Of a stretch of DNA of 64,000 nt, positions 1 through 64,000 are shown piece by piece. Both the position numbers and the translations under genes were made by a program. How positions within the stretch are numbered: position 1 is the first letter of the stretch; every line of letters starts with the position of its first letter. The notes beneath the pieces are model-generated. The model was not told where the DNA came from. It saw only the letters and a program-made list of their open reading frames with translations, and made no database searches. Source of the DNA: Candidatus Saccharimonadales bacterium (GTDB taxonomy: Bacteria; Patescibacteriota; Saccharimonadia; UBA4664; SCTI01); contig DATIII010000002.1 in NCBI GenBank assembly GCA_035479795.1, positions 7 to 64,006 of the forward strand. The letters are read 5' to 3'.

Positions 1-135
1 AACTACACCTACACTCCCAGCCCAGCCTCCTGTGCTTCCGGTGCGTGTACTTCCTACACCCTGACATCCACCTTGGAAAACACCAAGGATCCGCAGGCTA
101 CCGGTGGTACCTACACCGTCAACTCTGCTAACTAA
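1..135 (+). CDS. C-terminal fragment (truncated by window start) of a secreted/pilin-like protein ending ...CASGACTSYTLTSTLENTKDPQATGGTYTVNSAN*
   Basis: Frame-1 translation is open from nt 1 to TAA at 133-135. Thr/Ser-rich tail with a Cys-X3-Cys pair resembles pilin/pseudopilin C-termini. Confidence 0.3.
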   Translation, partial: NYTYTPSPASCASGACTSYTLTSTLENTKDPQATGGTYTVNSAN

Positions 136-150
136 TAAGATCCAACTAAA

Positions 151-184
151 AAGGACCCCGACCGAAAGGAAGGAGTCCTTTTTA
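151..184. terminator. Putative bidirectional intrinsic terminator between convergent genes
   Basis: Stem AAGGAC(151-156)/GTCCTT(175-180) is preceded by an A-run and followed by TTTTAG. It lies between the end of the upstream + gene and the stop of the - gene at 182. Confidence 0.4.
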
Positions 185-1333
185 GTCGAGGTCGAAGCCC
201 AGCTGATTAGGGTTGGGCGGAGCGTCGGCGGCCGCCGTCACATTCGCCTTGCGAACATAGCGGAAGCCGCTGGCCAGATCTGCTGGCTCAATGATGTTAC
301 CTGTGAAGCCTTGTGGGCCGAGGCGCCTGTCATTTAGCTTGATTTCGCCCCACTTATAGTAGGGGCCGGCGGGTACATTCCAGTTGCAGGTAGTTGAAAA
401 GCGGCAGGTACCGCAGGCACGCAACCATTGGTTAATAGCCGCCGTTTGATCCCATAACAAGTCCTTTTTATACAGGACAGTTGAGCGGTTATCAAATTCG
501 CCTTCCTGACGCCATTCAGCCTCAGGGTTATCCGCGCACTTTGCCTTGGAGTACAGCCAAACAGCATTGCAAAGCTCTAATGGCTCCAGGCCGGCCTCCT
601 CAGCGCACCACAAGTAAAAGTTCCTAATCGCGTCCAGGACGGTATCCGTGTAGACATTACTATCCTGGTCGCCGTACACCTTCACTATTTCATTGGCCAA
701 GGTGACCCGAGCGACATGGATGTCCACGGGGATAGGGAAGTTGAACGGGCTAACGAAGCCCGCATCCATGAAGTAATAGATAATCATGCTGACCATCTTG
801 TGCTGGAAGCCCTTAAAGCCATTGCCGCGGTGGTCGTTGCGAATACGGCGCACGGCTTCATCCCAGGAATCCAGGCCGAGAAAAATATTGCCGGGGTCGG
901 CGTCGTAGCGCTCCACCAGCCGTCGGGCGTTCTCCACCCAGAATTGCGGGGTTTGGCTTTTGCGATAGTTAAGACCGACGGCCTGCAATGCCTGACTCAG
1001 GACCTCCGGGTCCAAGTTAATGGCGTACTCCGGCAGATAATACTCCGGATGCTCATCAAAGATCTTCGACATAGCCTTAACGGCCGTCACGGAGTCCACG
1101 CCGCCGCGCATGTAGTAGTTGATATGAAACAGCAGCAGGCGATGCAGGCGACTGCCAACTTCCAGTGTTTGCGGCATATGCCGAGGGTCCTGCGGCACAA
1201 CCGCGTCGGGCCGATCAAACGGATCGGCTCCCACTCGGTAGAGCTCAAGTATGTCGTACATGACCTCCAGACCCTTTTGCCAAAAGATCCGCGTGCGCAG
1301 CTTGGGTATATTGGTTTTCGAAATAGTTCTCAC
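182..1333 (-). CDS. HhH-GPD superfamily DNA glycosylase-like protein (endonuclease III-like helix-hairpin-helix) with a Cys-rich C-terminal segment
   Basis: 383-aa ORF. The segment FKGFQHKMVSMIIYYFMDAGFVSPFNFPIPVDIHVARV matches the Nth/MutY pattern LPGVG...FG.P.FPVDTHV.RV. C-terminus CGTCRFSTTC suggests a metal cluster. Start codon is GTG or lies downstream. Confidence 0.4.
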   Translation of the reverse strand: MRTISKTNIPKLRTRIFWQKGLEVMYDILELYRVGADPFDRPDAVVPQDPRHMPQTLEVGSRLHRLLLFHINYYMRGGVDSVTAVKAMSKIFDEHPEYYLPEYAINLDPEVLSQALQAVGLNYRKSQTPQFWVENARRLVERYDADPGNIFLGLDSWDEAVRRIRNDHRGNGFKGFQHKMVSMIIYYFMDAGFVSPFNFPIPVDIHVARVTLANEIVKVYGDQDSNVYTDTVLDAIRNFYLWCAEEAGLEPLELCNAVWLYSKAKCADNPEAEWRQEGEFDNRSTVLYKKDLLWDQTAAINQWLRACGTCRFSTTCNWNVPAGPYYKWGEIKLNDRRLGPQGFTGNIIEPADLASGFRYVRKANVTAAADAPPNPNQLGFDLD

Positions 1334-1421
1334 CTCCTCTCTATGTGAAGAGAGGGTGTCAAAGGGCTTAAACGCTACCGAGTATACCAGATATGGCCGG
1401 TGACCGTTATAATCAGATCTG

Positions 1422-1988
1422 ATGAAACGCTACCGATATCGCCGAATTTCAATTTGGACGCTAATTATCGCCATCTTGACCTTGCTGGGAGCCGGAGTCA
1501 CCCAAAAAGGGCAGGTAGTACTGCCGACTCTTTCGTCACAACCGGGTTTTTACCCAGTGACGCACGTGACTGATGGCGATACCATTGAGGTCAATTTAGC
1601 TGGGAAAAATGAGATCGTAAGGCTCATTGGGATCGACACGCCGGAGGAAAAAGATCCACGCAAGCCGGTTCAATGCTATGCCTTGGCCGCTGCCCAGCAT
1701 ATGCAGCAGCTAGCGGGAGACAAGAGTGTGCGCTTGGAAGCCGACCCGGATACCAGCGACCGTGATAAATATAACCGGCTACTTCGCTACGTCTATCTAT
1801 CCGACGGTACCTTTGTAAACCAGGCTCAAGTTCAGCAGGGCTACGGCTTTGCTTACACCATTTTCCCAAACTCCAAATTAGATCAGTTTCGAGCCTGGGA
1901 GCGCGAAGCCCGGGGGGCTAATCGTGGCCTGTGGGCCGGCTGCCAAATTCACTCCGAAGGTGAGAAAGAACAAACTAACGACCAATGA
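1422..1988 (+). CDS. Thermonuclease (staphylococcal nuclease / SNase homologue) with an N-terminal membrane anchor
   Basis: Motifs HVTDGDTIEV, RLIGIDTPEE and RLLRYVYL...GLW match the SNase fold and its Ca-binding residues. A transmembrane segment is at residues 10-28. Confidence 0.8.
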   Translation: MKRYRYRRISIWTLIIAILTLLGAGVTQKGQVVLPTLSSQPGFYPVTHVTDGDTIEVNLAGKNEIVRLIGIDTPEEKDPRKPVQCYALAAAQHMQQLAGDKSVRLEADPDTSDRDKYNRLLRYVYLSDGTFVNQAQVQQGYGFAYTIFPNSKLDQFRAWEREARGANRGLWAGCQIHSEGEKEQTNDQ

Positions 1989-1992
1989 TCGT

Positions 1993-2379
1993 CTAGGAGA
2001 TCGGGGCTTCGGGTTTGCCAATCTTGGCGCTAAGGATCACCTGACGCACCTCACCATCCTTATCCTTAATTTGAGTGTCCTGAGTTTCATTGTAATAAGC
2101 TACCAAATGATGGCTCATAATTTCGGCTAAGTCTTTTTGCTTAAATTTTAGCTCTTCGAGTTCAGAATTAACGGTTTGAAAATCACGATCAGCCTCCAGC
2201 AGTTTTTTTGCCTGCTGACGTTTGGCTGTTAGCTCCTTAATTTCTTCTTGAAGCTTCTGGTACTCCTGATTCTGCAGTAGCACATCTTTGAGATTATCGC
2301 GCATTACCTTGATTTGATTGCGGACCTCGTCCATCTCTTCCATTACGCGGTGTACGGCATCAACTGTCTTTTCGTCCAT
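1993..2379 (-). CDS. Hypothetical coiled-coil protein
   Basis: 128-aa ORF, highly charged with heptad-like KELTAKRQQAKKLLEADRDFQTVNSELEELKFKQKDL. No recognisable enzyme motif. Confidence 0.45.
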   Translation of the reverse strand: MDEKTVDAVHRVMEEMDEVRNQIKVMRDNLKDVLLQNQEYQKLQEEIKELTAKRQQAKKLLEADRDFQTVNSELEELKFKQKDLAEIMSHHLVAYYNETQDTQIKDKDGEVRQVILSAKIGKPEAPIS

Positions 2380-2433
2380 TTGTTTTCCCTTAATTCTTTA
2401 ACGAGTATAGCAAACAAAATGCGTCTAATTGCT

Positions 2434-2483
2434 TTGACTTTTATATCTGTCAGGTGTTAAATATCAAAACTGTTCCCTGACAA
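2434..2483 (+). promoter_or_regulatory. Sigma70-like promoter (TTGACT-18-TAAATA) overlapped by an inverted repeat CTGTCAGG...CCTGACAA; candidate operator for the 2492-3189 operon
   Basis: -35 TTGACT at 2434-2439, -10 TAAATA at 2458-2463. Inverted-repeat arms at 2447-2454 and 2476-2483 (7/8 complementary). SD-like aaaggaa precedes ATG 2492. Confidence 0.35.
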
Positions 2484-2491
2484 AGGAAATT

Positions 2492-2878
2492 ATGCCTGCA
2501 ACAAAGCTTCAGCACGGCTGCTACAGCCTAAGAAGCGCTTTCTCCATCATCCAGCACGCCCATGCCGGAGCACCGATGGGCTATATCGAGGCCTTGGAAG
2601 TCGCCGACGCGCCTGACGGCAAGCATCGGATTGTGCTTTGCCACTACAACGGCAACCGCGGCCACTACAGGTTCGTGGAGTTCGAGAGTGTTGAAGACAC
2701 GGTCCGTGAAGTCAATCGGCTGCAATGGGGCTCGCGGGCAGCCACGGACGAGGAGTTCTATGCTTCTCGCGACGGCTTTGTGCGCTTCGTGGCACTGGAA
2801 GAAAACCAGGCCCCGTGGTTCTACGCAGAAGACGTCACCAACGTGACAAGCGACTGCGATTTCGTGATCGAAACATGA
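2492..2878 (+). CDS. Hypothetical protein (128 aa), first gene of a two-gene high-GC operon
   Basis: ATG with upstream aaaggaa and balanced amino-acid composition. Stop TGA overlaps the next ATG (ATGA). No family recognised. Confidence 0.45.
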   Translation: MPATKLQHGCYSLRSAFSIIQHAHAGAPMGYIEALEVADAPDGKHRIVLCHYNGNRGHYRFVEFESVEDTVREVNRLQWGSRAATDEEFYASRDGFVRFVALEENQAPWFYAEDVTNVTSDCDFVIET

Positions 2879-3189
2879 GCGAGTCCAAACGCGCTCACTC
2901 AGGACGGACCATCAGCTTTCTGTTTCGCTCGAGGCGTAAAGAGAACAGCGATCGGGGCATGCTTGAGATCAACCGCAAAACCAGCGTTCTGGTCACAGTC
3001 ACAAATGTCGACGACGAGCAGGCTCGAGTCACGGTCCGAACCACGGTTAATGACCATGGAGGACCACTTGATCAAACCGGCTTTATTGCGCCCAGGACCA
3101 TGCCCAGATCTGAAGTCCACGCTTTTGTCAGCGGGGTGGCTGCACTATCGCTGGCATTTACCGGCCGCGAACCGGAGGTGAAGACTTAG
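2875..3189 (+). CDS. Hypothetical protein (104 aa), translationally coupled to the upstream gene
   Basis: ATG at 2875 overlaps the preceding stop by 4 bp (ATGA). Followed by an intrinsic terminator. No family recognised. Confidence 0.4.
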   Translation: MSESKRAHSGRTISFLFRSRRKENSDRGMLEINRKTSVLVTVTNVDDEQARVTVRTTVNDHGGPLDQTGFIAPRTMPRSEVHAFVSGVAALSLAFTGREPEVKT

Positions 3190-3194
3190 GCGGT

Positions 3195-3221
3195 GGCAGG
3201 GAAACCTGCTGCCGCTTTTTT
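3195..3221 (+). terminator. Intrinsic terminator of the 2492-3189 operon
   Basis: Stem GGCAG(3195-3199)/CTGCC(3209-3213) followed by TTTTTT (3216-3221). Confidence 0.55.
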
Positions 3222-3224
3222 AAT

Positions 3225-3264
3225 GAAAAACTGAGGCGCTCCGGTCGTATATGAACGGAGCGCC
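3225..3264 (-). terminator. Intrinsic terminator of the minus-strand gene 3289-3591
   Basis: Perfect 9-bp stem GGCGCTCCG(3235-3243)/CGGAGCGCC(3256-3264). On the minus strand it is followed by a U-run (complement of GAAAAA at 3225-3230). Confidence 0.55.
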
Positions 3265-3288
3265 TATTCGGCTGGATGCGACCAAGCG

Positions 3289-3591
3289 TCAGACTCGAGA
3301 CCTGGTCGCACCAAGGGCGGCAAGGGGCCCGCCCCAGCGCCGAAGATGATCGCGGGTCCTGTTGTAGAGGCGATCTTCAAGATCGCTGTCGGGTCGCTGC
3401 GACTCCTTTTCGAAGCGTTTGAGCGCCAACCCGGGGTTGTCGCCGGAGCTGACCATCCAGCTCACCGCCTCGAACTCGCCGGTCTCGCGGTCGTTGTGCG
3501 GATGACCGCTGGCTGCCTCGTATCGCTCTTTGGCTTCGGGGTAGGAGTTGCCCCGGCCGCGGAACAGGCCCATCGCACGCTTGAGCATCAA
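3289..3591 (-). CDS. Hypothetical small Ala/Glu-rich acidic protein (100 aa)
   Basis: Strong SD AAGGGAG 5 nt upstream of the ATG. A terminator lies downstream. It is convergent with the 2492-3189 operon. No family recognised. Confidence 0.5.
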   Translation of the reverse strand: MMLKRAMGLFRGRGNSYPEAKERYEAASGHPHNDRETGEFEAVSWMVSSGDNPGLALKRFEKESQRPDSDLEDRLYNRTRDHLRRWGGPLAALGATRSRV

Positions 3592-3652
3592 TGCTCCCTT
3601 CTTTCGGAGTGAACGTGCTTATGCCAAAAATACTCCCGCCACTTATTGGTTG

Positions 3653-4912
3653 TCAACCAATAATAAATAGGCGATTTTCGGCACGAGTTACGGCTGTATA
3701 GAGCCAGCGGCGCCAGTCTTCATCGCTCATATGCTTGTTACGCTCTTCAAACACAATCACCGTATCAGCCGACGATCCTTGGGCTTTGTGAACGGTCAGG
3801 GCATAGGCGAAGTCAAACAAGTCACCTTTAATTTTTTTATCAGGTGTCTTCGGTAATTCTTTAACTGTTTCGCGGGCCCCAAATTGTTCACGCAGTAGCA
3901 AACCTTCATACTCAAAATCATCGATTTTTAAGCCCACCTGCCACCACTTCTCCTCATCGTCAGCCTCGGCCTTGTTTATCCAGCGCACCGAACCAGTCAT
4001 GCCGTTGTACAGCTTGGCCCGACTATTATTGCGTAGACAGACAACATGATCGCCTGACACTGGATCGGCTGACTCAAACCCCATGCGGCCGCGTAGCGAC
4101 TCATTGAGCCGGACTCGAGTGTGGTTGTAGCCACACAACACCAGCCAATCCGGCCGCCACTGCTCGAGCAGCTCATCCATGACCACGCCAATATCATCCG
4201 CCCCACGATCAATCTTAATAACTTCGCTGCCATAGCTGCCAGCCGGAATCTCTCCGGTAGTGCGGGCCAATGTAGCTGCTTGCACGATCCCTGAGCCTGC
4301 AGCCTGTCGATAAACCGCTTCCAGACGCAGCTGCGGATCGGCCATCAGATTAAAGCTAGATCCAACAGGCGGCAGTTGGCCATGATCGCCAACCGCTAGA
4401 ATCGGAATGCCAAATGACAACAGGTCCTTCCAAATATCGGCGGTAACCATACTAGCCTCATCGACGATTATCAGATCAAATTCTAGCTCTTTCTTTTTGC
4501 GCCAACCGGTAATCCGGCCGCCGGAGTCGGTTTCGGTATGGTAGATCAGGCCATGAATGGTCGATATATTGTCAGACTTTTTGGCAATGCGATGGCTCTT
4601 TAGAGTCTTTTCCAGCACCCGCACGGCCTTACCGGTATAGGCACAAAAGGCGACCTTGGCATCCGGATCGTTCTGACGCAGCGCCTGGCGAACATAGGCT
4701 ATCAAGGTAGTTTTGCCCGTACCAGCGTACCCACCCAGCGTTATAAATGGCTCAGATTTGGTTCGGTACCACCGGCCAATTGTCTGGAGGGCTTCAATCT
4801 GTTGTCTTGATAACTCGTAACTCACAAAGCCAAGTGTACCAAACTCCAGCATCCAAAAAATCCAGACATTTTGCGCCAGGGCGTTGGAATTAGTGCTAAT
4901 GCTGAGTATCAA
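3653..4912 (-). CDS. SF1B ATP-dependent DNA helicase, phage T4 Dda/RecD-like (AAA_30 + UvrD_C_2 architecture)
   Basis: Walker A GGYAGTGKTT, Walker B IIVDEASMV, and motifs ILAVGDHGQLPPV and YALTVHKAQGSSADTV...YTAVTRA. Length about 420 aa, like Dda. Start is TTG at 4912 or an internal ATG. Confidence 0.8.
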   Translation of the reverse strand: MILSISTNSNALAQNVWIFWMLEFGTLGFVSYELSRQQIEALQTIGRWYRTKSEPFITLGGYAGTGKTTLIAYVRQALRQNDPDAKVAFCAYTGKAVRVLEKTLKSHRIAKKSDNISTIHGLIYHTETDSGGRITGWRKKKELEFDLIIVDEASMVTADIWKDLLSFGIPILAVGDHGQLPPVGSSFNLMADPQLRLEAVYRQAAGSGIVQAATLARTTGEIPAGSYGSEVIKIDRGADDIGVVMDELLEQWRPDWLVLCGYNHTRVRLNESLRGRMGFESADPVSGDHVVCLRNNSRAKLYNGMTGSVRWINKAEADDEEKWWQVGLKIDDFEYEGLLLREQFGARETVKELPKTPDKKIKGDLFDFAYALTVHKAQGSSADTVIVFEERNKHMSDEDWRRWLYTAVTRAENRLFIIG

Positions 4913-4955
4913 ATGAATGCCATAGGATAAATTTAATTAGCTGGGAGGGCTTAGT

Positions 4956-5177
4956 ATGGAAGGAACTGCCGAAAGGAGACACCGTTTGGCGCAGTGGGCC
5001 GCCAAGATCTTGGATTCGGATCTGGACGCCCTGGCCAAGGCGCGCAAACTAGTGGCGCTAGGTTATGACGACGCCGAGGCCGACGAGTTGGTAATGCGTA
5101 GTCAGTTTGCAGCGCAGCAGCCGGTCTACTATGAACAGCTGCCGAACGCCGACTATGCACCGGACAGTGACGAGTGA
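4956..5177 (+). CDS. Hypothetical small acidic protein (73 aa)
   Basis: SD GGGAGGG 7 nt upstream of the ATG. Balanced composition. Confidence 0.4.
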   Translation: MEGTAERRHRLAQWAAKILDSDLDALAKARKLVALGYDDAEADELVMRSQFAAQQPVYYEQLPNADYAPDSDE

Positions 5178-5260
5178 TCAGTTACAAGTAACAAGGATTT
5201 GGTTTCGAGCCGCTTGTCACGTGTTACATGCTACTTGTAACTTTCGTGTAAACTGTTGGC

Positions 5261-6055
5261 ATGAAGATTTATTCCTGGAATGTCAATGGCATTCGCGCCG
5301 TTCATAACAAAGGCTTGTTTTTACCATTTATCGAGCAACATCAGCCCGATATTTTGTGCTTGCAGGAGACCAAGGCAGCCCAACACCAGTCACCAGTAGA
5401 GGTGCCGGGCTATACCGAGCATTGGAATTCGGCCGAGAAACCGGGATATTCCGGCACGGCCATCTTTACCAAGCATCAGCCAGTGGCGGTTATTAATGGC
5501 TTTCCTGAAGATCTAATTGAAAAATACCACCTGACAGGTGATGTTTACGGCGACCCTAATAAAGAGGGACGGGTGGTGGCAGCCGAATTCGACAGCTTCT
5601 ACGTTGTCACCGTCTACACACCCAATGCCAAAGATGATTTATCGCGCATCCCGTTACGCCAAAAATGGGACCCGGCTTTTTTGGAATACTGCTTGCGGCT
5701 GGAAAAAACAAAGCCAGTAATTTTCTGCGGCGACCTTAACGTGGCCCATACCGAAGATGATCTGGCTCGCCCCAAGCCTAATAAAGGCAAGAAGGGTTTT
5801 ACCGAAGAAGAGCGCGGGGGATTCCAGAGCTTTTTAGACCATGGATTCGTTGACACCTTCCGGCTGTTCCACCAGGGCAACGGCCACTATACCTGGTGGA
5901 CTCACTGGGGAAATGCCAGGGCTAACAACGTCGGCTGGCGGATTGACTATTTGTTGGCCTCCAAAGCTCTGAAAGGCAAGATCGCCAAGGCCGAAATCCA
6001 TGCCGATGTCATGGGCTCCGACCATTGCCCAATCTCTCTGACACTTGAGGGCTAA
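5261..6055 (+). CDS. xth: Exodeoxyribonuclease III (AP endonuclease, EEP family)
   Basis: Motifs MKIYSWNVNGIRA, LCLQETK, the CGDLNVAH catalytic region, and C-terminal SDHCPI. Confidence 0.9.
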   Translation: MKIYSWNVNGIRAVHNKGLFLPFIEQHQPDILCLQETKAAQHQSPVEVPGYTEHWNSAEKPGYSGTAIFTKHQPVAVINGFPEDLIEKYHLTGDVYGDPNKEGRVVAAEFDSFYVVTVYTPNAKDDLSRIPLRQKWDPAFLEYCLRLEKTKPVIFCGDLNVAHTEDDLARPKPNKGKKGFTEEERGGFQSFLDHGFVDTFRLFHQGNGHYTWWTHWGNARANNVGWRIDYLLASKALKGKIAKAEIHADVMGSDHCPISLTLEG

Positions 6056-6907
6056 GTGAATTTCTTAAAGCAGGCGGAAGAGCCGCTTTTCCCGGACATC
6101 CTCTGGAATCGACCACTCGTCAAAAATCGGGGAGGCCGCCTGTTGGCTCTCGGTGGTCACTCACGCGGTTTTGCGGCCATCCAGGCGGTTTTCCAGTTGG
6201 CCGAAGCCGCCGGGATCGGCGAGTGCTTGATTGGTATTCCCGACAGTCTGGCCAAGTTAGTGGGTGATGCCCCCGAAATCATGGGCTTACCGGCCAGCCC
6301 ATCAGGATCCCTGGGCAAGGCGGCACTGGGCGAAGTTCTCCATACGGTGGCCGATTGCGATGGTCTACTAGTGGGTCTGGATTTAACCAACAATTCTGAA
6401 ACAGCCGTTTTAGTCGAATCCGTTCTGCAGAAGGCCGAAAAGCCAATCATGATGACCGAGGAAGCCCTGGATACTTTGCCTGGTTCGGCCCAGGTTATCA
6501 CTGAGAATGCAGAGGCTGTTTTGATTGGTAGTATGAATGCCATTATTGCCGTTGCCAATCGAAACAAGTTGGCCCTGCAACTTCGACCAGAGAAACAGCT
6601 AATTGGCCGGATTGAAGCCGTCCAGCAAATCGCAGACGCAGCTAAATGCGCTCTGGTAATAATTGGACGCGAGATTATTGTCTGTGCTGATGGCCAAACC
6701 AGCATCACGCCCCAGCGGGGTGATGCGTCGGACCATCCGGCCGTGCAAGCAGTGTTTGCTCCATTCTGGTTGCAAAATAAATCTAAACGCTTCGAAGCTC
6801 TGACCACGGCTGCCTTCGTTTTAAGCAAGTCACTACCCGCCGATCAAGATCTGACCTACGGCCAGATCGCGGGGAGTATTCGCACGGCCCTGCAGCATTT
6901 CAGTTAA
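6056..6907 (+). CDS. YjeF C-terminal-like / carbohydrate-kinase-fold protein (possible NAD(P)HX dehydratase-like, divergent)
   Basis: Spacing of GG....A...A..AA.G motifs, LLVGLDL, and DAL...P resembles Nnr2/YjeF_C. The canonical C-terminal GxGDxLxG is absent. Confidence 0.35.
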   Translation: MNFLKQAEEPLFPDILWNRPLVKNRGGRLLALGGHSRGFAAIQAVFQLAEAAGIGECLIGIPDSLAKLVGDAPEIMGLPASPSGSLGKAALGEVLHTVADCDGLLVGLDLTNNSETAVLVESVLQKAEKPIMMTEEALDTLPGSAQVITENAEAVLIGSMNAIIAVANRNKLALQLRPEKQLIGRIEAVQQIADAAKCALVIIGREIIVCADGQTSITPQRGDASDHPAVQAVFAPFWLQNKSKRFEALTTAAFVLSKSLPADQDLTYGQIAGSIRTALQHFS

Positions 6908-6940
6908 CCTCCGGCTGAAAAATGTTATGCTATAGAGGTA

Positions 6941-7960
6941 ATGCTTACCGCCAAGTCGGAAAGTCGTGGAGTTCGCAGCATGGATGGCCTTCGTCGATCG
7001 CGGCCGCTACTGCAGCCTGCCCAGTCTCTGGCAGGCCGACCGATCACTCTAGCTGGCACACCGCCACAAGAGCCAATTGAGCCAGCTGCTGTTTTGGCCA
7101 CGACCAACATTGTCGTACCTCGCCGTAATTTAAAGCCATACATCTTAACCGCTGCCTTTAGCGCGGCTGTGCTTTCGGTAACGCCAATTTACAATTACCT
7201 TCAGCAACCCAACGTGGCCTTTGATCAACTGGTTGTCAAAACCATTAACATCGTCCACCCCCAGCCTATAGTGACTGTCGAGTGGGCAAAAATTGATTCA
7301 AGTCTTCCAGCTCTAATTAACTCATCCTCTGGCCTAAAAATAGGGGTATCGGTTATTGATCTTTCAACTGGCAAGCAAAGCAGTTATGGCGAGACCGGGG
7401 CCTTTACTGGTGCCAGCACCACCAAGGTTGTAACCGCCATCGCCTTCTTGCAGATGGTGGAACAAGGGAAAGTCAGCCTATCTGAGAAGCTCGGGAGTAG
7501 TCCAGCAGATTACCAGCTACGCCAGATGATCCAACGCAGCAATAATGATTCATGGGCGCTCCTGAACGCGCGAGTGGGTACGGCCAGCCTACAAAAGCTG
7601 GCGCCAAGTTATGGGGCCAATTCTTATAAGTACATCGGCAATAAGATTTCCGCCGCCGATGATGCAACCATGCTTGCCAGACTATATCAGGGCAAGTTAC
7701 TCAATGCCGACCACACGCAGCTGCTGCTTTCGTACATGCAGAACACCAACAATGAGCAATTAATTGCCGGATCTGATTTGCCATCTGGCGCCACCGTTTA
7801 CCATAAATACGGCCAGCTTGACGAGAACCTGCATGACACCTCGATAATTAAAATTGACGGCCGGCCGCTTATCCTTTCCATCTACACCGCGGGAAGCGGG
7901 GACTATACCACGCGGACCAATCTCATACACCAAATTACCGATTTAGTCATAGCCAAATAG
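6941..7960 (+). CDS. Class A beta-lactamase-like serine hydrolase (penicillin-binding fold)
   Basis: SxxK as STTK, SxN as SNND, and a KTG-like KYG motif. N-terminal hydrophobic segment. Confidence 0.55.
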   Translation: MLTAKSESRGVRSMDGLRRSRPLLQPAQSLAGRPITLAGTPPQEPIEPAAVLATTNIVVPRRNLKPYILTAAFSAAVLSVTPIYNYLQQPNVAFDQLVVKTINIVHPQPIVTVEWAKIDSSLPALINSSSGLKIGVSVIDLSTGKQSSYGETGAFTGASTTKVVTAIAFLQMVEQGKVSLSEKLGSSPADYQLRQMIQRSNNDSWALLNARVGTASLQKLAPSYGANSYKYIGNKISAADDATMLARLYQGKLLNADHTQLLLSYMQNTNNEQLIAGSDLPSGATVYHKYGQLDENLHDTSIIKIDGRPLILSIYTAGSGDYTTRTNLIHQITDLVIAK

Positions 7961-7964
7961 TCCG

Positions 7965-8495
7965 ATGCCATCAGAAACCCCAGCCGATTTGCCCACCCAA
8001 GCAAACCAACTAGTAAGTAAAAGCACTGACACTTTCAAGATCGAAATAGTCCAATCAATAATTGCAAGGCGGAGGAACAGTGCTCGATGGGCCGTAGGGA
8101 TAGTTTTGGTGGTATTGTTTGGTTCCACTTATTTTGATAAACACTACGATGCCGAGGCGTTAATCATTGCGGGTTCCATTTTTGTTCCGTGGTTTACAAC
8201 GCTTTATTTCGTCAACGCCGCAAACTGCCTGCAGCCTAGGACATATTATCGGCATTGGAACAAGATTGTGTACTATTCTCTGGCCAAGTTGGCAGTATTT
8301 TTTAATATCATTGATACCACTGGTGATGCGAAAGGAATCTTCAACCCTTGGCACGGCTTAATGGATTCCACCGTGTCTTCTAGACCGACCTTATTAACGG
8401 ACATGGCAATTTCTGCCGGCACTGGCTACAAAATTCAAAGAAGCCTGAAGCCCGCTGAATATATCGAAGCATATTTCAAACAGCAGCTTGGGTGA
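7965..8495 (+). CDS. Hypothetical membrane protein
   Basis: 176-aa ORF with 3-4 predicted transmembrane segments. No family recognised. Confidence 0.35.
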   Translation: MPSETPADLPTQANQLVSKSTDTFKIEIVQSIIARRRNSARWAVGIVLVVLFGSTYFDKHYDAEALIIAGSIFVPWFTTLYFVNAANCLQPRTYYRHWNKIVYYSLAKLAVFFNIIDTTGDAKGIFNPWHGLMDSTVSSRPTLLTDMAISAGTGYKIQRSLKPAEYIEAYFKQQLG

Positions 8496-8559
8496 CTGCC
8501 ACCCCCTCCAGCTTTCGTTTCTCGGCCGATGGGCGGTAGAAAGCTGACTAAATAATTGC

Positions 8560-8646
8560 TGGTACCGCCGGTCGGGCTCGAACCGACATGAGGTTGCCCT
8601 CACGGGATTTTGAGTCCCGCGTGTCTACCAATTCCACCACGGCGGC
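8560..8646 (-). tRNA. tRNA-Leu (anticodon CAA), CCA encoded
   Basis: Reverse-complement folds as a cloverleaf: acceptor GCCGCCG/CGGCGGU, D-arm with GGAATTGGTAG, anticodon loop CUCAAAA, long variable arm, T-loop GGTTCGAGCCC, 3' ACCA. Confidence 0.85.
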
Positions 8647-8732
8647 GTGCTTCTTGAAACCCCTATTGTTTGGTTCCAGAACCTAAAAAGATTATCATAA
8701 AACAACACGGATATGAAAGATAAACCTAGCCC

Positions 8733-9758
8733 ATGAGCGAAGCCAAAATAGTCCATTTTCCGCACCACAAACGATCCGATTCTGCTAATAATCCGGATGC
8801 GGCCGAACACGCCCGAGCTCGGATCGCGGCTTTGCCCGATCAATACGCTAGCCACGCATCACCTCGCCCGGATCTGGCACGCAAAATCCCCCCCGCCAGC
8901 CCAGCCGCCCAAGATCAGCCACTCAGCTCGGAGATACCAGGTATCGATGATCTTACCGAAATCGGCCGCCAGCTAAAGGGTGGAAATTCACAAGAAGCTC
9001 CAGAAGGCCAGCCGTCAGAAAGCCCACAGGAAACGACAACTAAAAAACGTCGTTTACCAAGCCAGGCTAAGCCCCTGATTTCCGCGGCAGTTACCTTTGT
9101 CATTATCTTTATGGTTTTTAAGGCGCCTATCTTTCTGACCCAGCTGAGTTACGCCACCCAGAAACCTCCGGTAACCGCGCCTTCCAATAACTCTACTGCC
9201 GTTGGCCCCGACCCGGTGATCGATATTGCTAAAATCAACGTCCACGCGCCAATCGCCTTTGCGCACAGCAATACCGAAAGTGATATTCAAAAAGATCTCG
9301 AAGGGGGAGTGGTGCACTATGCCAACACGGCCCTTCCCGGGACCACCGGCAACAGCGTCATCTTTGGACACTCATCAAACGACTGGTGGGAGCCGGGAAA
9401 TTACAAGTTCGTCTTTGTGTTATTAGACAAACTAGCAGTGGGTGATACCTTTACAATCAATTACAACTCAAAGCAGTATCTTTACAAAGTTGCCGAAGTG
9501 AAGGTTGTCGAGCCCACGGATCTGAGCGTACTCAACCAAACCTCTGACGCCGAAGTAACCTTGATCACCTGCACTCCACCAGGTACCAGCTGGAAACGCT
9601 TAATCGTTCGTGCCAACCAAACCACACCGGTAACCCAAAAATCGGCTCCGGTCCAGCCGGAAAAGCACGGCATTTTGCCAAGTAACGCCCCCGGCATTGT
9701 AGACAGCCTCGGCCGCCTGTGGAACAGCGTGGTTAACTTGTTCTCAACCGATAAGTAG
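8733..9758 (+). CDS. Sortase-family transpeptidase with a Pro-rich N-terminal region and a transmembrane anchor
   Basis: Catalytic region FGHSS...TLITCTP (TLxTC motif) with the conserved His. N-terminal transmembrane segment. Confidence 0.7.
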   Translation: MSEAKIVHFPHHKRSDSANNPDAAEHARARIAALPDQYASHASPRPDLARKIPPASPAAQDQPLSSEIPGIDDLTEIGRQLKGGNSQEAPEGQPSESPQETTTKKRRLPSQAKPLISAAVTFVIIFMVFKAPIFLTQLSYATQKPPVTAPSNNSTAVGPDPVIDIAKINVHAPIAFAHSNTESDIQKDLEGGVVHYANTALPGTTGNSVIFGHSSNDWWEPGNYKFVFVLLDKLAVGDTFTINYNSKQYLYKVAEVKVVEPTDLSVLNQTSDAEVTLITCTPPGTSWKRLIVRANQTTPVTQKSAPVQPEKHGILPSNAPGIVDSLGRLWNSVVNLFSTDK

Positions 9759-11150
9759 TTATTTGCGAACCGTAATGGCCCGAATCTGAGCCTCCCCTGT
9801 AGATGTCGTCGCTACAGTTAAAGCACTCTTATTATCGGTTGAACTAAAGGCCGGTAGCGCACCCGCCTTAGTCAAAACATTGGAGTAATTACCATCAAAT
9901 TCAGTCATGACAATCAAGCCGCCACGATTGAGCAGGAGGTGATAATTGTCAAACCAATTAACACCGGTAGCACCATTATTCAAGTCACTAAAAGCGTAAT
10001 TCTTATCCCTCTCGACGTCATAAGTCCCCACTGCTGAGCTTGTGGATACTAAGAGAAAACGCCCATCACTATTGAATTTGGCGGTGTCTGCCGGGAGACC
10101 CACATCTATGCGCGTAATTTGGTTACCAAAGACGTTCCCGTAAATTACCGCTCGATGAGTATCATTGTTAACGACAGCCACCTGGGCACTCCCAATGTAA
10201 GTAGCAAAATCTAAACTGTAGTGCTCGCCCGCTGGCAGGGCAGATACCAACTGCTGCTTCTTGCCACCATGGTCCATTAACCAAAGTGAGTGAGTCGGCT
10301 TCGACCCATCGACATAAACAACCCTATCACCAGCGAAGCTGTAGGACATGACATGGTCAGCCAGCACGGGCGAGGTTGACCCAGCGGCAATGTCTAAACG
10401 CCGTAATTCACCGCCAGAAAGCAGATAAATCTCACGCCAGTTACTCGGGCTGATGTTGGCGACAGCCAGATCAACCTTAAACACATCAGTCAGATTAATA
10501 GGTGTATCGCCGCCTGAGCTCAGCATTAAATAGCGCACGGCGTCGCCAATCTGGCTGCGCACCATCAAATGGGTGGCATCATCTGACCAAGCCATAAGCT
10601 GGACACTTTCTGCGGACTGAGTGTCATTGGCCGGTGCCGAAGCAAAAATTTTTGTCTGTGCCCGTGAATTTGAGTCCACCCACCAAACTCCGGCATCTGG
10701 CCCGGTAGGGACGACATAGCCGATGCGTCGGTGATCACGACTGGCCATAAATTGGCTAATGGCCGCCCGATTGACCACCTCCTTGGCCTGGATATGCTGA
10801 GGCATAAGAATGACGTACTGAGCCAGGCTAACTTGAGCTGGAATCGCCTCAATGAGTTTGTGCCAGGTGCGATAGCCGTCCTTGGACACCACAAAGTCAT
10901 GTTGACCGCCAACAAAGGTGTTGCGGTAGGGGGTTTTCTGCTTAATCAACTTACCGTCTACGGTAATCTTGGCGCCACTGGGAATAGATTCGAGGATCAC
11001 TAAGCCACGATGCTGCAGTCGGCCGGATTTAAAATCGTAGCTATAGCCGTTGCCATAGGCAATCAATAAAACCGTTCCGCCAACAATCAAGAGGGCGGCC
11101 AGTAGGTAGCTAAGGATGACAAGCAATCTTTTAGGCATTGGATTCAGCAT
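9759..11150 (-). CDS. Membrane-anchored PEGA-domain protein with a C-terminal beta-propeller-like region
   Basis: N-terminal transmembrane segment. PEGA-like ESIPSGAKITVDGKLIKQKTPY. The remainder resembles TolB-like repeats. Confidence 0.5.
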   Translation of the reverse strand: MLNPMPKRLLVILSYLLAALLIVGGTVLLIAYGNGYSYDFKSGRLQHRGLVILESIPSGAKITVDGKLIKQKTPYRNTFVGGQHDFVVSKDGYRTWHKLIEAIPAQVSLAQYVILMPQHIQAKEVVNRAAISQFMASRDHRRIGYVVPTGPDAGVWWVDSNSRAQTKIFASAPANDTQSAESVQLMAWSDDATHLMVRSQIGDAVRYLMLSSGGDTPINLTDVFKVDLAVANISPSNWREIYLLSGGELRRLDIAAGSTSPVLADHVMSYSFAGDRVVYVDGSKPTHSLWLMDHGGKKQQLVSALPAGEHYSLDFATYIGSAQVAVVNNDTHRAVIYGNVFGNQITRIDVGLPADTAKFNSDGRFLLVSTSSAVGTYDVERDKNYAFSDLNNGATGVNWFDNYHLLLNRGGLIVMTEFDGNYSNVLTKAGALPAFSSTDNKSALTVATTSTGEAQIRAITVRK

Positions 11151-11215
11151 TCAGGATACAGGATTCGGAAAAAAGCTTCCAGATCTCAGGTTCGCACCCT
11201 AAAGCCTAAATCCTA

Positions 11216-11227
11216 TATAATGCCGTT
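11216..11227 (+). promoter_or_regulatory. -10 box TATAAT placed 6 nt before the mreB ATG (leaderless-type promoter)
   Basis: TATAAT at 11216-11221, ATG at 11228. No Shine-Dalgarno sequence is possible. Confidence 0.4.
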
Positions 11228-12235
11228 ATGTTTGGAAAACGCTTAGCCCTCGATCTGGGCACCTCAAATATCCTGGTGTACGTCCCGAAGCAAGGGATCG
11301 TCGTTAATGAACCAAGTGTGGTGGCCCTGAGCACTAGCGATTCCAGCGTTATGGCCATCGGTACGGATGCCAAGGAAATGCTGGGCCGTACACCGGATAG
11401 TATTGTGGCATCTCACCCTTTAAAGGATGGTGTAATTGCGGACTATCGGATAACTCAGGCCATGATCAAGCACTTTATTGGTAAGGTTCTAGGGGGCTTT
11501 CGACTAACTCGCCCAGATGTCATGGTGACCGTGCCGGCTGGAGCCACCTCCACTGAACGACGCGCCGTGGTTGATGCCACTTTAGCCGCTGGCGCCCGGG
11601 CGGCCTATATTATTCGTGAGCCGGTGGCGGCAGCCCTAGGTGCCGGCGTCCCAATCGCTTCGGCGGCCGGCAATATGGTAGTCGACATCGGCGGAGGCAC
11701 TACCGAGATTGCCATTCTCTCTTTAGGCGGAGTGGTAGCCCAAGCCTCGGTGCGGGTGGGCGGCAATAAGCTAGATGCCGCCATTGCCGAAGGCATCCGG
11801 CGCAGCCACGGTCTGGCTATTGGGCAACAAACCGCTGAAGAAATTAAACACACCCTTGGCAGCGCCTTAATCCTCAAACAGGACGAGCACATGGAAATAC
11901 GCGGTCGCGATGTGATAGCCGGCCTGCCAAAGACCATAACGATTTCATCGAATGAAATAACCCATACCATCGCCGACGAACTGGAAAAAATTATTCTGGC
12001 CATCAAATCGGTATTAGAACAAACACCCCCCGAGCTGTCCAGTGACATCATTGATCGCGGCATGGTGCTAACCGGTGGCGGAGCGCTCCTAAAAAATATT
12101 GATAAGCTCCTTACTAACGTCACAGGCGTGCCCTGCGTCGTTGCCAAAGACGCCCAGCTCTGCGTAGCCAAGGGTGCCGGTATTGCTTTGGATAATCTCG
12201 AAGAGTATAAACGTAGTCTGGCTGGTCTTAAGTGA
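11228..12235 (+). CDS. mreB: Rod shape-determining actin homologue MreB
   Basis: N-terminus LALDLGTSNILVY and motifs DIGGGTTEIA and LTGGGALL. Confidence 0.9.
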   Translation: MFGKRLALDLGTSNILVYVPKQGIVVNEPSVVALSTSDSSVMAIGTDAKEMLGRTPDSIVASHPLKDGVIADYRITQAMIKHFIGKVLGGFRLTRPDVMVTVPAGATSTERRAVVDATLAAGARAAYIIREPVAAALGAGVPIASAAGNMVVDIGGGTTEIAILSLGGVVAQASVRVGGNKLDAAIAEGIRRSHGLAIGQQTAEEIKHTLGSALILKQDEHMEIRGRDVIAGLPKTITISSNEITHTIADELEKIILAIKSVLEQTPPELSSDIIDRGMVLTGGGALLKNIDKLLTNVTGVPCVVAKDAQLCVAKGAGIALDNLEEYKRSLAGLK

Positions 12236-12248
12236 TCCTGGAGCCGTC

Positions 12249-13502
12249 TTGCTAGAATCTAAGCGTTTAATCAGATGGGGTTCTTTGGCTTTAATGGCCC
12301 TTATGCCCCTACATGCCTTTTTAAGTGTTTCGGCGGGTCATATCTTCGGTCACCAGGCAATGTGGCAGAGCTGGAAGGAAGGGTTGCTCGTCTTGATGAC
12401 CTTGGCGGCTATCAAGCTACTGGTTTCCGACCCGACCGCCTGGCGGCAATTCAAAAAACCACTCAATCTATCAATCATCATATTCGCAGCAGTGGCTCTC
12501 ATTGTAACCGCCATTACCCGGCCACCACTGGTCGCCACGCTTTTTGGGCTCAAGACTGATCTAGAATTTTTGCTGGTCTTCGGGCTTGTCCAGCTGACGG
12601 CTGATCGAGGGTTTCGCCATCTACTGACCAAAGTTCTCCTAATCAGCTCCGGAGTAGTGATAGGCTTTGGCCTTCTCCAAATCTACGTGCTACCAGCTGA
12701 TTTTCTGACCCAGCTTGGCTACGGCCCCACAACGGTCGCCGCCTTCCAGGATGTTGACCCGGCCATTCGATCGGTCCGCATTATCTCGACCCTGGGTGGG
12801 GCAAATCAACTAGGTAGCTTTTTAATCCTCCCGTTAGCCCTAGTTTTCTGGCGAATACTGAAACGCCCACGGCTCTGGCAGGTTTTATATCTCGCAAGCG
12901 GCTTAGTCGTGGAATGGCATACCTATTCGCGAAGCGCTTGGATTGGTACGGGCTTAGCCCTGGTAATCTTATTTGTGGCAGCATTGAGAAAAGCTTGGCG
13001 AGCCCCAGCGACGTTGATATTGGTCCTGAGCGCTGGCCTAATTATGCAGCTGCTCGTGAACTCAGCCGGACAGGATAATAAGTTGCAGTACTATCTTTTC
13101 CACCAAAGAGTATCCGACACTGGCTTCAAAGGCTCTACCGATTTACACTCGTTGGCCTTCGACGCTGGTCTGCGCGAAGCCACAGCCATGCCTCTGGGCG
13201 AGGGGCTGGGGTCGGCCGGCCCAGCCTCGTTCCATAATAACCGAACCTTAATTCCCGAAAGCTATTATCTACAGATCGCAATTGAAACCGGCATCCTCGG
13301 ACTCATGACCTATCTTGCCACCCAGTTACTCTTAGGCCTCAATTTATTCAAACGAGGAACTGGATGCAGTGTGGGATTACCGCTGCTGGCAACTCTGGCC
13401 GGCATGGCCGTCGTGAATCTATTTCTTCATGGCTGGGCCGATAGCTCCACGGCTTTAACGTTCTGGACACTGGCCAGTGCGGCTGTAGGGGAGAAGACCT
13501 AG
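12249..13502 (+). CDS. O-antigen ligase-like (Wzy_C family) polytopic membrane protein
   Basis: About 10 transmembrane segments with a central SRSAWIG loop, typical of the O-antigen ligase / polymerase fold. The ORF-track start at 12174 overlaps mreB; a TTG at 12249 or an ATG at 12288 is more likely. Confidence 0.45.
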   Translation: MLESKRLIRWGSLALMALMPLHAFLSVSAGHIFGHQAMWQSWKEGLLVLMTLAAIKLLVSDPTAWRQFKKPLNLSIIIFAAVALIVTAITRPPLVATLFGLKTDLEFLLVFGLVQLTADRGFRHLLTKVLLISSGVVIGFGLLQIYVLPADFLTQLGYGPTTVAAFQDVDPAIRSVRIISTLGGANQLGSFLILPLALVFWRILKRPRLWQVLYLASGLVVEWHTYSRSAWIGTGLALVILFVAALRKAWRAPATLILVLSAGLIMQLLVNSAGQDNKLQYYLFHQRVSDTGFKGSTDLHSLAFDAGLREATAMPLGEGLGSAGPASFHNNRTLIPESYYLQIAIETGILGLMTYLATQLLLGLNLFKRGTGCSVGLPLLATLAGMAVVNLFLHGWADSSTALTFWTLASAAVGEKT

Positions 13503-14359
13503 TGTCCAAGCAAGCCAAATATCCAAAAGTAAAGATTCTCGGTGTTGACATCGACGCCCTGAGCATGCGGGAGGCTTGTGATTATATCTTAGCCCTCAGC
13601 TCAAAAAAGTCGGCTTGCTACATAGCCAAGCCCTACGTTGAGTTTATGGATCGGGCGGCTAGCGACCGCCGTGTGCGACAATTATTGGCTGATAGTGAGT
13701 TGTGTTTGCCCGATGGAGTTTCCCTGCAATGGGCGGCCGCCTATAAACAGGGAAAAGGTGGACTGGGTCGAGCTCTCGGGTTGGCGGCAGCCATTGTTTT
13801 TCAGCCCTCACGCATTTCTGATCCGCTCCCGGAAAAGTTTGGTGGGACGGTCTTTACCTGGCAACTACTAGCGGCAGCGATGGAGGCTGGAAAATCGATT
13901 TATCTAATCGGATCGCCTGCCAACAACCCCATTGCTCACACCGCCAAGGTAATTAATAATGCCTTGCCAGATCTAACAATAGTAGGGCATTGGCCTGGTC
14001 GTCTAGCCGGAAAGTCAGGTGACAGTTTATATAAGGCACTGGCTAGCGGTCGGATTGAAGGAGAGCTGGTCGACGATATTCAGCAAAAGCAGCCGGACAT
14101 TATCTTGGTCGGTATGGGTTTTCCAATCCAAGAAGCACTTATGGCCAAGCTGACGCCCCAGCTGCATCACGGAGTTTTGATAGGCGAGGGTGGGACCTTC
14201 GATTACGACAGTTTTGGTGGCGGTCGGCGCAAGGCACCAGCCTGGCTTCAGCGATCGGGGCTGGAATGGTTTTGGCGGCTCATACTTGAACCTTCGCGAC
14301 TTAAGCGGCAGTTAGCCATACCGCGCTTTATGTGGAAAGTTTACAAAAGCAAAATTTAG
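13502..14359 (+). CDS. WecB/TagA/CpsF-family glycosyltransferase (UDP-ManNAc(A) transferase-like)
   Basis: ILGVDIDAL near the N-terminus and the C-terminal signature LEWFWRLILEPSRLKRQLAIPRF. GTG start overlaps the upstream stop (TAGTG). Confidence 0.7.
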   Translation: MSKQAKYPKVKILGVDIDALSMREACDYILALSSKKSACYIAKPYVEFMDRAASDRRVRQLLADSELCLPDGVSLQWAAAYKQGKGGLGRALGLAAAIVFQPSRISDPLPEKFGGTVFTWQLLAAAMEAGKSIYLIGSPANNPIAHTAKVINNALPDLTIVGHWPGRLAGKSGDSLYKALASGRIEGELVDDIQQKQPDIILVGMGFPIQEALMAKLTPQLHHGVLIGEGGTFDYDSFGGGRRKAPAWLQRSGLEWFWRLILEPSRLKRQLAIPRFMWKVYKSKI

Positions 14360-14425
14360 TGGCCTAGAAATACTGTTCAAACCACTGGCCTTGATGTAAC
14401 ATAAGCACAATAAGGGTAATCATCA

Positions 14426-15556
14426 ATGCAGTGTCCTAGCTGCGGCAAGACTGGATTCGTCACAATTGGAACTAAGCGCTACTGCAGCAACTGCGGTTGC
14501 TTGCTGTCGGGGGTTGCCACCCCGAGCTTGTCTGATATCAAAGTCGGCCCCAAGACCCCACTAGCTCCGGCGCCAAAAACAGCTTCGGAAATGCACGGCG
14601 CCCAAATTGGGCCCATTAAGACTAGCGGTGTACTCGATCTTCGCCAAGCAAAACCTAAGCCCGCTCCGCAACCAATTTCCGTTTTGCCCCCGGCCCTGGA
14701 AAAGCCCACCGAACCCGTCGCAGCGCCTCAACCGAAAGCCGTAGCACCACCTGCACCTGCACCTGCACCTGCACCTGCACCTGCACCTGCACCTAAAGTG
14801 TCGGCGCCGATAGCCTCGCCCACAAGCTCGATCCTGCCACCGCCTTCTACTAGCCCTCAGACCCAATTATCAGCCGATACTTCTCCGCGCAGTCCAATGT
14901 TCCGCAAATTCAATCCGCATCCGGCAGTCGCCAAGCCAGTCGGCCAGCCCTCAGTCGCTAAAGACATGCCAGCCCAAGTAGCAGCCCAAATAGACTCCAT
15001 GGGTGCCCTGGCCCAGTCCGCGCCTGAGCCTACTGCTGCAGAGCCGGTGAAACCAAAATCTCCAGAACTTGAGAAAGCCATTAATGCTGCTCGTCCAGGC
15101 CAGACCTTCACCCCTGCCCGCGCCGCCGCCGGTGTGGCAATTGTCGCCATCCTAGCCGGCTTTGTCTGGTTGCAGAATTCCCCCAAACTAGCCTTCCATG
15201 ATGCCGCCGCCAAGGCTGGAATTGAGGCCAGTCTACCAACCTACGTGCCTTCCAGCTATCGTCAAGCCGGGCCAGTAGAGGCGGGAAATGGTCAGGTGAG
15301 CCTACACTTTACCACTCCTGGCTCGGATGAAAAGTTAAATATAGTACAGAAGAAAACCGACTGGGACCCAGACTCATTGCGAGAAAATTATGTGGCTAAA
15401 CAGAGCGATAATTTTCTAGCTGTCCAAGGTCAGGGCTTAACGATTTATGTCTTCAACAATCAAGCCAACTGGGTCAACCACGGGATCTGGTATTCCATTA
15501 GTGGGACTTCAAAACTGTCACGCGAACAAGTCCTCAAAATCGCCTACGGCCTGTAA
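14426..15556 (+). CDS. Zinc-ribbon (CxxC-N13-CxxC), Pro/Ala-rich, single-pass membrane protein with a C-terminal extracytoplasmic domain
   Basis: N-terminal MQCPSCGK...CSNCGC. A long PA-rich linker including (AP)n. A transmembrane segment at about residue 230. Confidence 0.5.
   Translation: MQCPSCGKTGFVTIGTKRYCSNCGCLLSGVATPSLSDIKVGPKTPLAPAPKTASEMHGAQIGPIKTSGVLDLRQAKPKPAPQPISVLPPALEKPTEPVAAPQPKAVAPPAPAPAPAPAPAPAPKVSAPIASPTSSILPPPSTSPQTQLSADTSPRSPMFRKFNPHPAVAKPVGQPSVAKDMPAQVAAQIDSMGALAQSAPEPTAAEPVKPKSPELEKAINAARPGQTFTPARAAAGVAIVAILAGFVWLQNSPKLAFHDAAAKAGIEASLPTYVPSSYRQAGPVEAGNGQVSLHFTTPGSDEKLNIVQKKTDWDPDSLRENYVAKQSDNFLAVQGQGLTIYVFNNQANWVNHGIWYSISGTSKLSREQVLKIAYGL
14745..14788 (+). repeat. Hexanucleotide tandem repeat (ACCTGC)n, about 7 units, encoding (PA)n
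   Basis: Six perfect CTGCAC units at 14751-14786, plus partial flanking units. Confidence 0.9.
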
Positions 15557-15563
15557 CCCACCT

Positions 15564-15596
15564 GGATCCCGGATCCCGGATCCTGTATCCTGATTC
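15564..15596 (+). repeat. Heptad tandem repeat GGATCCC GGATCCC GGATCC TGTATCC TGATTC immediately upstream of the 15598 start
   Basis: Read directly from the sequence. It leaves no room for a Shine-Dalgarno site before ATG 15598. Confidence 0.7.
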
Positions 15597-15597
15597 T

Positions 15598-15933
15598 ATG
15601 AATGATTCCGCTTGGGAACGCCTAATTGATGCAGTTGATGCCACCTGCGGCATTGATAAACACAGTAAAAATATGCGGCCGCTGGATGACCGCCCCGACT
15701 TAAACGAAACCGTTGAAGTTTTTGAGTTCGAGCGCGGTGGCCAAGCTTACAAACTAGAGCGAGTCAGCGGCCCAGCTATTATTGACCGCAAAACCCACTT
15801 TACTCATCGCGCCGGGACGGCTAATCGCATCGAAAATATTTACGACGAACATGAACTGGGACATAAAGTCACCCTATATAAAAACGAGGCGGGGGACTGG
15901 CAGCCTCAAGATATGAGCGCCTTGTCGCTATGA
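15598..15933 (+). CDS. Hypothetical protein (111 aa)
   Basis: The ORF's stop overlaps the gltX ATG (ATGA), suggesting translational coupling. No family recognised. Confidence 0.45.
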   Translation: MNDSAWERLIDAVDATCGIDKHSKNMRPLDDRPDLNETVEVFEFERGGQAYKLERVSGPAIIDRKTHFTHRAGTANRIENIYDEHELGHKVTLYKNEAGDWQPQDMSALSL

Positions 15934-17327
15934 CTGAAAAACCGAAGGTTCGCGTTCGCTTTGCCCCGAGCCCAACCGGATACCTACACATCGGTAATCT
16001 GCGCTCCGCTTTATTTAGCTATCTGTATGCGCGCCACACCCAGGGCAGCTTTATCCTGAGAATAGAAGATACCGACCGCGCTCGACTGGTCGAGGACGCC
16101 GTCGATTACGTAAAAGAGAACTTACTTTGGTTGGGCCTCAACTGGGATGAGGGGATTGAGAAGGGTGGTGAGCATGGGCCCTATGTGCAGTCAGAGCGAC
16201 TAAATCTTTACGCCGAGCATGCCGAAGCGCTAGTCGAGCAGGGGAAGGCTTACCGTGATTACACGTCGTCCCAACGACTTGAGGGACTAAGACAACATGC
16301 CCAAAAGGCCAAACAGCCATTTAAATTCACTAAAGACATGGCTCAACTTGAGCCCGACCATAAAGATGATCCATTTGTGATCCGCTTTGAAATCAAGCCC
16401 GGTCCGAATGTCATCTGGAATGACGCCGTCTGGGGAGAGCAAACTTGGAAGCGCAAAGTATTGGATGACTTTGTCGCCCTTAAGTCGGATGGCTTCCCTA
16501 CTTACAACTTTGCTGTAGTAGTGGATGATCATCTCATGGAAATCAGTCATGTCTTGCGCGGGCAGGAGTTTCTTTCGACCACGCCAAAAAATATTTTGGT
16601 TTACGAAGCTTTTGACTGGCAGATACCTCAGTTCGTGCATCTTCCGCCAGTTCTAGGCCCGGACAAATCAAAGTTATCAAAGCGCCACGGCGCCAAGTCC
16701 GCTCTCGAGTACCGCGACGCCGGCTATTTGTCTGAAGCCGTTTTTAATTACCTCGCCAGCCTAGGTTTCAATGACGGCACTACTCAAGAAATCTACACTC
16801 CAGCCGAACTAGCCAAGGTTTTTAACCTGGGCAGAATCCAAGCCAGTCCAGCCATATTTGATCCGGACCGGCTAGATTGGATGAATGGCGTGCACATTCG
16901 GCAAATGACGACCAAGCAGCTGCTGGTCCGATCAGCTGAATTCTGGCCACCCGAAGCCAAAAAATTTGATGAAGCATACCGCTTGAAAGTACTCGAACTG
17001 ATTAAGGAACGTCTGAAGTATTTTGCTGAAATACCTGAGCTAACCAGCTTTTTCTTTACCGACCCAAAACTGAACATCAAGCCCGATTCGCAGCCAATGT
17101 TGCTAAAGGTTGTTAACAAACTTGAAGACAGTGACTTTAGTGAGAAAGATCTGGAAAACCGTCTCCGGGCCCTGGTAGCCGCCGAAGATCTAAAAACAGG
17201 CCAGGTGTTTGGCATCATCCGACTGGCAGTCACCGGGAAAACAGCCGCTCCGGGTTTATTCGAGACCCTCCACGTGCTTGGCAAAGAAACCAGCCTACGC
17301 CGACTCCGTCACGCCGCCGGAGCATAA
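15930..17327 (+). CDS. gltX: Glutamyl-tRNA synthetase
   Basis: Class I HIGH motif in RFAPSPTGYLHIGN and KMSKS as KLSKR. Typical length of 465 aa. Confidence 0.9.
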   Translation: MTEKPKVRVRFAPSPTGYLHIGNLRSALFSYLYARHTQGSFILRIEDTDRARLVEDAVDYVKENLLWLGLNWDEGIEKGGEHGPYVQSERLNLYAEHAEALVEQGKAYRDYTSSQRLEGLRQHAQKAKQPFKFTKDMAQLEPDHKDDPFVIRFEIKPGPNVIWNDAVWGEQTWKRKVLDDFVALKSDGFPTYNFAVVVDDHLMEISHVLRGQEFLSTTPKNILVYEAFDWQIPQFVHLPPVLGPDKSKLSKRHGAKSALEYRDAGYLSEAVFNYLASLGFNDGTTQEIYTPAELAKVFNLGRIQASPAIFDPDRLDWMNGVHIRQMTTKQLLVRSAEFWPPEAKKFDEAYRLKVLELIKERLKYFAEIPELTSFFFTDPKLNIKPDSQPMLLKVVNKLEDSDFSEKDLENRLRALVAAEDLKTGQVFGIIRLAVTGKTAAPGLFETLHVLGKETSLRRLRHAAGA

Positions 17328-17333
17328 CCTTTA

Positions 17334-17342
17334 TGCTATAAT
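17334..17342 (+). promoter_or_regulatory. Extended -10 TGcTATAAT, 6 nt upstream of ATG 17349 (leaderless-type)
   Basis: TG at 17334-17335, TATAAT at 17337-17342, ATG at 17349. Confidence 0.4.
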
Positions 17343-17348
17343 CCAGGT

Positions 17349-18503
17349 ATGAAAGATATCCAGATCGACGGTGATCGGTTTGAGACTTCAACGCCTGATC
17401 CAGCCAATAAAAAACCTAAGCCCGACTCCTCCAGCGAAGGGCGGTTTGGTCGTTTCAAGAATTGGTTGAAGACCCACCATACGCGCATTATTTTGGGGCT
17501 GGGAGTTTTTGTGGTGGCGCCAGTGGCTGTCTGGGCGTACCTAGAGTCAACCAAGCCGGTGGAGCAGGTTTCTCAGGACGTCCATGTCAAAAAAGCCGTA
17601 AAGCCGCAAACTGAAGCCTCACCCTTAACTGGTGTACAGGTTGACCCGGCCCTGGCCGCCCGGCCCATCACCGCCGCCGTTATAGAGAACCATACCGACG
17701 CCCGACCGCAATCGGGTTTATCGGAAGCCGGCGTCGTGTATGAAGCTTTGGCCGAAGGCGGCATTACACGTTTTGAAGCCTTCTACCTTGAGAACCGGCC
17801 CAAGGAGCTGGGCCCCATCCGCTCAGTTCGTACTTACTTTGTTGATTGGGCTCTGGAATTTAATGCCCCTCTGGCCCACGCCGGCGGCAATGCCGACGCC
17901 CTCGACATTATCGGCCCTCTCGGTATGAAGGACATGAATGAATTTGTTAATGGCGGTTATTTTTACCGATCCAAGGACCGCTTTGCGCCCCATAACCTCT
18001 ACACCTCAAGCGACCAACTCGATTCTCTAGAAGCCAGACTAGGATACAACAAGCCTTCAAGCTTTAAAGCGAGCCCCCGCAAAAAGGACACCAAGAGCGC
18101 CCAGCCGGCCCACCCCGACATCAATATCAATTACTCCTACAACGGCTACCAGGTTGAATATAAGTACAATGCCGACTGCAATTGCTATGATCGCTTCCTG
18201 GCCGGCGCTCCGCACATCGACCGCAACACCGGCAAGCAAATTCAAGTTAAAAACGTCGTCGTTCAATACATGCCCACCAGCTACGGCACTACTCGCATCG
18301 GCGAACAGACGGTTATCATGGGCACTCCAGGTAGCGGCAAGGCGATTGTCTTTACTGATGGTGGGGCAGTAGAGGGGACCTGGAGTAAAGCGGCTCACGG
18401 CGAGCGCACCAAGCTGCTCGACGCAGCCGGCAAAGACATCCCCTTAAATGCTGGCAATACCTGGTATAGCATTGTGCCGACCGACAAGACTGTCAGCTAT
18501 TAA
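17349..18503 (+). CDS. DUF3048-family (YerB-like) secreted/membrane-anchored protein
   Basis: IENHTDARPQSGLSEAGVVYEALAEGGITRFEAFY and PIRSVRTYFVDWA closely match the DUF3048 N-terminal signature. N-terminal transmembrane segment. Confidence 0.7.
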   Translation: MKDIQIDGDRFETSTPDPANKKPKPDSSSEGRFGRFKNWLKTHHTRIILGLGVFVVAPVAVWAYLESTKPVEQVSQDVHVKKAVKPQTEASPLTGVQVDPALAARPITAAVIENHTDARPQSGLSEAGVVYEALAEGGITRFEAFYLENRPKELGPIRSVRTYFVDWALEFNAPLAHAGGNADALDIIGPLGMKDMNEFVNGGYFYRSKDRFAPHNLYTSSDQLDSLEARLGYNKPSSFKASPRKKDTKSAQPAHPDININYSYNGYQVEYKYNADCNCYDRFLAGAPHIDRNTGKQIQVKNVVVQYMPTSYGTTRIGEQTVIMGTPGSGKAIVFTDGGAVEGTWSKAAHGERTKLLDAAGKDIPLNAGNTWYSIVPTDKTVSY

Positions 18504-18586
18504 CCAGCCGATTGATTCAGAGTTGAGGACGAATATTTTATACATAAGCATTATGGTATAATTACATTGTAATAACCGGCTTAGCC

Positions 18587-19150
18587 GTGAAAACCAAAAT
18601 CAAACCAAAAGCCAAATCTAAACCAACAAAACGAGCATTAATAAAAGAACTGCGGGCAAAAGCTGCGCGGCGGGCTGGTCATAATGCGCGCAGGTCAAAG
18701 AAGCTAGCCCACCAGAACTTGGCAATTGTGATGTTTACTGCCATCATCACCATATCTTTTGGTGGTGTGGCTTTTGCTATCAACTTACAGCTGATTCCGC
18801 CGCCCACGGCGTTTAGCAAATATCCTGATACTCAAGCAGTGCTGGATAATTACATAAAACATCCCAAGATCACTCCAGATGGTTACCCCGACCAGATAGG
18901 TAAGGCCTCTTGGTACGCCATCGGGTTGCCGGCACCCGACGCCCTAACCTGTGCTTCAACCACTTTCCCACGTGGGACTCACCTTAAAGTTAAGAATCTC
19001 CGCAATGGGCGTGAGGTGGTCTGCCTAGTTAACGATTATGGCCCTCAGGCTTGGACGGGCAAGGTGATCGACCTTTCGCGCGGCAGCTTTGTCCAAATTG
19101 ACTCACTGAATGCCGGAACCGCACCTGTCGAGATTCGCGTTCAAAAGTAG
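18587..19150 (+). CDS. RlpA-like double-psi beta-barrel (DPBB) domain protein, membrane-anchored
   Basis: ASWYAIG...TCASTTFPRGTHLKVKNLRNGREVVCLVNDYGP...GKVIDLSRGSF matches the RlpA/expansin-like DPBB pattern. Upstream extended -10 TGgTATAAT at about 18553-18561. Confidence 0.65.
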   Translation: MKTKIKPKAKSKPTKRALIKELRAKAARRAGHNARRSKKLAHQNLAIVMFTAIITISFGGVAFAINLQLIPPPTAFSKYPDTQAVLDNYIKHPKITPDGYPDQIGKASWYAIGLPAPDALTCASTTFPRGTHLKVKNLRNGREVVCLVNDYGPQAWTGKVIDLSRGSFVQIDSLNAGTAPVEIRVQK

Positions 19151-19216
19151 TTGCGCTCCTAGGTACTTTAGGCCATAATATCTGCCGTCTGGCAAATCCC
19201 CAACCTGAGGAGAGAC

Positions 19217-19546
19217 ATGACAGACAATAAACCCGAGGAGAAGGTGGAGACGAGGAAGCTGCGCGTCATGCGCGCTGTTTTCAATAAGGATGCACCTCCG
19301 CCTCGCGGCTGGAGAGGACTGTTCCACCGGGATGGAGATCTCATCAAGGCCCTGTGCGGCCAGTCGCTGCCGAATGACCTCACCAAGGCCACACCCTGCC
19401 AAATGGGCCTGGCCCGGCTGATCTGGGACTGGCTGGCAGCCAACACTGCCCTCGAAATCCAGGAAACGACAGCCAGCCGTATCAAAGTCGTCCGTCGGGC
19501 AGCTCAAGGCGACTCCGGGGCACTAGCCCTACTTGGCCTGGCCTAG
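19217..19546 (+). CDS. Hypothetical protein (109 aa) in a high-GC patch
   Basis: SD GAGGAG 5 nt upstream of the ATG. Overlapping minus-strand ORFs look like antisense artefacts. Confidence 0.35.
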   Translation: MTDNKPEEKVETRKLRVMRAVFNKDAPPPRGWRGLFHRDGDLIKALCGQSLPNDLTKATPCQMGLARLIWDWLAANTALEIQETTASRIKVVRRAAQGDSGALALLGLA

Positions 19547-19595
19547 ACAGCCTCACCCGGCCCTGGTGGCGCACCCGCGCTACCAGGGCTGTGTG

Positions 19596-20054
19596 CTACT
19601 CAACCTTCAATAATTCAATTTCAAAAATAAGTGTGGAGTTCGCTGGAATAGTCCCGGCTCCCGGGGAACCGTAACCGAGCTCCGGCGGAATAACCAGCTT
19701 ACGCTTGCCGCCAACCTTCATGCCGGCTACACCCTGGTCCCAGCCCTGAATTACCTGACCACCACCAAGCGTAAAGCTAAAGGGTTCATTCCGATCATAC
19801 GAGCTATCGAATTTATTACCATTAGTTAGCGTGCCGACATAATTAACCGTCACTTTTTTACCGGCAACAGCCTCATCTCCGGTGCCAATAACTTCATCAG
19901 TTTTTTGGAGGCCCTGCTGCGAGGCCTGAGGTTGATCTGTCACAGGTTGCTCCTTGGTTACTGGTTTAATGGTGGCTCGGGCAAAGATAAACCCGGCCAC
20001 TATCACCACGACGATAAAAAGGCTTAGTAAACCGATTATCTGACCACTTCTCAT
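19596..20054 (-). CDS. FKBP-type peptidyl-prolyl cis-trans isomerase, membrane-anchored
   Basis: Canonical FKBP domain [21 protein letters not shown]...[39 protein letters not shown]. Confidence 0.8.
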
Positions 20055-20101
20055 ATCAAAATTATAGCATGCCGACCCTTACGCGGGTCGACATTTTGGT
20101 G

Positions 20102-20683
20102 TTAGTAACAAGTATTGGGCCAGGGGCTGCAGCCCCGAGCCGCATAGGTCTCATGCGCCTTGGCGTCCTGTACCTCGGCTGGTGCGTCGGAGGCATGACG
20201 GTAGCCACCATAGCCGCCCCAGGTACCATCGTTGTACTGGTAGGCGCCGTAGTAACCGTTGCCGGTGTTAGTGGCGTAGTTGCCACCCGATTCCCGCGCG
20301 CGAATGCGGGCAAAGATGTCTCCGCTCGGCGCAGCTGTACTGACACGGTGCGAAGCAGCCTGGTGGTGCGTTACAGGCGCCGTAGCCGCTACCGGGGCCA
20401 CGGAACCATAGCCGTCAGGCAGGGGGCGATCGGTGGTTGGTTTGCTTGGAATGGTTAATTCTTGGTCGACGCTAATTACGTCGGGATTTGATAGTTGGGC
20501 GTTGGCATTCCAGATTGGACGCCAATTTTCTAACTGGTTGTCGGCCGCAATCGAAGACAGTGATTCTCCGGTAGCGACCTTATGTTTTTCTGGCTGGTCG
20601 GTTGATCCGCTAGCAGCATGAGCACTGCCGGAGGCCATACCAATTCCCGCCGCTATTGCTAGCAGCATAATGATTTTACGCAA
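20102..20683 (-). CDS. Secreted LysM-domain protein with a C-terminal Rpf-like transglycosylase-like domain
   Basis: Signal peptide. LysM GESLSSIAADNQL...ISVDQELTIP. C-terminus ESGGNYATNTGNGYYGAYQYNDGTWGGYGG...AEVQDAKAH...CSPWPNTC matches the Rpf/transglycosylase-like pattern. TTG start with SD AAGGAG. Confidence 0.7.
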   Translation of the reverse strand: MRKIIMLLAIAAGIGMASGSAHAASGSTDQPEKHKVATGESLSSIAADNQLENWRPIWNANAQLSNPDVISVDQELTIPSKPTTDRPLPDGYGSVAPVAATAPVTHHQAASHRVSTAAPSGDIFARIRARESGGNYATNTGNGYYGAYQYNDGTWGGYGGYRHASDAPAEVQDAKAHETYAARGCSPWPNTCY

Positions 20684-20925
20684 GTTTTCTCCTTGTTTTT
20701 ACTCTAATGGCGCCCTGTCGCATACAGCCATTTTTTGGCGTCTACTTCACCTCACACAGTGGCACAAGCATTTAGGCTAACAAAGACCTCGTTAACGGTC
20801 AATAGTGCAATTTAACAGTTTTTGACGAAATTGACACGCAGCTTAAGAGGCTGATAGGTTGAGATAATTACAAAAATTGGTGGGTGAGTCCCAGGAAAGG
20901 TTTCCACCTATCCTGGGACTCCCAT

Positions 20926-21873
20926 TTACTGGCCCTGGGCCAAGCGCAACCGCTTCACGTTGGCGCTGGCCTCGGCGGCCTGGGTAGAGGCCACTTCAGT
21001 CTCGTCGGCCTCGGTCATCCCGACACTGGTGGTGACCACCGGCGGGCCGAGCAAACTAGCCACCACGGCGGCCGGCGCGGTCAGCACCTTGTCATCGAGA
21101 AGTCCCACTCCCTTGTTCAGGGCGCAGGCACTGGCATCGGCCAGGGCCTCCCTGGATACGACGACCTCACCGTAACCAGTTGGCTGCTTGCACTTGAACC
21201 CAACGTCATCGACCCGAATCCCGGCAATTCCACCGATTTCCCGAGCCTTGGTAATGATGCGCTTGTCGAGCAACCCGCGGATCAACTGCCGGTAGGTGAT
21301 CTTGCCGGCGTCCGTCTGGATGACCTGAACGATGCCCTCGTAGAGGTAATCGCTCCAGCTCGACATTTCCAGCTGCTTCTTGGCGACGTCGACCACCTGG
21401 AAGTGGATGACGGGTGTGACCTTAAAGGCCACGCAGTCGCGGGTAACGATCTTGAGCTCTTGGCACTCGTGCTTCTGAGGCCGCATATCGGTGGGGGGCT
21501 GCTTGTGGATAAACGGCAGCTTGAACCACTGGCCGGCGGTCCGGATCATCAGCTGCTGCCGCCGGGCCGGGTCCCAGCCGATCGGGCAAGGCAGAATGAA
21601 CGGGCCGAAGGCGCGCAAGCCATACCGATCCCAGTACCACGTCCGCAGGTGGAGCGGCATGCCGAAACGGGTCATGACGGACTCGTGGCCGTAGGGCATG
21701 CGAAAACAGCTCTTCTTCCCATCGGCATCGTCCTTGGCCTTCTTGGCCGCAATGCCGAGAATTCCGCCGGTAGTGACACTACCCCCGACAAGTGAAGGAA
21801 CAATTGTTGCGAGACTGGGCATAAGCCCCCTCCATGGGACTCGAGATTTACAGGTAAAACGTACTCCTCGCAC
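20926..21873 (-). CDS. SPFH/band-7 (stomatin/prohibitin-like) domain membrane protein with an Ala/Val-rich C-terminal tail
   Basis: F.MPYGHESVMTRFG, WFKLPFI and QELKIVTRDCVAFKVTPVIHFQVVD match the SPFH N-terminal signature. The likely start is the internal Met MPSLATIV. Confidence 0.55.
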   Translation of the reverse strand: MRGVRFTCKSRVPWRGLMPSLATIVPSLVGGSVTTGGILGIAAKKAKDDADGKKSCFRMPYGHESVMTRFGMPLHLRTWYWDRYGLRAFGPFILPCPIGWDPARRQQLMIRTAGQWFKLPFIHKQPPTDMRPQKHECQELKIVTRDCVAFKVTPVIHFQVVDVAKKQLEMSSWSDYLYEGIVQVIQTDAGKITYRQLIRGLLDKRIITKAREIGGIAGIRVDDVGFKCKQPTGYGEVVVSREALADASACALNKGVGLLDDKVLTAPAAVVASLLGPPVVTTSVGMTEADETEVASTQAAEASANVKRLRLAQGQ

Positions 21874-21977
21874 CCCAATAAAACCACAAGCTCAATCAAT
21901 TGTTAATAAGATTTTTGGCAGAATGCTCAAATCGGATCTACTGCTTACAGCTACAATAGGACAAAAGGAGAGTAGCC

Positions 21978-22280
21978 ATGTGGCCGAAAGATCCAGGGTC
22001 GCGTTTGCAGGACAAAGACACAGAGATCGAGCAACTGAAAGAAAAACTGGCTGACATAAAGGCGAGTCGACGTCGCAAGCTGCCGCGACCACTCCGACGC
22101 CTTTTGATAGCGCTGGTAATCTGGGAAACGGCCTGGAAGGGTGCAGCCTTATGGCGAGCAGCCAGGCGTGGCCAGATCGGCTGGTTTATCGCCATATTAT
22201 TCTCTAATACTGCTGGCGCCCTGCCAATTACCTACCTAATGCGCGGCGAAGACAACAGAGAACCGGAATCTAACCCTTAA
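21978..22280 (+). CDS. Hypothetical small membrane protein (100 aa)
   Basis: Two predicted transmembrane segments. No family recognised. Confidence 0.4.
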   Translation: MWPKDPGSRLQDKDTEIEQLKEKLADIKASRRRKLPRPLRRLLIALVIWETAWKGAALWRAARRGQIGWFIAILFSNTAGALPITYLMRGEDNREPESNP

Positions 22281-22393
22281 GCCTCCTCTCAGGAGGGTAT
22301 GAGAAACCTAGAATTTGCCCCTATACCTAGATCCATCCTCACGCTCGAGCCATTTTCAGTTATTTCTCAGCTAAATCACAGTAGAATAGTGTT

Positions 22394-23074
22394 ATGAGAA
22401 TTCTGGTTGTCGAAGACGAGCACAAAATAGCTAATGCACTCAAGCAGGGTTTGGAACAGGAATCCTACGCTGTCGATCTGGCCTACGACGCCGATGAAGG
22501 ACTGAGCTCAGCCCTAACGGCCGAGCATGATCTAATTGTGCTCGATAGAATGCTCCCCGGCATGATCGAAGGCATTGAGATTGCCAAAGAGGTGCGGGCT
22601 AACAAGATTCATACGCCAATACTAATGCTGACTGCTAAAGATCAGATTCGCGATCGCGTGGCCGGGCTAAATGCCGGAGCTGATGATTATTTAGTGAAGC
22701 CTTTTGCTTTCGAGGAGCTGCTTGCACGCGTCAAAGCCTTGCTGCGACGGCCACAGGATAGCTTGGCCAACATCCTACAAATCCATGACCTGTCGCTCAA
22801 CACGCTGACCTACGAGGTCAAGCGCGCCGGCAAGGTAGTTGGCCTGACCAGCAAGGAATACGCCCTGTTGCACTACCTCATGCGTAATCAAAACCGAGTC
22901 TTGAGCAAAAACAGTATTATTAGCCATGTCTGGGATTTTGATGCCGACATCCTGCCTAACACCGTGGAAGTTTATATGGGCTACTTGCGTAATAAAATCG
23001 AGCGACCATTTAAAGGCCCAGCTTTAATCCACACCATGCGAGGCTTTGGCTACAAGATAGGGGTGGAGGAATGA
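22394..23074 (+). CDS. OmpR/PhoB-family two-component response regulator
   Basis: Receiver motifs (VVEDE ... D at about position 54) and a winged-helix C-terminus GFGYKI. Confidence 0.9.
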   Translation: MRILVVEDEHKIANALKQGLEQESYAVDLAYDADEGLSSALTAEHDLIVLDRMLPGMIEGIEIAKEVRANKIHTPILMLTAKDQIRDRVAGLNAGADDYLVKPFAFEELLARVKALLRRPQDSLANILQIHDLSLNTLTYEVKRAGKVVGLTSKEYALLHYLMRNQNRVLSKNSIISHVWDFDADILPNTVEVYMGYLRNKIERPFKGPALIHTMRGFGYKIGVEE

Positions 23075-24090
23075 GAGAAGTGCGTCGGTGGTGGCAAAGT
23101 TTGGACCCAGCCATTCGGCTGACAGGATCATACCTGCTCATCATTATGCTGATCAGCTTCTTTTTCAGTGTGGTGCTGTACTACATGGCGGCCGGGCAAC
23201 TTTCCGAGGGCCTGCGCCATCAGTATTTGCGCTTCGGCTGCGGACCGGGCTGCGACCCGCAGGGTCCGGTGGGCTTAATTGTCCGAGAAGAACTAGCCAT
23301 CGAAAAGGGCAGACTAATAGCCCAGCTAGCCTATTTTAATATCCTCATCCTAATAATGGCCGCCGCCTCGAGCTTGTGGTTGGCCAGGCGGACCCTCAGA
23401 CCGATCGAAGCCGCCCTAGAAGCTCAGAGCCGCTTTTCTTCGGACGCCTCTCACGAACTCCGCACACCTTTATCGGCCATGCAGGCCGAAATCGAAGTCG
23501 CCCTGCGCAATAAGAAGCTTTCGAAAGATGAGGCCATCAATGTGTTAAAAAGCAATCTGGAGGAAGTTATCAAACTGCGCGGTCTTTCTGACTCGCTACT
23601 ACGCCTGGCCCGCGAAAACGGCCTGGATTATACCGCTGTCGATTTGAAAATAGCTACAGCCGAGGCTGTCAGCCGGTTGCAAGTTTTAGCGGACAAAAAG
23701 CACATTAAAATCGTGGACCAAACAGATTCAGCAATTGTCTCCGGTGATTATATTAGCTTAGTCGATCTAATATCTATCCTGATCGACAATGCCGTCAAAT
23801 ATAGTCCTGAGAATAGTCAGATTACGATTCTTTCCGACACATCCAGCCGTTTCGCTAGTCTGACTGTCAAAGATAACGGCCCGGGCATTGGCAATACGCA
23901 CCTAACACGTATATTTGAACGATTTTACCGGGCTGACGTCTCGCGCACGGGTAGTGGCGGATACGGATTAGGGCTCTCTATAGCCAAAAAGCTGGCTGAT
24001 CTACATCAAGGTAAAATTGAGGTTAAGAGCCAGGCAGGCAAAGGCTCAGAATTTACCTTAAAAATACCTGTTCTAAAGCAGGGGGCTTAA
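23071..24090 (+). CDS. Sensor histidine kinase (HisKA + HATPase_c), 2 transmembrane segments
   Basis: H-box SHELRTPLSAM and G-boxes DNGPGI / GYGLGLSI. ATG overlaps the response-regulator stop (ATGA). Confidence 0.85.
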   Translation: MREVRRWWQSLDPAIRLTGSYLLIIMLISFFFSVVLYYMAAGQLSEGLRHQYLRFGCGPGCDPQGPVGLIVREELAIEKGRLIAQLAYFNILILIMAAASSLWLARRTLRPIEAALEAQSRFSSDASHELRTPLSAMQAEIEVALRNKKLSKDEAINVLKSNLEEVIKLRGLSDSLLRLARENGLDYTAVDLKIATAEAVSRLQVLADKKHIKIVDQTDSAIVSGDYISLVDLISILIDNAVKYSPENSQITILSDTSSRFASLTVKDNGPGIGNTHLTRIFERFYRADVSRTGSGGYGLGLSIAKKLADLHQGKIEVKSQAGKGSEFTLKIPVLKQGA

Positions 24091-25559
24091 TACTCCTCAA
24101 AAAATAGAGTTAGGCCAAGCTTTGTAGCCTCCGCCTCTAGCTTTTCCTTACCGACTGAGTCAATGGTTGATTGGTCAACTCGTACGATCACCTCAATATG
24201 CGGGTATTCCCGAGCAATAGTAGTCGCTAGCTCTCGACCGGTGTTGAAAGGTAGCGACACCGATTCGATGTCTTCCACGCCAACGCCACCCAATATCTGG
24301 GCCTCCACATAATATGGATCACGCCCTCTCTCACCCTCATACTCGCGTCGTAGAAGCTCGGCCTCTACCGCGTCATCAACGGTGAGAATATTTTCCGCCC
24401 CAGACAGCAGTGGAGCAGAACCGTCCCTAAGCGAGTCCCCATACGAAAATGTTGTCCTTGTCTCGACAACCTCCGGTTTGATCGTGACCGCGCATTCACC
24501 GTAACGATTGTCGCCCAAGCCGACTGCCTTAGAATCCGGCCCCGCGGCTAACGCACCATAAACTATTCGGCTTTCAAGCACGTCGTCTTTTTCCCGACGA
24601 CCAGTCCGACTCTCCATATTTTGGCGTCGAGTTGAATCAGGTGTGCCACCAGAGGTTTCAATTTCACCGTAACCGAGCAGTCGATGACTATCAAATAAAA
24701 CCCGTGCCAAGACTTCTGGCTTGGTATGAACCACCCCAGCTCGCTCGGCGGCTTGGGCCTCTTCGTGTACCTTTTCGGCAGTGCCTTGGTCAAGATGGAG
24801 TCGAGCATAGACGGCGGCCAGAGCGGCTGGACTTTTTTCTTCGGCAGCCGCCACACGCTCCTGAGCCGGGACATGGTTCTCCTGAATGCTTTTCAATATC
24901 TGCTCTAGTTCGTGGCTTGAAATCAACTCCAGAGCCATTGCAGCCTCCTCAGGCCGCGCCACATACTTGTGCTCAAAAAACTTCCAGGCCTCGACAGCTA
25001 ACAGGTCACGTTCCGAGGATTCAGGTAGGTGCCTGAGCAGGGGAATAATCATATCGGCTTCGGCCTTGGCAGCTTCTCGAGTTGCGGTTCGTGTATCCTG
25101 GTCATGCCGGAACCGAAAGGGGTCAGTAATTTCGGCTAACGCCTGGATACGCTCCTGAGCAAGTCCTACATTCAGCCCAGCCAGGTCAGCTTGGTTTAGT
25201 GGAATAGGCTCACGGATGACGCGCTCGGATTTACCAATTTTTGAGTATGAATTATATAGGCCTTTCACCTCTGAACGCCGAAACTCTCGGGACAATCTAG
25301 AAACTACCTCAGCCACCTGGCCTGAATCGGCTGGCTGTTCACGCTCTAAGGCACTAGTAACCCCCTCAAAGCAATCTTTGAGCTTTTCTGGGTCTCGCAA
25401 ATCCTTAGCTTGCTCGACCCTGCGAACATCATGGCTGGTAATTTCCGACCGGGCAACCTTTAAAGCCTCTTCCAGACCGGGGGTAGCACTTGTTTCCGAA
25501 GCCTTGGAATGAAATTCTTCTGCTTCTGGTGTGGCGACTTCGCTCATAAGCGCTAGCAT
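24087..25559 (-). CDS. Large orphan protein (490 aa): Ala/Glu-rich helical N-terminal half plus a globular C-terminal domain
   Basis: Long ORF with good coding statistics, convergent with the kinase. No recognisable motifs; not a match to any family I can name. Confidence 0.5.
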   Translation of the reverse strand: MLALMSEVATPEAEEFHSKASETSATPGLEEALKVARSEITSHDVRRVEQAKDLRDPEKLKDCFEGVTSALEREQPADSGQVAEVVSRLSREFRRSEVKGLYNSYSKIGKSERVIREPIPLNQADLAGLNVGLAQERIQALAEITDPFRFRHDQDTRTATREAAKAEADMIIPLLRHLPESSERDLLAVEAWKFFEHKYVARPEEAAMALELISSHELEQILKSIQENHVPAQERVAAAEEKSPAALAAVYARLHLDQGTAEKVHEEAQAAERAGVVHTKPEVLARVLFDSHRLLGYGEIETSGGTPDSTRRQNMESRTGRREKDDVLESRIVYGALAAGPDSKAVGLGDNRYGECAVTIKPEVVETRTTFSYGDSLRDGSAPLLSGAENILTVDDAVEAELLRREYEGERGRDPYYVEAQILGGVGVEDIESVSLPFNTGRELATTIAREYPHIEVIVRVDQSTIDSVGKEKLEAEATKLGLTLFFEEY

Positions 25560-25684
25560 AGACTATAGACCTGTAAACTGCTATAGTGGTCGGGTTCAAT
25601 CCAGGCATTGCCACTTCTCCATACATTGCGTATCACGCCATCGCTCGGAATATACTTGTGCCAAAAAAGTGCATTCCTCGCTCT

Positions 25685-25760
25685 GGCCCCATCGTCTAGA
25701 GGCCTAGGACGCCGGGTTCTCAGTCCGGTAACAGGGGTTCGAATCCCCTTGGGGCTACCA
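25685..25760 (+). tRNA. tRNA-Glu (anticodon CUC), CCA encoded
   Basis: Cloverleaf: acceptor GGCCCCA/UGGGGCU, anticodon stem CCGGG/UCCGG with loop UUCUCAG, T-loop GGTTCGAATCC, 3' ACCA. Confidence 0.85.
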
Positions 25761-25766
25761 AAAAGT

Positions 25767-25793
25767 GTCCGACTTTCATGTCGGGCATTTTTT
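25767..25793 (+). terminator. Intrinsic terminator after tRNA-Glu
   Basis: 7-bp stem GTCCGAC/GTCGGGC (one G-U pair) followed by ATTTTTT. Confidence 0.6.
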
Positions 25794-25926
25794 AGTAAGC
25801 TTTTCTCGGTTTTATATGATATTAGTGCTTTTTGAGAGGCCAACATCCTTGTTAACCTCTCAAGTGGATCACACCAGAGTCCGGCCCATGATGGTGTCGA
25901 GCGATGCCGCCATGACCACACGCTCC

Positions 25927-26073
25927 TTATGGTCGGCATAGTGGGCGATCTCCGTGTACCTCATAGACACGACGAATCGTATCGAACATCTTGTTAAAAG
26001 CAATCTGGTCTTCAGGGAGGAGCTCCATGAAGCCGCTCAGGATGCGAGGCGTAACTCGCTGGGGATCCGACAT
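25927..26073 (-). pseudogene. hisS: N-terminal remnant (48 codons) of a histidyl-tRNA synthetase-like gene
   Basis: Translation MSDPQRVTPRILSGFMELLPEDQIAFNKMFDTIRRVYEVHGDRPLCRP* matches the HisRS N-terminal pattern (..DFLPEE.....FDTI..VFE.HGF.PLETP). A stop codon comes where motif 1 should continue, and no continuation exists in other frames. Confidence 0.35.
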
Positions 26074-26268
26074 TCCGGAGTCCTTTCTTAATAGGTTTAG
26101 CCCTGTTGTCGAGGTACTGGCCCTTGAGCCACCTCAATCCAAAAGCTAGTTATATCCTTTTACCATTAATACTATAGAATGACAAGGCTTTATATCGAGC
26201 TAATTAACCTAAAATCCTTGGCTTTTTAAGCTAATAACGGCATAATAAAACAAAACATAAGAGGTTTC

Positions 26269-28074
26269 GTGCAGCTAGCAAGTCGCCGTTTTTCAATCCT
26301 GGCTAATATCCAGATAGCGCTAGGCGCCGTTATTGGTGCGGCGATTTTTGCAACCTATTATCTTGACCCTACCTCGCTGCGTCAGGCCAGCCTGGGGGTG
26401 GCGGTTGGTGGCCTGGGGGCGGTCACTGCCATCTACGGCCTAACCGGCCACCAATTACTCAAAAAAAACCAGATGAAGACTTCGGTGACAATCCTAAGCG
26501 TTCTGTCTGGCGCCAACATATTACTGGTAATTCTAGCCAGTGGCGGCCTAGATTCGCCTTATTACTCCTTGTGGCTGCTTGGCATTGTAGTGGCCGGTTT
26601 TTTTGGTTCTATTGCCACCCTGGTGACTCTGGCAGTTACGGCAGGCTACTTTGTCTATGATTTTTGGGTGCACGGCTTTGCCTCGAGCTATATCACGGGG
26701 CACATTGGCCAGCTGGCTATCAGCCTGACAACCGGCGGGATTGCCGAATGGATTCACTTGAGTCTGGGGAGGGGGTCTATGCAGCATGCCCAGGTGGCTT
26801 CCTTGTCCGGTAAACTTAGTCAGGAGCAACTCAAGGCCGATGTCTTGATGCAAAGTGTGGGTGAAGGTGTGCTGGTGGTAAATGCCAACCGCCAGATTCA
26901 ACTCTTTAATCCAGCGGCCGCCCGCATTACCGGCTGGGATGAGCCCAGCGCGCAGGGTATTGATTACCGGCTGGTGTTAAACCTGCACGATGCCAAGGGG
27001 AATAAGATTGAAGACCGCGATGATCCCTTCACGGCGAGCTGGCGTGAGGGCAAGAGCACGGTCCATACTGATCTGACAATGGAAACTAAGGGCGGTCACA
27101 AGATTGCCATCGAGCTGTCATTGTCACCGATTTTTGATGCCAACCACAAGGTAAGCGGCGGTATCGCTCTGTTTCGTGACATTAGTGCCGAAAAAGAGAT
27201 TGAGCGCCAACGCGCCGAGTTTATTTCGACGGCCTCCCACGAAATGCGTACTCCCGTCGCCGCCGTCGAAGGCTATCTGTCGCTAGCCATGAATGCGGCT
27301 GTGGCAACTGTGGATGACCGCGCCAAGGGATACCTGGAAAAAGCCCACGCCTCGACCCAGCACCTGGGTGAATTATTTCGGGACCTGCTATCGGTTACCA
27401 AGCTAGAAGATTCCGGCAAAAGCGACGCTATGGAGGTCTTCGACCTGACAAAGTTGGTAAAAGATTCCTCAGCCGACATGGCCTTTACCGCCGAAAAGAA
27501 GGGCTTGGAAGTGCAGTTTTCGGCCGCCGAGCAGAGCGTTCGTAGCGAACGGGCCGTACTGCCCATTTACGCGGTGCGAGCAAACCCCCAGCGGATCCGC
27601 GAGGTCGTAATGAATCTCATAGAAAATGCCGTCAAGTTCACTAGCCAAGGCAGCATCCACATTACCATCGGCGGCACTGCTGATACCGTGACCGTTAGCG
27701 TGACGGATACGGGGATTGGTATCTCGCCAGAAGACGCTTCGCACTTATTCCAAAAATTCTACCGAGTTGATAATTCGGCTACCCGCACCATTGGTGGTAC
27801 TGGACTGGGACTCTACCTCTGCCGCACCATTATCGAAATCGCCGGGGGCCGTATCTGGGTGGAAAGTAAACCCGGAGAAGGCAGCGCTTTTAGATTTAGC
27901 TTGCCGCGAGTGGCTAGCCAGGCAGTGGGAGCCGTGCCTAACCCAGCGACAGCCTCCCCAGTTAAACCAGCCTCGCCCACCCCCCAGCCAGTGCCGATAG
28001 CGGTTACATCAACGCTAGCGGCAAAGGCCAACCCGCCCCAGGTTTCCAGCACACCACCGGTTGGGGTAAAATAA
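26269..28074 (+). CDS. Sensor histidine kinase with a multi-TM N-terminus, a PAS domain and a Pro-rich C-terminal tail
   Basis: About 5 transmembrane helices. PAS-like region. H-box SHEMRTPVAAV. HATPase motifs DTGIGI and GGTGLGL. GTG start with SD AAGAGG. Confidence 0.85.
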   Translation: MQLASRRFSILANIQIALGAVIGAAIFATYYLDPTSLRQASLGVAVGGLGAVTAIYGLTGHQLLKKNQMKTSVTILSVLSGANILLVILASGGLDSPYYSLWLLGIVVAGFFGSIATLVTLAVTAGYFVYDFWVHGFASSYITGHIGQLAISLTTGGIAEWIHLSLGRGSMQHAQVASLSGKLSQEQLKADVLMQSVGEGVLVVNANRQIQLFNPAAARITGWDEPSAQGIDYRLVLNLHDAKGNKIEDRDDPFTASWREGKSTVHTDLTMETKGGHKIAIELSLSPIFDANHKVSGGIALFRDISAEKEIERQRAEFISTASHEMRTPVAAVEGYLSLAMNAAVATVDDRAKGYLEKAHASTQHLGELFRDLLSVTKLEDSGKSDAMEVFDLTKLVKDSSADMAFTAEKKGLEVQFSAAEQSVRSERAVLPIYAVRANPQRIREVVMNLIENAVKFTSQGSIHITIGGTADTVTVSVTDTGIGISPEDASHLFQKFYRVDNSATRTIGGTGLGLYLCRTIIEIAGGRIWVESKPGEGSAFRFSLPRVASQAVGAVPNPATASPVKPASPTPQPVPIAVTSTLAAKANPPQVSSTPPVGVK

Positions 28075-28106
28075 TTGCGAAGCGGGTTTATGCTTGTTAT
28101 GCTTAA

Positions 28107-28631
28107 ATGGAACGGGAGACCCTAGTGGCAAAGGTATTATTGGTAGAAGACGACTTTAGTTTGCGCGATATTTATAGTGCTCGTTTTCAAGCTGAGGGTT
28201 ACGCTGTGGTTACCGCTTCGGATGGCGAAGAAGCCCTGGCCGTAGCTGTACGTGAGCGCCCAGACCTGATCGTACTTGATGTTATGATGCCCAAAATCAG
28301 CGGCTTTGATGTGCTGGACATCCTCCGCTCGACGCCCGAAACTAAGGAAACCAAGGTTATTATGATGACCGCTCTGAGTCAAGATGCTGATCGCGAGCGG
28401 GGTGAATCGTTGGGAGTTAACAAATACTTGGTAAAGTCACAGGTGACCCTTGAGGACGTAGTAGTTGCTGTTAAGCAAGCCCTGGAGGGAGCCCCAGCTC
28501 CGGTTGCACCAGCCACCCCAGGTGCTGCTCCAGCCACACCTCAGCCACAGGCCGCCGCTCCACCAGCCGAAGCAACCACCCAAACGCTACCGCCCCCGCC
28601 AGCTGGCGAAGAGCCACCAGCGGCTACCTAA
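28107..28631 (+). CDS. Single-domain (CheY-like) response regulator with a Pro/Ala-rich C-terminal tail
   Basis: Receiver motifs LLVEDD and the phospho-acceptor D in LIVLDVMMP. No output domain. Confidence 0.75.
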   Translation: MERETLVAKVLLVEDDFSLRDIYSARFQAEGYAVVTASDGEEALAVAVRERPDLIVLDVMMPKISGFDVLDILRSTPETKETKVIMMTALSQDADRERGESLGVNKYLVKSQVTLEDVVVAVKQALEGAPAPVAPATPGAAPATPQPQAAAPPAEATTQTLPPPPAGEEPPAAT

Positions 28632-28642
28632 AGGCAGCGCAC

Positions 28643-29293
28643 ATGCGCATTAACCAATATATTGCCCGAGCCACGGGCATGTCGCGCCGCCAAGCCGACG
28701 AGATGGTAGCCGGTGGACGAGTAATGATTAACCATATCTCCGCAGCGGCCGGACAACAGGTGGCCGATGGCGACGTCGTAATGCTAGATGACAAAGCGCT
28801 ATCCATTACCGCCGATAGAACCATCATGATTAACAAACCGGTAGGCTACTTGGTTAGCCGTACCGCCCAGGGTGCGCCCACCATCTACGAGTTACTCCCT
28901 CCTGATATGGCTGGCTTAAAGCCAGCTGGCAGACTGGACAAGGATTCGTCTGGCTTACTGGTTATGAGTAATAATGGTCAAGTGATTCATAAATTTAGCC
29001 ACCCTTCTAAAAACCTGTGGAAGGTTTATCAAGTGACTCTAGACCGCCCTCTGAAACTTGACCACGCAAAACAGCTAGAAAAGGGCGTTAGCTTAGAAGA
29101 TGGGATAAGCCGATTACGGATTGAGATCCAGCCTAACCATTTAACCGTGCAATTGCAGGAAGGCCGCAATCGGCAGATCCGGCGAAGCTTTGCGGCACTC
29201 GGTTATGAGGTTAAGACTTTGCACCGCACAGCCATCGGCAATCTCAAGTTAGCAGACCTGGCTTCAGGCCGGTACCAGGAGATCAGGGCGTGA
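28643..29293 (+). CDS. RsuA/RluB-family pseudouridine synthase (S4 RNA-binding domain + catalytic domain)
   Basis: N-terminal S4 motif RINQYIARATGMSRRQADEMV and catalytic GRLDKDSSGLL. Confidence 0.8.
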   Translation: MRINQYIARATGMSRRQADEMVAGGRVMINHISAAAGQQVADGDVVMLDDKALSITADRTIMINKPVGYLVSRTAQGAPTIYELLPPDMAGLKPAGRLDKDSSGLLVMSNNGQVIHKFSHPSKNLWKVYQVTLDRPLKLDHAKQLEKGVSLEDGISRLRIEIQPNHLTVQLQEGRNRQIRRSFAALGYEVKTLHRTAIGNLKLADLASGRYQEIRA

Positions 29294-30198
29294 GCTGGAT
29301 AGCCACCTTATCGCTGGTTTTACTCAGCCTGCTCCCGTGGCAGCCAGCTGGATTAACCAAAACATTGGAGAGCTGGAGCATCGAGCCTGCTGGAGCCGAG
29401 GTAAATTTGAATCAAGCCCCTCCGCTACCAAAAGTCCAAATCCCGATCCGTCGTAGTAACCCGAATCTAAATCTGCAAGCTGCCAGCGCCTACGCTATTG
29501 ACGTAGAAACAGCTCAGCCACTTTACGAACAGAATGCTAACACCCAGCAACCGATCGCTTCGGTTACGAAACTGATCACGACCCTGGTGATTCTCCAGGA
29601 CCACCCGCTGTCAGATAAAATTACCGTTCCCACACTGCCAGCCTATACTCCGGCCGATGATCTGCTGGGCTTAACTCCAGGCGAGGTATTCAGCGTCAGT
29701 GATCTGCTGCAGGCAGCCTTGGTTCATTCGGCCAATGACGCCGCCGATGCCTTAGCAATTGCCGATAGCGGCTCACGCGAAGCCTTCGCCACCAAGATGA
29801 ACGCCTACGTCGCCAAATGGGGAATTGAAGGAACTCAGTTTTCTAATCCAACCGGGTTAACCGACGCTGGCAACAGCGCCACGGCTATGGCCCTGGGCAA
29901 ACTATCTCTTCTGGCACTGCAGCGGCCTGCCATTCGCCAATTTGGCAACCAAGGCGGGGGCGTGGTAGCTGATGCTGCGGGTCGTAAATTTGCGCTCCGA
30001 CCCACCGACGATTTATTGTCAACCGGCCGGTTTCATGGTATAAAAACAGGGTACACAGCTGCCGCCGGCGGCTGTTTTGTTGGGCTGACCACCATTAACG
30101 GACACGAGATTATTACTGTTGTTCTTGGCAGCCCCGACCGCTTCGGCGAAACCGTACAACTGGCTAATTGGATCCAAGCAAACTACATATGGCTGTAA
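29290..30198 (+). CDS. D-alanyl-D-alanine carboxypeptidase (PBP5/6, S11 peptidase family)
   Basis: SxxK as SVTK, SxN as SAND, KTG as KTGYT. Signal peptide. GTG start overlaps the upstream stop (GTGA). Confidence 0.8.
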   Translation: MSWIATLSLVLLSLLPWQPAGLTKTLESWSIEPAGAEVNLNQAPPLPKVQIPIRRSNPNLNLQAASAYAIDVETAQPLYEQNANTQQPIASVTKLITTLVILQDHPLSDKITVPTLPAYTPADDLLGLTPGEVFSVSDLLQAALVHSANDAADALAIADSGSREAFATKMNAYVAKWGIEGTQFSNPTGLTDAGNSATAMALGKLSLLALQRPAIRQFGNQGGGVVADAAGRKFALRPTDDLLSTGRFHGIKTGYTAAAGGCFVGLTTINGHEIITVVLGSPDRFGETVQLANWIQANYIWL

Positions 30199-31499
30199 CG
30201 CCCCTCATCGCAATCGTCGGCCGACCTAATGTCGGGAAATCAAGTCTGTTCAACAGGTTGGTTGGCGTGCGCCAAGCCATTACTCACGAAACTGCCGGCA
30301 CCACCCGCGATGCCAATTACGGGGCCCTAACCTGGAATAAGAAGCACTTTATCTTAGTCGATACCGCCGGCATCCACCGCGCCGATGGCGAATTAGACCT
30401 GGCCGTTCAAGACCAAGTGAAGGAAGTGGCCAAGCTAGCCGACATTATTGTAGTCGTCGTCGACGCCGGGAACATAATTACGGATGAAGACCGCGAAGCC
30501 GCTACCTTGGCTCTCAAAACCCGCAAACCAGTTATTTTAGTGACTAATAAGATAGATACGGTTCGGGCCGGTAAAGCCGATTCCTTTGAGCGACTGGGGG
30601 TAAAGGAAATAATCGAGACTTCGGCCATCCACGGCAGCGGATCTGGAGATTTACTAGACGCGGTCGCCAGCCAGATAGCCGAAGACACTGCGCCGGCTGA
30701 AAAAGAAGACGTAATCACCCTAGCTTTCCTCGGTCGTCCCAACGTCGGCAAATCCAGCCTATATAACTCACTGGTAGGGAAGCAACAAGCTATCGTTAGC
30801 CAGATCGCTGGCACCACGCGGGATATTGGCTCGACTGACCTGAAATATCATGGTCAAACCATTCGGCTTCTCGATACTGCCGGTTTGCGGCGGCGGGGCA
30901 AGATCGAAGCTGGGGTGGAGAAGTATTCCAGCCTGCGAACCTTGGCCGCCGTGGCGCAAGCCGACATTTGCGTAGTGGTTATTGATGCCACGGAGTTGAG
31001 CGTGGCCGGCGACCAACACATTGCCGGACTGGCTGCCGAGGCTGGCAAGGGAATAATTTTGGTGGTAAACAAATGGGACCTGATTGAGCGGGACGACAAA
31101 ACCCAGGCTCGCTACACCCGCCGGCTAGTTAGCGACTTTGCCTTCATCCACTGGGCCCCTTTGGTTTATACCTCGGCCATTCAGGGACTTAATGTTGCAC
31201 GGCTATTTGAGTTAACTCGTCAGATCGCCGAGACCCGTAGAATCACTATCCCAACCGGCAAACTCAATTCTTTGATTGAGAAAATGGTGGCCAAGCAGCC
31301 GCCGGCCGGCCTAAAAGGTCGGCAGCCCAAGATTAAATACGCCACCCAAACTGGTACCAACCCGCCAACTTTCAGAATTTTTGCCAGTTACCCCTCCTTA
31401 GTCCACTTTTCCTACCAGCGTTACTTAGAAAACGGCCTCCGCGACGCCTATGAGTTTATTGGAACGCCGATTAAACTAGAGTTTAAGGCCAAATCTTAA
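30189..31499 (+). CDS. der: Ribosome-associated GTPase Der/EngA (tandem GTPase domains + KH-like C-terminus)
   Basis: Two G1 motifs, GRPNVGKSS at residues 10 and 190, with DTAG after each. Start taken at the internal Met MAVTP. Confidence 0.9.
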   Translation: MAVTPLIAIVGRPNVGKSSLFNRLVGVRQAITHETAGTTRDANYGALTWNKKHFILVDTAGIHRADGELDLAVQDQVKEVAKLADIIVVVVDAGNIITDEDREAATLALKTRKPVILVTNKIDTVRAGKADSFERLGVKEIIETSAIHGSGSGDLLDAVASQIAEDTAPAEKEDVITLAFLGRPNVGKSSLYNSLVGKQQAIVSQIAGTTRDIGSTDLKYHGQTIRLLDTAGLRRRGKIEAGVEKYSSLRTLAAVAQADICVVVIDATELSVAGDQHIAGLAAEAGKGIILVVNKWDLIERDDKTQARYTRRLVSDFAFIHWAPLVYTSAIQGLNVARLFELTRQIAETRRITIPTGKLNSLIEKMVAKQPPAGLKGRQPKIKYATQTGTNPPTFRIFASYPSLVHFSYQRYLENGLRDAYEFIGTPIKLEFKAKS

Positions 31500-31631
31500 T
31501 ACTACGAAAGAATTTTTTATGTTAGTAGAGTTCAAGGAAGAAACGAGCAGGGCAAACGAGACGTACAAAACGTACGGCGAGTGCGCAGCGCAGCTTGTGA
31601 CGATGAAATGTGCTGACAGAGGAAATTCTCT

Positions 31632-32198
31632 ATGAAATTAATTATCGGACTCGGAAACGTCGGCAAACAATACCACGCAACCCGCCATAATCTGGGGTTT
31701 GCGGTTGTCGACGTGTTGGCCATTACTTTTGGCCAACCAGGAGGCTTCAAAAAGCATTCCAGGGCGGCGTCTGATATTTTAGACCTCAAAGCCAGCCACG
31801 GCTGCATTTTGGCCAAACCAACAACCATGATGAACCTTAGTGGCCAGGCGGTAGGGGAATTATTGCGCTTTTATAAGGTCGAACCTAAAGATGTTTGGGT
31901 TATTTACGATGATTTGGATCTGCAGTTCGGCCAAATGCGCGTGCGCGTAGGAGGCGGTAGCGCTGGGCATAATGGGGTAAAGTCCATTATTCAACACATC
32001 AGCGAAGACTTCTGGCGCGTGCGGCTAGGGATTCAGAATCAATACCTGGCCACCACTCCCACCGATAAGTTCGTATTAGATCCCTTCACAGCCGAAGAGG
32101 CCCCTAAAGTCCCTGCCATTGTCGAATCGGCTGCTAATGAAGTCGAATCCGCCTTACTCAAAGGTGAACTGACCGATCACACTCTTAACCTGATTTAG
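31632..32198 (+). CDS. pth: Peptidyl-tRNA hydrolase
   Basis: N-terminus MKLIIGLGNVGKQYHATRHNLGF and motif GHNGVKS. Confidence 0.9.
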   Translation: MKLIIGLGNVGKQYHATRHNLGFAVVDVLAITFGQPGGFKKHSRAASDILDLKASHGCILAKPTTMMNLSGQAVGELLRFYKVEPKDVWVIYDDLDLQFGQMRVRVGGGSAGHNGVKSIIQHISEDFWRVRLGIQNQYLATTPTDKFVLDPFTAEEAPKVPAIVESAANEVESALLKGELTDHTLNLI

Positions 32199-32203
32199 GC
32201 AAG

Positions 32204-32227
32204 AAAAAGCCCCACATAATGTGGGGC
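32204..32227 (-). terminator. Intrinsic terminator downstream of minus-strand gene 32269-32766
   Basis: 8-bp stem GCCCCACA/TGTGGGGC with loop TAA. On the minus strand it is followed by a U-run (A-run at 32204-32208 on plus). Confidence 0.55.
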
Positions 32228-32268
32228 GGGTGGGCGGCCACCGGTTTGCGACCGCCCCTGAACTGGTA

Positions 32269-32766
32269 CTACGAGCCGGGAGCCTCCTTGACGCTAGCAG
32301 GAACATCCTGAGGACTCTGGAAGGCCGGACCGTGAGTCGCCGCCCACCAGGTGCATCCACGAGGCCAGGGCTTGGGCCGCTTGCCCTCACGAACCTGGGT
32401 AACCAGGCGAGAGCACTTCTTGGCCGAAAGCCGGGTGATGGTTTCGCTGCCGCTGACGGCCGCGATCCGGCAATGCCTTGGCAGGCTACCCACGTCAAAC
32501 CCCGTTGCGGAGCTACCCAGAGGCTTTGCCTTCTTGCATGAGTCAAGGAAGGGGATGTCCCTCCTGAACTCAGCCACCTTGCTGCGCTGAACGCAGTAGA
32601 TCGTGTCATCGACCTGGATCGAGACACAGCCAGAGGCCGTTGTGGGTGCCTGTGCCGGCTGAGCTGCCGTCTGCCGATCAGAAGAACCACAGGCGGAGAC
32701 GAGGAGAGCGAGGACCAACCCCGCCATAATCGTCGTGAAACGAATGATGCGGGCGAAGTGGCCCAT
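32269..32766 (-). CDS. Cys-rich putative lipoprotein (165 aa), high-GC
   Basis: Signal peptide with lipobox LVSAC and 8 Cys residues. No family recognised. Consensus promoter upstream. Confidence 0.5.
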   Translation of the reverse strand: MGHFARIIRFTTIMAGLVLALLVSACGSSDRQTAAQPAQAPTTASGCVSIQVDDTIYCVQRSKVAEFRRDIPFLDSCKKAKPLGSSATGFDVGSLPRHCRIAAVSGSETITRLSAKKCSRLVTQVREGKRPKPWPRGCTWWAATHGPAFQSPQDVPASVKEAPGS

Positions 32767-32883
32767 GATTACCGTCCAAGGGTGAGTAGTGTTTTCAAAT
32801 TCCTGGACCAGGATGCGATTTGCTCGCTTCCTGGTTGAGAACCTGACCCTACAAAGTGCGTCTCACCTCTGAGATTGTTAACT

Positions 32884-32912
32884 ATAATAGCATAGTGGTT
32901 ACGTTTTGTCAA
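32884..32912 (-). promoter_or_regulatory. Consensus sigma70-type promoter cassette (TTGACA-17-TGcTATTAT) for 32269-32766
   Basis: Minus-strand -35 TTGACA (plus 32907-32912), 17-bp spacer, -10 TATTAT (plus 32884-32889) with TG at -15/-14. Confidence 0.6.
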
Positions 32913-32936
32913 GAAGATCCAATTTTCTAGACATGG

Positions 32937-32960
32937 AAAAGCCGGCCGCGAACGACCGGC
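32937..32960 (-). terminator. Intrinsic terminator downstream of minus-strand gene 32980-33528
   Basis: Stem GCCGG(32941-32945)/CCGGC(32956-32960). On the minus strand it is followed by UUUU. Confidence 0.5.
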
Positions 32961-32979
32961 TAAACCAGAACTTCAACTT

Positions 32980-33528
32980 CTACTTCTTGAGATGGCAACC
33001 TTTGGGCCGTACCACCTTGCCGACGTATGGCTTGTTCTTAGGAGTTGGGCGCATGTACTCGCGCCACTCCGAACACGTCAACTTCACGATGCGAACCGGG
33101 CCTTTCTTCATCGGATACGGGTTCGCCTTCTGCCGTAGCTCCGGGCAGTCCTCGTAGAGGTGGGGCGGGTCCGCCTCGGGGTTCTTCGGCACTGGAGATT
33201 CTTGCTCCTGCTCGTAGGCCTTGCAGTCGACCTTGGGCCGCTGCTTCGGGATCTTGCAGTAGTCGAACGGCTCACCATCGGGGCTGGTCTGACCATTGGG
33301 GTCTTCGGCCCCCAAGGGGCTGTTCGACTCGTAGCCGGGCTGCCTGCTGTAATACTGTTGATCCTTAACCCACCACTTGGGCGGATCGCACTTCTGGACG
33401 AAGGCCTGCGGCTCCGAGTAGTCGGGAAAATCCCGGTCGTACTGGATCTGCTGGCCAATGACCATGCCGACCAGGAGAGCAACAAGACCGCAAACGACAG
33501 CAGCCCAAACGACGTCGGACTTCTTCAT
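32980..33528 (-). CDS. Membrane-anchored Cys/Pro-rich secreted protein (182 aa), high-GC
   Basis: N-terminal transmembrane anchor. SD GGGAGGG. 8 Cys residues, Pro/Lys-rich. No family recognised. Confidence 0.5.
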   Translation of the reverse strand: MKKSDVVWAAVVCGLVALLVGMVIGQQIQYDRDFPDYSEPQAFVQKCDPPKWWVKDQQYYSRQPGYESNSPLGAEDPNGQTSPDGEPFDYCKIPKQRPKVDCKAYEQEQESPVPKNPEADPPHLYEDCPELRQKANPYPMKKGPVRIVKLTCSEWREYMRPTPKNKPYVGKVVRPKGCHLKK

Positions 33529-33591
33529 GACACCCTCCCGGGTAGTAGACAGATTGTGTATGTTCTGGACCGGTAAAAACCGATAAGTACT

Positions 33592-33620
33592 ATAATAGCA
33601 TTATTCTTATGTTTTGTCAA
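33592..33620 (-). promoter_or_regulatory. Consensus promoter cassette (TTGACA-17-TGcTATTAT) for 32980-33528
   Basis: Minus-strand -35 (plus 33615-33620), 17-bp spacer, -10 (plus 33592-33597). Near-identical to the cassette at 32884-32912. Confidence 0.6.
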
Positions 33621-34022
33621 TATATATGCAGGATAGGACTAGACTTAAATATCCTTCGACGTAGTTTGCCCTGAGCGAAGCCGAAGGGCTGAAGCCGAAG
33701 GGCTCAGGATGACAAATCCGACAAGTAGTCTAGATATAAATAAAACCCCATGCAAGGGACAGGGTGGCCTGCCACGGGCATCGGGTTTTATTGCACCCTC
33801 CAATACCTGCCCAGGGGCATTTTCGCGATCTGGCAAATGTGAGGAGATCGGGTATTCGAGGGACTGAACTACCTGCTGGCGAATCTAAAGGAGGGTGCAT
33901 TCAGACTCCCCTAGCAGGCAGGTCAGTAGGGTTTACTGGTTGAAAGTACCACCTCAAAAAGGTATGATTGGGATAGTAACATTAAATGTTATAAATGTCA
34001 ATCGAATTTATGTAAACTGACT

Positions 34023-34874
34023 GTGCAACCCTCTAAAATTACTTATGCTAATTCCCAATATCCAGATGCGCTTCGTGAGATAGCGGCGGCCCCGAAGCAG
34101 CTTTACGTACTGGGTGACTTGAAGGCCGGGCCGTTGGTCGCGGTTGTCGGGTCACGCCGCCCTACAGATTATGGCAAACAGGTGACCCATCAGTTGGCAA
34201 CCGACTTGGCCCGAGCCGGGGTGGGGATTGTATCTGGGCTGGCCCTGGGTATTGATACGATAGCTCATCAAGCGGCTGTGGAGGCCGGGGGTTATACCAT
34301 TGCCGTCCAAGGTAATGGGCTTGATAAGGTCTACCCTCATAGTAATCGCGGATTAGGCATTAAGATTCTTGAATCAGGCGGAGCCATTATTAGCGAATAC
34401 GACCCGGGTATGCCGGCTTTAAAACAGAACTTTCCAGCCCGCAACCGCATTATTTCGGGCTTAAGTTTGGCGGTGATTGTGACCGAAGCGGATGCCTCCA
34501 GCGGCTCGCTGATTACTGCCAATTTTGCGGTTCAGCAGAACCGGCAGGTTTTAGCAGTACCGGGCAACATTACCAGCCAGCGCTCGGCCGGACCAAATAA
34601 CCTGCTTAAACTCGGCGCCATACCAGTCACCAGCGCCAGCGATGTGCTGGCCGCGCTCGACCTGGAATCCCGGGCCTTAAAGGCTCGGCCAGCCATTGCA
34701 CAGAGTGCTGAGGAGGCCAAGTTACTCGAACTTATGGATACTGGCACCACCCAAAGCCAGCAACTGATTGAAGGCGCTGATATGACGGCAAGTCAGTTTG
34801 CCTACGTGATTAGCTTGATGGAGATCACCGGCAAGGTGCGCAACCTAGGCGCCGGTATTTGGGTGCGCCGCTAG
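34023..34874 (+). CDS. dprA: DNA processing protein A (DprA/Smf)
   Basis: Rossmann-like core VAVVGSRRPTDYG...GVGIVSGLALGIDTIAHQAAV. GTG start. Confidence 0.85.
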   Translation: MQPSKITYANSQYPDALREIAAAPKQLYVLGDLKAGPLVAVVGSRRPTDYGKQVTHQLATDLARAGVGIVSGLALGIDTIAHQAAVEAGGYTIAVQGNGLDKVYPHSNRGLGIKILESGGAIISEYDPGMPALKQNFPARNRIISGLSLAVIVTEADASSGSLITANFAVQQNRQVLAVPGNITSQRSAGPNNLLKLGAIPVTSASDVLAALDLESRALKARPAIAQSAEEAKLLELMDTGTTQSQQLIEGADMTASQFAYVISLMEITGKVRNLGAGIWVRR

Positions 34875-35882
34875 CTTCAGCCGCTCTTGGCTTATCGTAA
34901 TATCCAGACCAATATATAGCAGCAATTGGAAAACAAACACGGGAATATCGCGAAACTCGTGTAGATAAAAGCCCACGAATTGGACTACAAATAGGTTTAC
35001 CAGTACAGCCGATTTGAACATTTCCAAGGCGCTTAGCCGCATCACCGGGTTGCTCAGATTACGAGCTGCCCGAATCATGAGTAGCAAAGAGATCAACAAG
35101 GCTGTTAATTGGGCGTAACTAGCATAGGCCAAGTCAGCAGATAGCGGCTTTTCCCAACCCAAGCCGGGTGGCACTAAAGACCACGCGCTTAAGATCGCAA
35201 ACAGTGTGGCTTGGGCAATAAGAAAGAAGGAGATAGATCTGTTTACCGCTGGCTTGGCGGCTAGCTTGGTGTAGAAACGCAGCAGGCCGGCCTTGAACCG
35301 ACGCCAAGACAATTGGCGCCGGATTGGCAGAGGCTTTATATCGTCAATAATGCTCAGTAGCGCCTTGGCGGTGGGGTTATTGCCGGCCTTGAATAATAAG
35401 AACTCGGTGCGTTTTTTCTCGGCCTCATCCAAATCATTCAATACCACTTCTTCCATCTGATGCAAGGCATTTAGGAGGTACTCAGTAGACGAAAGCTCCT
35501 GGTTGCGTGCAATGCGGCGGAATAGGAAGAACAGGGCTAAAAATAAGGCATATAAAATAGCAGCTGTTGGCCGAAAAAAGTAATTGTTGTCGCGGGTTAT
35601 AAACTTGCCCAGCTCATCTATAAAGATGCCGAAACCAATCCCACCAAGGATAGCCGAAAGCCGCCGGGTGCGTTCGGTTAGGTAAATCAGCGTGAGCACA
35701 ATTGCGGCTGCCATAAGCAGTCCGCCATAAAGCATATGGGCAATATGCAGACGCCCACCTATCTGGGGATAGCCGGTTACGAAGAGGTAGAACCGCATTA
35801 ATAGTAGGCTAGCAATGGCCGTAACCATGAAGGTTTCTAGCAGTTCGCCAGCGTGAATATTGCGTTGTAACATGCGACTCAT
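34845..35882 (-). CDS. Hypothetical polytopic membrane protein (345 aa)
   Basis: About 8 transmembrane helices. Overlaps the dprA 3' end by 30 nt. No family recognised. Confidence 0.45.
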   Translation of the reverse strand: MSRMLQRNIHAGELLETFMVTAIASLLLMRFYLFVTGYPQIGGRLHIAHMLYGGLLMAAAIVLTLIYLTERTRRLSAILGGIGFGIFIDELGKFITRDNNYFFRPTAAILYALFLALFFLFRRIARNQELSSTEYLLNALHQMEEVVLNDLDEAEKKRTEFLLFKAGNNPTAKALLSIIDDIKPLPIRRQLSWRRFKAGLLRFYTKLAAKPAVNRSISFFLIAQATLFAILSAWSLVPPGLGWEKPLSADLAYASYAQLTALLISLLLMIRAARNLSNPVMRLSALEMFKSAVLVNLFVVQFVGFYLHEFRDIPVFVFQLLLYIGLDITISQERLKLAAHPNTGA

Positions 35883-35950
35883 GCTTATATCCTAGCTGTC
35901 ATCTCGAGCCCAGTCGAGAGATCTATTTGAAAGATGTCTCGAATACCTCG

Positions 35951-35994
35951 ACATGACAATAAAAAAGCCCCGGAGGGACCCCGCACCTGGTGAG
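35951..35994 (-). terminator. GC-rich hairpin plus U-run downstream of gene 36021-36533
   Basis: 10-bp stem CCCCGCACCT(35969-35978)/AGGTGCGGGG(35985-35994). The U-run is 12 nt beyond the stem on the minus strand. Confidence 0.4.
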
Positions 35995-36020
35995 AGGTGC
36001 GGGGTATCGCGGGGGTGTGG

Positions 36021-36533
36021 CTAGAGGACCTCACCTTCGAGGTATTTCCAGCCGGGGCGCCGCTCCTTGCAGGCCTGAATCGGCCGTAAGGCTGCGTCGG
36101 TGCGGAGGTGGATGACATGGTCGACCACCCTGCAGAAGACCCACCAGTCGGACTCCTCCTTGAGTCCCGATGCACCACCGGTGTAGTCCCGGTAGGTGCC
36201 AGCGCCAGCCCAGGGGAAGTCCCCAGGCTCGACCAGATCGGGTCGGAGCGCCGCCTCGGAGGATGGGAGGCCGGTGCGAAGAACGAACCTGAGCTTGTGG
36301 TCGACGTTGTCGGTCAGACCCTCCTCCGCGCTGATTCGGGTCTCGTCGCCAACGCTCACGAAGTAGAGGCCGGTGGAGCAGGGATCCGAAGGATCCGGCA
36401 CCCTTGCCGGGTCCAAGATCACCACAGAGACTTCCACATCGTCGCCGTACTTCTGTTGAAGGTTCGGGACCATCACTTGATGGAACCAAGTATCCAGCTG
36501 CCGCTGGATGAGGAGGCCGAATCGCTCGGACAC
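36021..36533 (-). CDS. Hypothetical protein (170 aa), high-GC, cytoplasmic
   Basis: GTG start with SD AAAGGAA. Chosen over two overlapping Arg/Gly-rich frames. No family recognised. Confidence 0.45.
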   Translation of the reverse strand: MSERFGLLIQRQLDTWFHQVMVPNLQQKYGDDVEVSVVILDPARVPDPSDPCSTGLYFVSVGDETRISAEEGLTDNVDHKLRFVLRTGLPSSEAALRPDLVEPGDFPWAGAGTYRDYTGGASGLKEESDWWVFCRVVDHVIHLRTDAALRPIQACKERRPGWKYLEGEVL

Positions 36534-36580
36534 GGGTTTCCTTTCGTAGTAGGGGCTACCTCAAAAAAGGCATGAGTACT

Positions 36581-36609
36581 AGAATAGCATAAGAAGCTTA
36601 TTTTGTCAA
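36581..36609 (-). promoter_or_regulatory. Consensus promoter cassette (TTGACA-17-TGcTATTCT) for 36021-36533
   Basis: Minus-strand -35 (plus 36604-36609), 17-bp spacer, -10 (plus 36581-36586). Confidence 0.55.
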
Positions 36610-36632
36610 GATTCTAACAGATGGGATATAAT
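36603..36632 (+). promoter_or_regulatory. Divergent plus-strand promoter TTGTCA-18-TATAAT for the dihydrouridine synthase gene, sharing its -35 region with the minus-strand cassette
   Basis: TTGTCA at 36603-36608, TATAAT at 36627-36632 overlapping the ORF-track ATG. The first ATG after it is 36643. Confidence 0.45.
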
Positions 36633-36642
36633 GCTGTTTAAG

Positions 36643-37653
36643 ATGAAAAACTTCTGGAAAGACCTACCAAAGCCGTTCTTTTGCCTCGCCCCCCTTGATG
36701 ACGTCTCCGACACCGTCTTTCGCGAGGTGGTTATCCGCGCCTGCCTGTCCGGTAGGCAGGCTGGCGCGCCGAACGCCGTGTTTACCGAGTTTGCGAATAC
36801 CGATGGCTACTTACACCCAAAGGGTCGTATTAGCGTTCAGCGAAAGCTAGATGTGAATGACAGTGAACGAGAGCTGGGTGTGCCGTTAATTGCCCAGATA
36901 TGGGGCGCTAATCCAGATCATTACTACCAAACTGCCAAAGAGCTGGCGTCTACCGGAATGTATGCCGGAATTGATATAAATATGGGCTGTCCAGAAAAGG
37001 GCATTGTTAAGCGTGGCTGCTGCGGGGGGCTGATTAAAGAAGAGAATTGGGATAACGCCGCCGCCATTATCCAGGCTGTCAAAAAGGGCGGCGACGATCT
37101 GCCGGTCAGTGTTAAAACCCGGATTGGGGTTAATAAGATTATTACTGAGGATTGGATCAGTCATATCCTCAAGCAAGATATTGCCCTCTTAACCGTGCAC
37201 GGTCGCACAGTGAAGGAAATGAGCAAAGTACCGGCCCACTGGGAAGAGATCGGCAAAGCCGTGAAGCTACGGGACCAGATTGCACCGCACACGCTAATTG
37301 TTGGCAATGGCGACGTGGAGTCGCGTGAGCAAGGGGAGGAACTGGCTGCCAAATACGGCTTGGATGGCATTATGATCGGCCGCGGCGTGTTTCATAACCT
37401 GTTTGTCTTTAATAAGGAGCAAACCGATCACACACCTGAGGAGATGCTAAAAATCCTCCTTAACCATGTTGATCTGTATGGGCGCACCTGGGGGAGCGAT
37501 AAGAGCTACCAGCCGCTCAAGAAGTTCTTCAAAATCTACGTTTCCGGTTTTCCGAATGCGGCGGAACTGCGCGCCCAGCTGATGGGGACTAAGACTCCAG
37601 ACGAAGCCCGCGAGATCGTTAATTCTTATCTGAAACAACCTATAACTGCATAA
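36643..37653 (+). CDS. tRNA-dihydrouridine synthase (Dus family, TIM barrel)
   Basis: FCLAPLDDVSD, NMGCPEKGIVKRGCCGGL and VSVKTRIG motifs. Start moved to ATG 36643 because the -10 box overlaps the upstream ATG. Confidence 0.8.
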   Translation: MKNFWKDLPKPFFCLAPLDDVSDTVFREVVIRACLSGRQAGAPNAVFTEFANTDGYLHPKGRISVQRKLDVNDSERELGVPLIAQIWGANPDHYYQTAKELASTGMYAGIDINMGCPEKGIVKRGCCGGLIKEENWDNAAAIIQAVKKGGDDLPVSVKTRIGVNKIITEDWISHILKQDIALLTVHGRTVKEMSKVPAHWEEIGKAVKLRDQIAPHTLIVGNGDVESREQGEELAAKYGLDGIMIGRGVFHNLFVFNKEQTDHTPEEMLKILLNHVDLYGRTWGSDKSYQPLKKFFKIYVSGFPNAAELRAQLMGTKTPDEAREIVNSYLKQPITA

Positions 37654-37686
37654 CAAAACGCTCCCGGTAAAGGGAGCGTTTTGCGT

Positions 37687-38232
37687 TTACAACAGGCCTA
37701 ATTTACGGGCACAGGCAGGCCACGGGCGCCAGCCGCGAACGGCTTGGTCGGCGTGGGCCTTAGTATCCTGGACCTCGGCCGGGGCTAAGTCCGGACGGGC
37801 ATAGCCACCGTAGTTGTTCCAGGTACCCAGACTGTACTGGTAGGCGCCGAAGTAACCGTTACCCGAGTTACGGGTGTAGGTACTACCGGACTCACACAGA
37901 CGAATCTGGTAAAAGGCATCATCGCCAGCCGGGGCAACTACCTTAGTGGTAGCAACCTTAACAGCGGCGCGGCGGGCGGCCAATTTGGCAGCCTTAGTAG
38001 CCTCTTGCTTGGCCTTCAGCGGGGCAATCACGTCGGTATCGAAGTTAGGCTTCGGAGCGACGACAACTGTCACCGGTTGGACCTGTAGGGTATCGAGTTT
38101 GATCTCGTAAGGTGCGGGGGTCTCAACACTGGCCTGAGCCGTTGCTGAGGCGGTTATCAGACCGGTAAACGGGCTGATGACCTGGGCCGTTAGTGACAGA
38201 TGTGCCACCAACGTATGTAGATAGTTACGCAT
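37687..38232 (-). CDS. Secreted Rpf-like (resuscitation-promoting-factor / transglycosylase-like domain) protein
   Basis: C-terminus CESGSTYTRNSGNGYFGAYQYSLGTWNNYGG...AEVQDTKAH...WRPWPACA matches the Rpf domain pattern (CESGGNW..NTGNGYYGGLQ...TW...GG...WP.C). Start taken at ATG 38232 because the ORF-track ATG lies inside the promoter spacer. Signal peptide follows. Confidence 0.65.
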   Translation of the reverse strand: MRNYLHTLVAHLSLTAQVISPFTGLITASATAQASVETPAPYEIKLDTLQVQPVTVVVAPKPNFDTDVIAPLKAKQEATKAAKLAARRAAVKVATTKVVAPAGDDAFYQIRLCESGSTYTRNSGNGYFGAYQYSLGTWNNYGGYARPDLAPAEVQDTKAHADQAVRGWRPWPACARKLGLL

Positions 38233-38290
38233 AGCGCAGTTCGTAAAACGAGCTGTGATACGTCCTTTCTGGTTAGTGGTGCTGCCCAAT

Positions 38291-38320
38291 AAAAAGGACC
38301 TCGCATTGAGGTCTTTTATC
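38291..38320 (-). terminator. Intrinsic-terminator-like hairpin + U5 in the 5' leader of the Rpf-like gene
   Basis: 7-bp stem GGACCTC/GAGGTCT. On the minus strand it is followed by UUUUUAUU. It lies between the -10 at 38332-38337 and the start codon at 38232. Confidence 0.5.
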
Positions 38321-38331
38321 GAACGCGGAAT

Positions 38332-38360
38332 ATAATAAACCATAAGTGGTATTTTGTCAA
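38332..38360 (-). promoter_or_regulatory. Consensus promoter cassette (TTGACA-17-TATTAT) for the Rpf-like gene
   Basis: Minus-strand -35 (plus 38355-38360), 17-bp spacer, -10 (plus 38332-38337). Confidence 0.55.
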
Positions 38361-38461
38361 TACTTAACAGGTGGCTAGGTTTTCCCTACATCTGTAGAAT
38401 CAACTTAAGCATTCTCTCAGGTCATAGGGCTAGGCTATGATCAGTAAAAGGAATTACACCT

Positions 38462-38974
38462 ATGAAAGTTCGTAAATCATTAATTGTGGCCTGTGCGGCG
38501 GGTAGCCTTGGTCTGGCCAGTGTAGGCGCACTGGCTGCCACTAGCACAAACTCTTCCGGCAGTTTAGTGGATGATGTAACCAACCATTTCCATCTAAACA
38601 AATCAGAGGTCCAGCAGGTATTTGATAATCATCGAAAAACCGAGAAGGCCAATCACGAGCAGAAATATGAAGATAGGCTAAACCAGGCCGTCAAGGATGG
38701 CAAGCTGACATCGGATCAGAAAGATAAAATTCTGGCCAAGCACAAAGAGATGATCAGCTTTATGGAGTCACTAAAGGATAAGACGCCACAAGAGCGCCAC
38801 GACGCTATGAAGACTAAGATGGACGAGCTAAAAACCTGGGAGAAAGATAATAACATCCCAGTGGGTTACCTGGGCGGACCGGGAATGGGGCATCATGGTT
38901 TCGGACACGGGCCGAAAGGTGATGGACCAGGTGAGGGGATAGGCATGCGCATGATGGACGGCGAGCCTCGATAA
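38462..38974 (+). CDS. Secreted LTxxQ-motif (Spy/CpxP-like) protein with a His/Gly-rich C-terminal tail
   Basis: Signal peptide. Helical, charged core with LTSDQKDKI. C-terminus GGPGMGHHGFGHGPKGDGPGEG suggests metal binding. Confidence 0.4.
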   Translation: MKVRKSLIVACAAGSLGLASVGALAATSTNSSGSLVDDVTNHFHLNKSEVQQVFDNHRKTEKANHEQKYEDRLNQAVKDGKLTSDQKDKILAKHKEMISFMESLKDKTPQERHDAMKTKMDELKTWEKDNNIPVGYLGGPGMGHHGFGHGPKGDGPGEGIGMRMMDGEPR

Positions 38975-38998
38975 ATATAATAAATAAAGACTTGTCTC

Positions 38999-39028
38999 GG
39001 AGGCCGGCGATATTGCCGGCCTCCTTTT
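38999..39028 (+). terminator. Intrinsic terminator (10-bp GC stem + TTTT), usable by both convergent genes
   Basis: GGAGGCCGGC(38999-39008)/GCCGGCCTCC(39015-39024), then TTTTGG. A/T-rich on the other side as well. Confidence 0.6.
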
Positions 39029-39035
39029 GGTATGA

Positions 39036-39533
39036 CTAGCTGCCCCAGCAGGTCTGGCAACCACCCCAGTCACGCCTGGTTAGCCCATCGCTACGAAAAG
39101 CAGATACGGCCGGAGGCGATACCGCACTCTCAGGCGGCGGCACAGCCCACATCTCCGGATCGAACTTGATGCCGTGGTCCTGCATGAACGCGACGGTCGA
39201 CGTCACGTCGCGAGCCGTTATCTGCGCAGACGGGTCATCGTTAGGCTCATGGTGAATGAACCGTCGAGCCACCTGGTGGAAGAACACGGTGTAGTTGGTG
39301 GTGTAAAGCAAAAAGGCGTGCCAGCCGATGTCAATCTTCCCGGATGGTGTAAAGGCCTCGTCGGGATGATCGCCACACAGCTTGAGGAAGCCGAGAGTGG
39401 CGTCCATGATCCGTTCGGCCTCCCTGACGCTGGTTCCGTGATCTTTACAGATCCGACCGGTCAGTCGCAGCCAGAGGATGGAGTCGATCAGGTCCCGATA
39501 AAGGAACTGTCGAGGTTCGGCGCGAGTGGGCAT
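39036..39533 (-). CDS. Hypothetical protein (165 aa), high-GC
   Basis: Contains IDIGWHAFLLYTTNYTVFFHQVARRFIHHEP, which has a weak resemblance to the glycine-rich-domain / DUF1399-like WH...L..Y...HH.P pattern. Consensus promoter upstream. Confidence 0.45.
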   Translation of the reverse strand: MPTRAEPRQFLYRDLIDSILWLRLTGRICKDHGTSVREAERIMDATLGFLKLCGDHPDEAFTPSGKIDIGWHAFLLYTTNYTVFFHQVARRFIHHEPNDDPSAQITARDVTSTVAFMQDHGIKFDPEMWAVPPPESAVSPPAVSAFRSDGLTRRDWGGCQTCWGS

Positions 39534-39567
39534 AACAACTCACTTTCGTCGTTTGATGCGCGACAAA

Positions 39568-39596
39568 TTTATACCACTATGTACCCAAGGCGTCAA
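39568..39596 (-). promoter_or_regulatory. Promoter cassette (TTGACG-17-TGgTATAAA) for 39036-39533
   Basis: Minus-strand -35 (plus 39591-39596), 17-bp spacer, extended -10 (plus 39568-39573). Confidence 0.5.
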
Positions 39597-39628
39597 TGTG
39601 AGATAATTGAAATCAAAAGGAGAATACA

Positions 39629-39799
39629 ATGAGAAAAAGTGCATTTGGTGGTGGATTTTACTTCCTAGTATTCATAGGAGCTTCAGTCTATTACCTCGAA
39701 AACGCCCACAGCTTTGGTCAAGGCTTTATTGGCTTGGTAAAGGCATTATTTTGGCCGGCCGTGGTGGCCTTCCAAGCCTTTACTCTGATGCATATGTAA
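39629..39799 (+). CDS. Small two-TM membrane protein (56 aa) not in the ORF track
   Basis: ATG 39629 is preceded by SD AAAGGAG at a 7-nt spacing. Translation: MRKSAFGGGFYFLVFIGASVYYLENAHSFGQGFIGLVKALFWPAVVAFQAFTLMHM*. Preferred over the overlapping 72-aa Trp-rich frame. Confidence 0.45.
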   Translation: MRKSAFGGGFYFLVFIGASVYYLENAHSFGQGFIGLVKALFWPAVVAFQAFTLMHM

Positions 39800-39816
39800 T
39801 TTTGCCCTCTTGGAGC

Positions 39817-39828
39817 TATAATTAAGCC
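39817..39828 (+). promoter_or_regulatory. -10 TATAAT 6 nt before the ku ATG (leaderless-type)
   Basis: TATAAT at 39817-39822, ATG at 39829. Confidence 0.4.
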
Positions 39829-40617
39829 ATGAGAGCTCTCTGGACTGGGTCCCTTAGCTTTGGCTTAATCAACATCCCCGTACGGCTATATTCGGGTAGT
39901 GAGTCACGGGGTGGTATTGAGCTGACCATGCTTCATAAAAAGGACCTTTCACCAATCCGTTATGCCCGAATTTGCCGCGCCGACGGCAAGGAAATTCCGT
40001 TCGACCAGATTGTAAAGGGCTACGAGTACCAGGAAGGTGACTACGTGGTGCTAACCGATGACGATCTGAAAAAGGCCAATGCCCGGCGGACCAAGAGCAT
40101 TGATATCGAAGAGTTTGTGCACGAGGATGAGATTGATGTGCGCTACTACGAAAAGCCATACTATCTAGAACCTGATAAAAATGCGGCCAAACCTTACGCT
40201 CTGCTACGAGAGGCTTTGAATAAAAGCGGACGCGTGGCGATTGCCAAGTTTGTGCTGCGCAATAAGGAGCATTTAGCCGCCGTTAAACCGGTTGGCAAGG
40301 TATTGGTTCTGGAGCAAATGCGCTTTCCATCAGATCTGCGAGCGCCATCCAAGCTAGATATCCCGGAAGCCTCAGCCGCCACCAAAAAGGAGATTGATAT
40401 GGCCCTGGCGCTGATTGATCAACTGAGTGCGCCATTTATACCTGAAGATTTTCACGACACCTATACCGAGGAACTCGAAGCACTGATTGAAGCCAAAGCT
40501 AAAGGCAAAAAGCCCAAAGCCGCTGGACCAGCACCCAAGGCCACACCGAGTAAAGACCTAATGAGCATGCTCAAGGCCAGCCTAGAGAAGGAGCGCGACA
40601 AAGCCGCGTCCAAATAA
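39829..40617 (+). CDS. ku: Non-homologous end-joining protein Ku
   Basis: N-terminus MRALWTGSLSFGLINIPVRLYSG and the Ku core. Lys-rich C-terminus. Confidence 0.9.
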   Translation: MRALWTGSLSFGLINIPVRLYSGSESRGGIELTMLHKKDLSPIRYARICRADGKEIPFDQIVKGYEYQEGDYVVLTDDDLKKANARRTKSIDIEEFVHEDEIDVRYYEKPYYLEPDKNAAKPYALLREALNKSGRVAIAKFVLRNKEHLAAVKPVGKVLVLEQMRFPSDLRAPSKLDIPEASAATKKEIDMALALIDQLSAPFIPEDFHDTYTEELEALIEAKAKGKKPKAAGPAPKATPSKDLMSMLKASLEKERDKAASK

Positions 40618-43062
40618 ATGGCCCTGGCCGAATATAAAAAGAAGCGGACATTCAAGAGTAGTCCTGAACCGGCTGGCAAATTACATAAGCCGGAAAAGCA
40701 CTTGCGATTTGTGGTCCAAAAACACCACGCCAGCCAGCTCCATTATGATTTTCGACTAGAGCTCGATGGCGTCTTAAAGAGCTGGGCGGTGCCCAAGGGC
40801 CCCTCTTTAAATCCAGATGACAAGCGACTAGCTATGATGGTCGAAGATCACCCCTATGAGTACCGGGATTTCGAAGGGGTTATTCCGAAAGGCAATTATG
40901 GCGCCGGCAAGGTGATCGTATGGGACGAGGGTACTTATGAAGATTACGAGCAATCAAAAGATCTAAAAACTCAGATTAAAAATCTTCGCGCGGGACTAAA
41001 GAAAGGCGACTTTAAGTTTGTGCTGCATGGCCAAAAGCTGAATGGGGCCTACGTGTTGGCTAAGATGCAGGGTCGGGGTGAAAATAATTGGCTACTGATC
41101 AAGAAAAAGGACGATTTTGCCACCGCTGAGGATGTGACCAAACAAGGCGAATCTGTAAAATCCGGCCTGGACGTAGAAGCGGTCGGTGATGTTCCGGGCA
41201 AAAAATGGCTCAAGACGCCGAAGTTAAATCTGAAAGACGCTCCTAAGGCCACCCAACCAGGCAAGCTAGAACCGATGCTGGCGACATTATCAAAGGAAGC
41301 ATTTGACGGTCCGGACTGGCTGTATGAGATCAAGTGGGACGGCTACCGAATATTGGCGCATCTGGGAGACGGTGAGGTGAAACTACTTAGCCGCAATGGC
41401 AAAGACTACACCGAAGTGTTCGCGCCGATTGCAACGGAGCTATCAAGCTTGAAATTAAATGCCATCTTGGACGGCGAGATCGTGGTCTTGGACAAGGATG
41501 GCAAAAGTGACTTTGGGGCCCTCCAGGATTACCAAAAAACGGGTGCGGGCCATCTGGTATACGAGGTTTTTGACGCTCCTTTTGCAGATGGTCACGACCT
41601 TCGCGAACTCTCATTGACTAAGCGAAAGGAGATCGTCGCCGAAGCCATAGAGGATCTGGAAAACGTCCGCTATAGCGACCACATTACCGGAGGCGGCAAG
41701 GCCTTCTTCGCCCAGGCCGAAAAGCTGGGCTTGGAAGGCATAATGGCTAAACAAAATGACAGCCAATACTTAAATGGCAAACGGGGACAAAGTTGGCTGA
41801 AGATTAAGACCCACCAACGGCAGGAGGTGGTGGTTGGCGGCTGGACAGAGCCGCGCGGCGGTCGCAAAGGTATGGGCGCCCTTATTGTTGGCGTTTATGA
41901 GGAGAAGAGTCTACGCTACGTCGGTAATGTTGGTGGCGGATTTACTGAAAAGAGCATTGATGACATTTTGGTAAAATTGAAGCTCTTGGAGCGCAGGACA
42001 TCACCCTTTAGCGGGCCAGTCAAAAATGATACTGCCATCCATTGGGTGAAGCCCGATCTGTTAGCCGAGGTAAAGTTTGCCGAATGGACAGGGGACGGCC
42101 ATCTGCGGCAGCCGATATTCTTGGGACTGCGTGAAGATAAGGAGGCCCAGAAGGTGCAAAAGGAAGAAGCCATCGAACCAGGTGGGAAGTTTACACCGAC
42201 TCATCGCGATAAGGTATTTTGGCCCAAGGAAAAATACACCAAGGGTGACGTGATTGATTATTACGATGCCGTATCTGCCACCATCCTGCCGCACCTGGTT
42301 TATCGGCCGCAGTCAATGAATCGTCATCCGAACGGCATTAAGGGGGCTAGCTTCTTTCAGAAGGATGTCGAAAAACACCCTGATTGGGTCAAAACCAAAC
42401 CGATTTACTCAGAGTCAAACGATGGGGATATTAACTGGCTGATCTGTAACGACCGCGACACACTGTTATACATGGCCAATTTGGGCTGTATTGAGCTCAA
42501 CCCCTGGCACTCGCGCACCGCTAGCTTGGATAAGCCAGATTACTGTTTGATCGACCTTGATGCCAAGACCACCAAATTTGAAGTCGTTGTCGAAGTGGCC
42601 AAAGCGGCTAAGAAGCTACTAGATGAGATTAGCGCCGATTGCTTTGTAAAAACTTCTGGAAAAACTGGCATGCACATATTGATACCGCTAGGTGCTAAAT
42701 ATTCCTATGAACAATCCCGGCAATTTGCACAATTAATTGTTGGCAAATTGAATGAAAGATTGCCGAAGATAACCAGCGTGGAGCGCAATCCAGATAAACG
42801 TCGCGGTAAGATCTATCTGGATTACCTACAAAACCGCAAAGGCCAGACGATGGCAGCCGCCTACTGCCTGCGACCCGTCGAAGGCGCCCCCGTTAGCGCC
42901 CCTCTTAAATGGAGCGAAGTTAAGAAGGGCCTTGATCCCCGAAAATTCAACATAAAAACTATGCCAGCTCGTATCAAGAAAGTCGGTGATCTTCATAATG
43001 GCCTTACTGGTCACAGAGGCATTGATATGATGAAATGCCTCAAAAATCTCGAAAAGTCTTAA
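40618..43062 (+). CDS. ligD: Multidomain ATP-dependent DNA ligase LigD (3'-phosphoesterase, ligase and polymerase/primase domains)
   Basis: PE domain HYDFRLELDG...WAVPKGPS. Ligase KxDG as EIKWDGYR. C-terminal LigD polymerase domain. 814 aa. Immediately follows ku. Confidence 0.9.
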   Translation: MALAEYKKKRTFKSSPEPAGKLHKPEKHLRFVVQKHHASQLHYDFRLELDGVLKSWAVPKGPSLNPDDKRLAMMVEDHPYEYRDFEGVIPKGNYGAGKVIVWDEGTYEDYEQSKDLKTQIKNLRAGLKKGDFKFVLHGQKLNGAYVLAKMQGRGENNWLLIKKKDDFATAEDVTKQGESVKSGLDVEAVGDVPGKKWLKTPKLNLKDAPKATQPGKLEPMLATLSKEAFDGPDWLYEIKWDGYRILAHLGDGEVKLLSRNGKDYTEVFAPIATELSSLKLNAILDGEIVVLDKDGKSDFGALQDYQKTGAGHLVYEVFDAPFADGHDLRELSLTKRKEIVAEAIEDLENVRYSDHITGGGKAFFAQAEKLGLEGIMAKQNDSQYLNGKRGQSWLKIKTHQRQEVVVGGWTEPRGGRKGMGALIVGVYEEKSLRYVGNVGGGFTEKSIDDILVKLKLLERRTSPFSGPVKNDTAIHWVKPDLLAEVKFAEWTGDGHLRQPIFLGLREDKEAQKVQKEEAIEPGGKFTPTHRDKVFWPKEKYTKGDVIDYYDAVSATILPHLVYRPQSMNRHPNGIKGASFFQKDVEKHPDWVKTKPIYSESNDGDINWLICNDRDTLLYMANLGCIELNPWHSRTASLDKPDYCLIDLDAKTTKFEVVVEVAKAAKKLLDEISADCFVKTSGKTGMHILIPLGAKYSYEQSRQFAQLIVGKLNERLPKITSVERNPDKRRGKIYLDYLQNRKGQTMAAAYCLRPVEGAPVSAPLKWSEVKKGLDPRKFNIKTMPARIKKVGDLHNGLTGHRGIDMMKCLKNLEKS

Positions 43063-43125
43063 TAAATAGATGTGGAGAAAAATAGGGTTGCGCCGCGATG
43101 ACTCTTTATTTAATGTATAGCGGAT

Positions 43126-45423
43126 ATGGCCAAGAATCTAGTAATAGTTGAGTCACCAGCCAAGGCAGCAACCGTTCAAAAGTTCCTAAATAAGGATACA
43201 TATGAGGTAGCGGCCAGTGTTGGTCATGTCCGTGATTTGCCCAAAAAGGGCATGTCCATCGACATCGATCACGGCTTTGCCCCAACGTACGAAATTAACG
43301 CCGATAAGAAAAAGGTAGTATCGGAGCTCAAGAAGAAGGCCAAAGCAGCTGATCATGTCTGGCTGGCCAGCGATCCCGATCGCGAAGGAGAGGCTATAGC
43401 CTGGCATCTTAGCCAGGCGCTGGCGCTCAAGCCTGATCAAACCAAACGCGTGGTGTTTCGCGAGTTCACTCAATCAGCTGTGAAGTCGGCTATGGACTCG
43501 CCTCGAGCCGTCGATGAGCATCTGGTAGACGCCCAACAAGCCCGGCGAGTACTGGACCGTTTGGTCGGTTATGAGTTATCGCCGATTCTCTGGAAGAAGA
43601 TTCAGACCGGCCTAAGTGCCGGACGCGTGCAATCGGTGGCAGTACGATTGATTGTAGAGCGCGAGCGCGAGATTGAAAATTTTGAAGCCAAATCGTCATT
43701 TAAGGTTATAGGCCTATTTGACGCCGATGGTGCCAGGCTTAAGGCTGAACTGACCAAAAAATTGGCCACCGAAGATGAAGCTCGCAAAGTATTAGAAGCA
43801 CTTGCTAATGACAGTTTTAAAGTAACGGCACTGGATCAAAAGCCGGCCACGCGCAACCCGGCCCCTCCGTTTACCACTTCGACCTTACAGCAGGAGGCCA
43901 GCCGCAAGCTATCATTTAGCGTTCGTCAGACAATGAGCGTAGCCCAAAAACTTTACGAGCAGGGTTTTATTACTTATATGCGTACTGATTCAGTCAATCT
44001 TTCTGCAACGGCTATTAACGCCGCACTGAAGGTTATTGAAAAAGAGTACGGCAAGGAATATGCCAAACAGCGCACCTACACCACCAAAACGGCCGGCGCC
44101 CAGGAGGCCCATGAAGCCATCCGGCCAACCGACTTTAGCCGGCAAACGATTAGTGGCGATCGCAACCAGGAGAGGTTGTACGAGCTAATTTGGAAGCGAG
44201 CGATTGCCACACAGATGGCGGAAGCAAAATTGGAAAAGACGATTGTCACCGTCAGCGGCACACCCAGCGGTAGTGAATTTAAGGCGCAGGCTGAAACCAT
44301 CCAGTTTGATGGATTTCTCAAAGTTTATATGGAGGGCCGCGACGAGGAGGACGAGACCGAAGAAAACTTGCTACCAGCTCTCAAGCCTAGCCAAGACCTG
44401 CCCCTCCTAGAGGCCTCCGCCAAGCAGACCTACGACCGCCCAAAGCCCCGTTACTCGGAAGCTATGCTGGTGCGCAAACTGGAAGAAATGGGCATTGGTC
44501 GGCCGTCTACCTATGCACCCACGATCTCGACCATTCAAGATAGAGGCTATGTTGAAAAAGCCGACATTGAGGGCAAGGAACGCTCCAGCATCGAGCTGAA
44601 ACTGACTGACGGCAAAATCGATCGCCAAGAAGTAACCGAAACTTACGGCGCCGATCGAGCCAAACTGCTACCAACGGCCGTTGCCATGTTGGTTACCGAC
44701 TTTCTTGTTAAGTATTTCCCTAACATTGTCGACTTTGACTTCACGGCGAAGGCCGAGGGGGAGTTCGATGAAATCGCTGATGGTAAGAAGGCTTGGAATG
44801 CTATGATTGCCGAATTTTACGGCCCATTTCATGAAACCGTCGTGGCCGCCGAAGGTGTCAGCCGGCAAGAAGCCTCACAGGCCAGGGAACTGGGTACCGA
44901 CCCCAAAACCGGCAAGCCCGTAATAGCACGTTTGGGTCGATTCGGCCCAATGGTACAACTGGGGCGCGCTGAGGATGAAGAAAAACCAGTTTTTGCAGCT
45001 CTGCCAGCTGGCAAGCAGCTCCATACCGTTACTATGGAGGAGGCCATGGAGTTGCTGAGCCTGCCGCGGCTGGTCGGCCAGACTGAAGACGGCCAGGATA
45101 TCCAAGCCAACTTCGGCCGCTTTGGCCCTTATATTAAGGTCGGCACCACCTTTGTCTCAATTAAACCGGATGACCCCTTTAATATCACTCTCGAACGAGC
45201 TCGAGAACTGTGGACGGAAAAGCAATCAGCCGATGCTGCCAAAAACATCAATGAATTTCCTGGTGGAGTGAAGGTGCTTAATGGGCGGTTTGGGCCCTAT
45301 GTTACTGACGGCAAGAAGAATGCTAAAATTCCTAAAGGAACTGACCCTGCCAGCATTTCTGAGCAAGAAGCCAAGGCTTTACTGACGGCCGCAAAGCCAG
45401 CCAGACCCCGGCGGCGACGTTAA
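43126..45423 (+). CDS. topA: DNA topoisomerase I
   Basis: Toprim N-terminus LVIVESPAKA. Active-site region. C-terminal repeats with RFGPY motifs. Lys/Arg tail. Confidence 0.9.
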   Translation: MAKNLVIVESPAKAATVQKFLNKDTYEVAASVGHVRDLPKKGMSIDIDHGFAPTYEINADKKKVVSELKKKAKAADHVWLASDPDREGEAIAWHLSQALALKPDQTKRVVFREFTQSAVKSAMDSPRAVDEHLVDAQQARRVLDRLVGYELSPILWKKIQTGLSAGRVQSVAVRLIVEREREIENFEAKSSFKVIGLFDADGARLKAELTKKLATEDEARKVLEALANDSFKVTALDQKPATRNPAPPFTTSTLQQEASRKLSFSVRQTMSVAQKLYEQGFITYMRTDSVNLSATAINAALKVIEKEYGKEYAKQRTYTTKTAGAQEAHEAIRPTDFSRQTISGDRNQERLYELIWKRAIATQMAEAKLEKTIVTVSGTPSGSEFKAQAETIQFDGFLKVYMEGRDEEDETEENLLPALKPSQDLPLLEASAKQTYDRPKPRYSEAMLVRKLEEMGIGRPSTYAPTISTIQDRGYVEKADIEGKERSSIELKLTDGKIDRQEVTETYGADRAKLLPTAVAMLVTDFLVKYFPNIVDFDFTAKAEGEFDEIADGKKAWNAMIAEFYGPFHETVVAAEGVSRQEASQARELGTDPKTGKPVIARLGRFGPMVQLGRAEDEEKPVFAALPAGKQLHTVTMEEAMELLSLPRLVGQTEDGQDIQANFGRFGPYIKVGTTFVSIKPDDPFNITLERARELWTEKQSADAAKNINEFPGGVKVLNGRFGPYVTDGKKNAKIPKGTDPASISEQEAKALLTAAKPARPRRRR

Positions 45424-45556
45424 TTCCTATCTTGTAAATCTGTACAATTGGTTGTACGCTAATTTGTGAAATCGTCTAAAGTCTGGTTGTTACAAGCTAG
45501 TCTTGTTGACCGAAAACTAATGTAATTACTAGAGGCGAGGAGTCGTTAGAAAAACT

Positions 45557-47890
45557 ATGGCAAAGCGACGCAAAAAAAAGCGGTCATTCTATAAAACGCG
45601 AAAGCCAGCGGTCGTTTTGGCAAGCCCTGAAATTATGCTACACATCCCGGCTGTTGTCCCCACGGGATGGGCCCTTATTAAATATGATGCCCCGGCCGTA
45701 ATACACGACATCGCCGAGCAGATCCGGCGAATACAACGAGCGCTTTGGAGTGTGCCCGCCAAGGCCGTTTATTACCTCGGTGCCATAACGGTCGGATTTG
45801 GCACCTTAGGGTTTGGAGCCGTAACCGCCTATGATACCCTCCAGCACTACGGACCAACTCTTAATAATCCAGCGGTAATAATGAATACCAAAAACACCGG
45901 CACGACCATTCTCGATCGCAATGGTGAGGTTTTATATCAGGGCTATGGAGCCGTCTTGCGTCACAATATACCGTACGAGGAAATGCCGACCAGTCTGAAG
46001 CAAGCCACCCTGGCGGCCGAAGATCCTGATTTTTACAAGCACCAGGGGTTCTCCTGGAAGGGAACGGCCCGAGCAGTCTACCAGGATGCTATTCATACCG
46101 GGAAGATCCAGGGCGGTTCGACCATTACCCAGCAGCTCGTCAAAAATACTCTGTTGTCATCCGAGAAGTCGTTTACGCGCAAGTACAAAGAAATCATTTT
46201 GTCGATACAGCTAGAGCACAATTACAGCAAAGACCAGATAATGCAGATGTATCTAAATACCATTTATTTCGGCCAAGGTGCCTATGGGGTAGAGTCGGCG
46301 GCTGAAACCTACTTCCATAAGTCACCCAAAAATTTAACTCTAGAAGAGAGCGCCCTCCTAGCGGGCCTACCGCAAAGTCCCAGTGTTTATGATCCGAACA
46401 TAAACCCTGATGGTGCCTTGGAAAGACGGAATTATGTGCTGCAGCGGATGCAAGAGCTTGGCTATATTTCTCCTCAGACAGCCAAAATAGCGGTAACCAG
46501 TGCCGTCCAAGCCGGGATTCGTGACTACACCATCAAAGCCCCTCATTTTGTTTTTTATGTACTGGACCAGCTGCGCAGCCAGTACGGATCGGAGATGGTC
46601 GAAAAGGGCGGTATTGTGGTCCACACTTCGCTGGACTATGCCAAGCAGCAGAAGGCCGAGGAGATAGTTAAAACCCAGGTCACGAAGCTAGCCGGGCATC
46701 ATGCCACCAACGGTGGGCTCGTATCGATTGATACCCATAATGGTGACATCCTGGCAATGGTCGGCAGTGCCAACTACGACAACCCCAACTTTGGGGCCGT
46801 CAATGTGACTTTGGCCCAATTGCAGCCAGGATCAAGCTTCAAACCCATCGCCTACGTAACGGCCTTTGCAAAGGGTTGGAATGGTGCAACTAAGGTGGAT
46901 GACAAACCAATCAAGCTGCCCCAGGGTGACGGTACGATTTATGCGCCCCAAAACTACGACCAGAAGTTCCGCGGGCCAGTAACTCTGCGCCGAGCACTGG
47001 CTAACTCACTCAATATCCCGGCCGTCGAAGTTCTTCAATATGCTGGGATTCACGACACGATTAACACTGCCCACGCGCTCGGTATTCAGGCTCCCAGCCT
47101 GACCGACGAAAGCCGGTATGGGATGAGCTTGGTGCTGGGGGGTGGGGAGGTCCGGCCGATCGATATGGCAGGAGTTTATGCCACCTTTGCTAACAAAGGG
47201 GTTTCGGTTCAACCGCGAGCCATTACCCGAGTTGAAGATCGATTTGGTAACAACATTACTCAGCCAAGGCATCAAAAGGCCAATCAAGCCGTTGATGGTC
47301 GGCTGGCCTACATGATTACTAATATTTTAAGCGACAATGGCGCCAGAACTGAAGAATTTGGGGCTAATTCACCCCTGAAGCTGAGCCGTCCAGCAGCCGC
47401 CAAGACGGGTACCACCAATGACTTTCGGGACAACTGGACTGTGGGTTACACGCCAGATATAGCCACAGCCGTCTGGGTAGGTAATAATGACCACACGCCT
47501 ATGCAGAATGTGGACGGCATTACTGGCGCCGCTCCAATTTGGCATGATTATATGGAAATGGCTCTCGCCGGTACTCCAGTAAATAACTTTGCTATACCAT
47601 CCGGCTTAGTCACGGCCAAGGTCTGTGCCACCGACGGCGGACTAGTCGACGACAACGATACTAAAGGCGTAACAGAAGTCTTCCTGGCTGAGGCTAAACC
47701 AACCCAGCACTGTGGCTGGTCCAGCCCGAAGCCCAAGCCAGTTTTGGTTCAGGCCGAAACACCGGCCGCTGCGCCGGCCCAAGTGGCGTCTGCGCCCGAG
47801 GAGGGGGGGAGAGGTGGAGGTGATCCGAGCCAGGATCAAAATCCTCCTACCCCGAATCCAGGGAATGTTCCGACGCCCCGAAAACCCTAA
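45557..47890 (+). CDS. Bifunctional class A penicillin-binding protein (PBP1A: GT51 transglycosylase + transpeptidase)
   Basis: GT motif EDPDFYKHQGF. TP motifs SSFKP, SLN and KTGT. N-terminal transmembrane segment. Pro-rich C-terminus. Confidence 0.85.
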   Translation: MAKRRKKKRSFYKTRKPAVVLASPEIMLHIPAVVPTGWALIKYDAPAVIHDIAEQIRRIQRALWSVPAKAVYYLGAITVGFGTLGFGAVTAYDTLQHYGPTLNNPAVIMNTKNTGTTILDRNGEVLYQGYGAVLRHNIPYEEMPTSLKQATLAAEDPDFYKHQGFSWKGTARAVYQDAIHTGKIQGGSTITQQLVKNTLLSSEKSFTRKYKEIILSIQLEHNYSKDQIMQMYLNTIYFGQGAYGVESAAETYFHKSPKNLTLEESALLAGLPQSPSVYDPNINPDGALERRNYVLQRMQELGYISPQTAKIAVTSAVQAGIRDYTIKAPHFVFYVLDQLRSQYGSEMVEKGGIVVHTSLDYAKQQKAEEIVKTQVTKLAGHHATNGGLVSIDTHNGDILAMVGSANYDNPNFGAVNVTLAQLQPGSSFKPIAYVTAFAKGWNGATKVDDKPIKLPQGDGTIYAPQNYDQKFRGPVTLRRALANSLNIPAVEVLQYAGIHDTINTAHALGIQAPSLTDESRYGMSLVLGGGEVRPIDMAGVYATFANKGVSVQPRAITRVEDRFGNNITQPRHQKANQAVDGRLAYMITNILSDNGARTEEFGANSPLKLSRPAAAKTGTTNDFRDNWTVGYTPDIATAVWVGNNDHTPMQNVDGITGAAPIWHDYMEMALAGTPVNNFAIPSGLVTAKVCATDGGLVDDNDTKGVTEVFLAEAKPTQHCGWSSPKPKPVLVQAETPAAAPAQVASAPEEGGRGGGDPSQDQNPPTPNPGNVPTPRKP

Positions 47891-47962
47891 ACAATCATTT
47901 ACTTTACCTCAATCCTGGATTCCGTGTTCTTAAATCCCCAAATCCTGCTCCTAAATCCTTAA

Positions 47963-47991
47963 TTGACACCTTTTGGGACATATTTTATAAT
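47963..47991 (+). promoter_or_regulatory. Perfect consensus sigma70 promoter TTGACA-17-TATAAT giving an essentially leaderless GTG start at 48001
   Basis: TTGACA at 47963-47968, TATAAT at 47986-47991. Preceded by the palindrome AATCCtGGATT (47911-47921) and three AAATCC repeats (47932-47958). Confidence 0.6.
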
Positions 47992-48000
47992 GTATCTAAC

Positions 48001-49032
48001 GTGGAAACCGATACACTCACAGCCGGGAAGGCAATTGATTATCGAAAAACCGCCGAGGCTATCCTCAGCGTCCTCAAGCAGGAACGCGATCGCGAGATAG
48101 TAGCCCGGCGTTTTGGGCTGGGAATTGACCGCCGCCACACTCTCGAGAAGATTGGTCAAGCCTTCGGTATTACCAGAGAACGAGTCCGTCAGATTGAAAA
48201 ATCGGCGACCGCCAAACTGATGGCTAGCCAGCACCAGCATATTAAGGACGTGGATGCCATTCTTAGTCAGCACCTGGCTCGAGTCGGGCACATTGCCCCC
48301 TTACGCGAGGTCACCGAGGCCATTGGAGCCAAAACTCCAGCCGAACGAGCCTATGTGACCTTCCTAGCCACTCTGGCGCCGTCGATCGAGGTAATTGATG
48401 AAAATGATTACTTCCATGCAGCCATCGCCAGTCTTCCCCAGTTTGACCGTATGAAGCTGTCCATCGCCACTAGTAAAATTAAGGCCCAGCTCGACAAACA
48501 TGGTCAGCCGGAAAGCCTGGCCCGGCTACATAAACTAACAACTCCTGATCTGCCCCGAGAATCAGTCGAAAACATTGCCAAGATTTCGAAGACGCTGGCT
48601 GAGCTTGATGGGAAGTGGGGACTGGTTCATTGGCCTCAAGTTAATCCTCGGTCAATTCGCGACAAGACCTTCTTGATTTTAAACAAGCATAATCAGCCCA
48701 TGCACTTCACCGACATTGCCGGCCGCATTACTGATCTGGGACAGCGCCGGCGCGAAGTAACTGTTCAGGCGGTTCACAACGAACTAATCAAAGACCCTCG
48801 GTTTGTACTGGTAGGGCGGGGGATTTATGCCCTCAGCGACTGGGGCTACACTCCCGGAACTGTGGCCGACATTATCACCGAAGTCCTGAAGCAGCAGTCA
48901 CCATTACATAAAGATGAGATCGTAAAACGAGTGCTGCAGAAGCGCCAGGTGAAAACCACCACCATCGTCTTAAACTTACAAGAAAAAGACCAGTTTGTGC
49001 GGGTGGCGAAGGCTACCTACGGTTTGAGGTAA
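48001..49032 (+). CDS. DNA-binding protein with an N-terminal sigma-70 region-4-like HTH and a C-terminal HARE-HTH / RpoE-delta-like winged helix
   Basis: EIVARRFGL...TLEKIGQAFGITRERVRQIEKSA matches sigma70 region 4. C-terminus FVLVGRGIYALSDWGY matches the HARE-HTH signature. Confidence 0.6.
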   Translation: METDTLTAGKAIDYRKTAEAILSVLKQERDREIVARRFGLGIDRRHTLEKIGQAFGITRERVRQIEKSATAKLMASQHQHIKDVDAILSQHLARVGHIAPLREVTEAIGAKTPAERAYVTFLATLAPSIEVIDENDYFHAAIASLPQFDRMKLSIATSKIKAQLDKHGQPESLARLHKLTTPDLPRESVENIAKISKTLAELDGKWGLVHWPQVNPRSIRDKTFLILNKHNQPMHFTDIAGRITDLGQRRREVTVQAVHNELIKDPRFVLVGRGIYALSDWGYTPGTVADIITEVLKQQSPLHKDEIVKRVLQKRQVKTTTIVLNLQEKDQFVRVAKATYGLR

Positions 49033-49033
49033 C

Positions 49034-51736
49034 ATGGGCGTACTCGGAGGGATTGTTTCAGCCATTCTGCAAATCCTCGGCATCATGCTGTTTAAACTTT
49101 ACGGCTGGGTGGTTATTGTCGCTATCTTGGGATACCTAATCTGGCAGAATCGCCGCCGCGAGCAGTGGGTCACCCAGACCGATCATATCCTGCTGCTAGT
49201 AGAAGTCCCTAAAGATAATGAAAAAAAGGAACTGTCGGCCGAGCAAATGTTTGCCAGCCTTCACGGCATCTTACGGCCGAAGTCTGAGCTGCGCCGCGAG
49301 GGTTCGCTCCAGGAGCACATCAGCTTGGAACTGGCGGCCCGTGACAATCAAATCCAGTTTTATGTTTGGACACCCAAGCACCTGAAGGATTTTGTGGAAG
49401 GCCAGATTTACGCTCAGTATCCATCGGTGCGTATCCGAGAGGGGGTGGAAGACTACACCACGATCGAAAAGGGGGCGCGGGAAGTTTACACGACCGAGCT
49501 ATCTCTCACTAAGGACGACGTATTGCCGATCAAAACCTTCCAGACCTTTGAAGTCGACCCGTTGGCCGGTATTACCGCCGTCTTGGCCAAGCTCGAGGAG
49601 ACAGGCGAGGAAATGTGGATTCAAATCCTGGCGCGACCAATTGACGATTCCTGGCAAGATGATGGGCATAAGTACATTGAAGACATTAAAAATGGCCGGA
49701 CGCCCCATTTTCGCCGAGCCTTGCTTGATCAACTGATTGCCATACCTCTACATGTCGTAGCTAATTTTGTAACAGCCTTGGCATCGCCGCCGGAGTCGGC
49801 GGACAAGAAGGGCGGGGAAGTTAAACTCTCAACCGGACAGCAAGCCGTCATAAAGGCGGTGGAGAGCAAGGTAGCCAAGCTGGGTTATCAGGTTAAAATT
49901 CGGATTACTTATCTTGGGAGTGACGCCGATCGAGCTAAACAACGGGTTCAAGCCATTGTGGGCGGTTTTAAGCAGTTTAATACCACCAGTCTCAATGGCT
50001 TTACAACTAGGCACAGTCTGGTAGGGGACGCCGGGCTAGCAGAATATCAGGCCCGGCTATTCATGGGCGAAGGGTCGACCTTAAATATTGAAGAGCTGGC
50101 CAGTGTTTACCACCTACCGCACAAGAGCGTCGAAACTCCCAATATGGTATGGACCACCGTTAAAACCTCCGAGCCGCCGTCTAGTCTACCAGCCGAAGGG
50201 GCGGTCGCGCCCGAAGACGTCAGCTTGTTTGGTCAAACCAACTTCCGCGGGCATCAAATTAAGTTCGGCATTAAGCGTCGCGACCGTGACCGTCATATGT
50301 ACATCATCGGCCAAACCGGTACGGGTAAGTCGAAGCTATTAAACCTCCTGACCCTGTCTGACATCTATCACGACATCGGATTGGCGATTGTCGACCCGCA
50401 CGGCGACTTCGCCACAGATATGCTGCAGTATATACCCGAGCATCGGCTAAAAGATGTGATCTACTTTAACCCGACCGACCGCGACTTTCCGATCGCCTTT
50501 AACCCCCTTGAGGTCTACGATCCGGCCTTTAAAAACGATATTAGTTCGGAAATGATTGGCGTCTTAAAGCGGATGTTCGACTCCTGGGGGCCCAGATTGG
50601 AGTACATTCTGCGATACACCATCTTGGCGCTGCTCGATTATCCGGATTCGACCATGCTAGGGATTACCCGCATGCTGACCGAAAAGGAATTCCGTAAAAA
50701 GGTGATCCGCGAGATCAAAGATCCGGTGGTGAAGAATTTCTGGGTTAACGAATTTGCTAGTTGGAATGATAAATTTGCCAACGAAGCAGTGGCCCCGGTG
50801 CTGAACAAGGTCGGTGCTTTTACCGCTAACCCGCTGATCCGTAATATCATTGGCCAGCCCAAGAGCAAGTTGGATCTACGGGGCATAATGGACGAAGGCA
50901 AGATCCTAATTGTTAACCTCAGCCGCGGCCAGATTGGCGAGGATAATGCCAGTATCCTGGGCGCTCTAATGGTCACTAAGATTCAGCTAGCCGCCATGAG
51001 CCGAGCTAACATCCCGCTCGAGCAGCGCCGGCCATTCTATCTATATGTCGACGAGTTCCAAAACTTTGCTACCGATTCGTTCGCGACCATTCTGTCCGAG
51101 GCCCGCAAATACCAACTAAATCTGACCGTCGCTAACCAGTATATTGCCCAGATGCCCGAACAGGTGAGAGACGCCGTGTTTGGCAACGTTGGGACCATGG
51201 TAAGCTTCCGTGTGGGCGCGGGCGACGGGCAAGTGATTGGTAAATACTTTACTCCAGCCTTCGAGCCTGAAGATCTCATAAAGTTAAATAATCAGCATAT
51301 TGTACTCGACATGACTATTGACGGCGAAAAGAACATCCCGTTCTCGGCTACCACTCTGCGCATGCCGGAGCCAGAGCGTAACTACACACCCGAAATGATC
51401 GCTTACACACGCAGCCACTACGCCAGTGCCAGGGGCGATGTAGAGCGCGAAATCTCGGAGTGGACACTTGGTCAAAGCGCTGCCGAAAAGGCCACTGATG
51501 AGCAAGCCACTCCCGAAGAACAAAAACCGAACACGTTTTTAGGCAATCTCAAAAATCCCAATCCGCCAGCAGCCAGCCACTCAAGCCACGGAAATTCTAA
51601 TCGAAACCGTAATCGAAATCGGAAATCAACAGGTGGCCAAACCAGAGAAAGCCAGCACAGAGGCCAACAGGAGTCTCGATCTGGTGAACGGGAAAGGGCG
51701 TCTGTTGGCGCTCAAAACAGCCAAAAACAGGATTAA
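49034..51736 (+). CDS. Membrane-anchored P-loop ATPase of the FtsK/HerA-TraD/VirD4 (T4SS coupling-protein-like, AAA_10/DUF87) class with an Arg/Asn/Gln-rich tail
   Basis: N-terminal transmembrane helices. Walker A IIGQTGTGKSK followed by IVDPHGDF. Walker B-like LYVDEFQNF. 900 aa. Confidence 0.55.
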   Translation: MGVLGGIVSAILQILGIMLFKLYGWVVIVAILGYLIWQNRRREQWVTQTDHILLLVEVPKDNEKKELSAEQMFASLHGILRPKSELRREGSLQEHISLELAARDNQIQFYVWTPKHLKDFVEGQIYAQYPSVRIREGVEDYTTIEKGAREVYTTELSLTKDDVLPIKTFQTFEVDPLAGITAVLAKLEETGEEMWIQILARPIDDSWQDDGHKYIEDIKNGRTPHFRRALLDQLIAIPLHVVANFVTALASPPESADKKGGEVKLSTGQQAVIKAVESKVAKLGYQVKIRITYLGSDADRAKQRVQAIVGGFKQFNTTSLNGFTTRHSLVGDAGLAEYQARLFMGEGSTLNIEELASVYHLPHKSVETPNMVWTTVKTSEPPSSLPAEGAVAPEDVSLFGQTNFRGHQIKFGIKRRDRDRHMYIIGQTGTGKSKLLNLLTLSDIYHDIGLAIVDPHGDFATDMLQYIPEHRLKDVIYFNPTDRDFPIAFNPLEVYDPAFKNDISSEMIGVLKRMFDSWGPRLEYILRYTILALLDYPDSTMLGITRMLTEKEFRKKVIREIKDPVVKNFWVNEFASWNDKFANEAVAPVLNKVGAFTANPLIRNIIGQPKSKLDLRGIMDEGKILIVNLSRGQIGEDNASILGALMVTKIQLAAMSRANIPLEQRRPFYLYVDEFQNFATDSFATILSEARKYQLNLTVANQYIAQMPEQVRDAVFGNVGTMVSFRVGAGDGQVIGKYFTPAFEPEDLIKLNNQHIVLDMTIDGEKNIPFSATTLRMPEPERNYTPEMIAYTRSHYASARGDVEREISEWTLGQSAAEKATDEQATPEEQKPNTFLGNLKNPNPPAASHSSHGNSNRNRNRNRKSTGGQTRESQHRGQQESRSGERERASVGAQNSQKQD

Positions 51737-52176
51737 ATACATAGGCAGTAGTAGCGGATAGTCGGCGCAGGGAAGAGCAGGAAATAATTCTCGCCACCGA
51801 CATGATATTAGACCGGGCGAGCGTGAAGTAATGAAGAATGAAGCAATGTGTGATAGCGTCGCACAATGTATATTTTGCGACATACATCTATCTGTGAAAC
51901 CGGTGTATGGTTGAACCTTGAAAGATAGCAGCTAACAGGTATAAATGCCTTTATGGAGCTATTATTCTCTCTGCTAATGGGATGTAATGCCATTAACGGC
52001 CCTATTGTAAAAACTACATTCACTTGGGTGTTCGGTTAATATTCAGCGGGTCTCTACTCCACCCTACCCTGTTACTGCTAATGTTTATTAACAATGATTT
52101 ATTTACCGCCAACAACGTACTAACTACGCCGGTGAACGAAAACCGAACATGGGGGAGAGAAGAGAGTTATCCTCTT

Positions 52177-52983
52177 TTATTTATAGTAGGCTTTGTGCTC
52201 GACCCGAAGATCAATATACTCACTAGGCGACTTCCTGCTTCGTGCTAACTCGCTCATCACGGCTGCTAAGTCCCCCAGTTCCTCCCCCGCCGGGCGAGTG
52301 GTATCCACCTTTAGTAAAAATCCTTTATCAGTTTTTACATAAAGCTCACTAGTGCTTTGGCTGACCGACGATTCCCCTGCCTTCAAACCAGTCTTAGTCG
52401 TCAATCCATTTAAAAACTCGTTGCAGAATGACACGAAGGCAGAAGATACGGCGGATTTACCCGGTTTTACCGGTACGTTACTAGCGTCGATGACCACCGG
52501 TAACCTGGAATAAATGCCCTTAGTCGGTGCGATGACCGTGCCATCAACATCTAAAAGATAGGTAGTGTCGCCAGTTCTCCAATTTAGTCCAGGCTGTCGC
52601 TCAACCACCTTTATCTTTAGTCTTCCTGGTAGTGATCTCTCAATAGCGACATCTTTTAGAGCTGGCTCGGCCTGTTCGAGATAGTTAGCCAAGGTCCCCG
52701 TGTCCGCCAGAACAGTATTACGACCAAAGATTTGTTTATGAAGCCCGTCATTCGCAAGAGCAGTCACCCGTTCTTTGGGAAGGGCCGTATTTCCCGAAAC
52801 ACTGATCGACTTTAGGGCTGTCCACCGAGATATAACGACCAACAAGACAAGGATGGCTACACCGACACCTGCTAGCCGGATCCATGATGATGGAATACTA
52901 ATATCACGACGGGGCTTTGATCGACGCGGTGGCCGTCGATCAAAGTTGGGTCGACCAACTCGGTTGACTTGGCGTGGTGGCAT
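52177..52983 (-). CDS. ftsQ: Cell division protein FtsQ/DivIB-like (POTRA domain)
   Basis: Single transmembrane segment followed by a POTRA-like region ISVSGNTALPKERV. Located after murG in the dcw order. ATG overlaps the murG stop (TAATG). Confidence 0.6.
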   Translation of the reverse strand: MPPRQVNRVGRPNFDRRPPRRSKPRRDISIPSSWIRLAGVGVAILVLLVVISRWTALKSISVSGNTALPKERVTALANDGLHKQIFGRNTVLADTGTLANYLEQAEPALKDVAIERSLPGRLKIKVVERQPGLNWRTGDTTYLLDVDGTVIAPTKGIYSRLPVVIDASNVPVKPGKSAVSSAFVSFCNEFLNGLTTKTGLKAGESSVSQSTSELYVKTDKGFLLKVDTTRPAGEELGDLAAVMSELARSRKSPSEYIDLRVEHKAYYK

Positions 52984-54098
52984 TATCGATCGCCCCCGGC
53001 TTGCAAGATCACCTGGGCCAATTTATCAGCGGCATCTTTCGCCCCAAATTGTTTTATATTGTGGCTCAACTCGGCTCGCTTTGAAGGGTTATTAACTATA
53101 TCCAGAATGGTGTCTAAAAACTGCGCTGATGATAGCTTGGCCTCATTCAGCACAACGGCGGCACCCGCTTGGTCTAAACGGCGGGCATTACCAACTTGGT
53201 GGGCGGCCATCTGTCGATTAGGGATTATGATACTGGGTTTGGCCAGCGTCGCCAGCTCAGCGATGGTATTGGCGCCAGCTCGGCTCACCACCACGTCGGC
53301 CGCTGCATAGGCCAATGCGAAATCATCCTTTAGATAGGAAGCTACAAAGTAGCGATCCCCTCCCCTTTTCCTAATTTCTCCGTATTCTGCTGGGCCGGTA
53401 ACATGAATTACCTGGCAGCCCCGAGTCAACTCATCAATGATAGTTTCGACCAACTGGTTAATATTATGAGCTCCCTGGCTCCCCCCGATTACTAAAACTG
53501 TCGGCAGATCACGATCAAAGCCAAAGTGATCAAGACCGGCTAGGCGCTTGGCCTTCATTAGTTCGGGTCTGACTGGAGTGCCCGTAAATATCAGGTGGCG
53601 GTGCCAGAAACGATAAACCTCTACTGGGAAGCCGACTGCAACCTGAGCGGCCCACTTGGCTAGAATTTTGTTATTTAGACCAGGAGTGGAATCTGGTTCG
53701 TGAATAACCATGGGTACCCGTAGAGCCCACGCGGCAAGACCAACGGGAAGTCCAACAGTTCCAGCTTTGTTAAAAATAACATCGGGCCGAAACCACAGGA
53801 TGTGCCACATTGCTTGAAAAGCCGCTAAAAATACCAAAATAATATCCCGTAGGTTCAAGACGAGGTTGGTAAGACCAAGGTTGCCCAGTACACCACGCCC
53901 GGGCAAACGCCGGAACTTTCCTCCAAGTACAGGTCTGAAAGGCAGCTTGGCTGCCCTAACCAATCCTGCCTCGATACCAGAGGCCCGACCAATATATAAA
54001 AACTGGACCGATTTATCGCGACGTTTGAGGGCGTCGGCGACTGCCAACACCGGCGAGACGTGGCCGGCTGTTCCCCCACCGCTCAGCAGAATTCGCAT
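52983..54098 (-). CDS. murG: UDP-GlcNAc:undecaprenyl-PP-MurNAc-pentapeptide GlcNAc transferase MurG
   Basis: N-terminus MRILLSGGGTAGHVSP and C-terminal GT-B motifs. Confidence 0.9.
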   Translation of the reverse strand: MRILLSGGGTAGHVSPVLAVADALKRRDKSVQFLYIGRASGIEAGLVRAAKLPFRPVLGGKFRRLPGRGVLGNLGLTNLVLNLRDIILVFLAAFQAMWHILWFRPDVIFNKAGTVGLPVGLAAWALRVPMVIHEPDSTPGLNNKILAKWAAQVAVGFPVEVYRFWHRHLIFTGTPVRPELMKAKRLAGLDHFGFDRDLPTVLVIGGSQGAHNINQLVETIIDELTRGCQVIHVTGPAEYGEIRKRGGDRYFVASYLKDDFALAYAAADVVVSRAGANTIAELATLAKPSIIIPNRQMAAHQVGNARRLDQAGAAVVLNEAKLSSAQFLDTILDIVNNPSKRAELSHNIKQFGAKDAADKLAQVILQAGGDR

Positions 54099-55218
54099 TT
54101 TCTACCTCTTTTACCGTGTACTTAGAAATATTTAGTAGCATTCCGACAGCGAACATCATGATAACCAGGCTCGACCCACCATAGCTTATAAACGGCAGCG
54201 GGATGCCCGTTAGGGGCACTAGCGAAACCATGGCGGCAATATTAATGAAGGCCTGGAAAAACAGCACGAGCGTCAATCCTCCGGCTACTAGGCGAGCAAA
54301 CATATCCGGCGCAGTTTGAGCGATTTTAATCCCCCGCCAAACTAAAACACCAAACAAACCAATGATTAGCAGCGCTCCAATTAGCCCAAATTCTTCGCCA
54401 ATTACTGCAAATATCGAGTCATTAGACGCCTCTGGTAGATACCCATAGATCTGGATGCTTTTGCCCAAACCTGCTCCCAAGATCCCCCCACTGCCAATCG
54501 CAATCAGAGCTTGGTTTACGTGATAACCTCCTCCACTGGCATCTTTACTCGGGTCTAAAAAGGTAGCCAAACGGCTCAGGCGATGCGGGAAGCTAACGAT
54601 CGCCATCCAACCAGCCACTACGGCTCCAGAGACTAAGATTCCCAGATCACGCAAACGAATTCCCGCTAGGTAAAACATGCCCATTGCCGACATTGCGACA
54701 ACCAGCATTGTTCCCATGTCACGCTGAAAAACAACCACTATGACACTCATAATCCCCAGCATGATCGCGAAGGGCACCACTCCGTCCCAAAAGCTTTTAA
54801 CCTCGGCTTGGCGCTTTTCAAACCAGGCCCCCAGATATACGACCATGGAAAGCTTGAGCAGCTCCGCCGGCTGGAAGGACACAGGACCCAGATTGAGCCA
54901 TCTGGTGGCTCCGTTTTTGGAGAAGCTTAAACCTGGCACCCAGAGAGCCAACAGAGCGATCACCGAGATTACCAAAAAGAGCAAGGCGTAGCGTCGCCAA
55001 ACCTTATAATATATGCTCGAGGCAATCATGAATGAAATCACCCCGGCAGCAATATTGATCAGCTGACCCTTAAAGTAGTAACCAGCATCAACGCGTCCAA
55101 GGAGCTTTTGGCTAAGTGCCGGGTTAATGTTATACATCATTATCAGCCCAAAAGTTAAAAGAACGCTGACAATAACCGTCAGCATGTAGTCCGGCCGATG
55201 CGCCCGGGCCGTGTTCAC
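54013..55218 (-). CDS. ftsW: SEDS-family peptidoglycan polymerase FtsW
   Basis: 10 transmembrane segments and SEDS motifs. Lies between mraY and murG. The 3' end overlaps the murG start by 86 nt in the ORF track. Confidence 0.85.
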   Translation of the reverse strand: MNTARAHRPDYMLTVIVSVLLTFGLIMMYNINPALSQKLLGRVDAGYYFKGQLINIAAGVISFMIASSIYYKVWRRYALLFLVISVIALLALWVPGLSFSKNGATRWLNLGPVSFQPAELLKLSMVVYLGAWFEKRQAEVKSFWDGVVPFAIMLGIMSVIVVVFQRDMGTMLVVAMSAMGMFYLAGIRLRDLGILVSGAVVAGWMAIVSFPHRLSRLATFLDPSKDASGGGYHVNQALIAIGSGGILGAGLGKSIQIYGYLPEASNDSIFAVIGEEFGLIGALLIIGLFGVLVWRGIKIAQTAPDMFARLVAGGLTLVLFFQAFINIAAMVSLVPLTGIPLPFISYGGSSLVIMMFAVGMLLNISKYTVKEVENANSAERWGNSRPRLAGVGSRRRPQTSR

Positions 55219-56252
55219 AAACTATGATTTCCGAGTAAGCCAATCACCAAACCAATCGCGCCAACCACCTGGCCAACCACCCAGAATCGCATAGTAACCT
55301 TGGTTTCCGGCCAACCAATAGCTTCAAAATGATGATGGATGGGCGCTGATAGGAAAATCTTTCGCTTAAATAGCTTCTTTGACATTATTTGTAGCGCACT
55401 TGAACCGGCTTCCACCACAAACACGGCCCCAATAATCGGTAGGACCACGATCGAATTGGTCAGCACAGCGATAACACCCAGAGTCGTTCCCATGGCAAAG
55501 GCACCTGAATCCCCCATCAGAAAGCGCATCGGGTAAATACTAAACCAGGTGTAAGCCAGCATTATCCCCACCAAGGTCGCACAAAAAGCGGCTATGCCAA
55601 AGTTTCCCTGGAAATACGCGATTACGGCGTAAGCTGCAAAAGCGGTAGACAGCAATCCCCCGGCAAGGCCGTCGAGACCATCTGTTATGTTAACCGCATT
55701 GGCAGTCGATACTACCACGGCCACGAACAGTGGAATATACAGCCAACCAATAGAAAAATCACCAACGGCGGGTATATGAATAAGATGATAGCCCAGCTTA
55801 AAGTAAAAATAGAGCGAACCGAGAATCGCGATGATTAAAATGAGATTGAATTTAAGCTTCGCTCTCAGGCCTCCGGCCAGGTTGGATGATCCTCTGATGT
55901 TGATATAGTCATCGAGTAACCCAACTAGCCCAGCCGCAACTAGTACAAACAAAGGCAGATAGGTTTGACTCCGACTCAAGTTCAGCAGCAGCGTGACGAC
56001 TACCGCCGTAATAATCATGATCATGCCCCCCATTGTCGGGATGTCACGTTTATGTTTAGCTGCCTGCAGACTATGAACAATCGGAGCCGCCTCACCCGTT
56101 GTGGCGTGAGTACGGGCCTTCTTCCACCACTTGAATCTAAACGCTAGTGTGGTGTACACGGGCGTCAGCAGCATGGCCAAAGCGAAGCCAGCTGCGCCTA
56201 GCAAAAAGACGTGCGAAAGCGGAACTATTTGTGATTCGTGGACGAAGGTCAT
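55215..56252 (-). CDS. mraY: Phospho-N-acetylmuramoyl-pentapeptide transferase MraY
   Basis: Polytopic. Motifs TMGG and NAVNITDGLDGLA. Confidence 0.9.
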   Translation of the reverse strand: MTFVHESQIVPLSHVFLLGAAGFALAMLLTPVYTTLAFRFKWWKKARTHATTGEAAPIVHSLQAAKHKRDIPTMGGMIMIITAVVVTLLLNLSRSQTYLPLFVLVAAGLVGLLDDYINIRGSSNLAGGLRAKLKFNLILIIAILGSLYFYFKLGYHLIHIPAVGDFSIGWLYIPLFVAVVVSTANAVNITDGLDGLAGGLLSTAFAAYAVIAYFQGNFGIAAFCATLVGIMLAYTWFSIYPMRFLMGDSGAFAMGTTLGVIAVLTNSIVVLPIIGAVFVVEAGSSALQIMSKKLFKRKIFLSAPIHHHFEAIGWPETKVTMRFWVVGQVVGAIGLVIGLLGNHSL

Positions 56253-56281
56253 TGCTCTAACATTACCATTTTCTCATCTGT

Positions 56282-58015
56282 TTATCCAGATGGCGGCACC
56301 GCATAATATTGCAGCAACCAGCGCGTTAAATTAGCAAAAATCGGCACCGTAGTACTTTCGGCAAAGCCAGCTACCTTGGGTTTATTGACCCGCACCATAA
56401 CCACGAACTTGGGATCTTCAATCGGCGCAAACCCAGCGAATGATCCAATGTTGACGCCCTCGATATATCCTGGGCCGTTCGGGTTAGGAATCTGGGCCGT
56501 ACCGGTTTTACCAGCAATTTTGTAGCCCGGGGTAAAGGCGCGATAGCCAGACCCATGATGCACCACCACCTCCATCATATTACCCAAGTCGGTAGCCGTC
56601 TGCTTAGAAATGACCTTGGGGTTAATTACTTTTGGAGCAGTTTTTTGCACCGATCCATCAGCCTTATCTCGCTCGGCTACCACATATGGCTGGTAGAGTT
56701 TACCTCCATTGGCTATGGCGCCGACGGCGGCAGCCACTTGAATCATGGTGGTTGAGATTCCCTGCCCGAATGACATATTGGCGAAGGTGACGTCACTGCT
56801 CGTCGGAGGTGGCACGTAGCCGCTGGCCTCGCCCTGTTGTTCAATTCCGGTGCGTTTGCCGAACTTGAAATGATCAGTTATGAAGCTTCGAAATGACTGC
56901 TTTGAGGTAGAGGTTATCTTGTTCGGATCAGTCCCTAATAATTTAAGTATGTACATGACACCGGTATTCAGCGAGTCTCGCAGAACCACTGTCATCGTCG
57001 TATTGGGGCCTTCATGATGGTTCTCGGCATTACAGACCTTGTAGCCACTTACCTGCTCACAACCATTATCGGTATAGGTGCTATCTGGCTTAACTTTACC
57101 CAAATCGAGGCCGGCAGCCATGGTAAAGACCTTGAAAACAGAGCCTGGCTCAAATTGGTTTGTTACCACGCTGTTGGAAAATGTGGTGTAATCCGCGACC
57201 TTTGTGTAATCGTTAGGGTCGTAGGTTGGATAATTGGCCATGGCTTTTACGGCACCAGTGTCCGGATCAAGCACTACTACACTACCCGATTCCGCCTTAA
57301 CCTCCTCCACCCCCTGTTTTAAGAAAGTTTCGGCTTGGGATTGAATGTTTCGATCAAGCGTTAAAACCAAACCAGTGCCATCAGTTGGCTGTTTAATTAC
57401 GTTGTCGGTGGTAGCAATCGGCACACCATTAGTGTCAGTTTTGGCATTCAACTGACCAGGGTTCCCTTTGAGTTCGGTGTTGAGAAAACCCTCCACTCCA
57501 TACTGTCCATCGCCGTCATTATTTACAAAACCTAGCGCCTGGCTGGCCAATGAGCCCTCCGGATAAGTACGATAATCTTGATTAACCATACCAACTCCGC
57601 GCAAATGAAGACTAGTAATGGCGGCTGCCATCTTTTCATCAACGCGCGTCTTTAAAACCGCATATTCATGGCCTTTGTTTAAGGCGTCGAGCAGTTTGTC
57701 GGCTGGATCGCCAGTTACAGCTGCCAATTTTGTGGCGGCCGACGCCTTGTCCTCCATGATGCTGGGGTCGGCGTAAACCAGCTTTAGGGTTTGATTGAGC
57801 GCTAAGGGGACTTTGTTGTCACCATCTTTGACATAAATTTGGCCTCGAGCGGCCGGAATCTCATATTTGCGTTGATGTTCGCTGAATGCTAGCTGCCGGT
57901 AATGGCTATATTGAATAATTTGTAAATCAACCAGCCGGCTGACAATTAAGACACCTAAAACAACCACGACAAACTTTAAGCTGCTAACCCGCAGATTTTG
58001 TCCGAGCGACTGCAT
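56282..58015 (-). CDS. ftsI: Class B penicillin-binding protein FtsI (PBP dimerisation + transpeptidase domains)
   Basis: N-terminal transmembrane segment. SxxK as SVFK, SxN, and KTG as KTGTA. Confidence 0.85.
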   Translation of the reverse strand: MQSLGQNLRVSSLKFVVVVLGVLIVSRLVDLQIIQYSHYRQLAFSEHQRKYEIPAARGQIYVKDGDNKVPLALNQTLKLVYADPSIMEDKASAATKLAAVTGDPADKLLDALNKGHEYAVLKTRVDEKMAAAITSLHLRGVGMVNQDYRTYPEGSLASQALGFVNNDGDGQYGVEGFLNTELKGNPGQLNAKTDTNGVPIATTDNVIKQPTDGTGLVLTLDRNIQSQAETFLKQGVEEVKAESGSVVVLDPDTGAVKAMANYPTYDPNDYTKVADYTTFSNSVVTNQFEPGSVFKVFTMAAGLDLGKVKPDSTYTDNGCEQVSGYKVCNAENHHEGPNTTMTVVLRDSLNTGVMYILKLLGTDPNKITSTSKQSFRSFITDHFKFGKRTGIEQQGEASGYVPPPTSSDVTFANMSFGQGISTTMIQVAAAVGAIANGGKLYQPYVVAERDKADGSVQKTAPKVINPKVISKQTATDLGNMMEVVVHHGSGYRAFTPGYKIAGKTGTAQIPNPNGPGYIEGVNIGSFAGFAPIEDPKFVVMVRVNKPKVAGFAESTTVPIFANLTRWLLQYYAVPPSG

Positions 58016-58018
58016 CGG

Positions 58019-58399
58019 CTACTTAGCGTAGGTAACTTGGGTGGTTGGTACCAAGCCTTTGACCGCTTGGGAGTTTTGAATTTGCTGAATTGAAGTTAAC
58101 CTGGCGGCCTCAACTTCCAAGGCTTGCTTTGATTGCAAGGCCTGCTTCTGCTGTGCTTGCAGAGCTGATAGCTGATAGCCAAAGACACTAGATTTGGTTA
58201 TTTGGTTGAGATACAAGAGCGCTAGAACTGTGATGGTCAAGATCATCACGACCGTAGCCGATACCGGACCAAGTTTAAGTTCGGTCCCGGTCCGGGCCAG
58301 GTTCTGGTTGCGCCGCATAGCATAGGTTGCGGTCGACATGTGTAAGGCTTCCTTTTTGGTTTTGGTTTTTGGTGCTTTATACGGGTTGGCGGTGCTCAT
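58019..58399 (-). CDS. ftsL: FtsL-like division protein (single TM + coiled coil)
   Basis: Position between rsmH and ftsI. Transmembrane segment then QAQQKQALQSKQALEVE coiled coil. Real start is probably the internal Met. Confidence 0.5.
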   Translation of the reverse strand: MSTANPYKAPKTKTKKEALHMSTATYAMRRNQNLARTGTELKLGPVSATVVMILTITVLALLYLNQITKSSVFGYQLSALQAQQKQALQSKQALEVEAARLTSIQQIQNSQAVKGLVPTTQVTYAK

Positions 58400-58511
58400 C
58401 TCGCCCGACTTTTACATCGGGCCACCGCCAACCCTGGGGTTGTCGGTCGTTATTTAACGACGCGGACTTTGATGCGCTGAGCGCGTTGCGGGGCTACTTT
58501 GATGACTAAAG

Positions 58512-59435
58512 TCACTTTGGCTCCTTTTGGTTTTTTATTTTCACTGCGGCTCGAAGTTTTGCGCTGCGAGCACGCGGGTTAAAAGCATCTTCGGTCCCGG
58601 AAACTGCCTTTCGAGTCAGTTTCTTCAAGGATGCCACATGGTCGCAAACACATATCGGTTGCTCGGATGGGCAGATACAGTCCCGGGATTCTTGGTTAAT
58701 AAACTCTTTAACAATTCTGTCTTCTAACGAGTGGAAGCTAATAACAGCCAGTCGTCCTTCAACATTCAAGATGTCGACAAGAATCGGTAGAGCTGACGTG
58801 AGTTGCTCGAGCTCGCTGTTTACAGCTATGCGGAGAGCTTGGAAGGTACGGGTTGCTGGATGAATGTCTTCGCGGTAGCCAATAGTTTTGCCGATTAGAT
58901 CCGCCAGCGCTTTGGTGCTACTAAGCGGTCGGGCGGCAACAATGGCCCCCGCGATACGACGTGATTTTCGTTCCTCTCCGAACTTGTATATTAAGTTCGC
59001 CAGCCGTTGCTCATCGTAATGGTTAACGATATCAGCAGCTGTCAGATTACCCACGGCGTCCATACGCATGTCGAGTGGCCCATCGGTTCGAAAACTAAAG
59101 CCTCTTTCTGGCGTGTCCAGCTGTGGTGACGAAACCCCTAAATCGAGCAGTACCATGTCTATCTGAGTGCCTCGCTCTTTTAAATCTTGAGCGGCTTCCA
59201 GATAGTTTTCATGGATAATCTCTACCCTATTTGCAAACTTCTGCTGCAGACTTTTAACTGCTTCGGAGTCGCGATCAACCAGTATGGCTTCTCCGCTTTC
59301 GCCGATAATTTCGATTATGGCTGCAGCGTGCCCGCCGTAACCCGCAGTACCGTCAAAGTAAGTCTCACCAGCCTTAGGGGCTAGCAGCTCAACGACTTTG
59401 TCGCGCAGTACAGGAATGTGTGGTTGGGTGGTCAT
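58512..59435 (-). CDS. rsmH: 16S rRNA (cytosine1402-N4)-methyltransferase RsmH (MraW)
   Basis: N-terminus HIPVL and SAM motifs DGTAGYGGH and DLGVSS. Confidence 0.9.
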   Translation of the reverse strand: MTTQPHIPVLRDKVVELLAPKAGETYFDGTAGYGGHAAAIIEIIGESGEAILVDRDSEAVKSLQQKFANRVEIIHENYLEAAQDLKERGTQIDMVLLDLGVSSPQLDTPERGFSFRTDGPLDMRMDAVGNLTAADIVNHYDEQRLANLIYKFGEERKSRRIAGAIVAARPLSSTKALADLIGKTIGYREDIHPATRTFQALRIAVNSELEQLTSALPILVDILNVEGRLAVISFHSLEDRIVKEFINQESRDCICPSEQPICVCDHVASLKKLTRKAVSGTEDAFNPRARSAKLRAAVKIKNQKEPK

Positions 59436-59725
59436 TTCAAGGTCACCTATTTAGCAGCCAGCTTTTGTTTGAAGTTTTTGTTTTTGTAGAGTTTTTCCGC
59501 CGAAGGCGGAAGTTAGTCTCTAAAGCGAGACTAGATGTGGTAAGGAATTTCTCATAATTCCATGTGGAAGTGTGGGTCATTCCTTAAAACGAAAAGTGTG
59601 TGAGGTGGAGTTTTTTGTTGGTAGGAGCCAGGGCGTTTGCGGTATCCCTAAGGACCGTTGCGCTGACTGCCAAGTAGTTGGTCTTGAATTTTTGTTTTTG
59701 TATTTTCAAAGAGCGGGTGTGGTTT

Positions 59726-60115
59726 TTAGCTACGAGGAGTTTTCAGTCTCCAGTAATCCCCTGGCAGCTTAGTAGCGACTACTTCACGGTTTTTGTCGAA
59801 CCCGCCGTAAGCCAGCAATTCCTTATCGATGATGATACGGCCCTGCTTGGTATCCATGGTTGTCTCGCTCAGTCCTTCGATGATTCGATCAGCCATATCG
59901 GCTAGATCTTCGTCGAAAAGAATGGGCATGGCCCCGCCTCCGCGACCTTTGGTGGCCGCTTCGAACTGAGTATTCCAGACGTTCTCCGGGTAGAGATGTA
60001 AGTAGTCTTTAAAGCCTTTAGTGATAACAATCTTCCCCCCTGCAAACTCGTCATGGAGCTCGGCTGGAATTGTCAGCCGGTTCTTGTCATCGAGTTTGCG
60101 TCGGAAGTATCTCAC
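59726..60115 (-). CDS. mraZ: Transcriptional regulator MraZ
   Basis: Tandem MraZ half-domains with DxxxR as DDKNRLTIP and DKELL. Confidence 0.8.
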   Translation of the reverse strand: MRYFRRKLDDKNRLTIPAELHDEFAGGKIVITKGFKDYLHLYPENVWNTQFEAATKGRGGGAMPILFDEDLADMADRIIEGLSETTMDTKQGRIIIDKELLAYGGFDKNREVVATKLPGDYWRLKTPRS

Positions 60116-60176
60116 TTATGCTCCTTTTCAACCCTCTTGAATTACCCTCTTTTGTAATTCACTGTCATCAGTTTAT

Positions 60177-60214
60177 CACCCACTTTTACCCACTGTCAAC
60201 AACATTTACCCACT
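60177..60214 (-). promoter_or_regulatory. Putative MraZ operator: three direct repeats AAGTGGGT (minus-strand reading), 10 and 20 bp apart, upstream of mraZ
   Basis: Plus-strand ACCCACT at 60178, 60188 and 60208. The reverse-complement contains AAAGTGGG, matching the GTGGG / AAAGTG[GT]G repeats reported for MraZ boxes. Confidence 0.45.
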
Positions 60215-60290
60215 TTCTTCCAGTATTTTACATCTAAAAAAATAATGGCTCTGCGGAGCCATTATTTGTTAAACTTAGCTATTTTGACTG

Positions 60291-61685
60291 CTAGTTAGCT
60301 GGGGAGTTAAACCCTTCCAGCTGTTTCCAAACCTCTACCTGCAGGTTCTCAATCGGTACTCTCACCTGTTCCAGGGTGTCACGGTGACGGATAGTTACCT
60401 GCTTATCATCGAGTGATTCGAAATCCACGGTCACGCACAGCGGCGTACCAATTTCATCCTGGCGGCGGTAACGGCGGCCGATTGACTGGGTCTCGTCATA
60501 TTCAGTGCGGTATTTATCGCTGAGCTGGTCAAAAACTTCGTGCGCGAGCTTAGACAGCTCCGGTTTTTTAGAAAGTGGAAGAACAGCTACCTTAATTGGG
60601 GCTACCTCCGGCGTAAACTTCAGCACCACCCGCTTTTCTCCATTCACCTCCTCCTCATGGTAGGCGCTGTGGAGTAGGGCTAACATGAGCCGTCCAACGC
60701 CGACTGAAGGCTCAATGACATTTGGAGTATAGCGATTGCCACTAGCCTCATCGAAATAGCTAAGATCTTTCCCACTCCCCTCGCTCTGGGCCTTGAGATC
60801 AAAGTCGGTACGGTTAGCGATGCCCCACAGCTCTTTCTTGCCAAAGGGATAGGCGTATTGGATGTCAGTGCTAGCCGCCGCGTAGTGTGCTCGCTCATCT
60901 TTATCGTGATCATACCAACTGATGTTGTCTTTTTTTAAACCGATCCTGAGCAACCAGTCCCAGCAGTACTGTTTCCAGCGCTCATATTCAGTTTTTTGGT
61001 CATCCGGGTGAATGAAGAACTCAAGCTCCATCTGTTCAAGTTCGCGAACTCTAAAGATAAAGTCTCCGGGTGTTATTTCATTACGAAAGGCCTTGCCTAT
61101 CTGAGCAATACCAAAGGGAATGCGCTGGCGGCTAGTCTCCATCACATTGGCAAACTGGGCAAAGATGCCACCAGCCGTTTCGGGACGCAGGTAGGCTAAA
61201 TTGGCATCATCTTGAACCGGGCCGACATAGGTCTTAAACATCATTTGAAAAGTTCGAGTTGGAGTAAAGGTACCTTTCTTCCCGCAATTAGGACATGCCA
61301 TGTCTTCAAGAGCCTTATCGTATTGCTTTAGATCTTTGGTCTCAATCCCAGCAATGTGATCCGCCCGAAAGCGATGTTTGCAATTTTTGCAGTCCACCAT
61401 CGGATCTACAAAGGTCTCAACATGACCGCTGGCCTGCCACATTTTGGGGTTCTGAATAATGGTTGAATCCAAGCCAACTACGTTGTCATGCTTCCAGACA
61501 AAGGCCTTCCACCAGGCATCACGGATATTTTTAGCCAACTCGGTGCCGTAAGGGCCATAATCCCAAAACCCGGCCAGGCCCCCGTAAATTTCACTGGCCT
61601 GAAACACAAAGCCCCGCCGCTTGGTCAGCGAAACGAGCTCTTCCATGCTTGGGCCATTAAGTTTTTGAGTTTTTGCCATTACCAC
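60291..61685 (-). CDS. glyQS: Glycyl-tRNA synthetase, dimeric class II type
   Basis: Class II motifs FRNEITPGDFIFRVRE and GVGRLML. Typical insertion and anticodon-binding domain. 464 aa. Confidence 0.9.
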   Translation of the reverse strand: MVMAKTQKLNGPSMEELVSLTKRRGFVFQASEIYGGLAGFWDYGPYGTELAKNIRDAWWKAFVWKHDNVVGLDSTIIQNPKMWQASGHVETFVDPMVDCKNCKHRFRADHIAGIETKDLKQYDKALEDMACPNCGKKGTFTPTRTFQMMFKTYVGPVQDDANLAYLRPETAGGIFAQFANVMETSRQRIPFGIAQIGKAFRNEITPGDFIFRVRELEQMELEFFIHPDDQKTEYERWKQYCWDWLLRIGLKKDNISWYDHDKDERAHYAAASTDIQYAYPFGKKELWGIANRTDFDLKAQSEGSGKDLSYFDEASGNRYTPNVIEPSVGVGRLMLALLHSAYHEEEVNGEKRVVLKFTPEVAPIKVAVLPLSKKPELSKLAHEVFDQLSDKYRTEYDETQSIGRRYRRQDEIGTPLCVTVDFESLDDKQVTIRHRDTLEQVRVPIENLQVEVWKQLEGFNSPAN

Positions 61686-61713
61686 TAATTATATGTTCAG
61701 ATCAACCCCTGGC

Positions 61714-62442
61714 TCAAGCTAAAACCTGCTCGCTCCTGAAGCGTTTGCCGAAAGTATAGTCGTAAAAGGCGTTACAAATGACTAGACCCTCTGATGACAG
61801 CTTGGCAATGTCGGCAATCTCTCGAATTGTTTCCGGAGGTCGGCTGAGCATTATCCGCCACAGTTTAATCTGGGTTTGATCCATCGGCAAATTGCCGGCG
61901 GTCGAGCAGCCATCATCAACAATCCCCCCGAGCTCCAAATTAAACCGGTAACCTCGCTGATCATCGCTGGCTTTGCAAATCATACAACCCTCTAAAGCCG
62001 GCCGATAGCCCAACTTATCAAGCAGCCCCAGCTTAAACCACAGCTCTAAAGTCGGGCCAGCCTGCCCTCTATCCAACTCTGCCAGCGAAGTAGCCAATAG
62101 CTCGTATAGCCCGTCATGATGCTGATTTTCGCCTCCAAGCTTGGCCACAATTTCGCTAAATAAATAAGCCTGACGCAACTGTTCGTAATCGCCAACTAAG
62201 GTTGCTGGGAGTTTTACCAGACGAGCTGAAGTTAGAACATCCATACTCTTGCCTTTGACGAGCATTAATTCGCTTTCGTTAAACGGTTCCAGATGACCAG
62301 CCAGTTTGCTTTTGGCCCGACGCAGGCCTTTCCCGACCACGCGTATCATCCCTCGGTCCCTGGTTAGAATCGTCAGAATTCGATCGGCTTCGCCCAGGTT
62401 CGTACGGCTTAAAATTATGCCGGTAGTTTTATAGCTACGCAT
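61714..62442 (-). CDS. recO: DNA repair protein RecO
   Basis: N-terminal OB-fold MRSYKTTGIILSRTNLGEADRILTILT and a C-terminal Cys cluster CMICKASDD. Confidence 0.7.
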   Translation of the reverse strand: MRSYKTTGIILSRTNLGEADRILTILTRDRGMIRVVGKGLRRAKSKLAGHLEPFNESELMLVKGKSMDVLTSARLVKLPATLVGDYEQLRQAYLFSEIVAKLGGENQHHDGLYELLATSLAELDRGQAGPTLELWFKLGLLDKLGYRPALEGCMICKASDDQRGYRFNLELGGIVDDGCSTAGNLPMDQTQIKLWRIMLSRPPETIREIADIAKLSSEGLVICNAFYDYTFGKRFRSEQVLA

Positions 62443-62516
62443 GGTTTTAGTATCTAGGATTTAGGATGTAGGATCTAGAGTCCTTTTGGTCTAAACCTCA
62501 ATTCTAAATTCTGAAT

Positions 62517-62891
62517 CTAACTGAGTGCTTTCATCACTTTTGTGACAACTTCGTCTGGAGTGTGATGGGATTTGATTAGATAATCGTTAACGCCCAGCGC
62601 CCGAGCCAGCTCTTGGTTCATATCGACTTCTTGCTCACCTAGATTTGTTAACAAAATGACTGGCAGATTACGTAGATTCGGCTTTTTCTTAATCTCTTTC
62701 AAGACATGAAAGCCGTTGAGTTTGGGCATAAGAATATCCAGCAAAATAATATCGGGCAGATAGTCCTCTAGAAGATCCAGACACTCTTGACCATTGGTGG
62801 CCACCACAATATCGTGGCCTTCAAGTTCAAACTTTGCCTGATACATTTCAACCAAAATGGCATCATCTTCCACCAGCATTATCTTGGCCAT
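62517..62891 (-). CDS. Single-domain CheY-like response regulator
   Basis: Receiver motifs MLVEDD, IILLDILMP and a conserved Lys. Confidence 0.8.
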   Translation of the reverse strand: MAKIMLVEDDAILVEMYQAKFELEGHDIVVATNGQECLDLLEDYLPDIILLDILMPKLNGFHVLKEIKKKPNLRNLPVILLTNLGEQEVDMNQELARALGVNDYLIKSHHTPDEVVTKVMKALS

Positions 62892-62928
62892 ATTTGATTA
62901 CTCCTTTTCGTATCCCAGTATTATACAC

Positions 62929-64000
62929 CTACTGCAGAAGCGGCAACTGCTTGGCTATGGGCATGGTAAAACTAAACTTAGATCCCTTGTGCTCGCGACT
63001 GGTAGCCCAGATGCGCCCGCCATGAGATTCCACTAAATTCTTCACGATGTACAGCCCCAGACCGCTGCCCCCCGCCTGCATACTCATGGGGTTATAAATG
63101 CGACCAAACTTTTGAAACAACTGGTCAACATTGGCAGCCGTAATGCCCACCCCCTGGTCGGTAATACTGGTCACCAGCTCATTACCTTGGACCTTAAAGT
63201 CGATATTGACCTCACTTTTGGGCAACGAATATTTGATAGCGTTATCAACTAAATTCAGTAGGATCTGTCTAAGTCTGGTCTCGTCGGCCAAGACTAATGG
63301 CAGTTTCTGGCGGCGATTTATTTTAATCATGATTTGCCGCTCAAAACCCTTCGAGGCCAGCTCGCTAACCACGTCACTAATTAACGGCTCAACCGCTAGC
63401 GGCGCTACCTTAAGCCGAATCTTGCCGCTTTCGATATAGCTGGCATCAAGCAGGTCTTCGACCAAGTTGATCATGCGCTGATTAGTTTGGTACACCCTAG
63501 TCAGAAAATGAAACTGCTTCTCGGAAAGTTCACCAAAATCCTTTTTGATGAGCATAGATAAGAAGCCTTTGATAGCACTCAGGGGTGTCCGCAGCTCATG
63601 CGAGACAATGGAAATAAAGTCGCTTTTGACCGCCTCAATTTCGCGCTCCTTTTGCACATTCGAAATTACCGCGATGCCACTAATAACCACGCCAGCGCTA
63701 TCAAAGATTGGCGAGTAACTGATTTCTGTCCAAATATGTTGGCCGTTTTTGGCCTGGAGCAGCGCCTCTCGCTTGGTTACCACTTCACCCTCACCCAGAA
63801 CATGTTTAATTGGCGACAAGGCCGACAGATTAAAGCCCTCAGGTGAAATCGTCCGCACCACATCCGTAAACAGCCGACCAACCACCTCCCCGCTATTGAA
63901 ACCGGTGAGCTTGCAGGCTGCTGGGTTGAAGCCAACAATCCGGCCATTCTTATCGAAGATCACAATGCCTTCTTCGGCAAACTGAAAGACCGCCTCCCAT
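62929..64000 (-). CDS. PAS-domain sensor histidine kinase (5' end beyond window)
   Basis: H-box SHELRTPLSAIKGF and HATPase motifs DQGVGI and GGSGLGL. The ORF is still open at the window end. Confidence 0.8.
   Translation of the reverse strand, partial: WEAVFQFAEEGIVIFDKNGRIVGFNPAACKLTGFNSGEVVGRLFTDVVRTISPEGFNLSALSPIKHVLGEGEVVTKREALLQAKNGQHIWTEISYSPIFDSAGVVISGIAVISNVQKEREIEAVKSDFISIVSHELRTPLSAIKGFLSMLIKKDFGELSEKQFHFLTRVYQTNQRMINLVEDLLDASYIESGKIRLKVAPLAVEPLISDVVSELASKGFERQIMIKINRRQKLPLVLADETRLRQILLNLVDNAIKYSLPKSEVNIDFKVQGNELVTSITDQGVGITAANVDQLFQKFGRIYNPMSMQAGGSGLGLYIVKNLVESHGGRIWATSREHKGSKFSFTMPIAKQLPLLQ

Follow-up and report, generated by a model that had tools for sequence, protein, structure and literature searches.

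Promoter-like sites and single-gene units of the locus

The stretch of DNA analysed here (the window, 64 kb) belongs to a metagenome-assembled genome of Candidatus Saccharimonadales, a soil Saccharibacteria, and has a GC content of 51.6%. Its backbone, in the order rluB-dac-der-pth-sRNA-dprA-dus-...-topA, is that of the conserved Saccharimonadales chromosome, and the gaps between the backbone genes hold single-gene units on the minus strand (Table 1). Six promoter-like sites with a 17-bp spacer (P1–P6) were found on this strand. They are of the sigma-70/sigmaA type, and five of the six carry a TGn extended −10. A sequence-only reading of the same DNA had listed five minus-strand cassettes, whose positions agree with our sequences, and had called all of them near-identical, with an extended −10. 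This description fits P1–P3, whereas P4 lacks the TG, P5 is weak, and P6 had been overlooked. The −10 hexamer of P5 is without the near-invariant final T, the site was missed by a promoter scan that found the others, and it resembles the other cassettes only at background level (14–20 of 49 positions); with this background similarity and weak −10, P5 was rejected as a member of the cassette family.

Table 1. Features of the region and their positions in the window.
Feature	Position	Strand	Description
Hairpin after orfA	32209..32227	-	terminator-like, with T-run
orfA	32269..32766	-	165 aa; GC 0.62, GC3 0.72; lipoprotein-like N-terminus (LLVSAC, read from the sequence)
P1	32884..32912	-	TTGACA, 17-bp spacer ending TATGC, TATTAT; ~110 nt upstream of orfA
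Hairpin after orfB	32936..32961	-	terminator, −20.8 kcal/mol, with UUUU
orfB	32980..33528	-	182 aa; GC3 0.79; N-terminal membrane helix, Cys/Pro-rich
P2	33592..33620	-	TTGACA, 17-bp spacer ending TAATGC, TATTAT; ~57 nt upstream of orfB
sRNA	33729..33966	-	structured, ~235 nt; terminator 33765-33745; between pth and dprA
P6	33973..34001	-	TTGACA, 17-bp spacer ending AATGT (TGt), TACTAT; putative sRNA promoter
Hairpin after orfC	35964..35982	-	terminator-like, with T-run
orfC	36021..36533	-	170 aa, cytoplasmic; GC3 0.79
P3	36581..36609	-	TTGACA, 17-bp spacer ending TTATGC, TATTCT; ~41 nt upstream of orfC
dus promoter-like site	36603..36632	+	TTGTCA-18-TATAAT, divergent from P3
Hairpin of dus and rpf-like gene	37653..37684		common to the two convergent genes; −22.5 kcal/mol
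Rpf-like gene	37687..38232	-	secreted protein, transglycosylase-like domain PF06737; GC3 0.60, near-native
Leader of Rpf-like gene	38233..38325	-	5′ leader, conserved; terminator-like hairpin with U-run
P4	38332..38360	-	TTGACA-17-TATTAT, no TG; promoter-like site of the Rpf-like gene
Hairpin of orfE and orf170	38999..39024		between the two convergent genes; −24.4 kcal/mol; U-run on plus strand only
orfE	39036..39533	-	165 aa; PF27765 (UCP032817-like); GC3 0.71
P5	39568..39596	-	TTGACG-17-TATAAA with TGg; weak promoter-like site before orfE

Perfect TTGACA-N17-TAnnnT sites occur six times in the whole window, and five of the six lie within 32.9–38.4 kb on one strand, a clustering beyond chance. 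Conserved flanks and further copies of the extended motif had been anticipated. On alignment the flanks of P1–P3 are indeed alike, whereas neither the remaining ~58 kb of the window nor 15.6 kb of adjoining contig sequence yielded further cassettes, and the P1–P3 motif (TTGACAAAA...TATGCTATTnTAGT) did not recur elsewhere in the 79.6 kb searched in this genome. The divergent dus promoter with a −35 overlapping that of P3, proposed earlier, is present as a consensus match. Because the −10 of this site overlaps with the ATG annotated at 36631, dus likely starts at the ATG at 36643, almost without a leader; Dus homologues align from residue 5–7. A terminator of its own had been assigned to every cassette-driven gene, and this stands for orfA, orfB and orfC, whereas the rpf-like gene and orfE share hairpins with the convergent dus and orf170, that of orfE being without a U-run on the minus strand.

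Conserved units and compositional outliers

The structured sRNA behind P6 was found by nhmmer in 14 sequences, comprising the window and 13 related loci, and P6 orthologues are present in L010, L011, L014, L015, L018–L020, L025 and L027–L029. Compensatory changes affect 18 of its 42 predicted pairs (alignment A2), and no Rfam family matched. As judged from these alignments, P6 and the sRNA are ancestral and conserved. Two invariant loops of the sRNA are C-rich (CACCCUCC and CCACCC) and could pair with Shine-Dalgarno sequences.

The protein encoded behind P4 matches PF06737 with 58 bits (cutoff 27), and against the NCBIfam equivalogs it scores 51 for Rpf (cutoff 180) and 48 for RpfC (cutoff 200). 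Orthologous P4 promoters lie upstream of the Rpf-like gene in ten relatives, and the N-terminal ~72 aa of the protein are kept at the syntenic site in eleven. A ydaO-type riboswitch was considered for the leader and rejected, as no Rfam match was obtained. By sequence conservation, P4, the leader and the Rpf-like gene form a unit that is ancestral and conserved between orthologous loci.

The only real match of orfA among 1.84 billion representatives was orfA itself, with no Pfam, NCBIfam, PHROG or PADLOC family matching, and the only match of orfB among 5.8 billion clusters was likewise orfB itself. The two proteins are unrelated to each other and, on the strength of these searches, are true orphans. 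In contrast to them, orfC belongs to a small family that is conserved and has a predicted fold like that of GlcG/HbpS. Its named homologues among the closer matches belong to Saccharimonadales or Saccharimonas, and those in other Saccharibacteria sit at differing locations and are always GC-richer than their flanks. In Actinomycetota-like contigs of 74% GC, a homologue with 34% identity has a native composition, and a neighbouring gene there has its best matches in Nonomuraea and Streptomyces; the GC3 of the orfC homologues in these contigs (0.91–0.95) lies above the 0.71–0.79 of the genes studied here. No signal peptide was predicted for orfE. PF27765 was found here mainly in Actinomycetota, with orfE matches in Streptomyces, Nonomuraea and Rhodococcus plasmids. 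The hosts known for cultivated Saccharibacteria belong to this phylum.

The GC3 of orfA, orfB, orfC and orfE (0.71–0.79) exceeds that of native genes (0.53–0.59), and equals that of the GC-rich Saccharimonadales L020 and L025 (0.77–0.78). All four genes are absent from the pth-dprA-dus-topA backbone in the 10 of 10 Saccharimonadales loci that keep it. The gaps in these ten syntenic relatives range from 0 to 7 kb, and the same gaps are used repeatedly in different lineages; the differences in gene content that were observed separate species or genera. Next to the inserts, neither target-site duplications nor an integrase, transposase or tRNA was present. Outside this genome, the association of GC3 outliers with perfect promoters is not significant (2/9 versus 11/268, p = 0.06). 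The best reading of composition and synteny is that the four genes were probably acquired after the lineage split from the sampled relatives.

The observation made in the sequence-only reading was confirmed in part, and its interpretation partly supported. Every gene had been called a high-GC orphan, which holds for orfA and orfB, whereas orfC and orfE belong to families and the Rpf-like gene is conserved, with a near-native GC3. A secreted or effector-like nature fits only orfA (lipobox) and orfB (membrane helix), not orfC and orfE. Because orfA, orfB, orfC and orfE are compositional outliers and absent from syntenic relatives, their description as cargo between housekeeping genes holds for these four; it does not extend to P4 and the Rpf-like gene.

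Similarity among the promoters and its possible origin

An unguided repeat search returned the cassette as the top direct-repeat family (D1, 32 nt), with identities to P1 of 84% for P2, 69% for P3 and 63% for P4, and a 49-nt repeat of P2 and P3 at 71% identity (D3). At 32 non-fixed positions P1 and P2 share 19 matches, P2 and P3 19, and P1 and P3 16, compared with a mean of 10 (sd ~3) in a clade null of 3,110 promoter pairs at different loci, drawn from 80 sites. A three-way likeness of this degree among six sites has P ~1.5e-4 in a position-specific simulation with clade frequencies. The shared flanks of P1–P3 go beyond the clade consensus. P1 and P2 resemble each other only from about −36 to +3, and P2 and P3 only over 49 nt; the similarity ends exactly at the promoter edges, the genes downstream being unrelated. 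The duplication of a promoter module proposed earlier is thus statistically supported for P1–P3, with a module of only ~32–49 bp and without P5; at this very small length the copies fall under the formal threshold set for mobile promoters (PMC3488235), so that homology is not cleanly separable from selection on bases contacted by RNA polymerase.

The −10, the discriminator and the first transcribed bases of P3 match the sRNA promoter of the closest relatives, L010 and L011, with the 10-nt TACTCATGCC after the −10 being identical in P3 and the L010 promoter. Of 49 positions, P3 shares 30 with the sRNA promoter of L010 and 32 with that of L011, compared with 34–36 shared among true orthologues; P6 of the window, at 29/49, is no closer to P3. 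In their spacers, P3 and the sRNA promoters have little in common (7/17, counted from the sequences).

In our best reading, which we hold with about as much confidence as doubt, horizontally acquired genes are expressed from locally reused strong promoters. P6 would transcribe the sRNA and P4 the Rpf-like gene through its conserved leader, both being ancestral arrangements. P1, P2 and P3 would front the GC-rich orfA, orfB and orfC, gained by horizontal transfer, with orfE likewise placed behind the weaker P5; the donor pool for orfC and orfE may include GC-rich Actinomycetota. P1–P3 would have been copied or derived from each other and from the resident sRNA promoter, and each unit would be insulated by a hairpin terminator. 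GC-rich foreign DNA rarely has AT-rich promoter hexamers, and the acquired genes would therefore use native promoter segments of ~32–49 bp. The motifs, their clustering and excess similarity, the composition and synteny that speak for acquisition, and the conservation of P4 and P6 are observed, whereas the firing of the sites, their strength, the way they were copied and the donors of the genes are inferred. The region may exemplify how a tiny parasitic bacterium switches on foreign genes.

P1–P3 could also have evolved independently towards one optimal sigmaA promoter (TTGACA, an A-rich proximal spacer, a TRTGn −16/extended −10, a TATTAT-like −10 and a preferred discriminator), with no duplication of promoter DNA. 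We consider such convergence rather unlikely. The likeness of P1 and P2 indeed does not reach beyond the bases that RNA polymerase contacts, the proximal spacer is A/T-rich in promoters across the clade, too, with T-G/A-T-G preceding the −10, an unrelated GC-rich gene of L010 has TTGACA-16-TATTGT after TTATGC, much like P1–P3, and the copies stay short of 50 nt at 80% identity. However, the null built on the position-specific frequencies of the clade itself rarely yields the observed three-way likeness (P ~1.5e-4), and the TATT-type −10 and the AGT discriminator do not characterise the other 35 clade sites. P1 and P2 moreover agree at 12 of 17 spacer bases (counted from the sequences), in a spacer that is weakly constrained, the likeness of P2 and P3 extends into transcribed sequence, and the motif is missing elsewhere in the searched sequence. 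We give little credence to the arrival of whole promoter-gene-terminator modules from a GC-richer Saccharibacterium by natural transformation, in which the promoters would be foreign rather than local copies. DprA is encoded in the genome, Saccharimonadales with cargo-like GC3 exist, and the closer named orfC homologues, from Saccharimonadales or Saccharimonas, each have a TTGAC-type promoter of their own. Yet the promoters and leaders of the homologues in L006, L008 and L009 are unlike P3 beyond the hexamers, which argues that promoter and gene were not co-inherited, and the GC content of the orfC homologue exceeded that of its Saccharibacteria host in every case examined. Whole-module transfer also leaves unexplained the mutual similarity of promoters on three unrelated genes and the match of P3 to the resident sRNA promoter lineage.

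A native origin of the GC-rich genes, with high GC3 caused by codon selection under very high expression, is very improbable and already largely refuted. It would suit genes that lie behind consensus promoters and whose GC is most enriched in the third position of codons, but GC3 is ordinary behind equally good promoters (0.60 in the rpf-like gene and 0.57 in the native gene at 48001–49032) and in the gene for ribosomal protein L27 (0.59). The four genes are also missing from all syntenic relatives, and two of them are without a homologue in 15 billion proteins. That GC-rich fragments of another organism were mis-joined into the contig is barely credible: a metagenome-assembled source with sharp GC shifts might suggest it, but Logan contigs assembled independently from two sequencing runs agree with the window at 99.8–100% (covered parts 28.3–39.5 kb), junctions included, and AT-rich promoter and terminator signals frame each GC-rich ORF in the correct orientation.

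Comparison with known systems

All parts of the locus are of already known kinds. Like the resuscitation-promoting factors (Rpf) of Actinomycetota, the P4 gene has PF06737 behind a signal-peptide-like N-terminus; unlike them, it falls well short of the NCBIfam equivalog cutoffs for Rpf and RpfC, and what Saccharimonadales conserve is the N-terminal ~72 aa rather than the catalytic domain. RsaE/RoxS are regulatory sRNAs with C-rich loops. The P6 sRNA resembles them by analogy only, as a stand-alone RNA with its own promoter, terminator and invariant C-rich loops, and has no sequence or Rfam relationship to them. Horizontally acquired genomic islets share with the cargo the deviation in GC and GC3, the absence from syntenic relatives, the orphan or patchily distributed genes and the reuse of gaps. 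The units described here differ in comprising a single gene with a consensus promoter and terminator of its own, in having no integrase, tRNA or direct repeat, and in being GC-rich in a moderate-GC host, whereas the usual islands are AT-rich.

A "−16 region" (TRTGn) in sigmaA promoters of Gram-positive bacteria, next to the TGn extended −10, was reportedly described by Voskuil and Chambliss in 1998. The promoters of the window are similar in having TTGACA, a 17-bp spacer and T-A/G-T-G-n directly upstream of TAnnnT, and the element explains the shared TATGC TATTAT block. It leaves unexplained the spacer, TATT-type −10 and discriminator bases shared by P1–P3. Our full-text literature search found no experimental study of Saccharibacteria promoters.

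Putative mobile promoters are similar non-coding promoter segments located before non-homologous genes of one genome (Matus-Garcia, Nijveen, van Passel 2012; PMC3488235, PMC3575422). Their proposed role is the activation of silent or newly acquired genes, and families of two or three copies have been ascribed to occasional recombination rather than transposition (PMC3488235, PMC3575422). The segments described here likewise precede non-homologous genes. They are much shorter and have diverged further (84% identity over 32 nt, 71% over 49 nt) than the defining threshold of at least 50 nt at at least 80% identity allows (PMC3488235), they are without mobile-element termini, and one of their putative sources is a resident sRNA promoter.

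Promoter-like sites on the minus strand

The sequence-only reading had described five near-perfect promoter cassettes with an extended -10, implying a duplicated promoter module on high-GC orphan cargo between housekeeping genes. All five are present on the minus strand where it had placed them (P1-P5), and one more of equal quality, P6, had been overlooked. P1-P4 and P6 have the hexamers and spacing of sigma-70/sigmaA promoters (a TTGACA-like -35, 16-18 bp, TAnnnT), and TGn lies directly 5′ of the -10 in P1, P2, P3, P5 and P6. The -10 of P5 lacks the final T, the site was not listed by a consensus promoter scan, and, judged by its hexamers, it is clearly weaker than the others. In form, the predicted promoters are ordinary sigmaA-type extended -10 promoters.

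Promoter-like sites and other features of the window
Feature	Position	Strand	-35	Spacer (bp)	-10	TGn	Remarks
P1	32912-32884	-	TTGACA	17	TATTAT	TGc	precedes orfA
P2	33620-33592	-	TTGACA	17	TATTAT	TGc	precedes orfB
P3	36609-36581	-	TTGACA	17	TATTCT	TGc	precedes orfC
P4	38360-38332	-	TTGACA	17	TATTAT	absent (GTT)	precedes Rpf-like gene
P5	39596-39568	-	TTGACG	17	TATAAA	TGg	precedes orfE
P6	34001-33973	-	TTGACA	17	TACTAT	TGt	precedes sRNA
sRNA	33729-33966	-					promoter 33973-34001, terminator 33745-33765
orfA	32269-32766	-					
orfB	32980-33528	-					
orfC	36021-36533	-					
orfE	39036-39533	-					
Rpf-like gene	37687-38232	-					
rpf leader	38233-38325	-					
dus promoter	36603-36645 (with start region)	+			TATAAT		
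343-aa protein unit	47963-49032	+	TTGACA	17	TATAAT		
GC3-outlier gene	3289-3591	-	TTGACA	18	TATTTT		GC3 0.77; own terminator
GC3-outlier gene	20926-21822	-					GC3 0.78; weakly Band_7/SPFH-like
GC3-outlier gene	182-1333	-					GC3 0.68; AGOG-like
Palindromic element	33655-33725						between sRNA terminator and P2
Palindromic element	35898-35957						inverted pair, between orfC terminator and next gene

The strict pattern TTGACA-N17-TAnnnT occurs six times in the 64 kb, and five of these sites lie within 5.5 kb on one strand. A generic promoter scan of a 10-kb stretch gave 9 sites against 7.7 in shuffled sequence, which is no excess. An additional 15.6 kb of the same contig was searched as well, and no cassette of this type was found in it. 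A full-text literature search found no experimental work on Saccharibacteria promoters.

The sole other perfect TTGACA-17-TATAAT in the window lies 5′ of the gene for a 343-aa protein that carries both sigma-70 region 4 and HARE-HTH domains; this promoter is conserved in the compared loci L010 and L013. In the predicted dus promoter, the -10 runs into the ATG annotated at 36631. Dus homologues align from residue 5-7 onward only, which makes the ATG at 36643 the probable dus start, and from there the mRNA leader would be merely a few nucleotides long.

GC-rich genes in the gaps of a conserved backbone

The window (GC 51.6%) matches contig CAZQMU010000001.1 of MAG GCA_964594805.1, and its housekeeping neighbours Der, Pth, DprA, Dus, Ku and LigD were confirmed by Pfam. 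The synteny set comprised 76 Dus-anchored loci from other Patescibacteria. The backbone rluB-dac-der-pth-(gap)-dprA-(gap)-dus-(gap)-topA is kept in ten Saccharimonadales relatives, with gaps of 0 to ~7 kb. All the promoter-gene units are oriented against the mostly plus-strand housekeeping genes. The arrangement is not a binning or assembly chimera, because Logan contigs assembled independently from two runs agree with the window at 99.8-100% identity, one over 28.3-37.2 kb and the other over 34.8-39.5 kb.

Between positions 28286 and 37244, the sole difference from L002, a second assembly of this population, is a single indel of ~14 nt. A candidate position is a tandem CCCTTCGGCTTCAG repeat within the first of two short palindromes of the GTCATCCTGAGC / GTCATCTCGAGC type. 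Comparable palindromes are present at other CPR loci (L041, L072), and they are perhaps insertion scars or miniature mobile elements (MITEs).

The GC3 of orfA (0.72), orfB (0.79), orfC (0.79) and orfE (0.71) exceeds that of the flanking native genes (0.53-0.59; ribosomal protein L27 gene 0.59), and their GC is 0.60-0.63 against 0.516 for the window. None of the four was found at the pth-dprA-dus-topA backbone of the ten relatives. For these genes, the earlier view of cargo inserted between housekeeping genes is borne out by both composition and absence from the syntenic loci. The timing of acquisition is coarse, since the closest relative is only 69% identical in Dus.

The description as high-GC orphans holds for orfA, whose sole real match among 1.84 billion representatives is orfA itself, and for orfB, which likewise matched only itself among 5.8 billion clusters. 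It does not hold for orfC (a 17-member family), orfE (PF27765) or the Rpf-like gene, which is near-native in GC3 (0.60). The sequence of orfA shows a lipobox (LLVSAC), and that of orfB an N-terminal membrane helix. The family of orfC is well conserved, and its named members are Saccharimonadales or Saccharimonas. Homologues in three other Saccharibacteria contigs stand in unrelated contexts, each GC-richer than its surroundings and with its own TTGAC-type promoter dissimilar to P3. A further homologue, 34% identical, fits the composition of the 74%-GC, Actinomycetota-like contigs that carry it (GC3 0.95); a neighbouring gene there has its best matches in Nonomuraea and Streptomyces.

No Pfam sequence match was found for orfC. 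Its AlphaFold model (pLDDT 88) suggests a GlcG/HbpS-like (DUF336) fold, as in HbpS, Ybr137w, NahX or EfgA; the best Foldseek PDB matches are 4clc, 4nkp, 3fpv and 9jth (E = 5e-4 to 1e-2, TM ~0.5). The protein is cytoplasmic and probably ligand-binding, and no obvious effector as had been proposed. The relatives found for orfE are 37-47% identical and come mainly from plasmids of Streptomyces, Nonomuraea and Rhodococcus; its structural model is mediocre (pLDDT 69), with no PDB match.

Several origins of the cargo were considered and rejected. No significant PHROG or PADLOC families, indicative of phage or defence origin, were found for the four genes, and relatives were absent among 2.9 million viral contigs. 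A plasmid origin of orfC found no tblastn match with either the window copy or the 74%-GC copy. Apart from the promoter family, no direct repeats were found at the flanks of the inserts, and the two tRNAs of the window, at 8.6 and 25.7 kb, are remote from the cargo region. The separate terminator ascribed to every unit is present for orfB (a hairpin of -20.8 kcal/mol) and, as scan matches, for orfA and orfC; the hairpins after rpf and orfE are shared with convergent genes.

The window holds three further GC3-outlier single genes, and GC-rich islets are therefore genome-wide and not peculiar to the 32-40 kb region. In L010, the relative with 69% Dus identity, unrelated GC-rich orphan genes occupy the same backbone gaps (15312-16010, minus strand; 9400-9909, plus strand). 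One of them (GC3 0.87) has a P1-P3-like promoter, TTGACA-16-TATTGT after TTATGC, and a leader of ~170 nt. In L009 (4430-6606), a locus of another Saccharibacterium, three clustered GC3-outlier genes including an orfC homologue adjoin ku/ligD, as orfE does in the window. With the window included, GC3 outliers are associated with perfect promoters (odds ratio 12.7, p = 1e-4); the association is not significant in the relatives alone (p = 0.06), and a clade-wide rule is therefore not claimed.

Conserved units at P4 and P6

At the place equivalent to P4, ten relatives have a TTGAC-17-TAnnnT promoter, followed by a conserved leader of ~95 nt and a gene starting ATG CGT AAC, whose N-terminal ~72 residues match the Rpf-like protein of the window. 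The latter carries a PF06737 domain (E = 1.2e-15) and scores 51 and 48 bits against the NCBIfam Rpf equivalogs, whose cutoffs are 180 and 200. P6 is orthologously conserved in the backbone-keeping relatives, and its downstream RNA of ~235 nt has invariant blocks and a terminator (alignment A2). In at least ten relatives, each of the two sites is conserved together with the RNA that follows it, in the same register, which lends P4 and P6, alone among the six, indirect support as promoters. P4 and P6 are therefore native units and not cargo; the Rpf-like gene, previously counted among the inserts, is ancestral.

In the rpf leader, conserved in eleven genomes, a terminator-like hairpin (-14.7 kcal/mol, z = -3.9) with a U-run directly follows the predicted start. 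A GAAAGGUAUAU box is conserved there too, and a helix pairs the start codon with GUAU. The leader may act as an attenuator or a translational switch.

The sRNA was detected by nhmmer in 14 sequences, namely the window and 13 related Saccharimonadia loci, and lies between pth and dprA wherever both flanking genes were mapped. Compensatory changes occur in 18 of its 42 predicted base pairs. It has an invariant, anti-Shine-Dalgarno-like loop (AUGCACCCUCCUU) and a C-rich terminator loop (GACCACCC). Neither the sRNA nor the rpf leader has a family in Rfam; the two tRNAs are the only window matches above gathering thresholds, and relaxed searches gave chance-level matches (GadY, E = 0.5) or none. 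The ribosome-binding site of orfB (GGGAGGGUG), as read from the sequence, is complementary to the invariant loop.

Likeness among P1-P3 and possible promoter reuse

In an unguided repeat search, the largest direct-repeat family between 31.5 and 40 kb was the cassette itself, a 32-nt repeat with 84% (P2), 69% (P3) and 63% (P4) identity to P1; a second repeat of 49 nt links P2 and P3 (71% identity). The shared flanks of P1-P3 reported earlier were upheld on realignment. Across the 32 positions that the search pattern left free (the spacer, the inner bases of the -10 and 12 downstream nt), P1-P2 and P2-P3 each agree at 19 and P1-P3 at 16. The null set of 80 TTGACA-17-TAnnnT sites from the window and related loci, giving 3,110 different-locus pairs, has a mean of 10.0 matches (sd 3.3), and at least 19 are reached by 2.2% of the pairs, true orthologues included. 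In a simulation with six sites per draw, based on the position-specific frequencies in the 74 sites from outside the window, a triangle reaching 16, 19 and 19 matches or more had P ~1.5e-4. The resemblance of P1-P3 therefore exceeds the general consensus of the lineage, in which the proximal spacer is itself A/T-rich and a T-G/A-T-G block stands 5′ of the -10.

The P1-orfA and P2-orfB units (each ~708 bp) align from about -36 to +3 only, and the proteins of orfA and orfB are unrelated (BLASTP E = 0.76), with orfC related to neither; tandem duplication of whole units was thus rejected. A common 5′ stabilising hairpin was also rejected, as folding after P1, P3 and P6 is no better than in shuffled sequence (z -0.7 to +0.2); hairpins surpass shuffled sequence only at P2 (z = -2.3) and in the rpf leader.

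Counted across the 49 nt that start at the -35, P3 agrees with the sRNA promoter of L010 at 30 positions and with that of L011 at 32, these being the two closest relatives, and with P6 at 29. True sRNA-promoter orthologues match one another at 34-36. P5 matches any other site at merely 14-20 and drops out of the proposed cassette family. P3 and the L010 sRNA promoter have TAT.CT..TACTCATGCC in common, covering the -10, discriminator and first transcribed bases; P2 and P3 share AGTACTYAT. The spacers of P3 and the sRNA promoters are not alike, and a longer likeness via an internal deletion was unsupported by MAFFT. The matches are suggestive of P3 being a partial copy of the sRNA promoter.

The account we consider likeliest is that GC-rich foreign genes, unlikely to bring their own AT-rich promoter hexamers, were inserted in a few permissive gaps of the backbone, and that those retained are expressed from short native promoter segments. 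The segments at P1-P3 appear to be copies or derivatives of each other and of a resident strong promoter, and a hairpin terminator closes each unit. Its chief competitor is convergence, with each promoter optimised independently, which accounts for a likeness that ends at the polymerase footprint, but leaves both the simulation result and the shared spacer bases unexplained. Extended to the lineage, promoter copying would mean that Saccharibacteria routinely domesticate GC-rich genes of their Actinomycetota hosts by placing before each one a ~30-50-bp copy of a strong promoter already resident in the genome, which we consider improbable. The source here would be the promoter of the conserved, previously undescribed sRNA with its anti-Shine-Dalgarno-like loop, and the outcome would be insulated promoter-gene-terminator units in a few permissive gaps near dprA and ku/ligD. 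On this reading the sRNA next to them might also regulate the grafted genes, given its complementarity to the orfB ribosome-binding site.

If true, an ultra-small epibiont would have a dedicated ‘promoter grafting’ route to xenologue expression. Saccharibacteria and other CPR bacteria are difficult to study, and the locus provides compact native promoter and terminator parts, predicted to be probably strong, that could serve in genetic tools for Saccharibacteria. It also offers a concrete, testable case of how GC-rich foreign genes, possibly host-derived, may become expressed in a lower-GC reduced genome, and two conserved non-coding elements outside Rfam, namely the sRNA and the 5′ leader of a gene resembling cell-wall hydrolases. 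The locus overturns no current concepts.

Putative mobile promoters have been defined, as a working definition, as promoter regions that align with 80% identity or more across a length of at least 50 nt (PMC3488235). The P1-P3 copies have non-homologous coding sequences around them, as that definition asks, and fall below its threshold (at best 32 nt at 84% for P1/P2 and 49 nt at 71% for P2/P3); the copying would work as in promoter reuse, yet misses this length and identity. In integron cassette arrays, an attC site follows each promoterless cassette and intI is present, whereas the units described here have their own promoters and intrinsic terminators. As genomic islets, the inserts behave as minimal ones without mobility genes. 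Consensus promoters, promoter reuse and gene islets are known kinds, and nothing here is categorically new; the locus is a clean new example of them in a poorly studied phylum, together with two unannotated conserved RNA elements.

Follow-up and report, generated by a model that had tools for sequence, protein, structure and literature searches.

Our analysis indicates that the 494-nt spacer between the divergent genes dprA and a 182-aa gene, in a window of 64,000 nucleotides from a Saccharibacteria (CPR) genome, very probably holds a structurally conserved RNA gene on the minus strand, reading away from dprA. The explanation that we favor, with a probability of roughly 0.6, is that of a structured small RNA, about 230 nt long and encoded by an independent gene with a strong promoter, which is conserved across Saccharibacteria and may pair with Shine-Dalgarno sequences. 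The initial annotation had already suggested an independently terminated small RNA at this place, and to this extent it is supported by a promoter of its own, a terminator and a conserved structure; the strand, the boundaries and the helices, however, had to be revised. The signals and parts of the locus are as follows, where the transcript ends are inferred from the signals, the 5' end being placed 7 nt past the -10 box and the 3' end inside the U-tail.

34001..33973, minus strand: RNA promoter, with -35 box TTGACA (34001..33996), 17-nt spacer, extended -10 TG and -10 box TACTAT (33978..33973)
about 33966..33736, minus strand: inferred whole transcript of about 230 nt, from consensus signals
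33928..33966, minus strand: variable 5' segment, with a small hairpin ACCUU/GAGGU at about 33963..33951
33863..33927, minus strand: P2, a long irregular hairpin that contains the CCTGCT/AGCAGG pairing
33890..33899, minus strand: apical loop L2, UGCACCCUCC, with ACCCUCC at 33896..33890
33796..33862, minus strand: multi-branch P3 domain, closed by the helix of CCCUCGAAUACC (33862..33851) with GGUAUUGGAGGG (33807..33796)
33850..33826, minus strand: hairpin P3a, enclosed by the P3 closing helix
33819..33808, minus strand: hairpin P3b, enclosed by the P3 closing helix
33736..33792, minus strand: intrinsic terminator, a 21-bp hairpin (33792..33739) with apical CCAC(CC), followed by UUUUAUUUAU (33745..33736)
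34023, plus strand: start codon of dprA, one flank of the spacer
33528..32980, minus strand: 182-aa gene, downstream of the RNA gene
33592..33620, minus strand: promoter of the 182-aa gene, TTGACA-17-TATTAT with TG, separate from the RNA promoter
33538..33531, minus strand: Shine-Dalgarno (SD) sequence of the 182-aa gene, GGAGGGUG, a perfect complement of loop L2

The promoter of the RNA is near-consensus and of sigma-70 type, scoring 10/12 plus the TG, and its -35 box lies only 21 nt from the dprA start codon in the window. At the other end, the initial annotation had described a 12-bp stem. The hairpin at 33739-33792 is indeed there, but in place of 12 perfect pairs the stem comprises 11 Watson-Crick pairs together with a single mismatch, which is C.C when read on the plus strand and G.G on the minus strand, and it forms part of the 21-bp hairpin, which has 25-nt arms that are 80% complementary and an energy of -27.5 kcal/mol. 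With regard to the bidirectional terminator that the initial annotation read here, the hairpin is flanked by an A-tract and a T-tract, with UUUUAUUUAU as its tail on the minus strand and only UUUUAUUG on the plus strand. Since both flanking genes diverge from the spacer, the hairpin can terminate neither dprA nor the other gene; in the window it faces no converging plus-strand gene, and in relatives pth is such a gene. The minus-strand RNA has a minimum free energy of -93.9 kcal/mol (z = -5.99 against dinucleotide shuffles), and its predicted fold consists of three independent domains in series, with 5' and 3' ends that do not pair with each other, an A-rich linker between the P3 domain and the terminator hairpin, and the terminator itself as the 3' end. 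The plus-strand segment that holds the palindromic element of the initial annotation together with the terminator reaches only z = -2.75, mostly due to the terminator.

The structure is borne out by covariation across related spacers, a check already proposed in the initial annotation. In an alignment of 13 related sequences, where compensatory counts were set against shuffles and slid controls, 24 of the 38 consensus pairs show compensatory changes, and the paired positions are conserved in the minus-strand RNA: 92.3% of cells are paired, against 32-47% in the slid controls, and none of 500 shuffles attains the observed value on any covariation measure. P2 (alignment helices 1 and 2) contributes 19 pairs, with 89-95% of cells paired and compensatory changes in 11 of the pairs, and the P3 domain (alignment helices 3-5) another 19, of which 13 have compensatory changes. 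The helices are not quite those proposed at first. CCTGCT (33873-33878) and AGCAGG (33913-33918) do pair, as parts of the long hairpin 33863-33927, but AGCAGG lies outside the region enclosed by the 9-bp long-range pair, which was thought to enclose both. The arms of that 9-bp pair, GCACCCTCC (33793-33801) and GGAGGGTGC (33890-33898), are perfectly complementary; yet we reject it as a conserved helix, since it is pairable in 85% of cells with zero covariation. It sets loop L2 against the 3' strand of the covarying P3, and thus competes with P3, and where the 3' strand of P3 changes it is the 5' strand of P3 that compensates and not the loop. No consensus fold was found for the 5' 45 nt across 9 homologs.

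Could the structured element instead belong to the other strand, or code for a protein? The initial annotation had offered a riboswitch-like element ahead of dprA, and in favor of a plus-strand riboswitch-like or otherwise structured leader controlling dprA, the region does lie directly upstream of this gene and is highly structured. However, promoter and terminator U-tail are antisense to such a leader, G.U pairs outnumber A.C mismatches by 31 to 8 when the alignment is read on the minus strand, and our covariance model R1 scores 143 bits on the minus strand at 33786-33935, its only match in the window, against 21 bits on the plus strand. Moreover, read on the plus strand, the terminator would come first in the element, at its 5' end and 230 nt ahead of dprA, no expression platform lies near the dprA start codon, and no riboswitch family matches in Rfam, so that we consider a leader highly improbable. 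Hardly any more credible is a small protein gene, for instance the 56-aa ORF 33900..33730, whose AUG lies in the loop, or another of the ORFs (52-63 aa). The spacer is overlapped by four ORFs of at least 50 aa, rather than the single one noted initially, and their coding readings were rejected for want of a Pfam match and of conservation. The loop ORF does have its ATG in the conserved loop with GGGGAG before it, and its frame stays open in the window as well as in L015, L016 and L018. But its start codon is absent in 4 of 12 homologs and its frame ends after 4-25 codons in 8 of 12 (the length to the first stop ranging from 4 to more than 56 codons), the frames are not conserved, and the substitutions are compensatory for base pairing and not codon-like.

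All 18 related Saccharibacteria dprA loci for which upstream sequence was available carry the RNA directly upstream of dprA, in divergent orientation, the listed loci being L001-L006, L012, L014-L018 and L022-L026; the homolog L020 was retrieved by a DNA pattern and is left out of this list of dprA contexts. Since sampling proceeded by dprA-linked loci, with all homologs except L020 and L022 retrieved through dprA, the impression that the RNA always lies next to dprA is partly an ascertainment effect. The linkage nevertheless persists where the opposite flank changes, the far-side neighbor being variously pth, a methyltransferase, TrmB or a hypothetical gene, and it spans DprA identities from 84% down to 46%. 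The RNA occurs in three lineages and falls into three size classes of about 200-360 nt with the same core in every class, where peripheral helices expand and P3 acquires elaborate inserts; the 5' segment takes insertions of about 120-130 nt in L012 and L018. Nucleotide identity of the core is 67-84%, against 65-70% for dprA DNA. The promoter recurs as TTGACA-17-TAnnnT with TG, at an exact 17-nt spacing, in 14 of 16 homologous loci, the remaining two having mis-set dprA starts; across these 14 loci it lies -1 to 62 nt from the dprA start, overlapping the start codon in L017. Terminator hairpin and U-run are present in all 17 homologs, and the following gene is convergent in L001, L014, L016-L018 and L023-L025; co-directional following genes, where present, have their own promoter. 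Beyond these lineages, dprA loci of other Patescibacteria (L007-L010) gave no convincing homolog (covariance-model E-value 0.09 or worse), and a scan of viral contigs for the loop and the start of P3 gave 0 hits. A pattern scan of metagenomes returned four loci, of which L020 and L022 are true homologs and L019 and L021 were discarded as chance matches.

Part of the initially proposed element turns out to lie outside the RNA. The palindrome of the initial annotation consists of

33639..33733: palindromic spacer element, an outer 7-bp inverted repeat and an inner 7-bp hairpin
33639-33645 and 33727-33733: outer inverted repeat, CTAGACT/AGTCTAG
33670-33676 and 33702-33708: inner 7-bp hairpin, CCTGAGC/GCTCAGG
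33677..33704: perfect tandem duplication of 14 nt, GAAGCCGAAGGGCT x2

The outer repeat, the inner hairpin and the perfect duplication in its loop were all correctly described, and we add that the final GCT of the second copy doubles as part of the inner hairpin arm and that the element is flanked by imperfect 13-nt direct repeats, CTAGACTTAAATA and CTAGATATAAATA. But the element is no part of the RNA: it sits downstream of the RNA terminator, between it and the promoter of the next gene, and has no counterpart in the homologous loci. In a comparison for MITE- or REP-like repeat elements it was single copy within the 64-kb window. It is a non-conserved palindromic spacer element unrelated to the RNA. 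The 14-nt tandem duplication, moreover, is private to the window copy. Compared with the window, the public GenBank record of the same contig (L027; 5852 nt compared) and an independent assembly (L028; 2326 nt) show 0 mismatches each, and the sole difference of both is one 14-nt copy fewer. The second copy may reflect a polymorphism in the population, or else an artefact of assembly or editing.

Does the RNA belong to a known family? An Infernal/Rfam scan, suggested in the initial annotation, covered the window, 20 loci and the large L004 variant, at gathering and at permissive thresholds (E up to 10). At gathering thresholds none of the 4227 families of Rfam 15 matched the RNA in the spacer or in the 20 loci, and the matches elsewhere in the window are tRNAs only. 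At E up to 10 the window spacer matches only GadY (E = 0.77) and gut-2 (E = 9.5), which we dismiss, together with ctRNA_pGA1 and Ysr197, as chance-level; the likeness to GadY (RF00122) lies in an alignment through a terminator-like hairpin with a U-tail and, at 17.4 bits against a gathering score of 45, does not amount to membership. The identities RNase P, SRP, tmRNA and 6S were rejected, since they have no Rfam matches and their signature motifs are absent by eye, and they are disfavored further because in a complete Nanosynbacter genome PGAP already recognizes 2 ncRNAs (PMC8830319). Searches of the literature on small and noncoding RNAs of Saccharibacteria and Patescibacteria and on dprA-associated RNA motifs yielded no description of this RNA. 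Judged by its sequence, and with no Rfam match, it is a previously undescribed family.

How could such an RNA act? The ACCCUCC of loop L2 is invariant in 13 of the 13 aligned sequences, is present too in L002-L006 and L012, and resembles the 16S anti-Shine-Dalgarno core CACCUCC. The apical loop of the terminator carries (A/C)CCACC in 12 of 17 homologs, the motif missing in the other five, and reads CCACCUCC in L020, L022 and L025. C-rich motifs are thus predicted in the apical loops of P2 (in all homologs) and of the terminator (in those 12). We propose that these two exposed loops copy the 16S anti-SD core and act as seeds that would pair in trans with the G-rich SD regions of mRNAs, blocking ribosome loading on the targets. 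This mechanism, predicted in silico, we put forward tentatively, as somewhat short of even odds. The best non-self duplex of L2 in the 64 kb falls on the SD and start region of the 182-aa gene, at -20.2 kcal/mol with 8 contiguous pairs. This gene, however, counts little as a target, since any anti-SD-like sequence finds SD sites, and it is lineage-specific and absent from most relatives; the second-best match, at 9295, was discarded because it lies inside a sortase-like ORF and not at a ribosome-binding site. As L2 can also pair with the 3' strand of P3, the loop might not be free in some conformers, and a transient conformer with loop/P3 pairing might exist as an alternative. Finally, since the RNA promoter lies 0-60 nt from the dprA start codon, transcription of the RNA is probably also coupled to dprA initiation.

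RNAs that work in this way are known. The 3' hairpins of S. aureus RNAIII (H7, H13 and the terminator hairpin H14), RsaE/RoxS and the actinobacterial 6C RNA are SD-targeting RNAs with C-rich loops, and their loops, like the anti-SD elements of the streptococcal csRNAs, pair with SD regions and block ribosome loading. The dprA-side RNA resembles RNAIII, RsaE/RoxS and 6C in that it forms an independent gene, equipped with a promoter and an intrinsic terminator of its own, and in its apical C-rich motifs, terminator loop included, which are complementary to GGAGG-type ribosome-binding sites. It shares with them, however, no homology of sequence or structure, as Rfam, which includes these families, matches none of them at E up to 10, so that the resemblance is one of working rather than of membership; it is also larger (200-360 nt), has a multi-branch P3 domain, comes from another phylum (CPR), and has targets that are predicted only. 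The csRNAs, which are cia-dependent and about 90-150 nt long, repress competence in that an anti-SD element, placed in an unpaired stretch between two stem-loops, pairs with the SD and AUG of comC. The likeness here is an anti-SD-like CCUCC element and a genomic and possibly functional link to natural competence. In contrast to the csRNAs, to which it is not homologous, the dprA-side RNA carries the element in the apical loop of a long hairpin, and its link to competence consists only in gene adjacency to dprA. The raiA motif RNA, of about 200 nt, occurs in Firmicutes and Actinobacteria, often beside comFC and raiA. With it and with 6S the present RNA has in common that it is conserved and structured, about 200 nt in size and of unknown or global function, and with the raiA motif the proximity to a competence gene, but neither gives an Rfam match; the 6S RNA moreover differs in its rod with a large central bubble, whereas here the 5' and 3' ends do not pair with each other and RF00013 does not match.

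Two other explanations of the same gene deserve weight beside a small RNA that pairs with SD regions. The loops and P3 could be recognition surfaces for a protein rather than mRNA seeds, the RNA then having a protein-binding or structural housekeeping role, for instance as an RNP scaffold or as a sequestering RNA like 6S or CsrB. We think this rather unlikely, though several points speak for it: the occurrence is phylum-wide with a near-consensus promoter, the 7-nt loop is invariant over deep divergence, and the size classes combine a constant core with expanding peripheral helices. Indeed, a length of 200-360 nt and elaborate P3 inserts are seen more typically in protein-binding or catalytic RNAs than in simple seed-pairing small RNAs, and as PGAP finds only 2 ncRNAs in the complete Nanosynbacter genome (PMC8830319), housekeeping RNAs could be unrecognized. 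However, no candidate partner protein is co-located, dprA being the only conserved neighbor with a variable flank on the other side, the predicted fold shows neither the 6S rod with central bubble nor the GGA-loop arrays of CsrB, and no match to 6S appears in Rfam at E up to 10. A little less likely again is a cis-acting partner of dprA, whose strong, back-to-back promoter would occlude or couple dprA initiation or whose RNA would be antisense to the dprA 5' UTR. The -35 box at -1 to 62 nt from the dprA start in 14 loci and the linkage that survives a change of the other flank speak for it. At the homologous loci the short gap contains neither an SD nor a conserved promoter for dprA, so that the dprA promoter must overlap the promoter or the 5' region of the RNA, and in the window a plus-strand TTGAAA-17-TATGAT (33940-33968) abuts the RNA -10 box. 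Yet promoter interplay alone leaves unexplained the strong covariation and the invariant loop, about 70-230 nt from the promoter; the 5' segment, which lies closest to dprA, is the least conserved part and takes the 120-nt insertions; and no conserved plus-strand dprA promoter was found within the RNA gene at the homologous loci. The antisense route would have the dprA 5' UTR start inside the RNA gene. A cis role is compatible with an additional function in trans.

More speculative is an extension of the SD-pairing small RNA that we favor, to which we assign about the same low likelihood as to the cis-acting partner: a phylum-wide anti-SD mimic which, as a highly expressed structured RNA with two copies of the core of the 16S 3' tail in exposed loops, would titrate or repress SD-led mRNAs globally, or would serve as a master riboregulator wired to dprA through the shared divergent promoter region.

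The genomes of Saccharibacteria and other CPR bacteria are tiny, their intergenic regions very short and their known regulators few. A TM7x transcriptome preprint reports no validated small RNAs in Saccharibacteria (10.1101/2022.03.25.485537), and PGAP annotates only 2 ncRNAs in the complete Nanosynbacter genome (PMC8830319). It is unlikely that such streamlined genomes could dispense with an RNA of about 200-360 nt that is kept in three lineages, with a near-consensus promoter, an invariant loop and a fixed place beside dprA. Natural transformation occurs in Saccharibacteria, and cultivated strains are now open to engineering (PMC10633639), so that the RNA gene could be deleted, or its loop mutated, directly, and a role in translation control, competence or the epibiotic lifestyle is testable. 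For RNA databases it represents a new family, with the covariance model R1 for its annotation. If the reading as an anti-Shine-Dalgarno mimic were true, this would be the first RNA of CPR/Patescibacteria to be defined as a functional regulator.

Our comparison of homologous loci shows that the minus strand of the spacer beside dprA carries a transcription unit that is conserved, structured and non-coding. The genome belongs to the Saccharibacteria (TM7, CPR/Patescibacteria); its DprA has a 100% identical counterpart in a 'Candidatus Saccharimonadales' MAG, and the closest DprA relatives are Saccharibacteria throughout. Both flanking genes diverge from the spacer, and therefore the large hairpin within it terminates neither of them. 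The genes and promoters are as follows.

34023-34874, plus strand: dprA (Pfam DNA_processg_A, E = 3e-73)
33529-34022: intergenic spacer of 494 nt between the divergent 182-aa ORF and dprA
33528..32980, minus strand: 182-aa ORF, no Pfam match
34001..33973, minus strand: near-consensus RNA promoter, TTGACA-17-TACTAT with extended -10 TG
33620..33592, minus strand: promoter of the 182-aa gene, TTGACA-17-TATTAT with TG, the second minus-strand promoter in the spacer

Read along the minus strand, the RNA promoter is followed by a folded stretch of ~230 nt (-93.9 kcal/mol, z = -6.0 versus shuffled sequence), whose 3' end is a terminator hairpin and then UUUUAUUUAU. The hairpin at 33739-33792 has arms of 25 nt; the initial annotation's 12-bp stem contains one mismatch and is part of a longer 21-bp hairpin. 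G.U pairs number 31 on this strand against 8 A.C mismatches, and the covariance model R1 gives 143 bits for the minus strand versus 21 bits for the plus strand and finds one copy only in the window. Promoter, U-tail, G.U excess and model score together fix the RNA as antisense-divergent to dprA, and a dprA leader or riboswitch on the sense strand, such as the riboswitch-like element suggested earlier, is thereby excluded. The initial annotation did pick out a real hotspot. Its other suggestion, an independently terminated sRNA, was half right: the RNA has its own gene, but its strand, boundaries and helices had been misjudged, and the palindromic repeat cluster assigned to it lies elsewhere.

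The core alignment (A2, 13 sequences) gives a consensus of five helices, all on the minus strand.

33927..33863: P2 long hairpin
33899..33890: 10-nt loop of the P2 apical extension
33862..33851 with 33807..33796: P3 closing helix
33850..33826: P3a
33819..33808: P3b

Covariation across the homologous spacers, the check that had been proposed, was found: compensatory double changes occur in 24 of the 38 consensus pairs, and the paired share of cells is 92.3%, which falls to 32-47% if partners are shifted by 1-3 columns; none of 500 column shuffles comes up to the observed values. The 5' 45 nt are variable, with no consensus fold found across homologs, and insertions of ~120-130 nt are tolerated in the 5' segment (L012, L018). 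The reported perfect 9-bp complementarity does exist, between 33793-33801 and 33890-33898; on the RNA strand it sets the apical loop GCACCCUCC against the P3 3' strand (GGAGGGUGC). This pairing is possible in 85% of cells across homologs, with zero covariation. Only one position of the P3 3' strand varies often, with A for G in six sequences; the compensating change there, C to U, is in the P3 5' strand and not in the loop, and thus P3 is the supported helix; the loop pairing may occur as a transient alternative conformer. The CCTGCT/AGCAGG pairing had been placed inside the 9-bp pair, but the AGCAGG partner lies outside it, at 33913-33918.

Loci were drawn from GTDB genomes, contigs with DprA homologues and a metagenome pattern scan. 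In every Saccharibacterial locus having upstream sequence the RNA stands directly upstream of dprA in the same orientation, a linkage to be read in the light of all homologs except L020 and L022 (from the pattern scan) having been retrieved via dprA. The window's size class comprises 13 loci (L001, L012, L014-L018, L020, L022-L026), four others (L002-L005; DprA identity 46-51%) carry a ~330-360-nt version that shares the P2 apical hairpin, P3 closing helix and terminator, and L006 has a third architecture. A TTGACA-17-TAnnnT promoter with TG is present in 14 of 16 loci, its -35 box lying at -1 to 62 nt from the first codon of dprA. On the far side the neighbour may be pth, a methyltransferase, TrmB or a hypothetical gene, and therefore the retained linkage is to dprA. 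Nucleotide conservation of the RNA core (67-84% identity) equals or exceeds that of dprA (65-70%). In the more distant Patescibacteria dprA loci L007-L010 we found no convincing RNA homolog.

The larger RNAs lie on the minus strand at L002:1192-1520, L003:3587-3945, L004:3594-3946 and L005:3594-3946, and that of L006 at about 1350-1612 (minus, ~260 nt); these variants have added branches within P3, and additional single-stranded C-rich motifs occur in them, for example ACACCCC close to the 5' end. Upstream of dprA in the non-Saccharibacteria L008 (~1650-1850) and L010 (~3550-3750) there is a repeated palindrome, GGGGTCTTGACCCCGTTAGAAGTC / ACTTCTAACGGGGTTGACA, on the strand opposite dprA and containing a -35-like TTGAC; in L008 it is followed by a promoter and an RNA-like stretch whose loop reads UUCCUCC.

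A protein-coding reading of the spacer was rejected, since start and stop positions are not conserved and Pfam gives no match. Where the initial annotation counted a single ORF, we count four (50 aa or longer) overlapping the spacer, none with a Pfam match; of 12 homologs, 4 have no start codon for the ORF that begins at the loop AUG, and in 8 it stops after 4-25 codons. The Rfam scan proposed earlier was run but returned no family: Rfam 15 at gathering thresholds, over the window and 20 loci, gave no match to the spacer RNA, and chance-level matches only at E up to 10. We found no description of a dprA-adjacent Saccharibacteria RNA in the literature, and a TM7x transcriptome preprint (10.1101/2022.03.25.485537) states that no small RNAs have been validated in Saccharibacteria.

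The repeats reported by the initial annotation are all present: CTAGACT 33639-33645 / AGTCTAG 33727-33733, the inner hairpin CCTGAGC 33670-33676 / GCTCAGG 33702-33708, and the tandem duplication GAAGCCGAAGGGCT x2 at 33677-33704. This cluster lies beyond the RNA terminator and before the promoter of the 182-aa gene, and is thus outside the transcript. It occurs once in the window, and none of the homologous loci has a counterpart of it; 13-nt imperfect direct repeats on both sides, together with two neighbouring lineage-specific minus-strand ORFs, suggest an insertion scar or small palindromic element. The duplicated unit itself occurs once in the GenBank record of the window contig (L027, GCA_964594805.1) and in an independent Logan assembly (L028, SRR9179559).

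33677-33704 (window), compared with L027:1992-2510 and L028:190-715: 14-nt duplication

Aligned over 5852 nt to L027 and over 2326 nt to L028, the window shows 0 mismatches, and in each case a single 14-nt gap is the only difference. This makes the duplication an assembly difference, an edit or a variant private to the window, and not something conserved. GC-rich, palindrome-rich inserts of ~120-130 nt occur in the RNA 5' part in L012 (about 100-230, RNA strand) and L018 (2320-2440), and similar segments just past the terminators of L014 (about 2560-2690) and L023 (about 1000-1200), for example GTCATTGCGAGCGAAGCGCGGCAAT / GTCATCCTGA...GAAGGATC. These segments resemble small mobile palindromic elements and are possibly related to the window's repeat cluster (minus-strand GTCATCCTGAGC).

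Between pth and the RNA gene lie a 165-aa and the 182-aa ORF (minus strand, 32269-33528; no Pfam match), apparently a lineage-specific insertion because pth directly abuts the RNA terminator in L001, L016-L018 and L023-L025; L015 has other ORFs there. Near-duplicate promoters (TTGACA-17-TATTAT with TG; 33592-33620 and 32884-32912; 84% identity over 32 nt) precede the 182-aa and 165-aa ORFs respectively, and a third, weaker look-alike stands at 36564-36612, ahead of the gene at 36631.

How might such an RNA act? The P2 loop carries ACCCUCC without change in 13/13 aligned sequences and also in L002-L006 and L012, and in 12 of 17 homologs the apical loop of the terminator has (A/C)CCACC (CCACCUCC in L020, L022 and L025). 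The anti-Shine-Dalgarno core of 16S rRNA is CACCUCC, which both motifs resemble. The C-rich loops, exposed by prediction, could act as seeds by pairing with G-rich ribosome-binding sites, which would repress translation. C-rich seeds act on ribosome-binding sites in RNAIII hairpins (terminator hairpin included), RsaE/RoxS, 6C and csRNAs; we liken our RNA to these in proposed working mode only, as the Rfam scan places it in none of these families. GGAGGGTG occurs three times in the 64-kb window, as the Shine-Dalgarno of the 182-aa gene, in the P3 strand of the RNA itself and as the loop complement, and in a duplex scan of the 64 kb the top non-self loop site is the ribosome-binding site of the 182-aa gene (-20.2 kcal/mol). 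This agrees with Shine-Dalgarno targeting but is weak evidence, since any anti-Shine-Dalgarno-like sequence finds Shine-Dalgarnos and the gene is lineage-specific. The second-ranked target, inside a coding region, was set aside.

Terminator-loop motifs are CCCACCCC in L002-L005 and CCCCC in L006. The opening dprA codons GTG CAA CCC TCT AAA (34023-34040) are similar to the RNA loop (UGCACCCUCCUUUA) in sense orientation, probably by coincidence; the similarity is not kept in L001.

Local promoter competition or antisense overlap with dprA is plausible as a second or alternative role, because no conserved dprA promoter fits the 0-60-nt gap to the RNA promoter; the tight head-to-head layout and a dprA without a Shine-Dalgarno sequence point the same way. 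In the window dprA starts with GTG, and no Shine-Dalgarno is present at 34000-34025 or at the homologous positions in 14 loci; the dprA mRNA may lack a leader, or its transcription may begin within the RNA gene or run through it. Natural competence of Saccharibacteria involves ComEC, ComF and DprA (PMC10633639). The RNA may also have a protein-binding structural role, to which the size variation and elaborate P3 inserts would be suited.

The spacer thus holds a new, well-supported ncRNA family of Saccharibacteria, whose invariant loop is anti-Shine-Dalgarno-like and whose place next to dprA is fixed. Saccharibacteria can now be manipulated genetically and have no characterised regulatory RNAs.

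Follow-up and report, generated by a model that had tools for sequence, protein, structure and literature searches.

A terminator-like hairpin nested in a predicted 5'-terminal stem in the leader of an Rpf-like gene of Saccharibacteria

Rpf-type muralytic enzymes are potentially lethal to the cell that produces them, and in Actinobacteria they are under RNA-level control. Saccharibacteria are ultrasmall epibionts whose cultivated members live on Actinobacteria; to our knowledge very few regulators are known in them and gene regulation in the phylum is largely unexplored, while for Patescibacteria/CPR as a whole we know of almost no RNA regulation. The question raised by the present locus is what a stem-loop followed by a U tract means when it lies directly behind the promoter of a small Rpf-like gene, in a 64-kb stretch of DNA (64,000 nucleotides, hereafter the window) from a Saccharibacteria (Saccharimonadales) genome. 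The first-pass annotation of this DNA had read the element on the minus strand as a consensus promoter with a canonical intrinsic terminator inside the leader, possibly an attenuator, and the promoter, the stem-loop and the U tract were all located where it had placed them. The features of the locus are as follows.

38355..38360, minus strand: -35 hexamer TTGACA, exact in 18/18 orthologous leaders
38332..38337, minus strand: -10 hexamer TATTAT after a 17-nt spacer, consensus match 11/12 over both hexamers
38324..38326, minus strand: predicted transcription start, 6-8 nt past the -10, from promoter geometry
38281..38326, minus strand: P1, a long bipartite hairpin (lower stem with the apex on top), in the MFE and centroid structures
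38297..38313, minus strand: apex of P1, terminator-like stem-loop GACCUC-AAUGC-GAGGUC, dG -8.2
38288..38296, minus strand: U tract C + UUUUU + A + UU directly 3' of the apex stem, from sequence
38271..38280, minus strand: single-stranded linker ACCACUAACC, from the leader comparison
38263..38269, minus strand: Shine-Dalgarno-like GAAAGGA, 30 nt before the AUG, from sequence
38227..38263, minus strand: second hairpin, ACGUAU:AUGCGU, from the RNA fold
37687..38232, minus strand: Rpf-like (transglycosylase-like, PF06737) secreted protein of 181 aa, from Pfam and an identical database protein
37651..37680, minus strand: 3' intrinsic terminator of the Rpf-like gene (AACGCUCCC-UUUACC-GGGAGCGUU, then UUGUUAU), serving as an internal standard

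The identity of the gene and its start codon were settled by its protein. The match to PF06737 (58.4 bits against a cut-off of 27, E = 1.2e-15) covers residues 143-211 of the 218-aa open reading frame, so that the domain is C-terminal in a small secreted protein, and the database entry P0001 (181 aa, from a Candidatus Saccharimonadales MAG), annotated as a transglycosylase family protein, is 100% identical to it over the full length. All close relatives of the protein come from Saccharibacteria MAGs. The start codon had earlier been put at 38232, and both the identical 181-aa protein and the orthologue N-termini beginning MRN... agree with this, while the ATG of the open-reading-frame track (38343-38341) falls within the promoter spacer. 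As for the neighbourhood, a gene for a 170-aa secreted protein (38462-38974, plus strand) diverges from the Rpf-like gene and a Dus gene is convergent with it; across the orthologous loci no neighbouring gene is conserved, and no regulator candidate was found there.

On the minus strand the elements follow one another in the order TTGACA, 17-nt spacer, TATTAT, ATTCCGCGTTCGATAAAA-GACCTC-AATGC-GAGGTC-CTTTTTATT-GGGCAGC. Counted from the predicted start, the apex hairpin and the U tract together span about +13 to about +38, which leaves 56 nt from the end of the tract to the ATG at 38232. A promoter downstream of the hairpin was rejected, as a consensus scan found no second promoter-like site between the hairpin and this ATG; together with the downstream RNA structures that covary in long-leader orthologues, this supports the earlier placement of the hairpin within the transcribed leader.

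The apex stem consists of 6 bp, four of them G-C, closed by a 5-nt loop, and the tract behind it is made up of C38296, TTTTT at 38295-38291, then A and TT. In the predicted fold, however, the hairpin of the first-pass annotation is only the apex of a longer stem that had been missed earlier and that begins at the predicted 5' end of the transcript. The lower stem of this structure is formed by GCGUUCGAUAAAA paired with UUUUAUUGGGC(A)GC, and the distal U's of the tract are predicted to pair, once they have been transcribed, with the AAAA of the lower stem. P1 as a whole is thus a 46-nt, 19-bp bipartite hairpin with a 2-nt CU internal loop beside the GC-rich apex, and its first paired base, G38326, lies 6 nt past the -10, coinciding with the predicted transcription start as judged from promoter geometry and the fold. 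The fold of the leader is better than that of shuffled sequences (z = -3.3; 0/200 as good). An ATG in the P1 loop (38306-38304) was considered as the start of a leader peptide and rejected, having no Shine-Dalgarno sequence and being missing in the closest relative.

Whether such an element could have arisen by chance is hardly to be judged from a single copy. A loose terminator pattern has 34 matches on both strands of the window (128 kb), mostly inside genes, and about 0.02-0.03 matches are expected per 90-nt leader in one orientation; the hairpin of the Rpf-like leader is the sole terminator-like hairpin in the 64-kb window to stand between a gene and its promoter. Drawn from the window copy only, the argument against chance is weak, and it is the conservation among orthologues which is decisive. 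The orthologues were collected by a one-genome-per-species scan, by a scan of metagenome contigs and by look-ups of proteins from a homology search, which points to about 311 orthologues in all, and gave a comparison set of 18 distinct Saccharibacteria leaders whose proteins are 47-82% identical to that of the window. In 16 of these leaders P1 was parsed independently, and the two others carry extra helices within the same architecture. MAFFT with RNAalifold on 15 leaders returned no consensus structure, the stems being unalignable by sequence, and the layout of P1 was taken from per-sequence folds parsed by hand.

The earlier suggestion to look for the hairpin upstream of orthologues found a clear answer, for it is present in 18/18 leaders with the U run kept and the stem sequence fully replaced. 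The order common to all 18 is TTGACA, TAnnnT at 15-17 nt from the -35, stem, GC-rich apex, U run, and a 3' strand pairing back to the 5' end. The 5' strand of P1 begins 4-10 nt past the -10 in the orthologues, and the GC-rich apex hairpin starts about 16-29 nt past it with the U run directly after (18/18); these hairpins have 6-13 bp, loops of 3-7 nt and dG from -6.6 to -14.5. The run directly 3' of the apex counts 4-6 U's in 17/18 orthologues and three in L066, where the stem ends in two further U's. At least 10 unrelated apex stem sequences are found, including GACCUC, UCCUGC, GAGCUUGCU, AAGUCGUGCC, AGGGCU, AGCUCGUCU, AGUCUGUC, AGUAUGUCU, GGCCUGU and GGCCCUACC, and therefore the hairpin has been kept through repeated full turnover of its sequence. 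The loops vary freely as well (AAUGC, AUUUGC, CUUAUGU, UUUU, GAAA, UUCG and others). In the lower stem the conserved pairing is that of 5' CGYUC/GUGC with GGGC/GCAC, and it extends 7-12 or more bp past the U run. Within the short-leader subgroup covariation is modest, since the apex is conserved in sequence there (GACC...GGUC). When the window is compared with L126, its closest relative (82% protein identity), the two P1 strands are 95-100% and both promoter hexamers 100% identical, as opposed to 53% for the promoter spacer, 58% for the linker and 20% for the 5' unpaired tail, and the sole change in the stem is from A-U to G.U, next to a different loop.

These comparisons also show at which level the element acts. 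One might regard the hairpin as functionless at the RNA level in the sense leader, being either a product of chance or a DNA palindrome that serves as operator or bidirectional terminator; the low expectation quoted above is for the window copy by itself, and the plus strand there does read GACCTC-GCATT-GAGGTC-TTTTATC. We consider this highly improbable, for a chance hairpin would not keep its position in 18/18 orthologues, and an operator would be conserved in its stem sequence, as this one is not. Moreover, 60 of the 304 P1 pairs across 16 leaders are G.U (20%), in each of the 16 leaders the sense RNA is the more stable strand, the mean difference from the antisense being 9.7 kcal/mol (in the window the MFE of P1 is -19.2 against -13.2, with three G.U pairs), and the conserved GUUC:GGGC pairing does not correspond to an inverted repeat in the DNA. 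In most orthologues the opposite strand has no U run after the hairpin (L001, for instance, reads AAATTTGAC), and the neighbouring gene is divergent, so that there is nothing for a bidirectional terminator to terminate. From the G.U pairs, the sense stability, the GUUC:GGGC pairing and the lack of an opposite-strand U run in most leaders, it follows that P1 is an RNA-level, strand-specific element of the sense transcript, and an operator, a cruciform and a bidirectional terminator are excluded.

As to its quality as a terminator, the Rpf-like genes themselves provide a standard. An obvious intrinsic terminator lies past the stop codon in 17/18 of the orthologous genes, and therefore these organisms do use intrinsic termination. 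When the leader apex hairpins are set against the 3' terminators of the same genes, the U-tract score nT is alike in both (medians 3.96 and 3.89), while the stems are systematically weaker in the leader (median dG -9.1 against -13.6). The composite d-score, a relative measure only, since the formula of d'Aubenton-Carafa 1990 was combined here with modern energies, has a median of about 0 for the leader apex hairpins and of +15.6 for the 3' terminators (+17.7 at 37651-37680, where dG is -12.9 to -15.5), and the window copy, with nT 2.57, a 6-bp stem, a C before the U run and a d-score of -23.5, has one of the lowest scores in the set of 18 and may cause little termination. The description of the hairpin as canonical is therefore too strong, with its short stem, the interposed C and the weakness relative to the 3' terminators; terminator-grade U tracts combined with weaker stems fit a leaky stop. 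Directly 3' of the apex stem the bases left unpaired comprise 22 U and 5 C with no purine among them, and this composition argues that the stem-proximal U's have been kept for their own sake, without any need for pairing.

The same annotation had supposed that the hairpin could make expression conditional on anti-termination, and for this the folds give no support. In the partition function of the nascent RNA the apex hairpin has P = 0.97 in the window and at least 0.9 in 15/16 leaders, and no competing (antiterminator) fold was found in the 16 leaders when the nascent RNA was taken as far as the last base of that stem. Since only about 12 nt precede the hairpin and no fold competes with it, there is no cis antiterminator and no space for an upstream aptamer. 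It follows that any modulation would necessarily come from a trans-acting RNA-binding factor or from general termination parameters.

Our best reading, to which we give a probability of about 0.5, is that P1 works as a leaky leader terminator nested in a 5'-terminal stem, with any regulation exerted through a trans-acting factor. Transcription would initiate at the consensus promoter, and the first 13 nt or so of the transcript would make the 5' strand of the lower stem. The short GC-rich hairpin (38313-38297) would fold next, without a competitor, and would be followed directly by the U run, in the geometry of an intrinsic terminator with what may be a deliberately weak stem. A fraction of the polymerases would then halt at the U run and release an RNA of about 40 nt, which would limit how much of a potentially self-damaging muralytic enzyme is made from a very strong promoter. 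Those polymerases that read through would transcribe UUUUAUUGGGC, which could close with the 5' end into the 19-bp 5'-terminal stem and so protect or mark the full-length mRNA. Besides a dedicated factor, NusA/NusG, the NTP pools or the elongation rate could serve as modulators. What the comparison shows is the structure of P1, with its conservation, its strand specificity and its likeness to a terminator; termination at the U tract, as well as its regulation, is what we infer.

What tells against a terminator is that the stem extends to the 5' end, far beyond anything that a terminator needs, and because P1 reaches the predicted 5' end the main rival reading, a function as a 5'-terminal stabiliser, becomes possible. 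P1 might be mainly a structural hairpin that shields the mRNA from 5'-end-dependent decay, and it might look like a terminator simply because a GC-rich tip sits on an A/U-rich stem. In every orthologue the stem begins at the predicted 5' end, as such a function would have it, and the conserved lower stem runs well past the U run; the apex hairpins are weak as terminators; and the more distant LysM-Rpf clade (L006, L069, L072) keeps the lower stem, CGCUCAAAAAA...UUUUUUGGGCG, without the GC apex and without a U tract following. Since this clade retains the lower stem without apex and tract, the U run elsewhere may have been conserved partly as the pairing strand of an older 5' hairpin. However, a GC hairpin with U5-6 directly behind it is expected to terminate somewhat whatever its purpose, and had it been harmful, other bases could have taken the place of the stem-proximal U's; even so, 22 of the 27 unpaired bases at this site are U. 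Besides, the A/U orientation is never reversed in the 18 leaders, and a small U/U internal loop is retained where a continuous helix would protect more. We therefore regard stabilisation as the main function of P1 as possible but somewhat doubtful, and the two functions are not mutually exclusive. Leaders that block 5'-end-dependent decay are those of ompA, ermC and aprE; E. coli ompA hp1 and the B. subtilis ermC and aprE leaders have, like P1, a stable hairpin within a few nt of the (in our case predicted) 5' end, but they differ in lacking both a following U tract and any terminator likeness, and P1 has both.

A further alternative takes P1, the linker (ACCUUnUAAAC in the orthologues) and the hairpin around the Shine-Dalgarno sequence and AUG together as a platform for a dedicated RNA-binding protein, or as part of a ligand-responsive leader acting on translation or processing; the sensor domain would be complete in the long-leader orthologues, and the leader of the window would be a reduced form. 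The long leaders do possess a covarying domain of about 90 nt with invariant single-stranded bases, GGGC pairs either with the 5' end (at the base of P1) or downstream (in P2) and so might form a switch, the start codon lies in a stem in the short type and the Shine-Dalgarno sequence is enclosed by AUGGG:CCCAU in the long type, and the element is associated only with the Rpf-like gene. On the other hand, the extra domain is absent from the window and the linker is degenerate there, the P1 loops are not conserved as they are in terminator-embedded aptamers such as thiS/HMP-PP (PMC6478431), and neither a candidate protein or ligand nor a matching Rfam family has come to light; for the window such a platform seems quite unlikely. 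The broader proposal that the window hairpin is the minimal form of an undescribed, Saccharibacteria-specific family of cis-regulatory leader RNAs with a dedicated trans-acting factor, the long variants being aptamer-like, is in our opinion rather doubtful, and if it were true the domain of the long variants could be a new riboswitch or protein-binding class.

Returning to the leaky leader terminator, it is instructive to compare P1 with known systems. No relevant Rfam match was obtained for the whole window (gathering threshold), for 38100-38500 at E <= 10, for six orthologous loci at E <= 5 or, again at the gathering threshold, for 40 further loci (Actinobacterial homologues and Saccharibacteria paralogues); tRNA and tmRNA were all that these scans returned. 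The ydaO/yuaA c-di-AMP riboswitch (RF00379) occurs upstream of cell-wall hydrolase genes, rpfA among them, frequently uses a terminator as its expression platform, and resembles P1 in being a cis-regulatory leader on Rpf/cell-wall hydrolase genes. The leader here was considered too short for that class from the beginning, and this holds true: with about 95 nt it has no space for the pseudo-symmetric aptamer of about 130 nt, the terminator comes first, and there is no RF00379 match in the window (E <= 10) or in the six orthologous loci L001-L006 (E <= 5).

By analogy the closest functional counterpart is the rpfB 5' UTR of Mycobacterium tuberculosis. It contains a stem-loop with poly-U for which a short terminated transcript was detected by Northern blot and 3'-RACE (Schwenk et al. 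2018, PMC6009663); the terminated RNA measures about 130 nt and an alternative antiterminated fold exists (PMC6009663), and the switch was later proposed to sense B12 (bioRxiv 10.1101/2024.07.19.603033). In both cases an Rpf-family muralytic gene, whose potentially lethal product calls for tight control, carries a terminator or terminator-like hairpin in its 5' UTR. The terminator of rpfB, however, stands at about +100 and ends at about +124, past a long upstream region able to fold into the antiterminated form, whereas the Saccharibacteria hairpin starts at about +13, has no competing fold and is nested in a 5'-terminal stem. There is no relation between the two leaders in sequence or at the level of Rfam, and the phyla are different (Actinomycetota and Saccharibacteria).

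The HMP-PP (thiS motif) riboswitch represents a terminator-embedded aptamer, in which the loop is conserved and the stem can be broken, close to the U run, by a likewise conserved alternative aptamer fold (Atilho et al. 2019, PMC6478431). P1 shares with it a very compact leader, an extended terminator-like hairpin, the lack of a separate upstream aptamer and the restriction to one gene class, but the P1 loops vary freely and no alternative fold is predicted, so that P1 does not have the defining traits of thiS. Promoter-proximal terminators can also be read through by processive antiterminators, as in lambda PR'-tR' with Q or with the LoaP/RfaH-type NusG paralogues. The likeness is purely architectural, in that a strong promoter has a terminator close behind it and the gene needs read-through, and no Q-like or NusG-paralogue gene and no ops/QBE-like element was found at the orthologous loci. 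In the literature we found no paper on RNA regulation, riboswitches or RNA motifs of the Rpf-like gene in Saccharibacteria. P1 is best filed as a variant of the leader terminators/attenuators with an unusual, 5'-terminal nested layout.

Several other candidates were tried and rejected. Attenuation by reiterative transcription or NTP sensing in the style of pyrG/pyrBI was dismissed, there being neither a homopolymer at the start nor a leader ORF, and the ANTAR dual-hexaloop and the BglG-type RAT were dismissed for the misfit of loop sizes and sequences. A substrate of RNase III was considered unlikely, as the helix is interrupted and has only about 19 bp. Furthermore, a covariance model of the short-type P1 (R1), run over the window and 60 loci, recovers only its seeds and generic 3' terminators, among the latter L070 5030-5085, an ordinary gene-end terminator, and 134-195 of the window. 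The model is too terminator-like for a good probe; as it matches only seeds and terminators, P1 is not a repeated element and there is no regulon in the loci searched.

The significance of P1 lies in the fact that Saccharibacteria independently place a conserved RNA element on a small Rpf-like gene, in an unusual layout where the transcript opens with a terminator-like hairpin enclosed in a 5'-terminal stem, and no cis sensor is present. If it attenuates, it would be a compact throttle on a consensus promoter, and it offers a handle toward finding a trans-acting regulator in Saccharibacteria.

Downstream of P1 the leaders show some further regularities. The linker of the window corresponds to a conserved ACCUUnUAAAC / UAAAC in the orthologues and is degenerate in the window and in L126. 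The Shine-Dalgarno-like GAAAGGA(G) or a near variant (GAAAGGU, AAAAGGA) is present in 17/18 leaders, L127 having only CGGAG, and it is 100% identical between the window and L126. In the predicted fold the second hairpin places the start codon in a stem with the Shine-Dalgarno sequence beside it; its changes relative to L126 are confined to the loop, and the same arrangement of Shine-Dalgarno sequence, hairpin and AUG is seen in L003, L005, L065 and L135. Sequestration of the Shine-Dalgarno sequence by the 3' strand of the hairpin was rejected, for the complementarity of AGAAAGGAC (38270-38262) with GUCCUUUUU (38299-38291), present in the window and L126, is not conserved in the other orthologues.

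Finally, nine orthologues have long leaders of 150-180 nt, in which UAAACG and the Shine-Dalgarno sequence are separated by an additional domain of about 90 nt (aligned for eight of the nine). This domain has no Rfam match, and a covariance model of it (R2) found it absent from the window. The single-stranded bases that are invariant in the long leaders are ACCUUnUAAAC and an AG.AAU loop. Its consensus fold has compensatory changes in 13/25 pairs, and in a 20-pair subset comprising four helices 92.4% of the cells are paired against 78.9% after shuffling and 36-52% after sliding, with 11 pairs in which both bases change (0/500 shuffles). The variant with the long leader is thus a candidate for a new structured RNA.

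Between P1, the long bipartite hairpin in the leader of the Rpf-like gene, and the Shine-Dalgarno-like (SD) sequence, an additional structured domain of about 90 nt is found in the long-leader orthologues, at the following positions of the comparison loci:

L001: 2204-2320, long-leader domain
L002: 2805-2919, long-leader domain
L004: 2768-2883, long-leader domain
L066: 2381-2497, long-leader domain
L128: 1377-1506, long-leader domain
L129: 1396-1506, long-leader domain
L130: 1379-1506, long-leader domain
L131: 1396-1506, long-leader domain
L134: a weak instance of the domain

The domain contains P2, an AGGGC:GYCCU helix around both an invariant ACCUUnUAAAC and a hairpin with an AG.AAU loop; 3' of P2 comes a variable hairpin, and then the SD flanked by an AUGGG:CCCAU pairing. 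The covariation is strong, a relaxed Rfam scan of the orthologous loci L001-L006 returned no match to the domain, and we regard it as a candidate for a new cis-regulatory RNA. A covariance-model search did not find it in the window, where the region before the start codon is as follows:

38227-38269, minus strand: SD-hairpin-AUG region

Here the distance of 30 nt from the SD-like GAAAGGA to the AUG is occupied by a hairpin with ACGUAU paired with AUGCGU at its base, and by this pairing the start codon would lie inside the stem and the SD would be drawn up beside the AUG. Comparable arrangements are seen in L003, L005, L065 and L135, among which L065 and L135 differ by a compensatory change, with GCCGC...GCGGC in the former and GCCGUA...UACGGC in the latter.

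In the more distant LysM-Rpf clade, the TTGACA promoter is directly followed by a hairpin made of the lower stem only:

L006: 2697-2790, lower-stem-only hairpin
L069: 713-800, lower-stem-only hairpin
L072: 2197-2290, lower-stem-only hairpin

This hairpin, CGCUCAAAAAA-loop-UUUUUUGGGCG, has neither the GC-rich apex nor a U tract on its 3' side in these three loci. As the lower stem stands alone in this clade, the terminator-like tip is suggested to be younger than the 5' hairpin itself.

A second and different conserved leader lies upstream of the larger RpfB-like paralogues (L014, L016, L020, L022, L026-L031, L078, L082-L084), in the order promoter, ACGGUAAAACAAAAACAAAA, small hairpin and AUUAUUUUACC, with a possible GGUAAAA:UUUUACC pairing; at the gathering score, Rfam gave no match to it in L014, L016, L020, L022, L026, L027, L029, L030, L078, L082 and L083. 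Another conserved upstream block, GTGGTAAAAT...GTTTACATTGTT.GTTCAATT, is common to L010, L013, L074, L076 and L077.

At the other end of the Rpf-like gene, which converges with the Dus gene, a single hairpin stands between the two gene ends (Dus 37653, Rpf-like 37687):

37651-37690: hairpin AACGCUCCC-UUUACC-GGGAGCGUU between the convergent genes

A's flank it on one side and U's on the opposite side, and it probably acts as a bidirectional terminator, into which the last bases of the Dus ORF extend. On the divergent side the features are:

38462-38974, plus strand: neighbour gene, 170 aa
38999-39024, plus strand: its 3' terminator, very strong (11-bp stem, dG -23)

The promoters of this neighbour and the Rpf-like gene have overlapping -35 hexamers (TTGACAA/TTGTCAA, about 38354-38360). 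In the 170-aa protein the N-terminus resembles a signal peptide, the middle part is charged and helical, and the tail is rich in Gly, His and Met; Pfam gave no match to it.

Elsewhere in the window, a GC-richer stretch at 35885-36575 carries several long ORFs overlapping on both strands; the greedy choice of ORF there is 36021-36533 (minus strand), with coding strand and frame uncertain. The remaining locus is:

39829-43062, plus strand: two adjacent ORFs, 262 aa and 814 aa

From the look of their sequences, we take these two to be a putative Ku/LigD pair of non-homologous end-joining.
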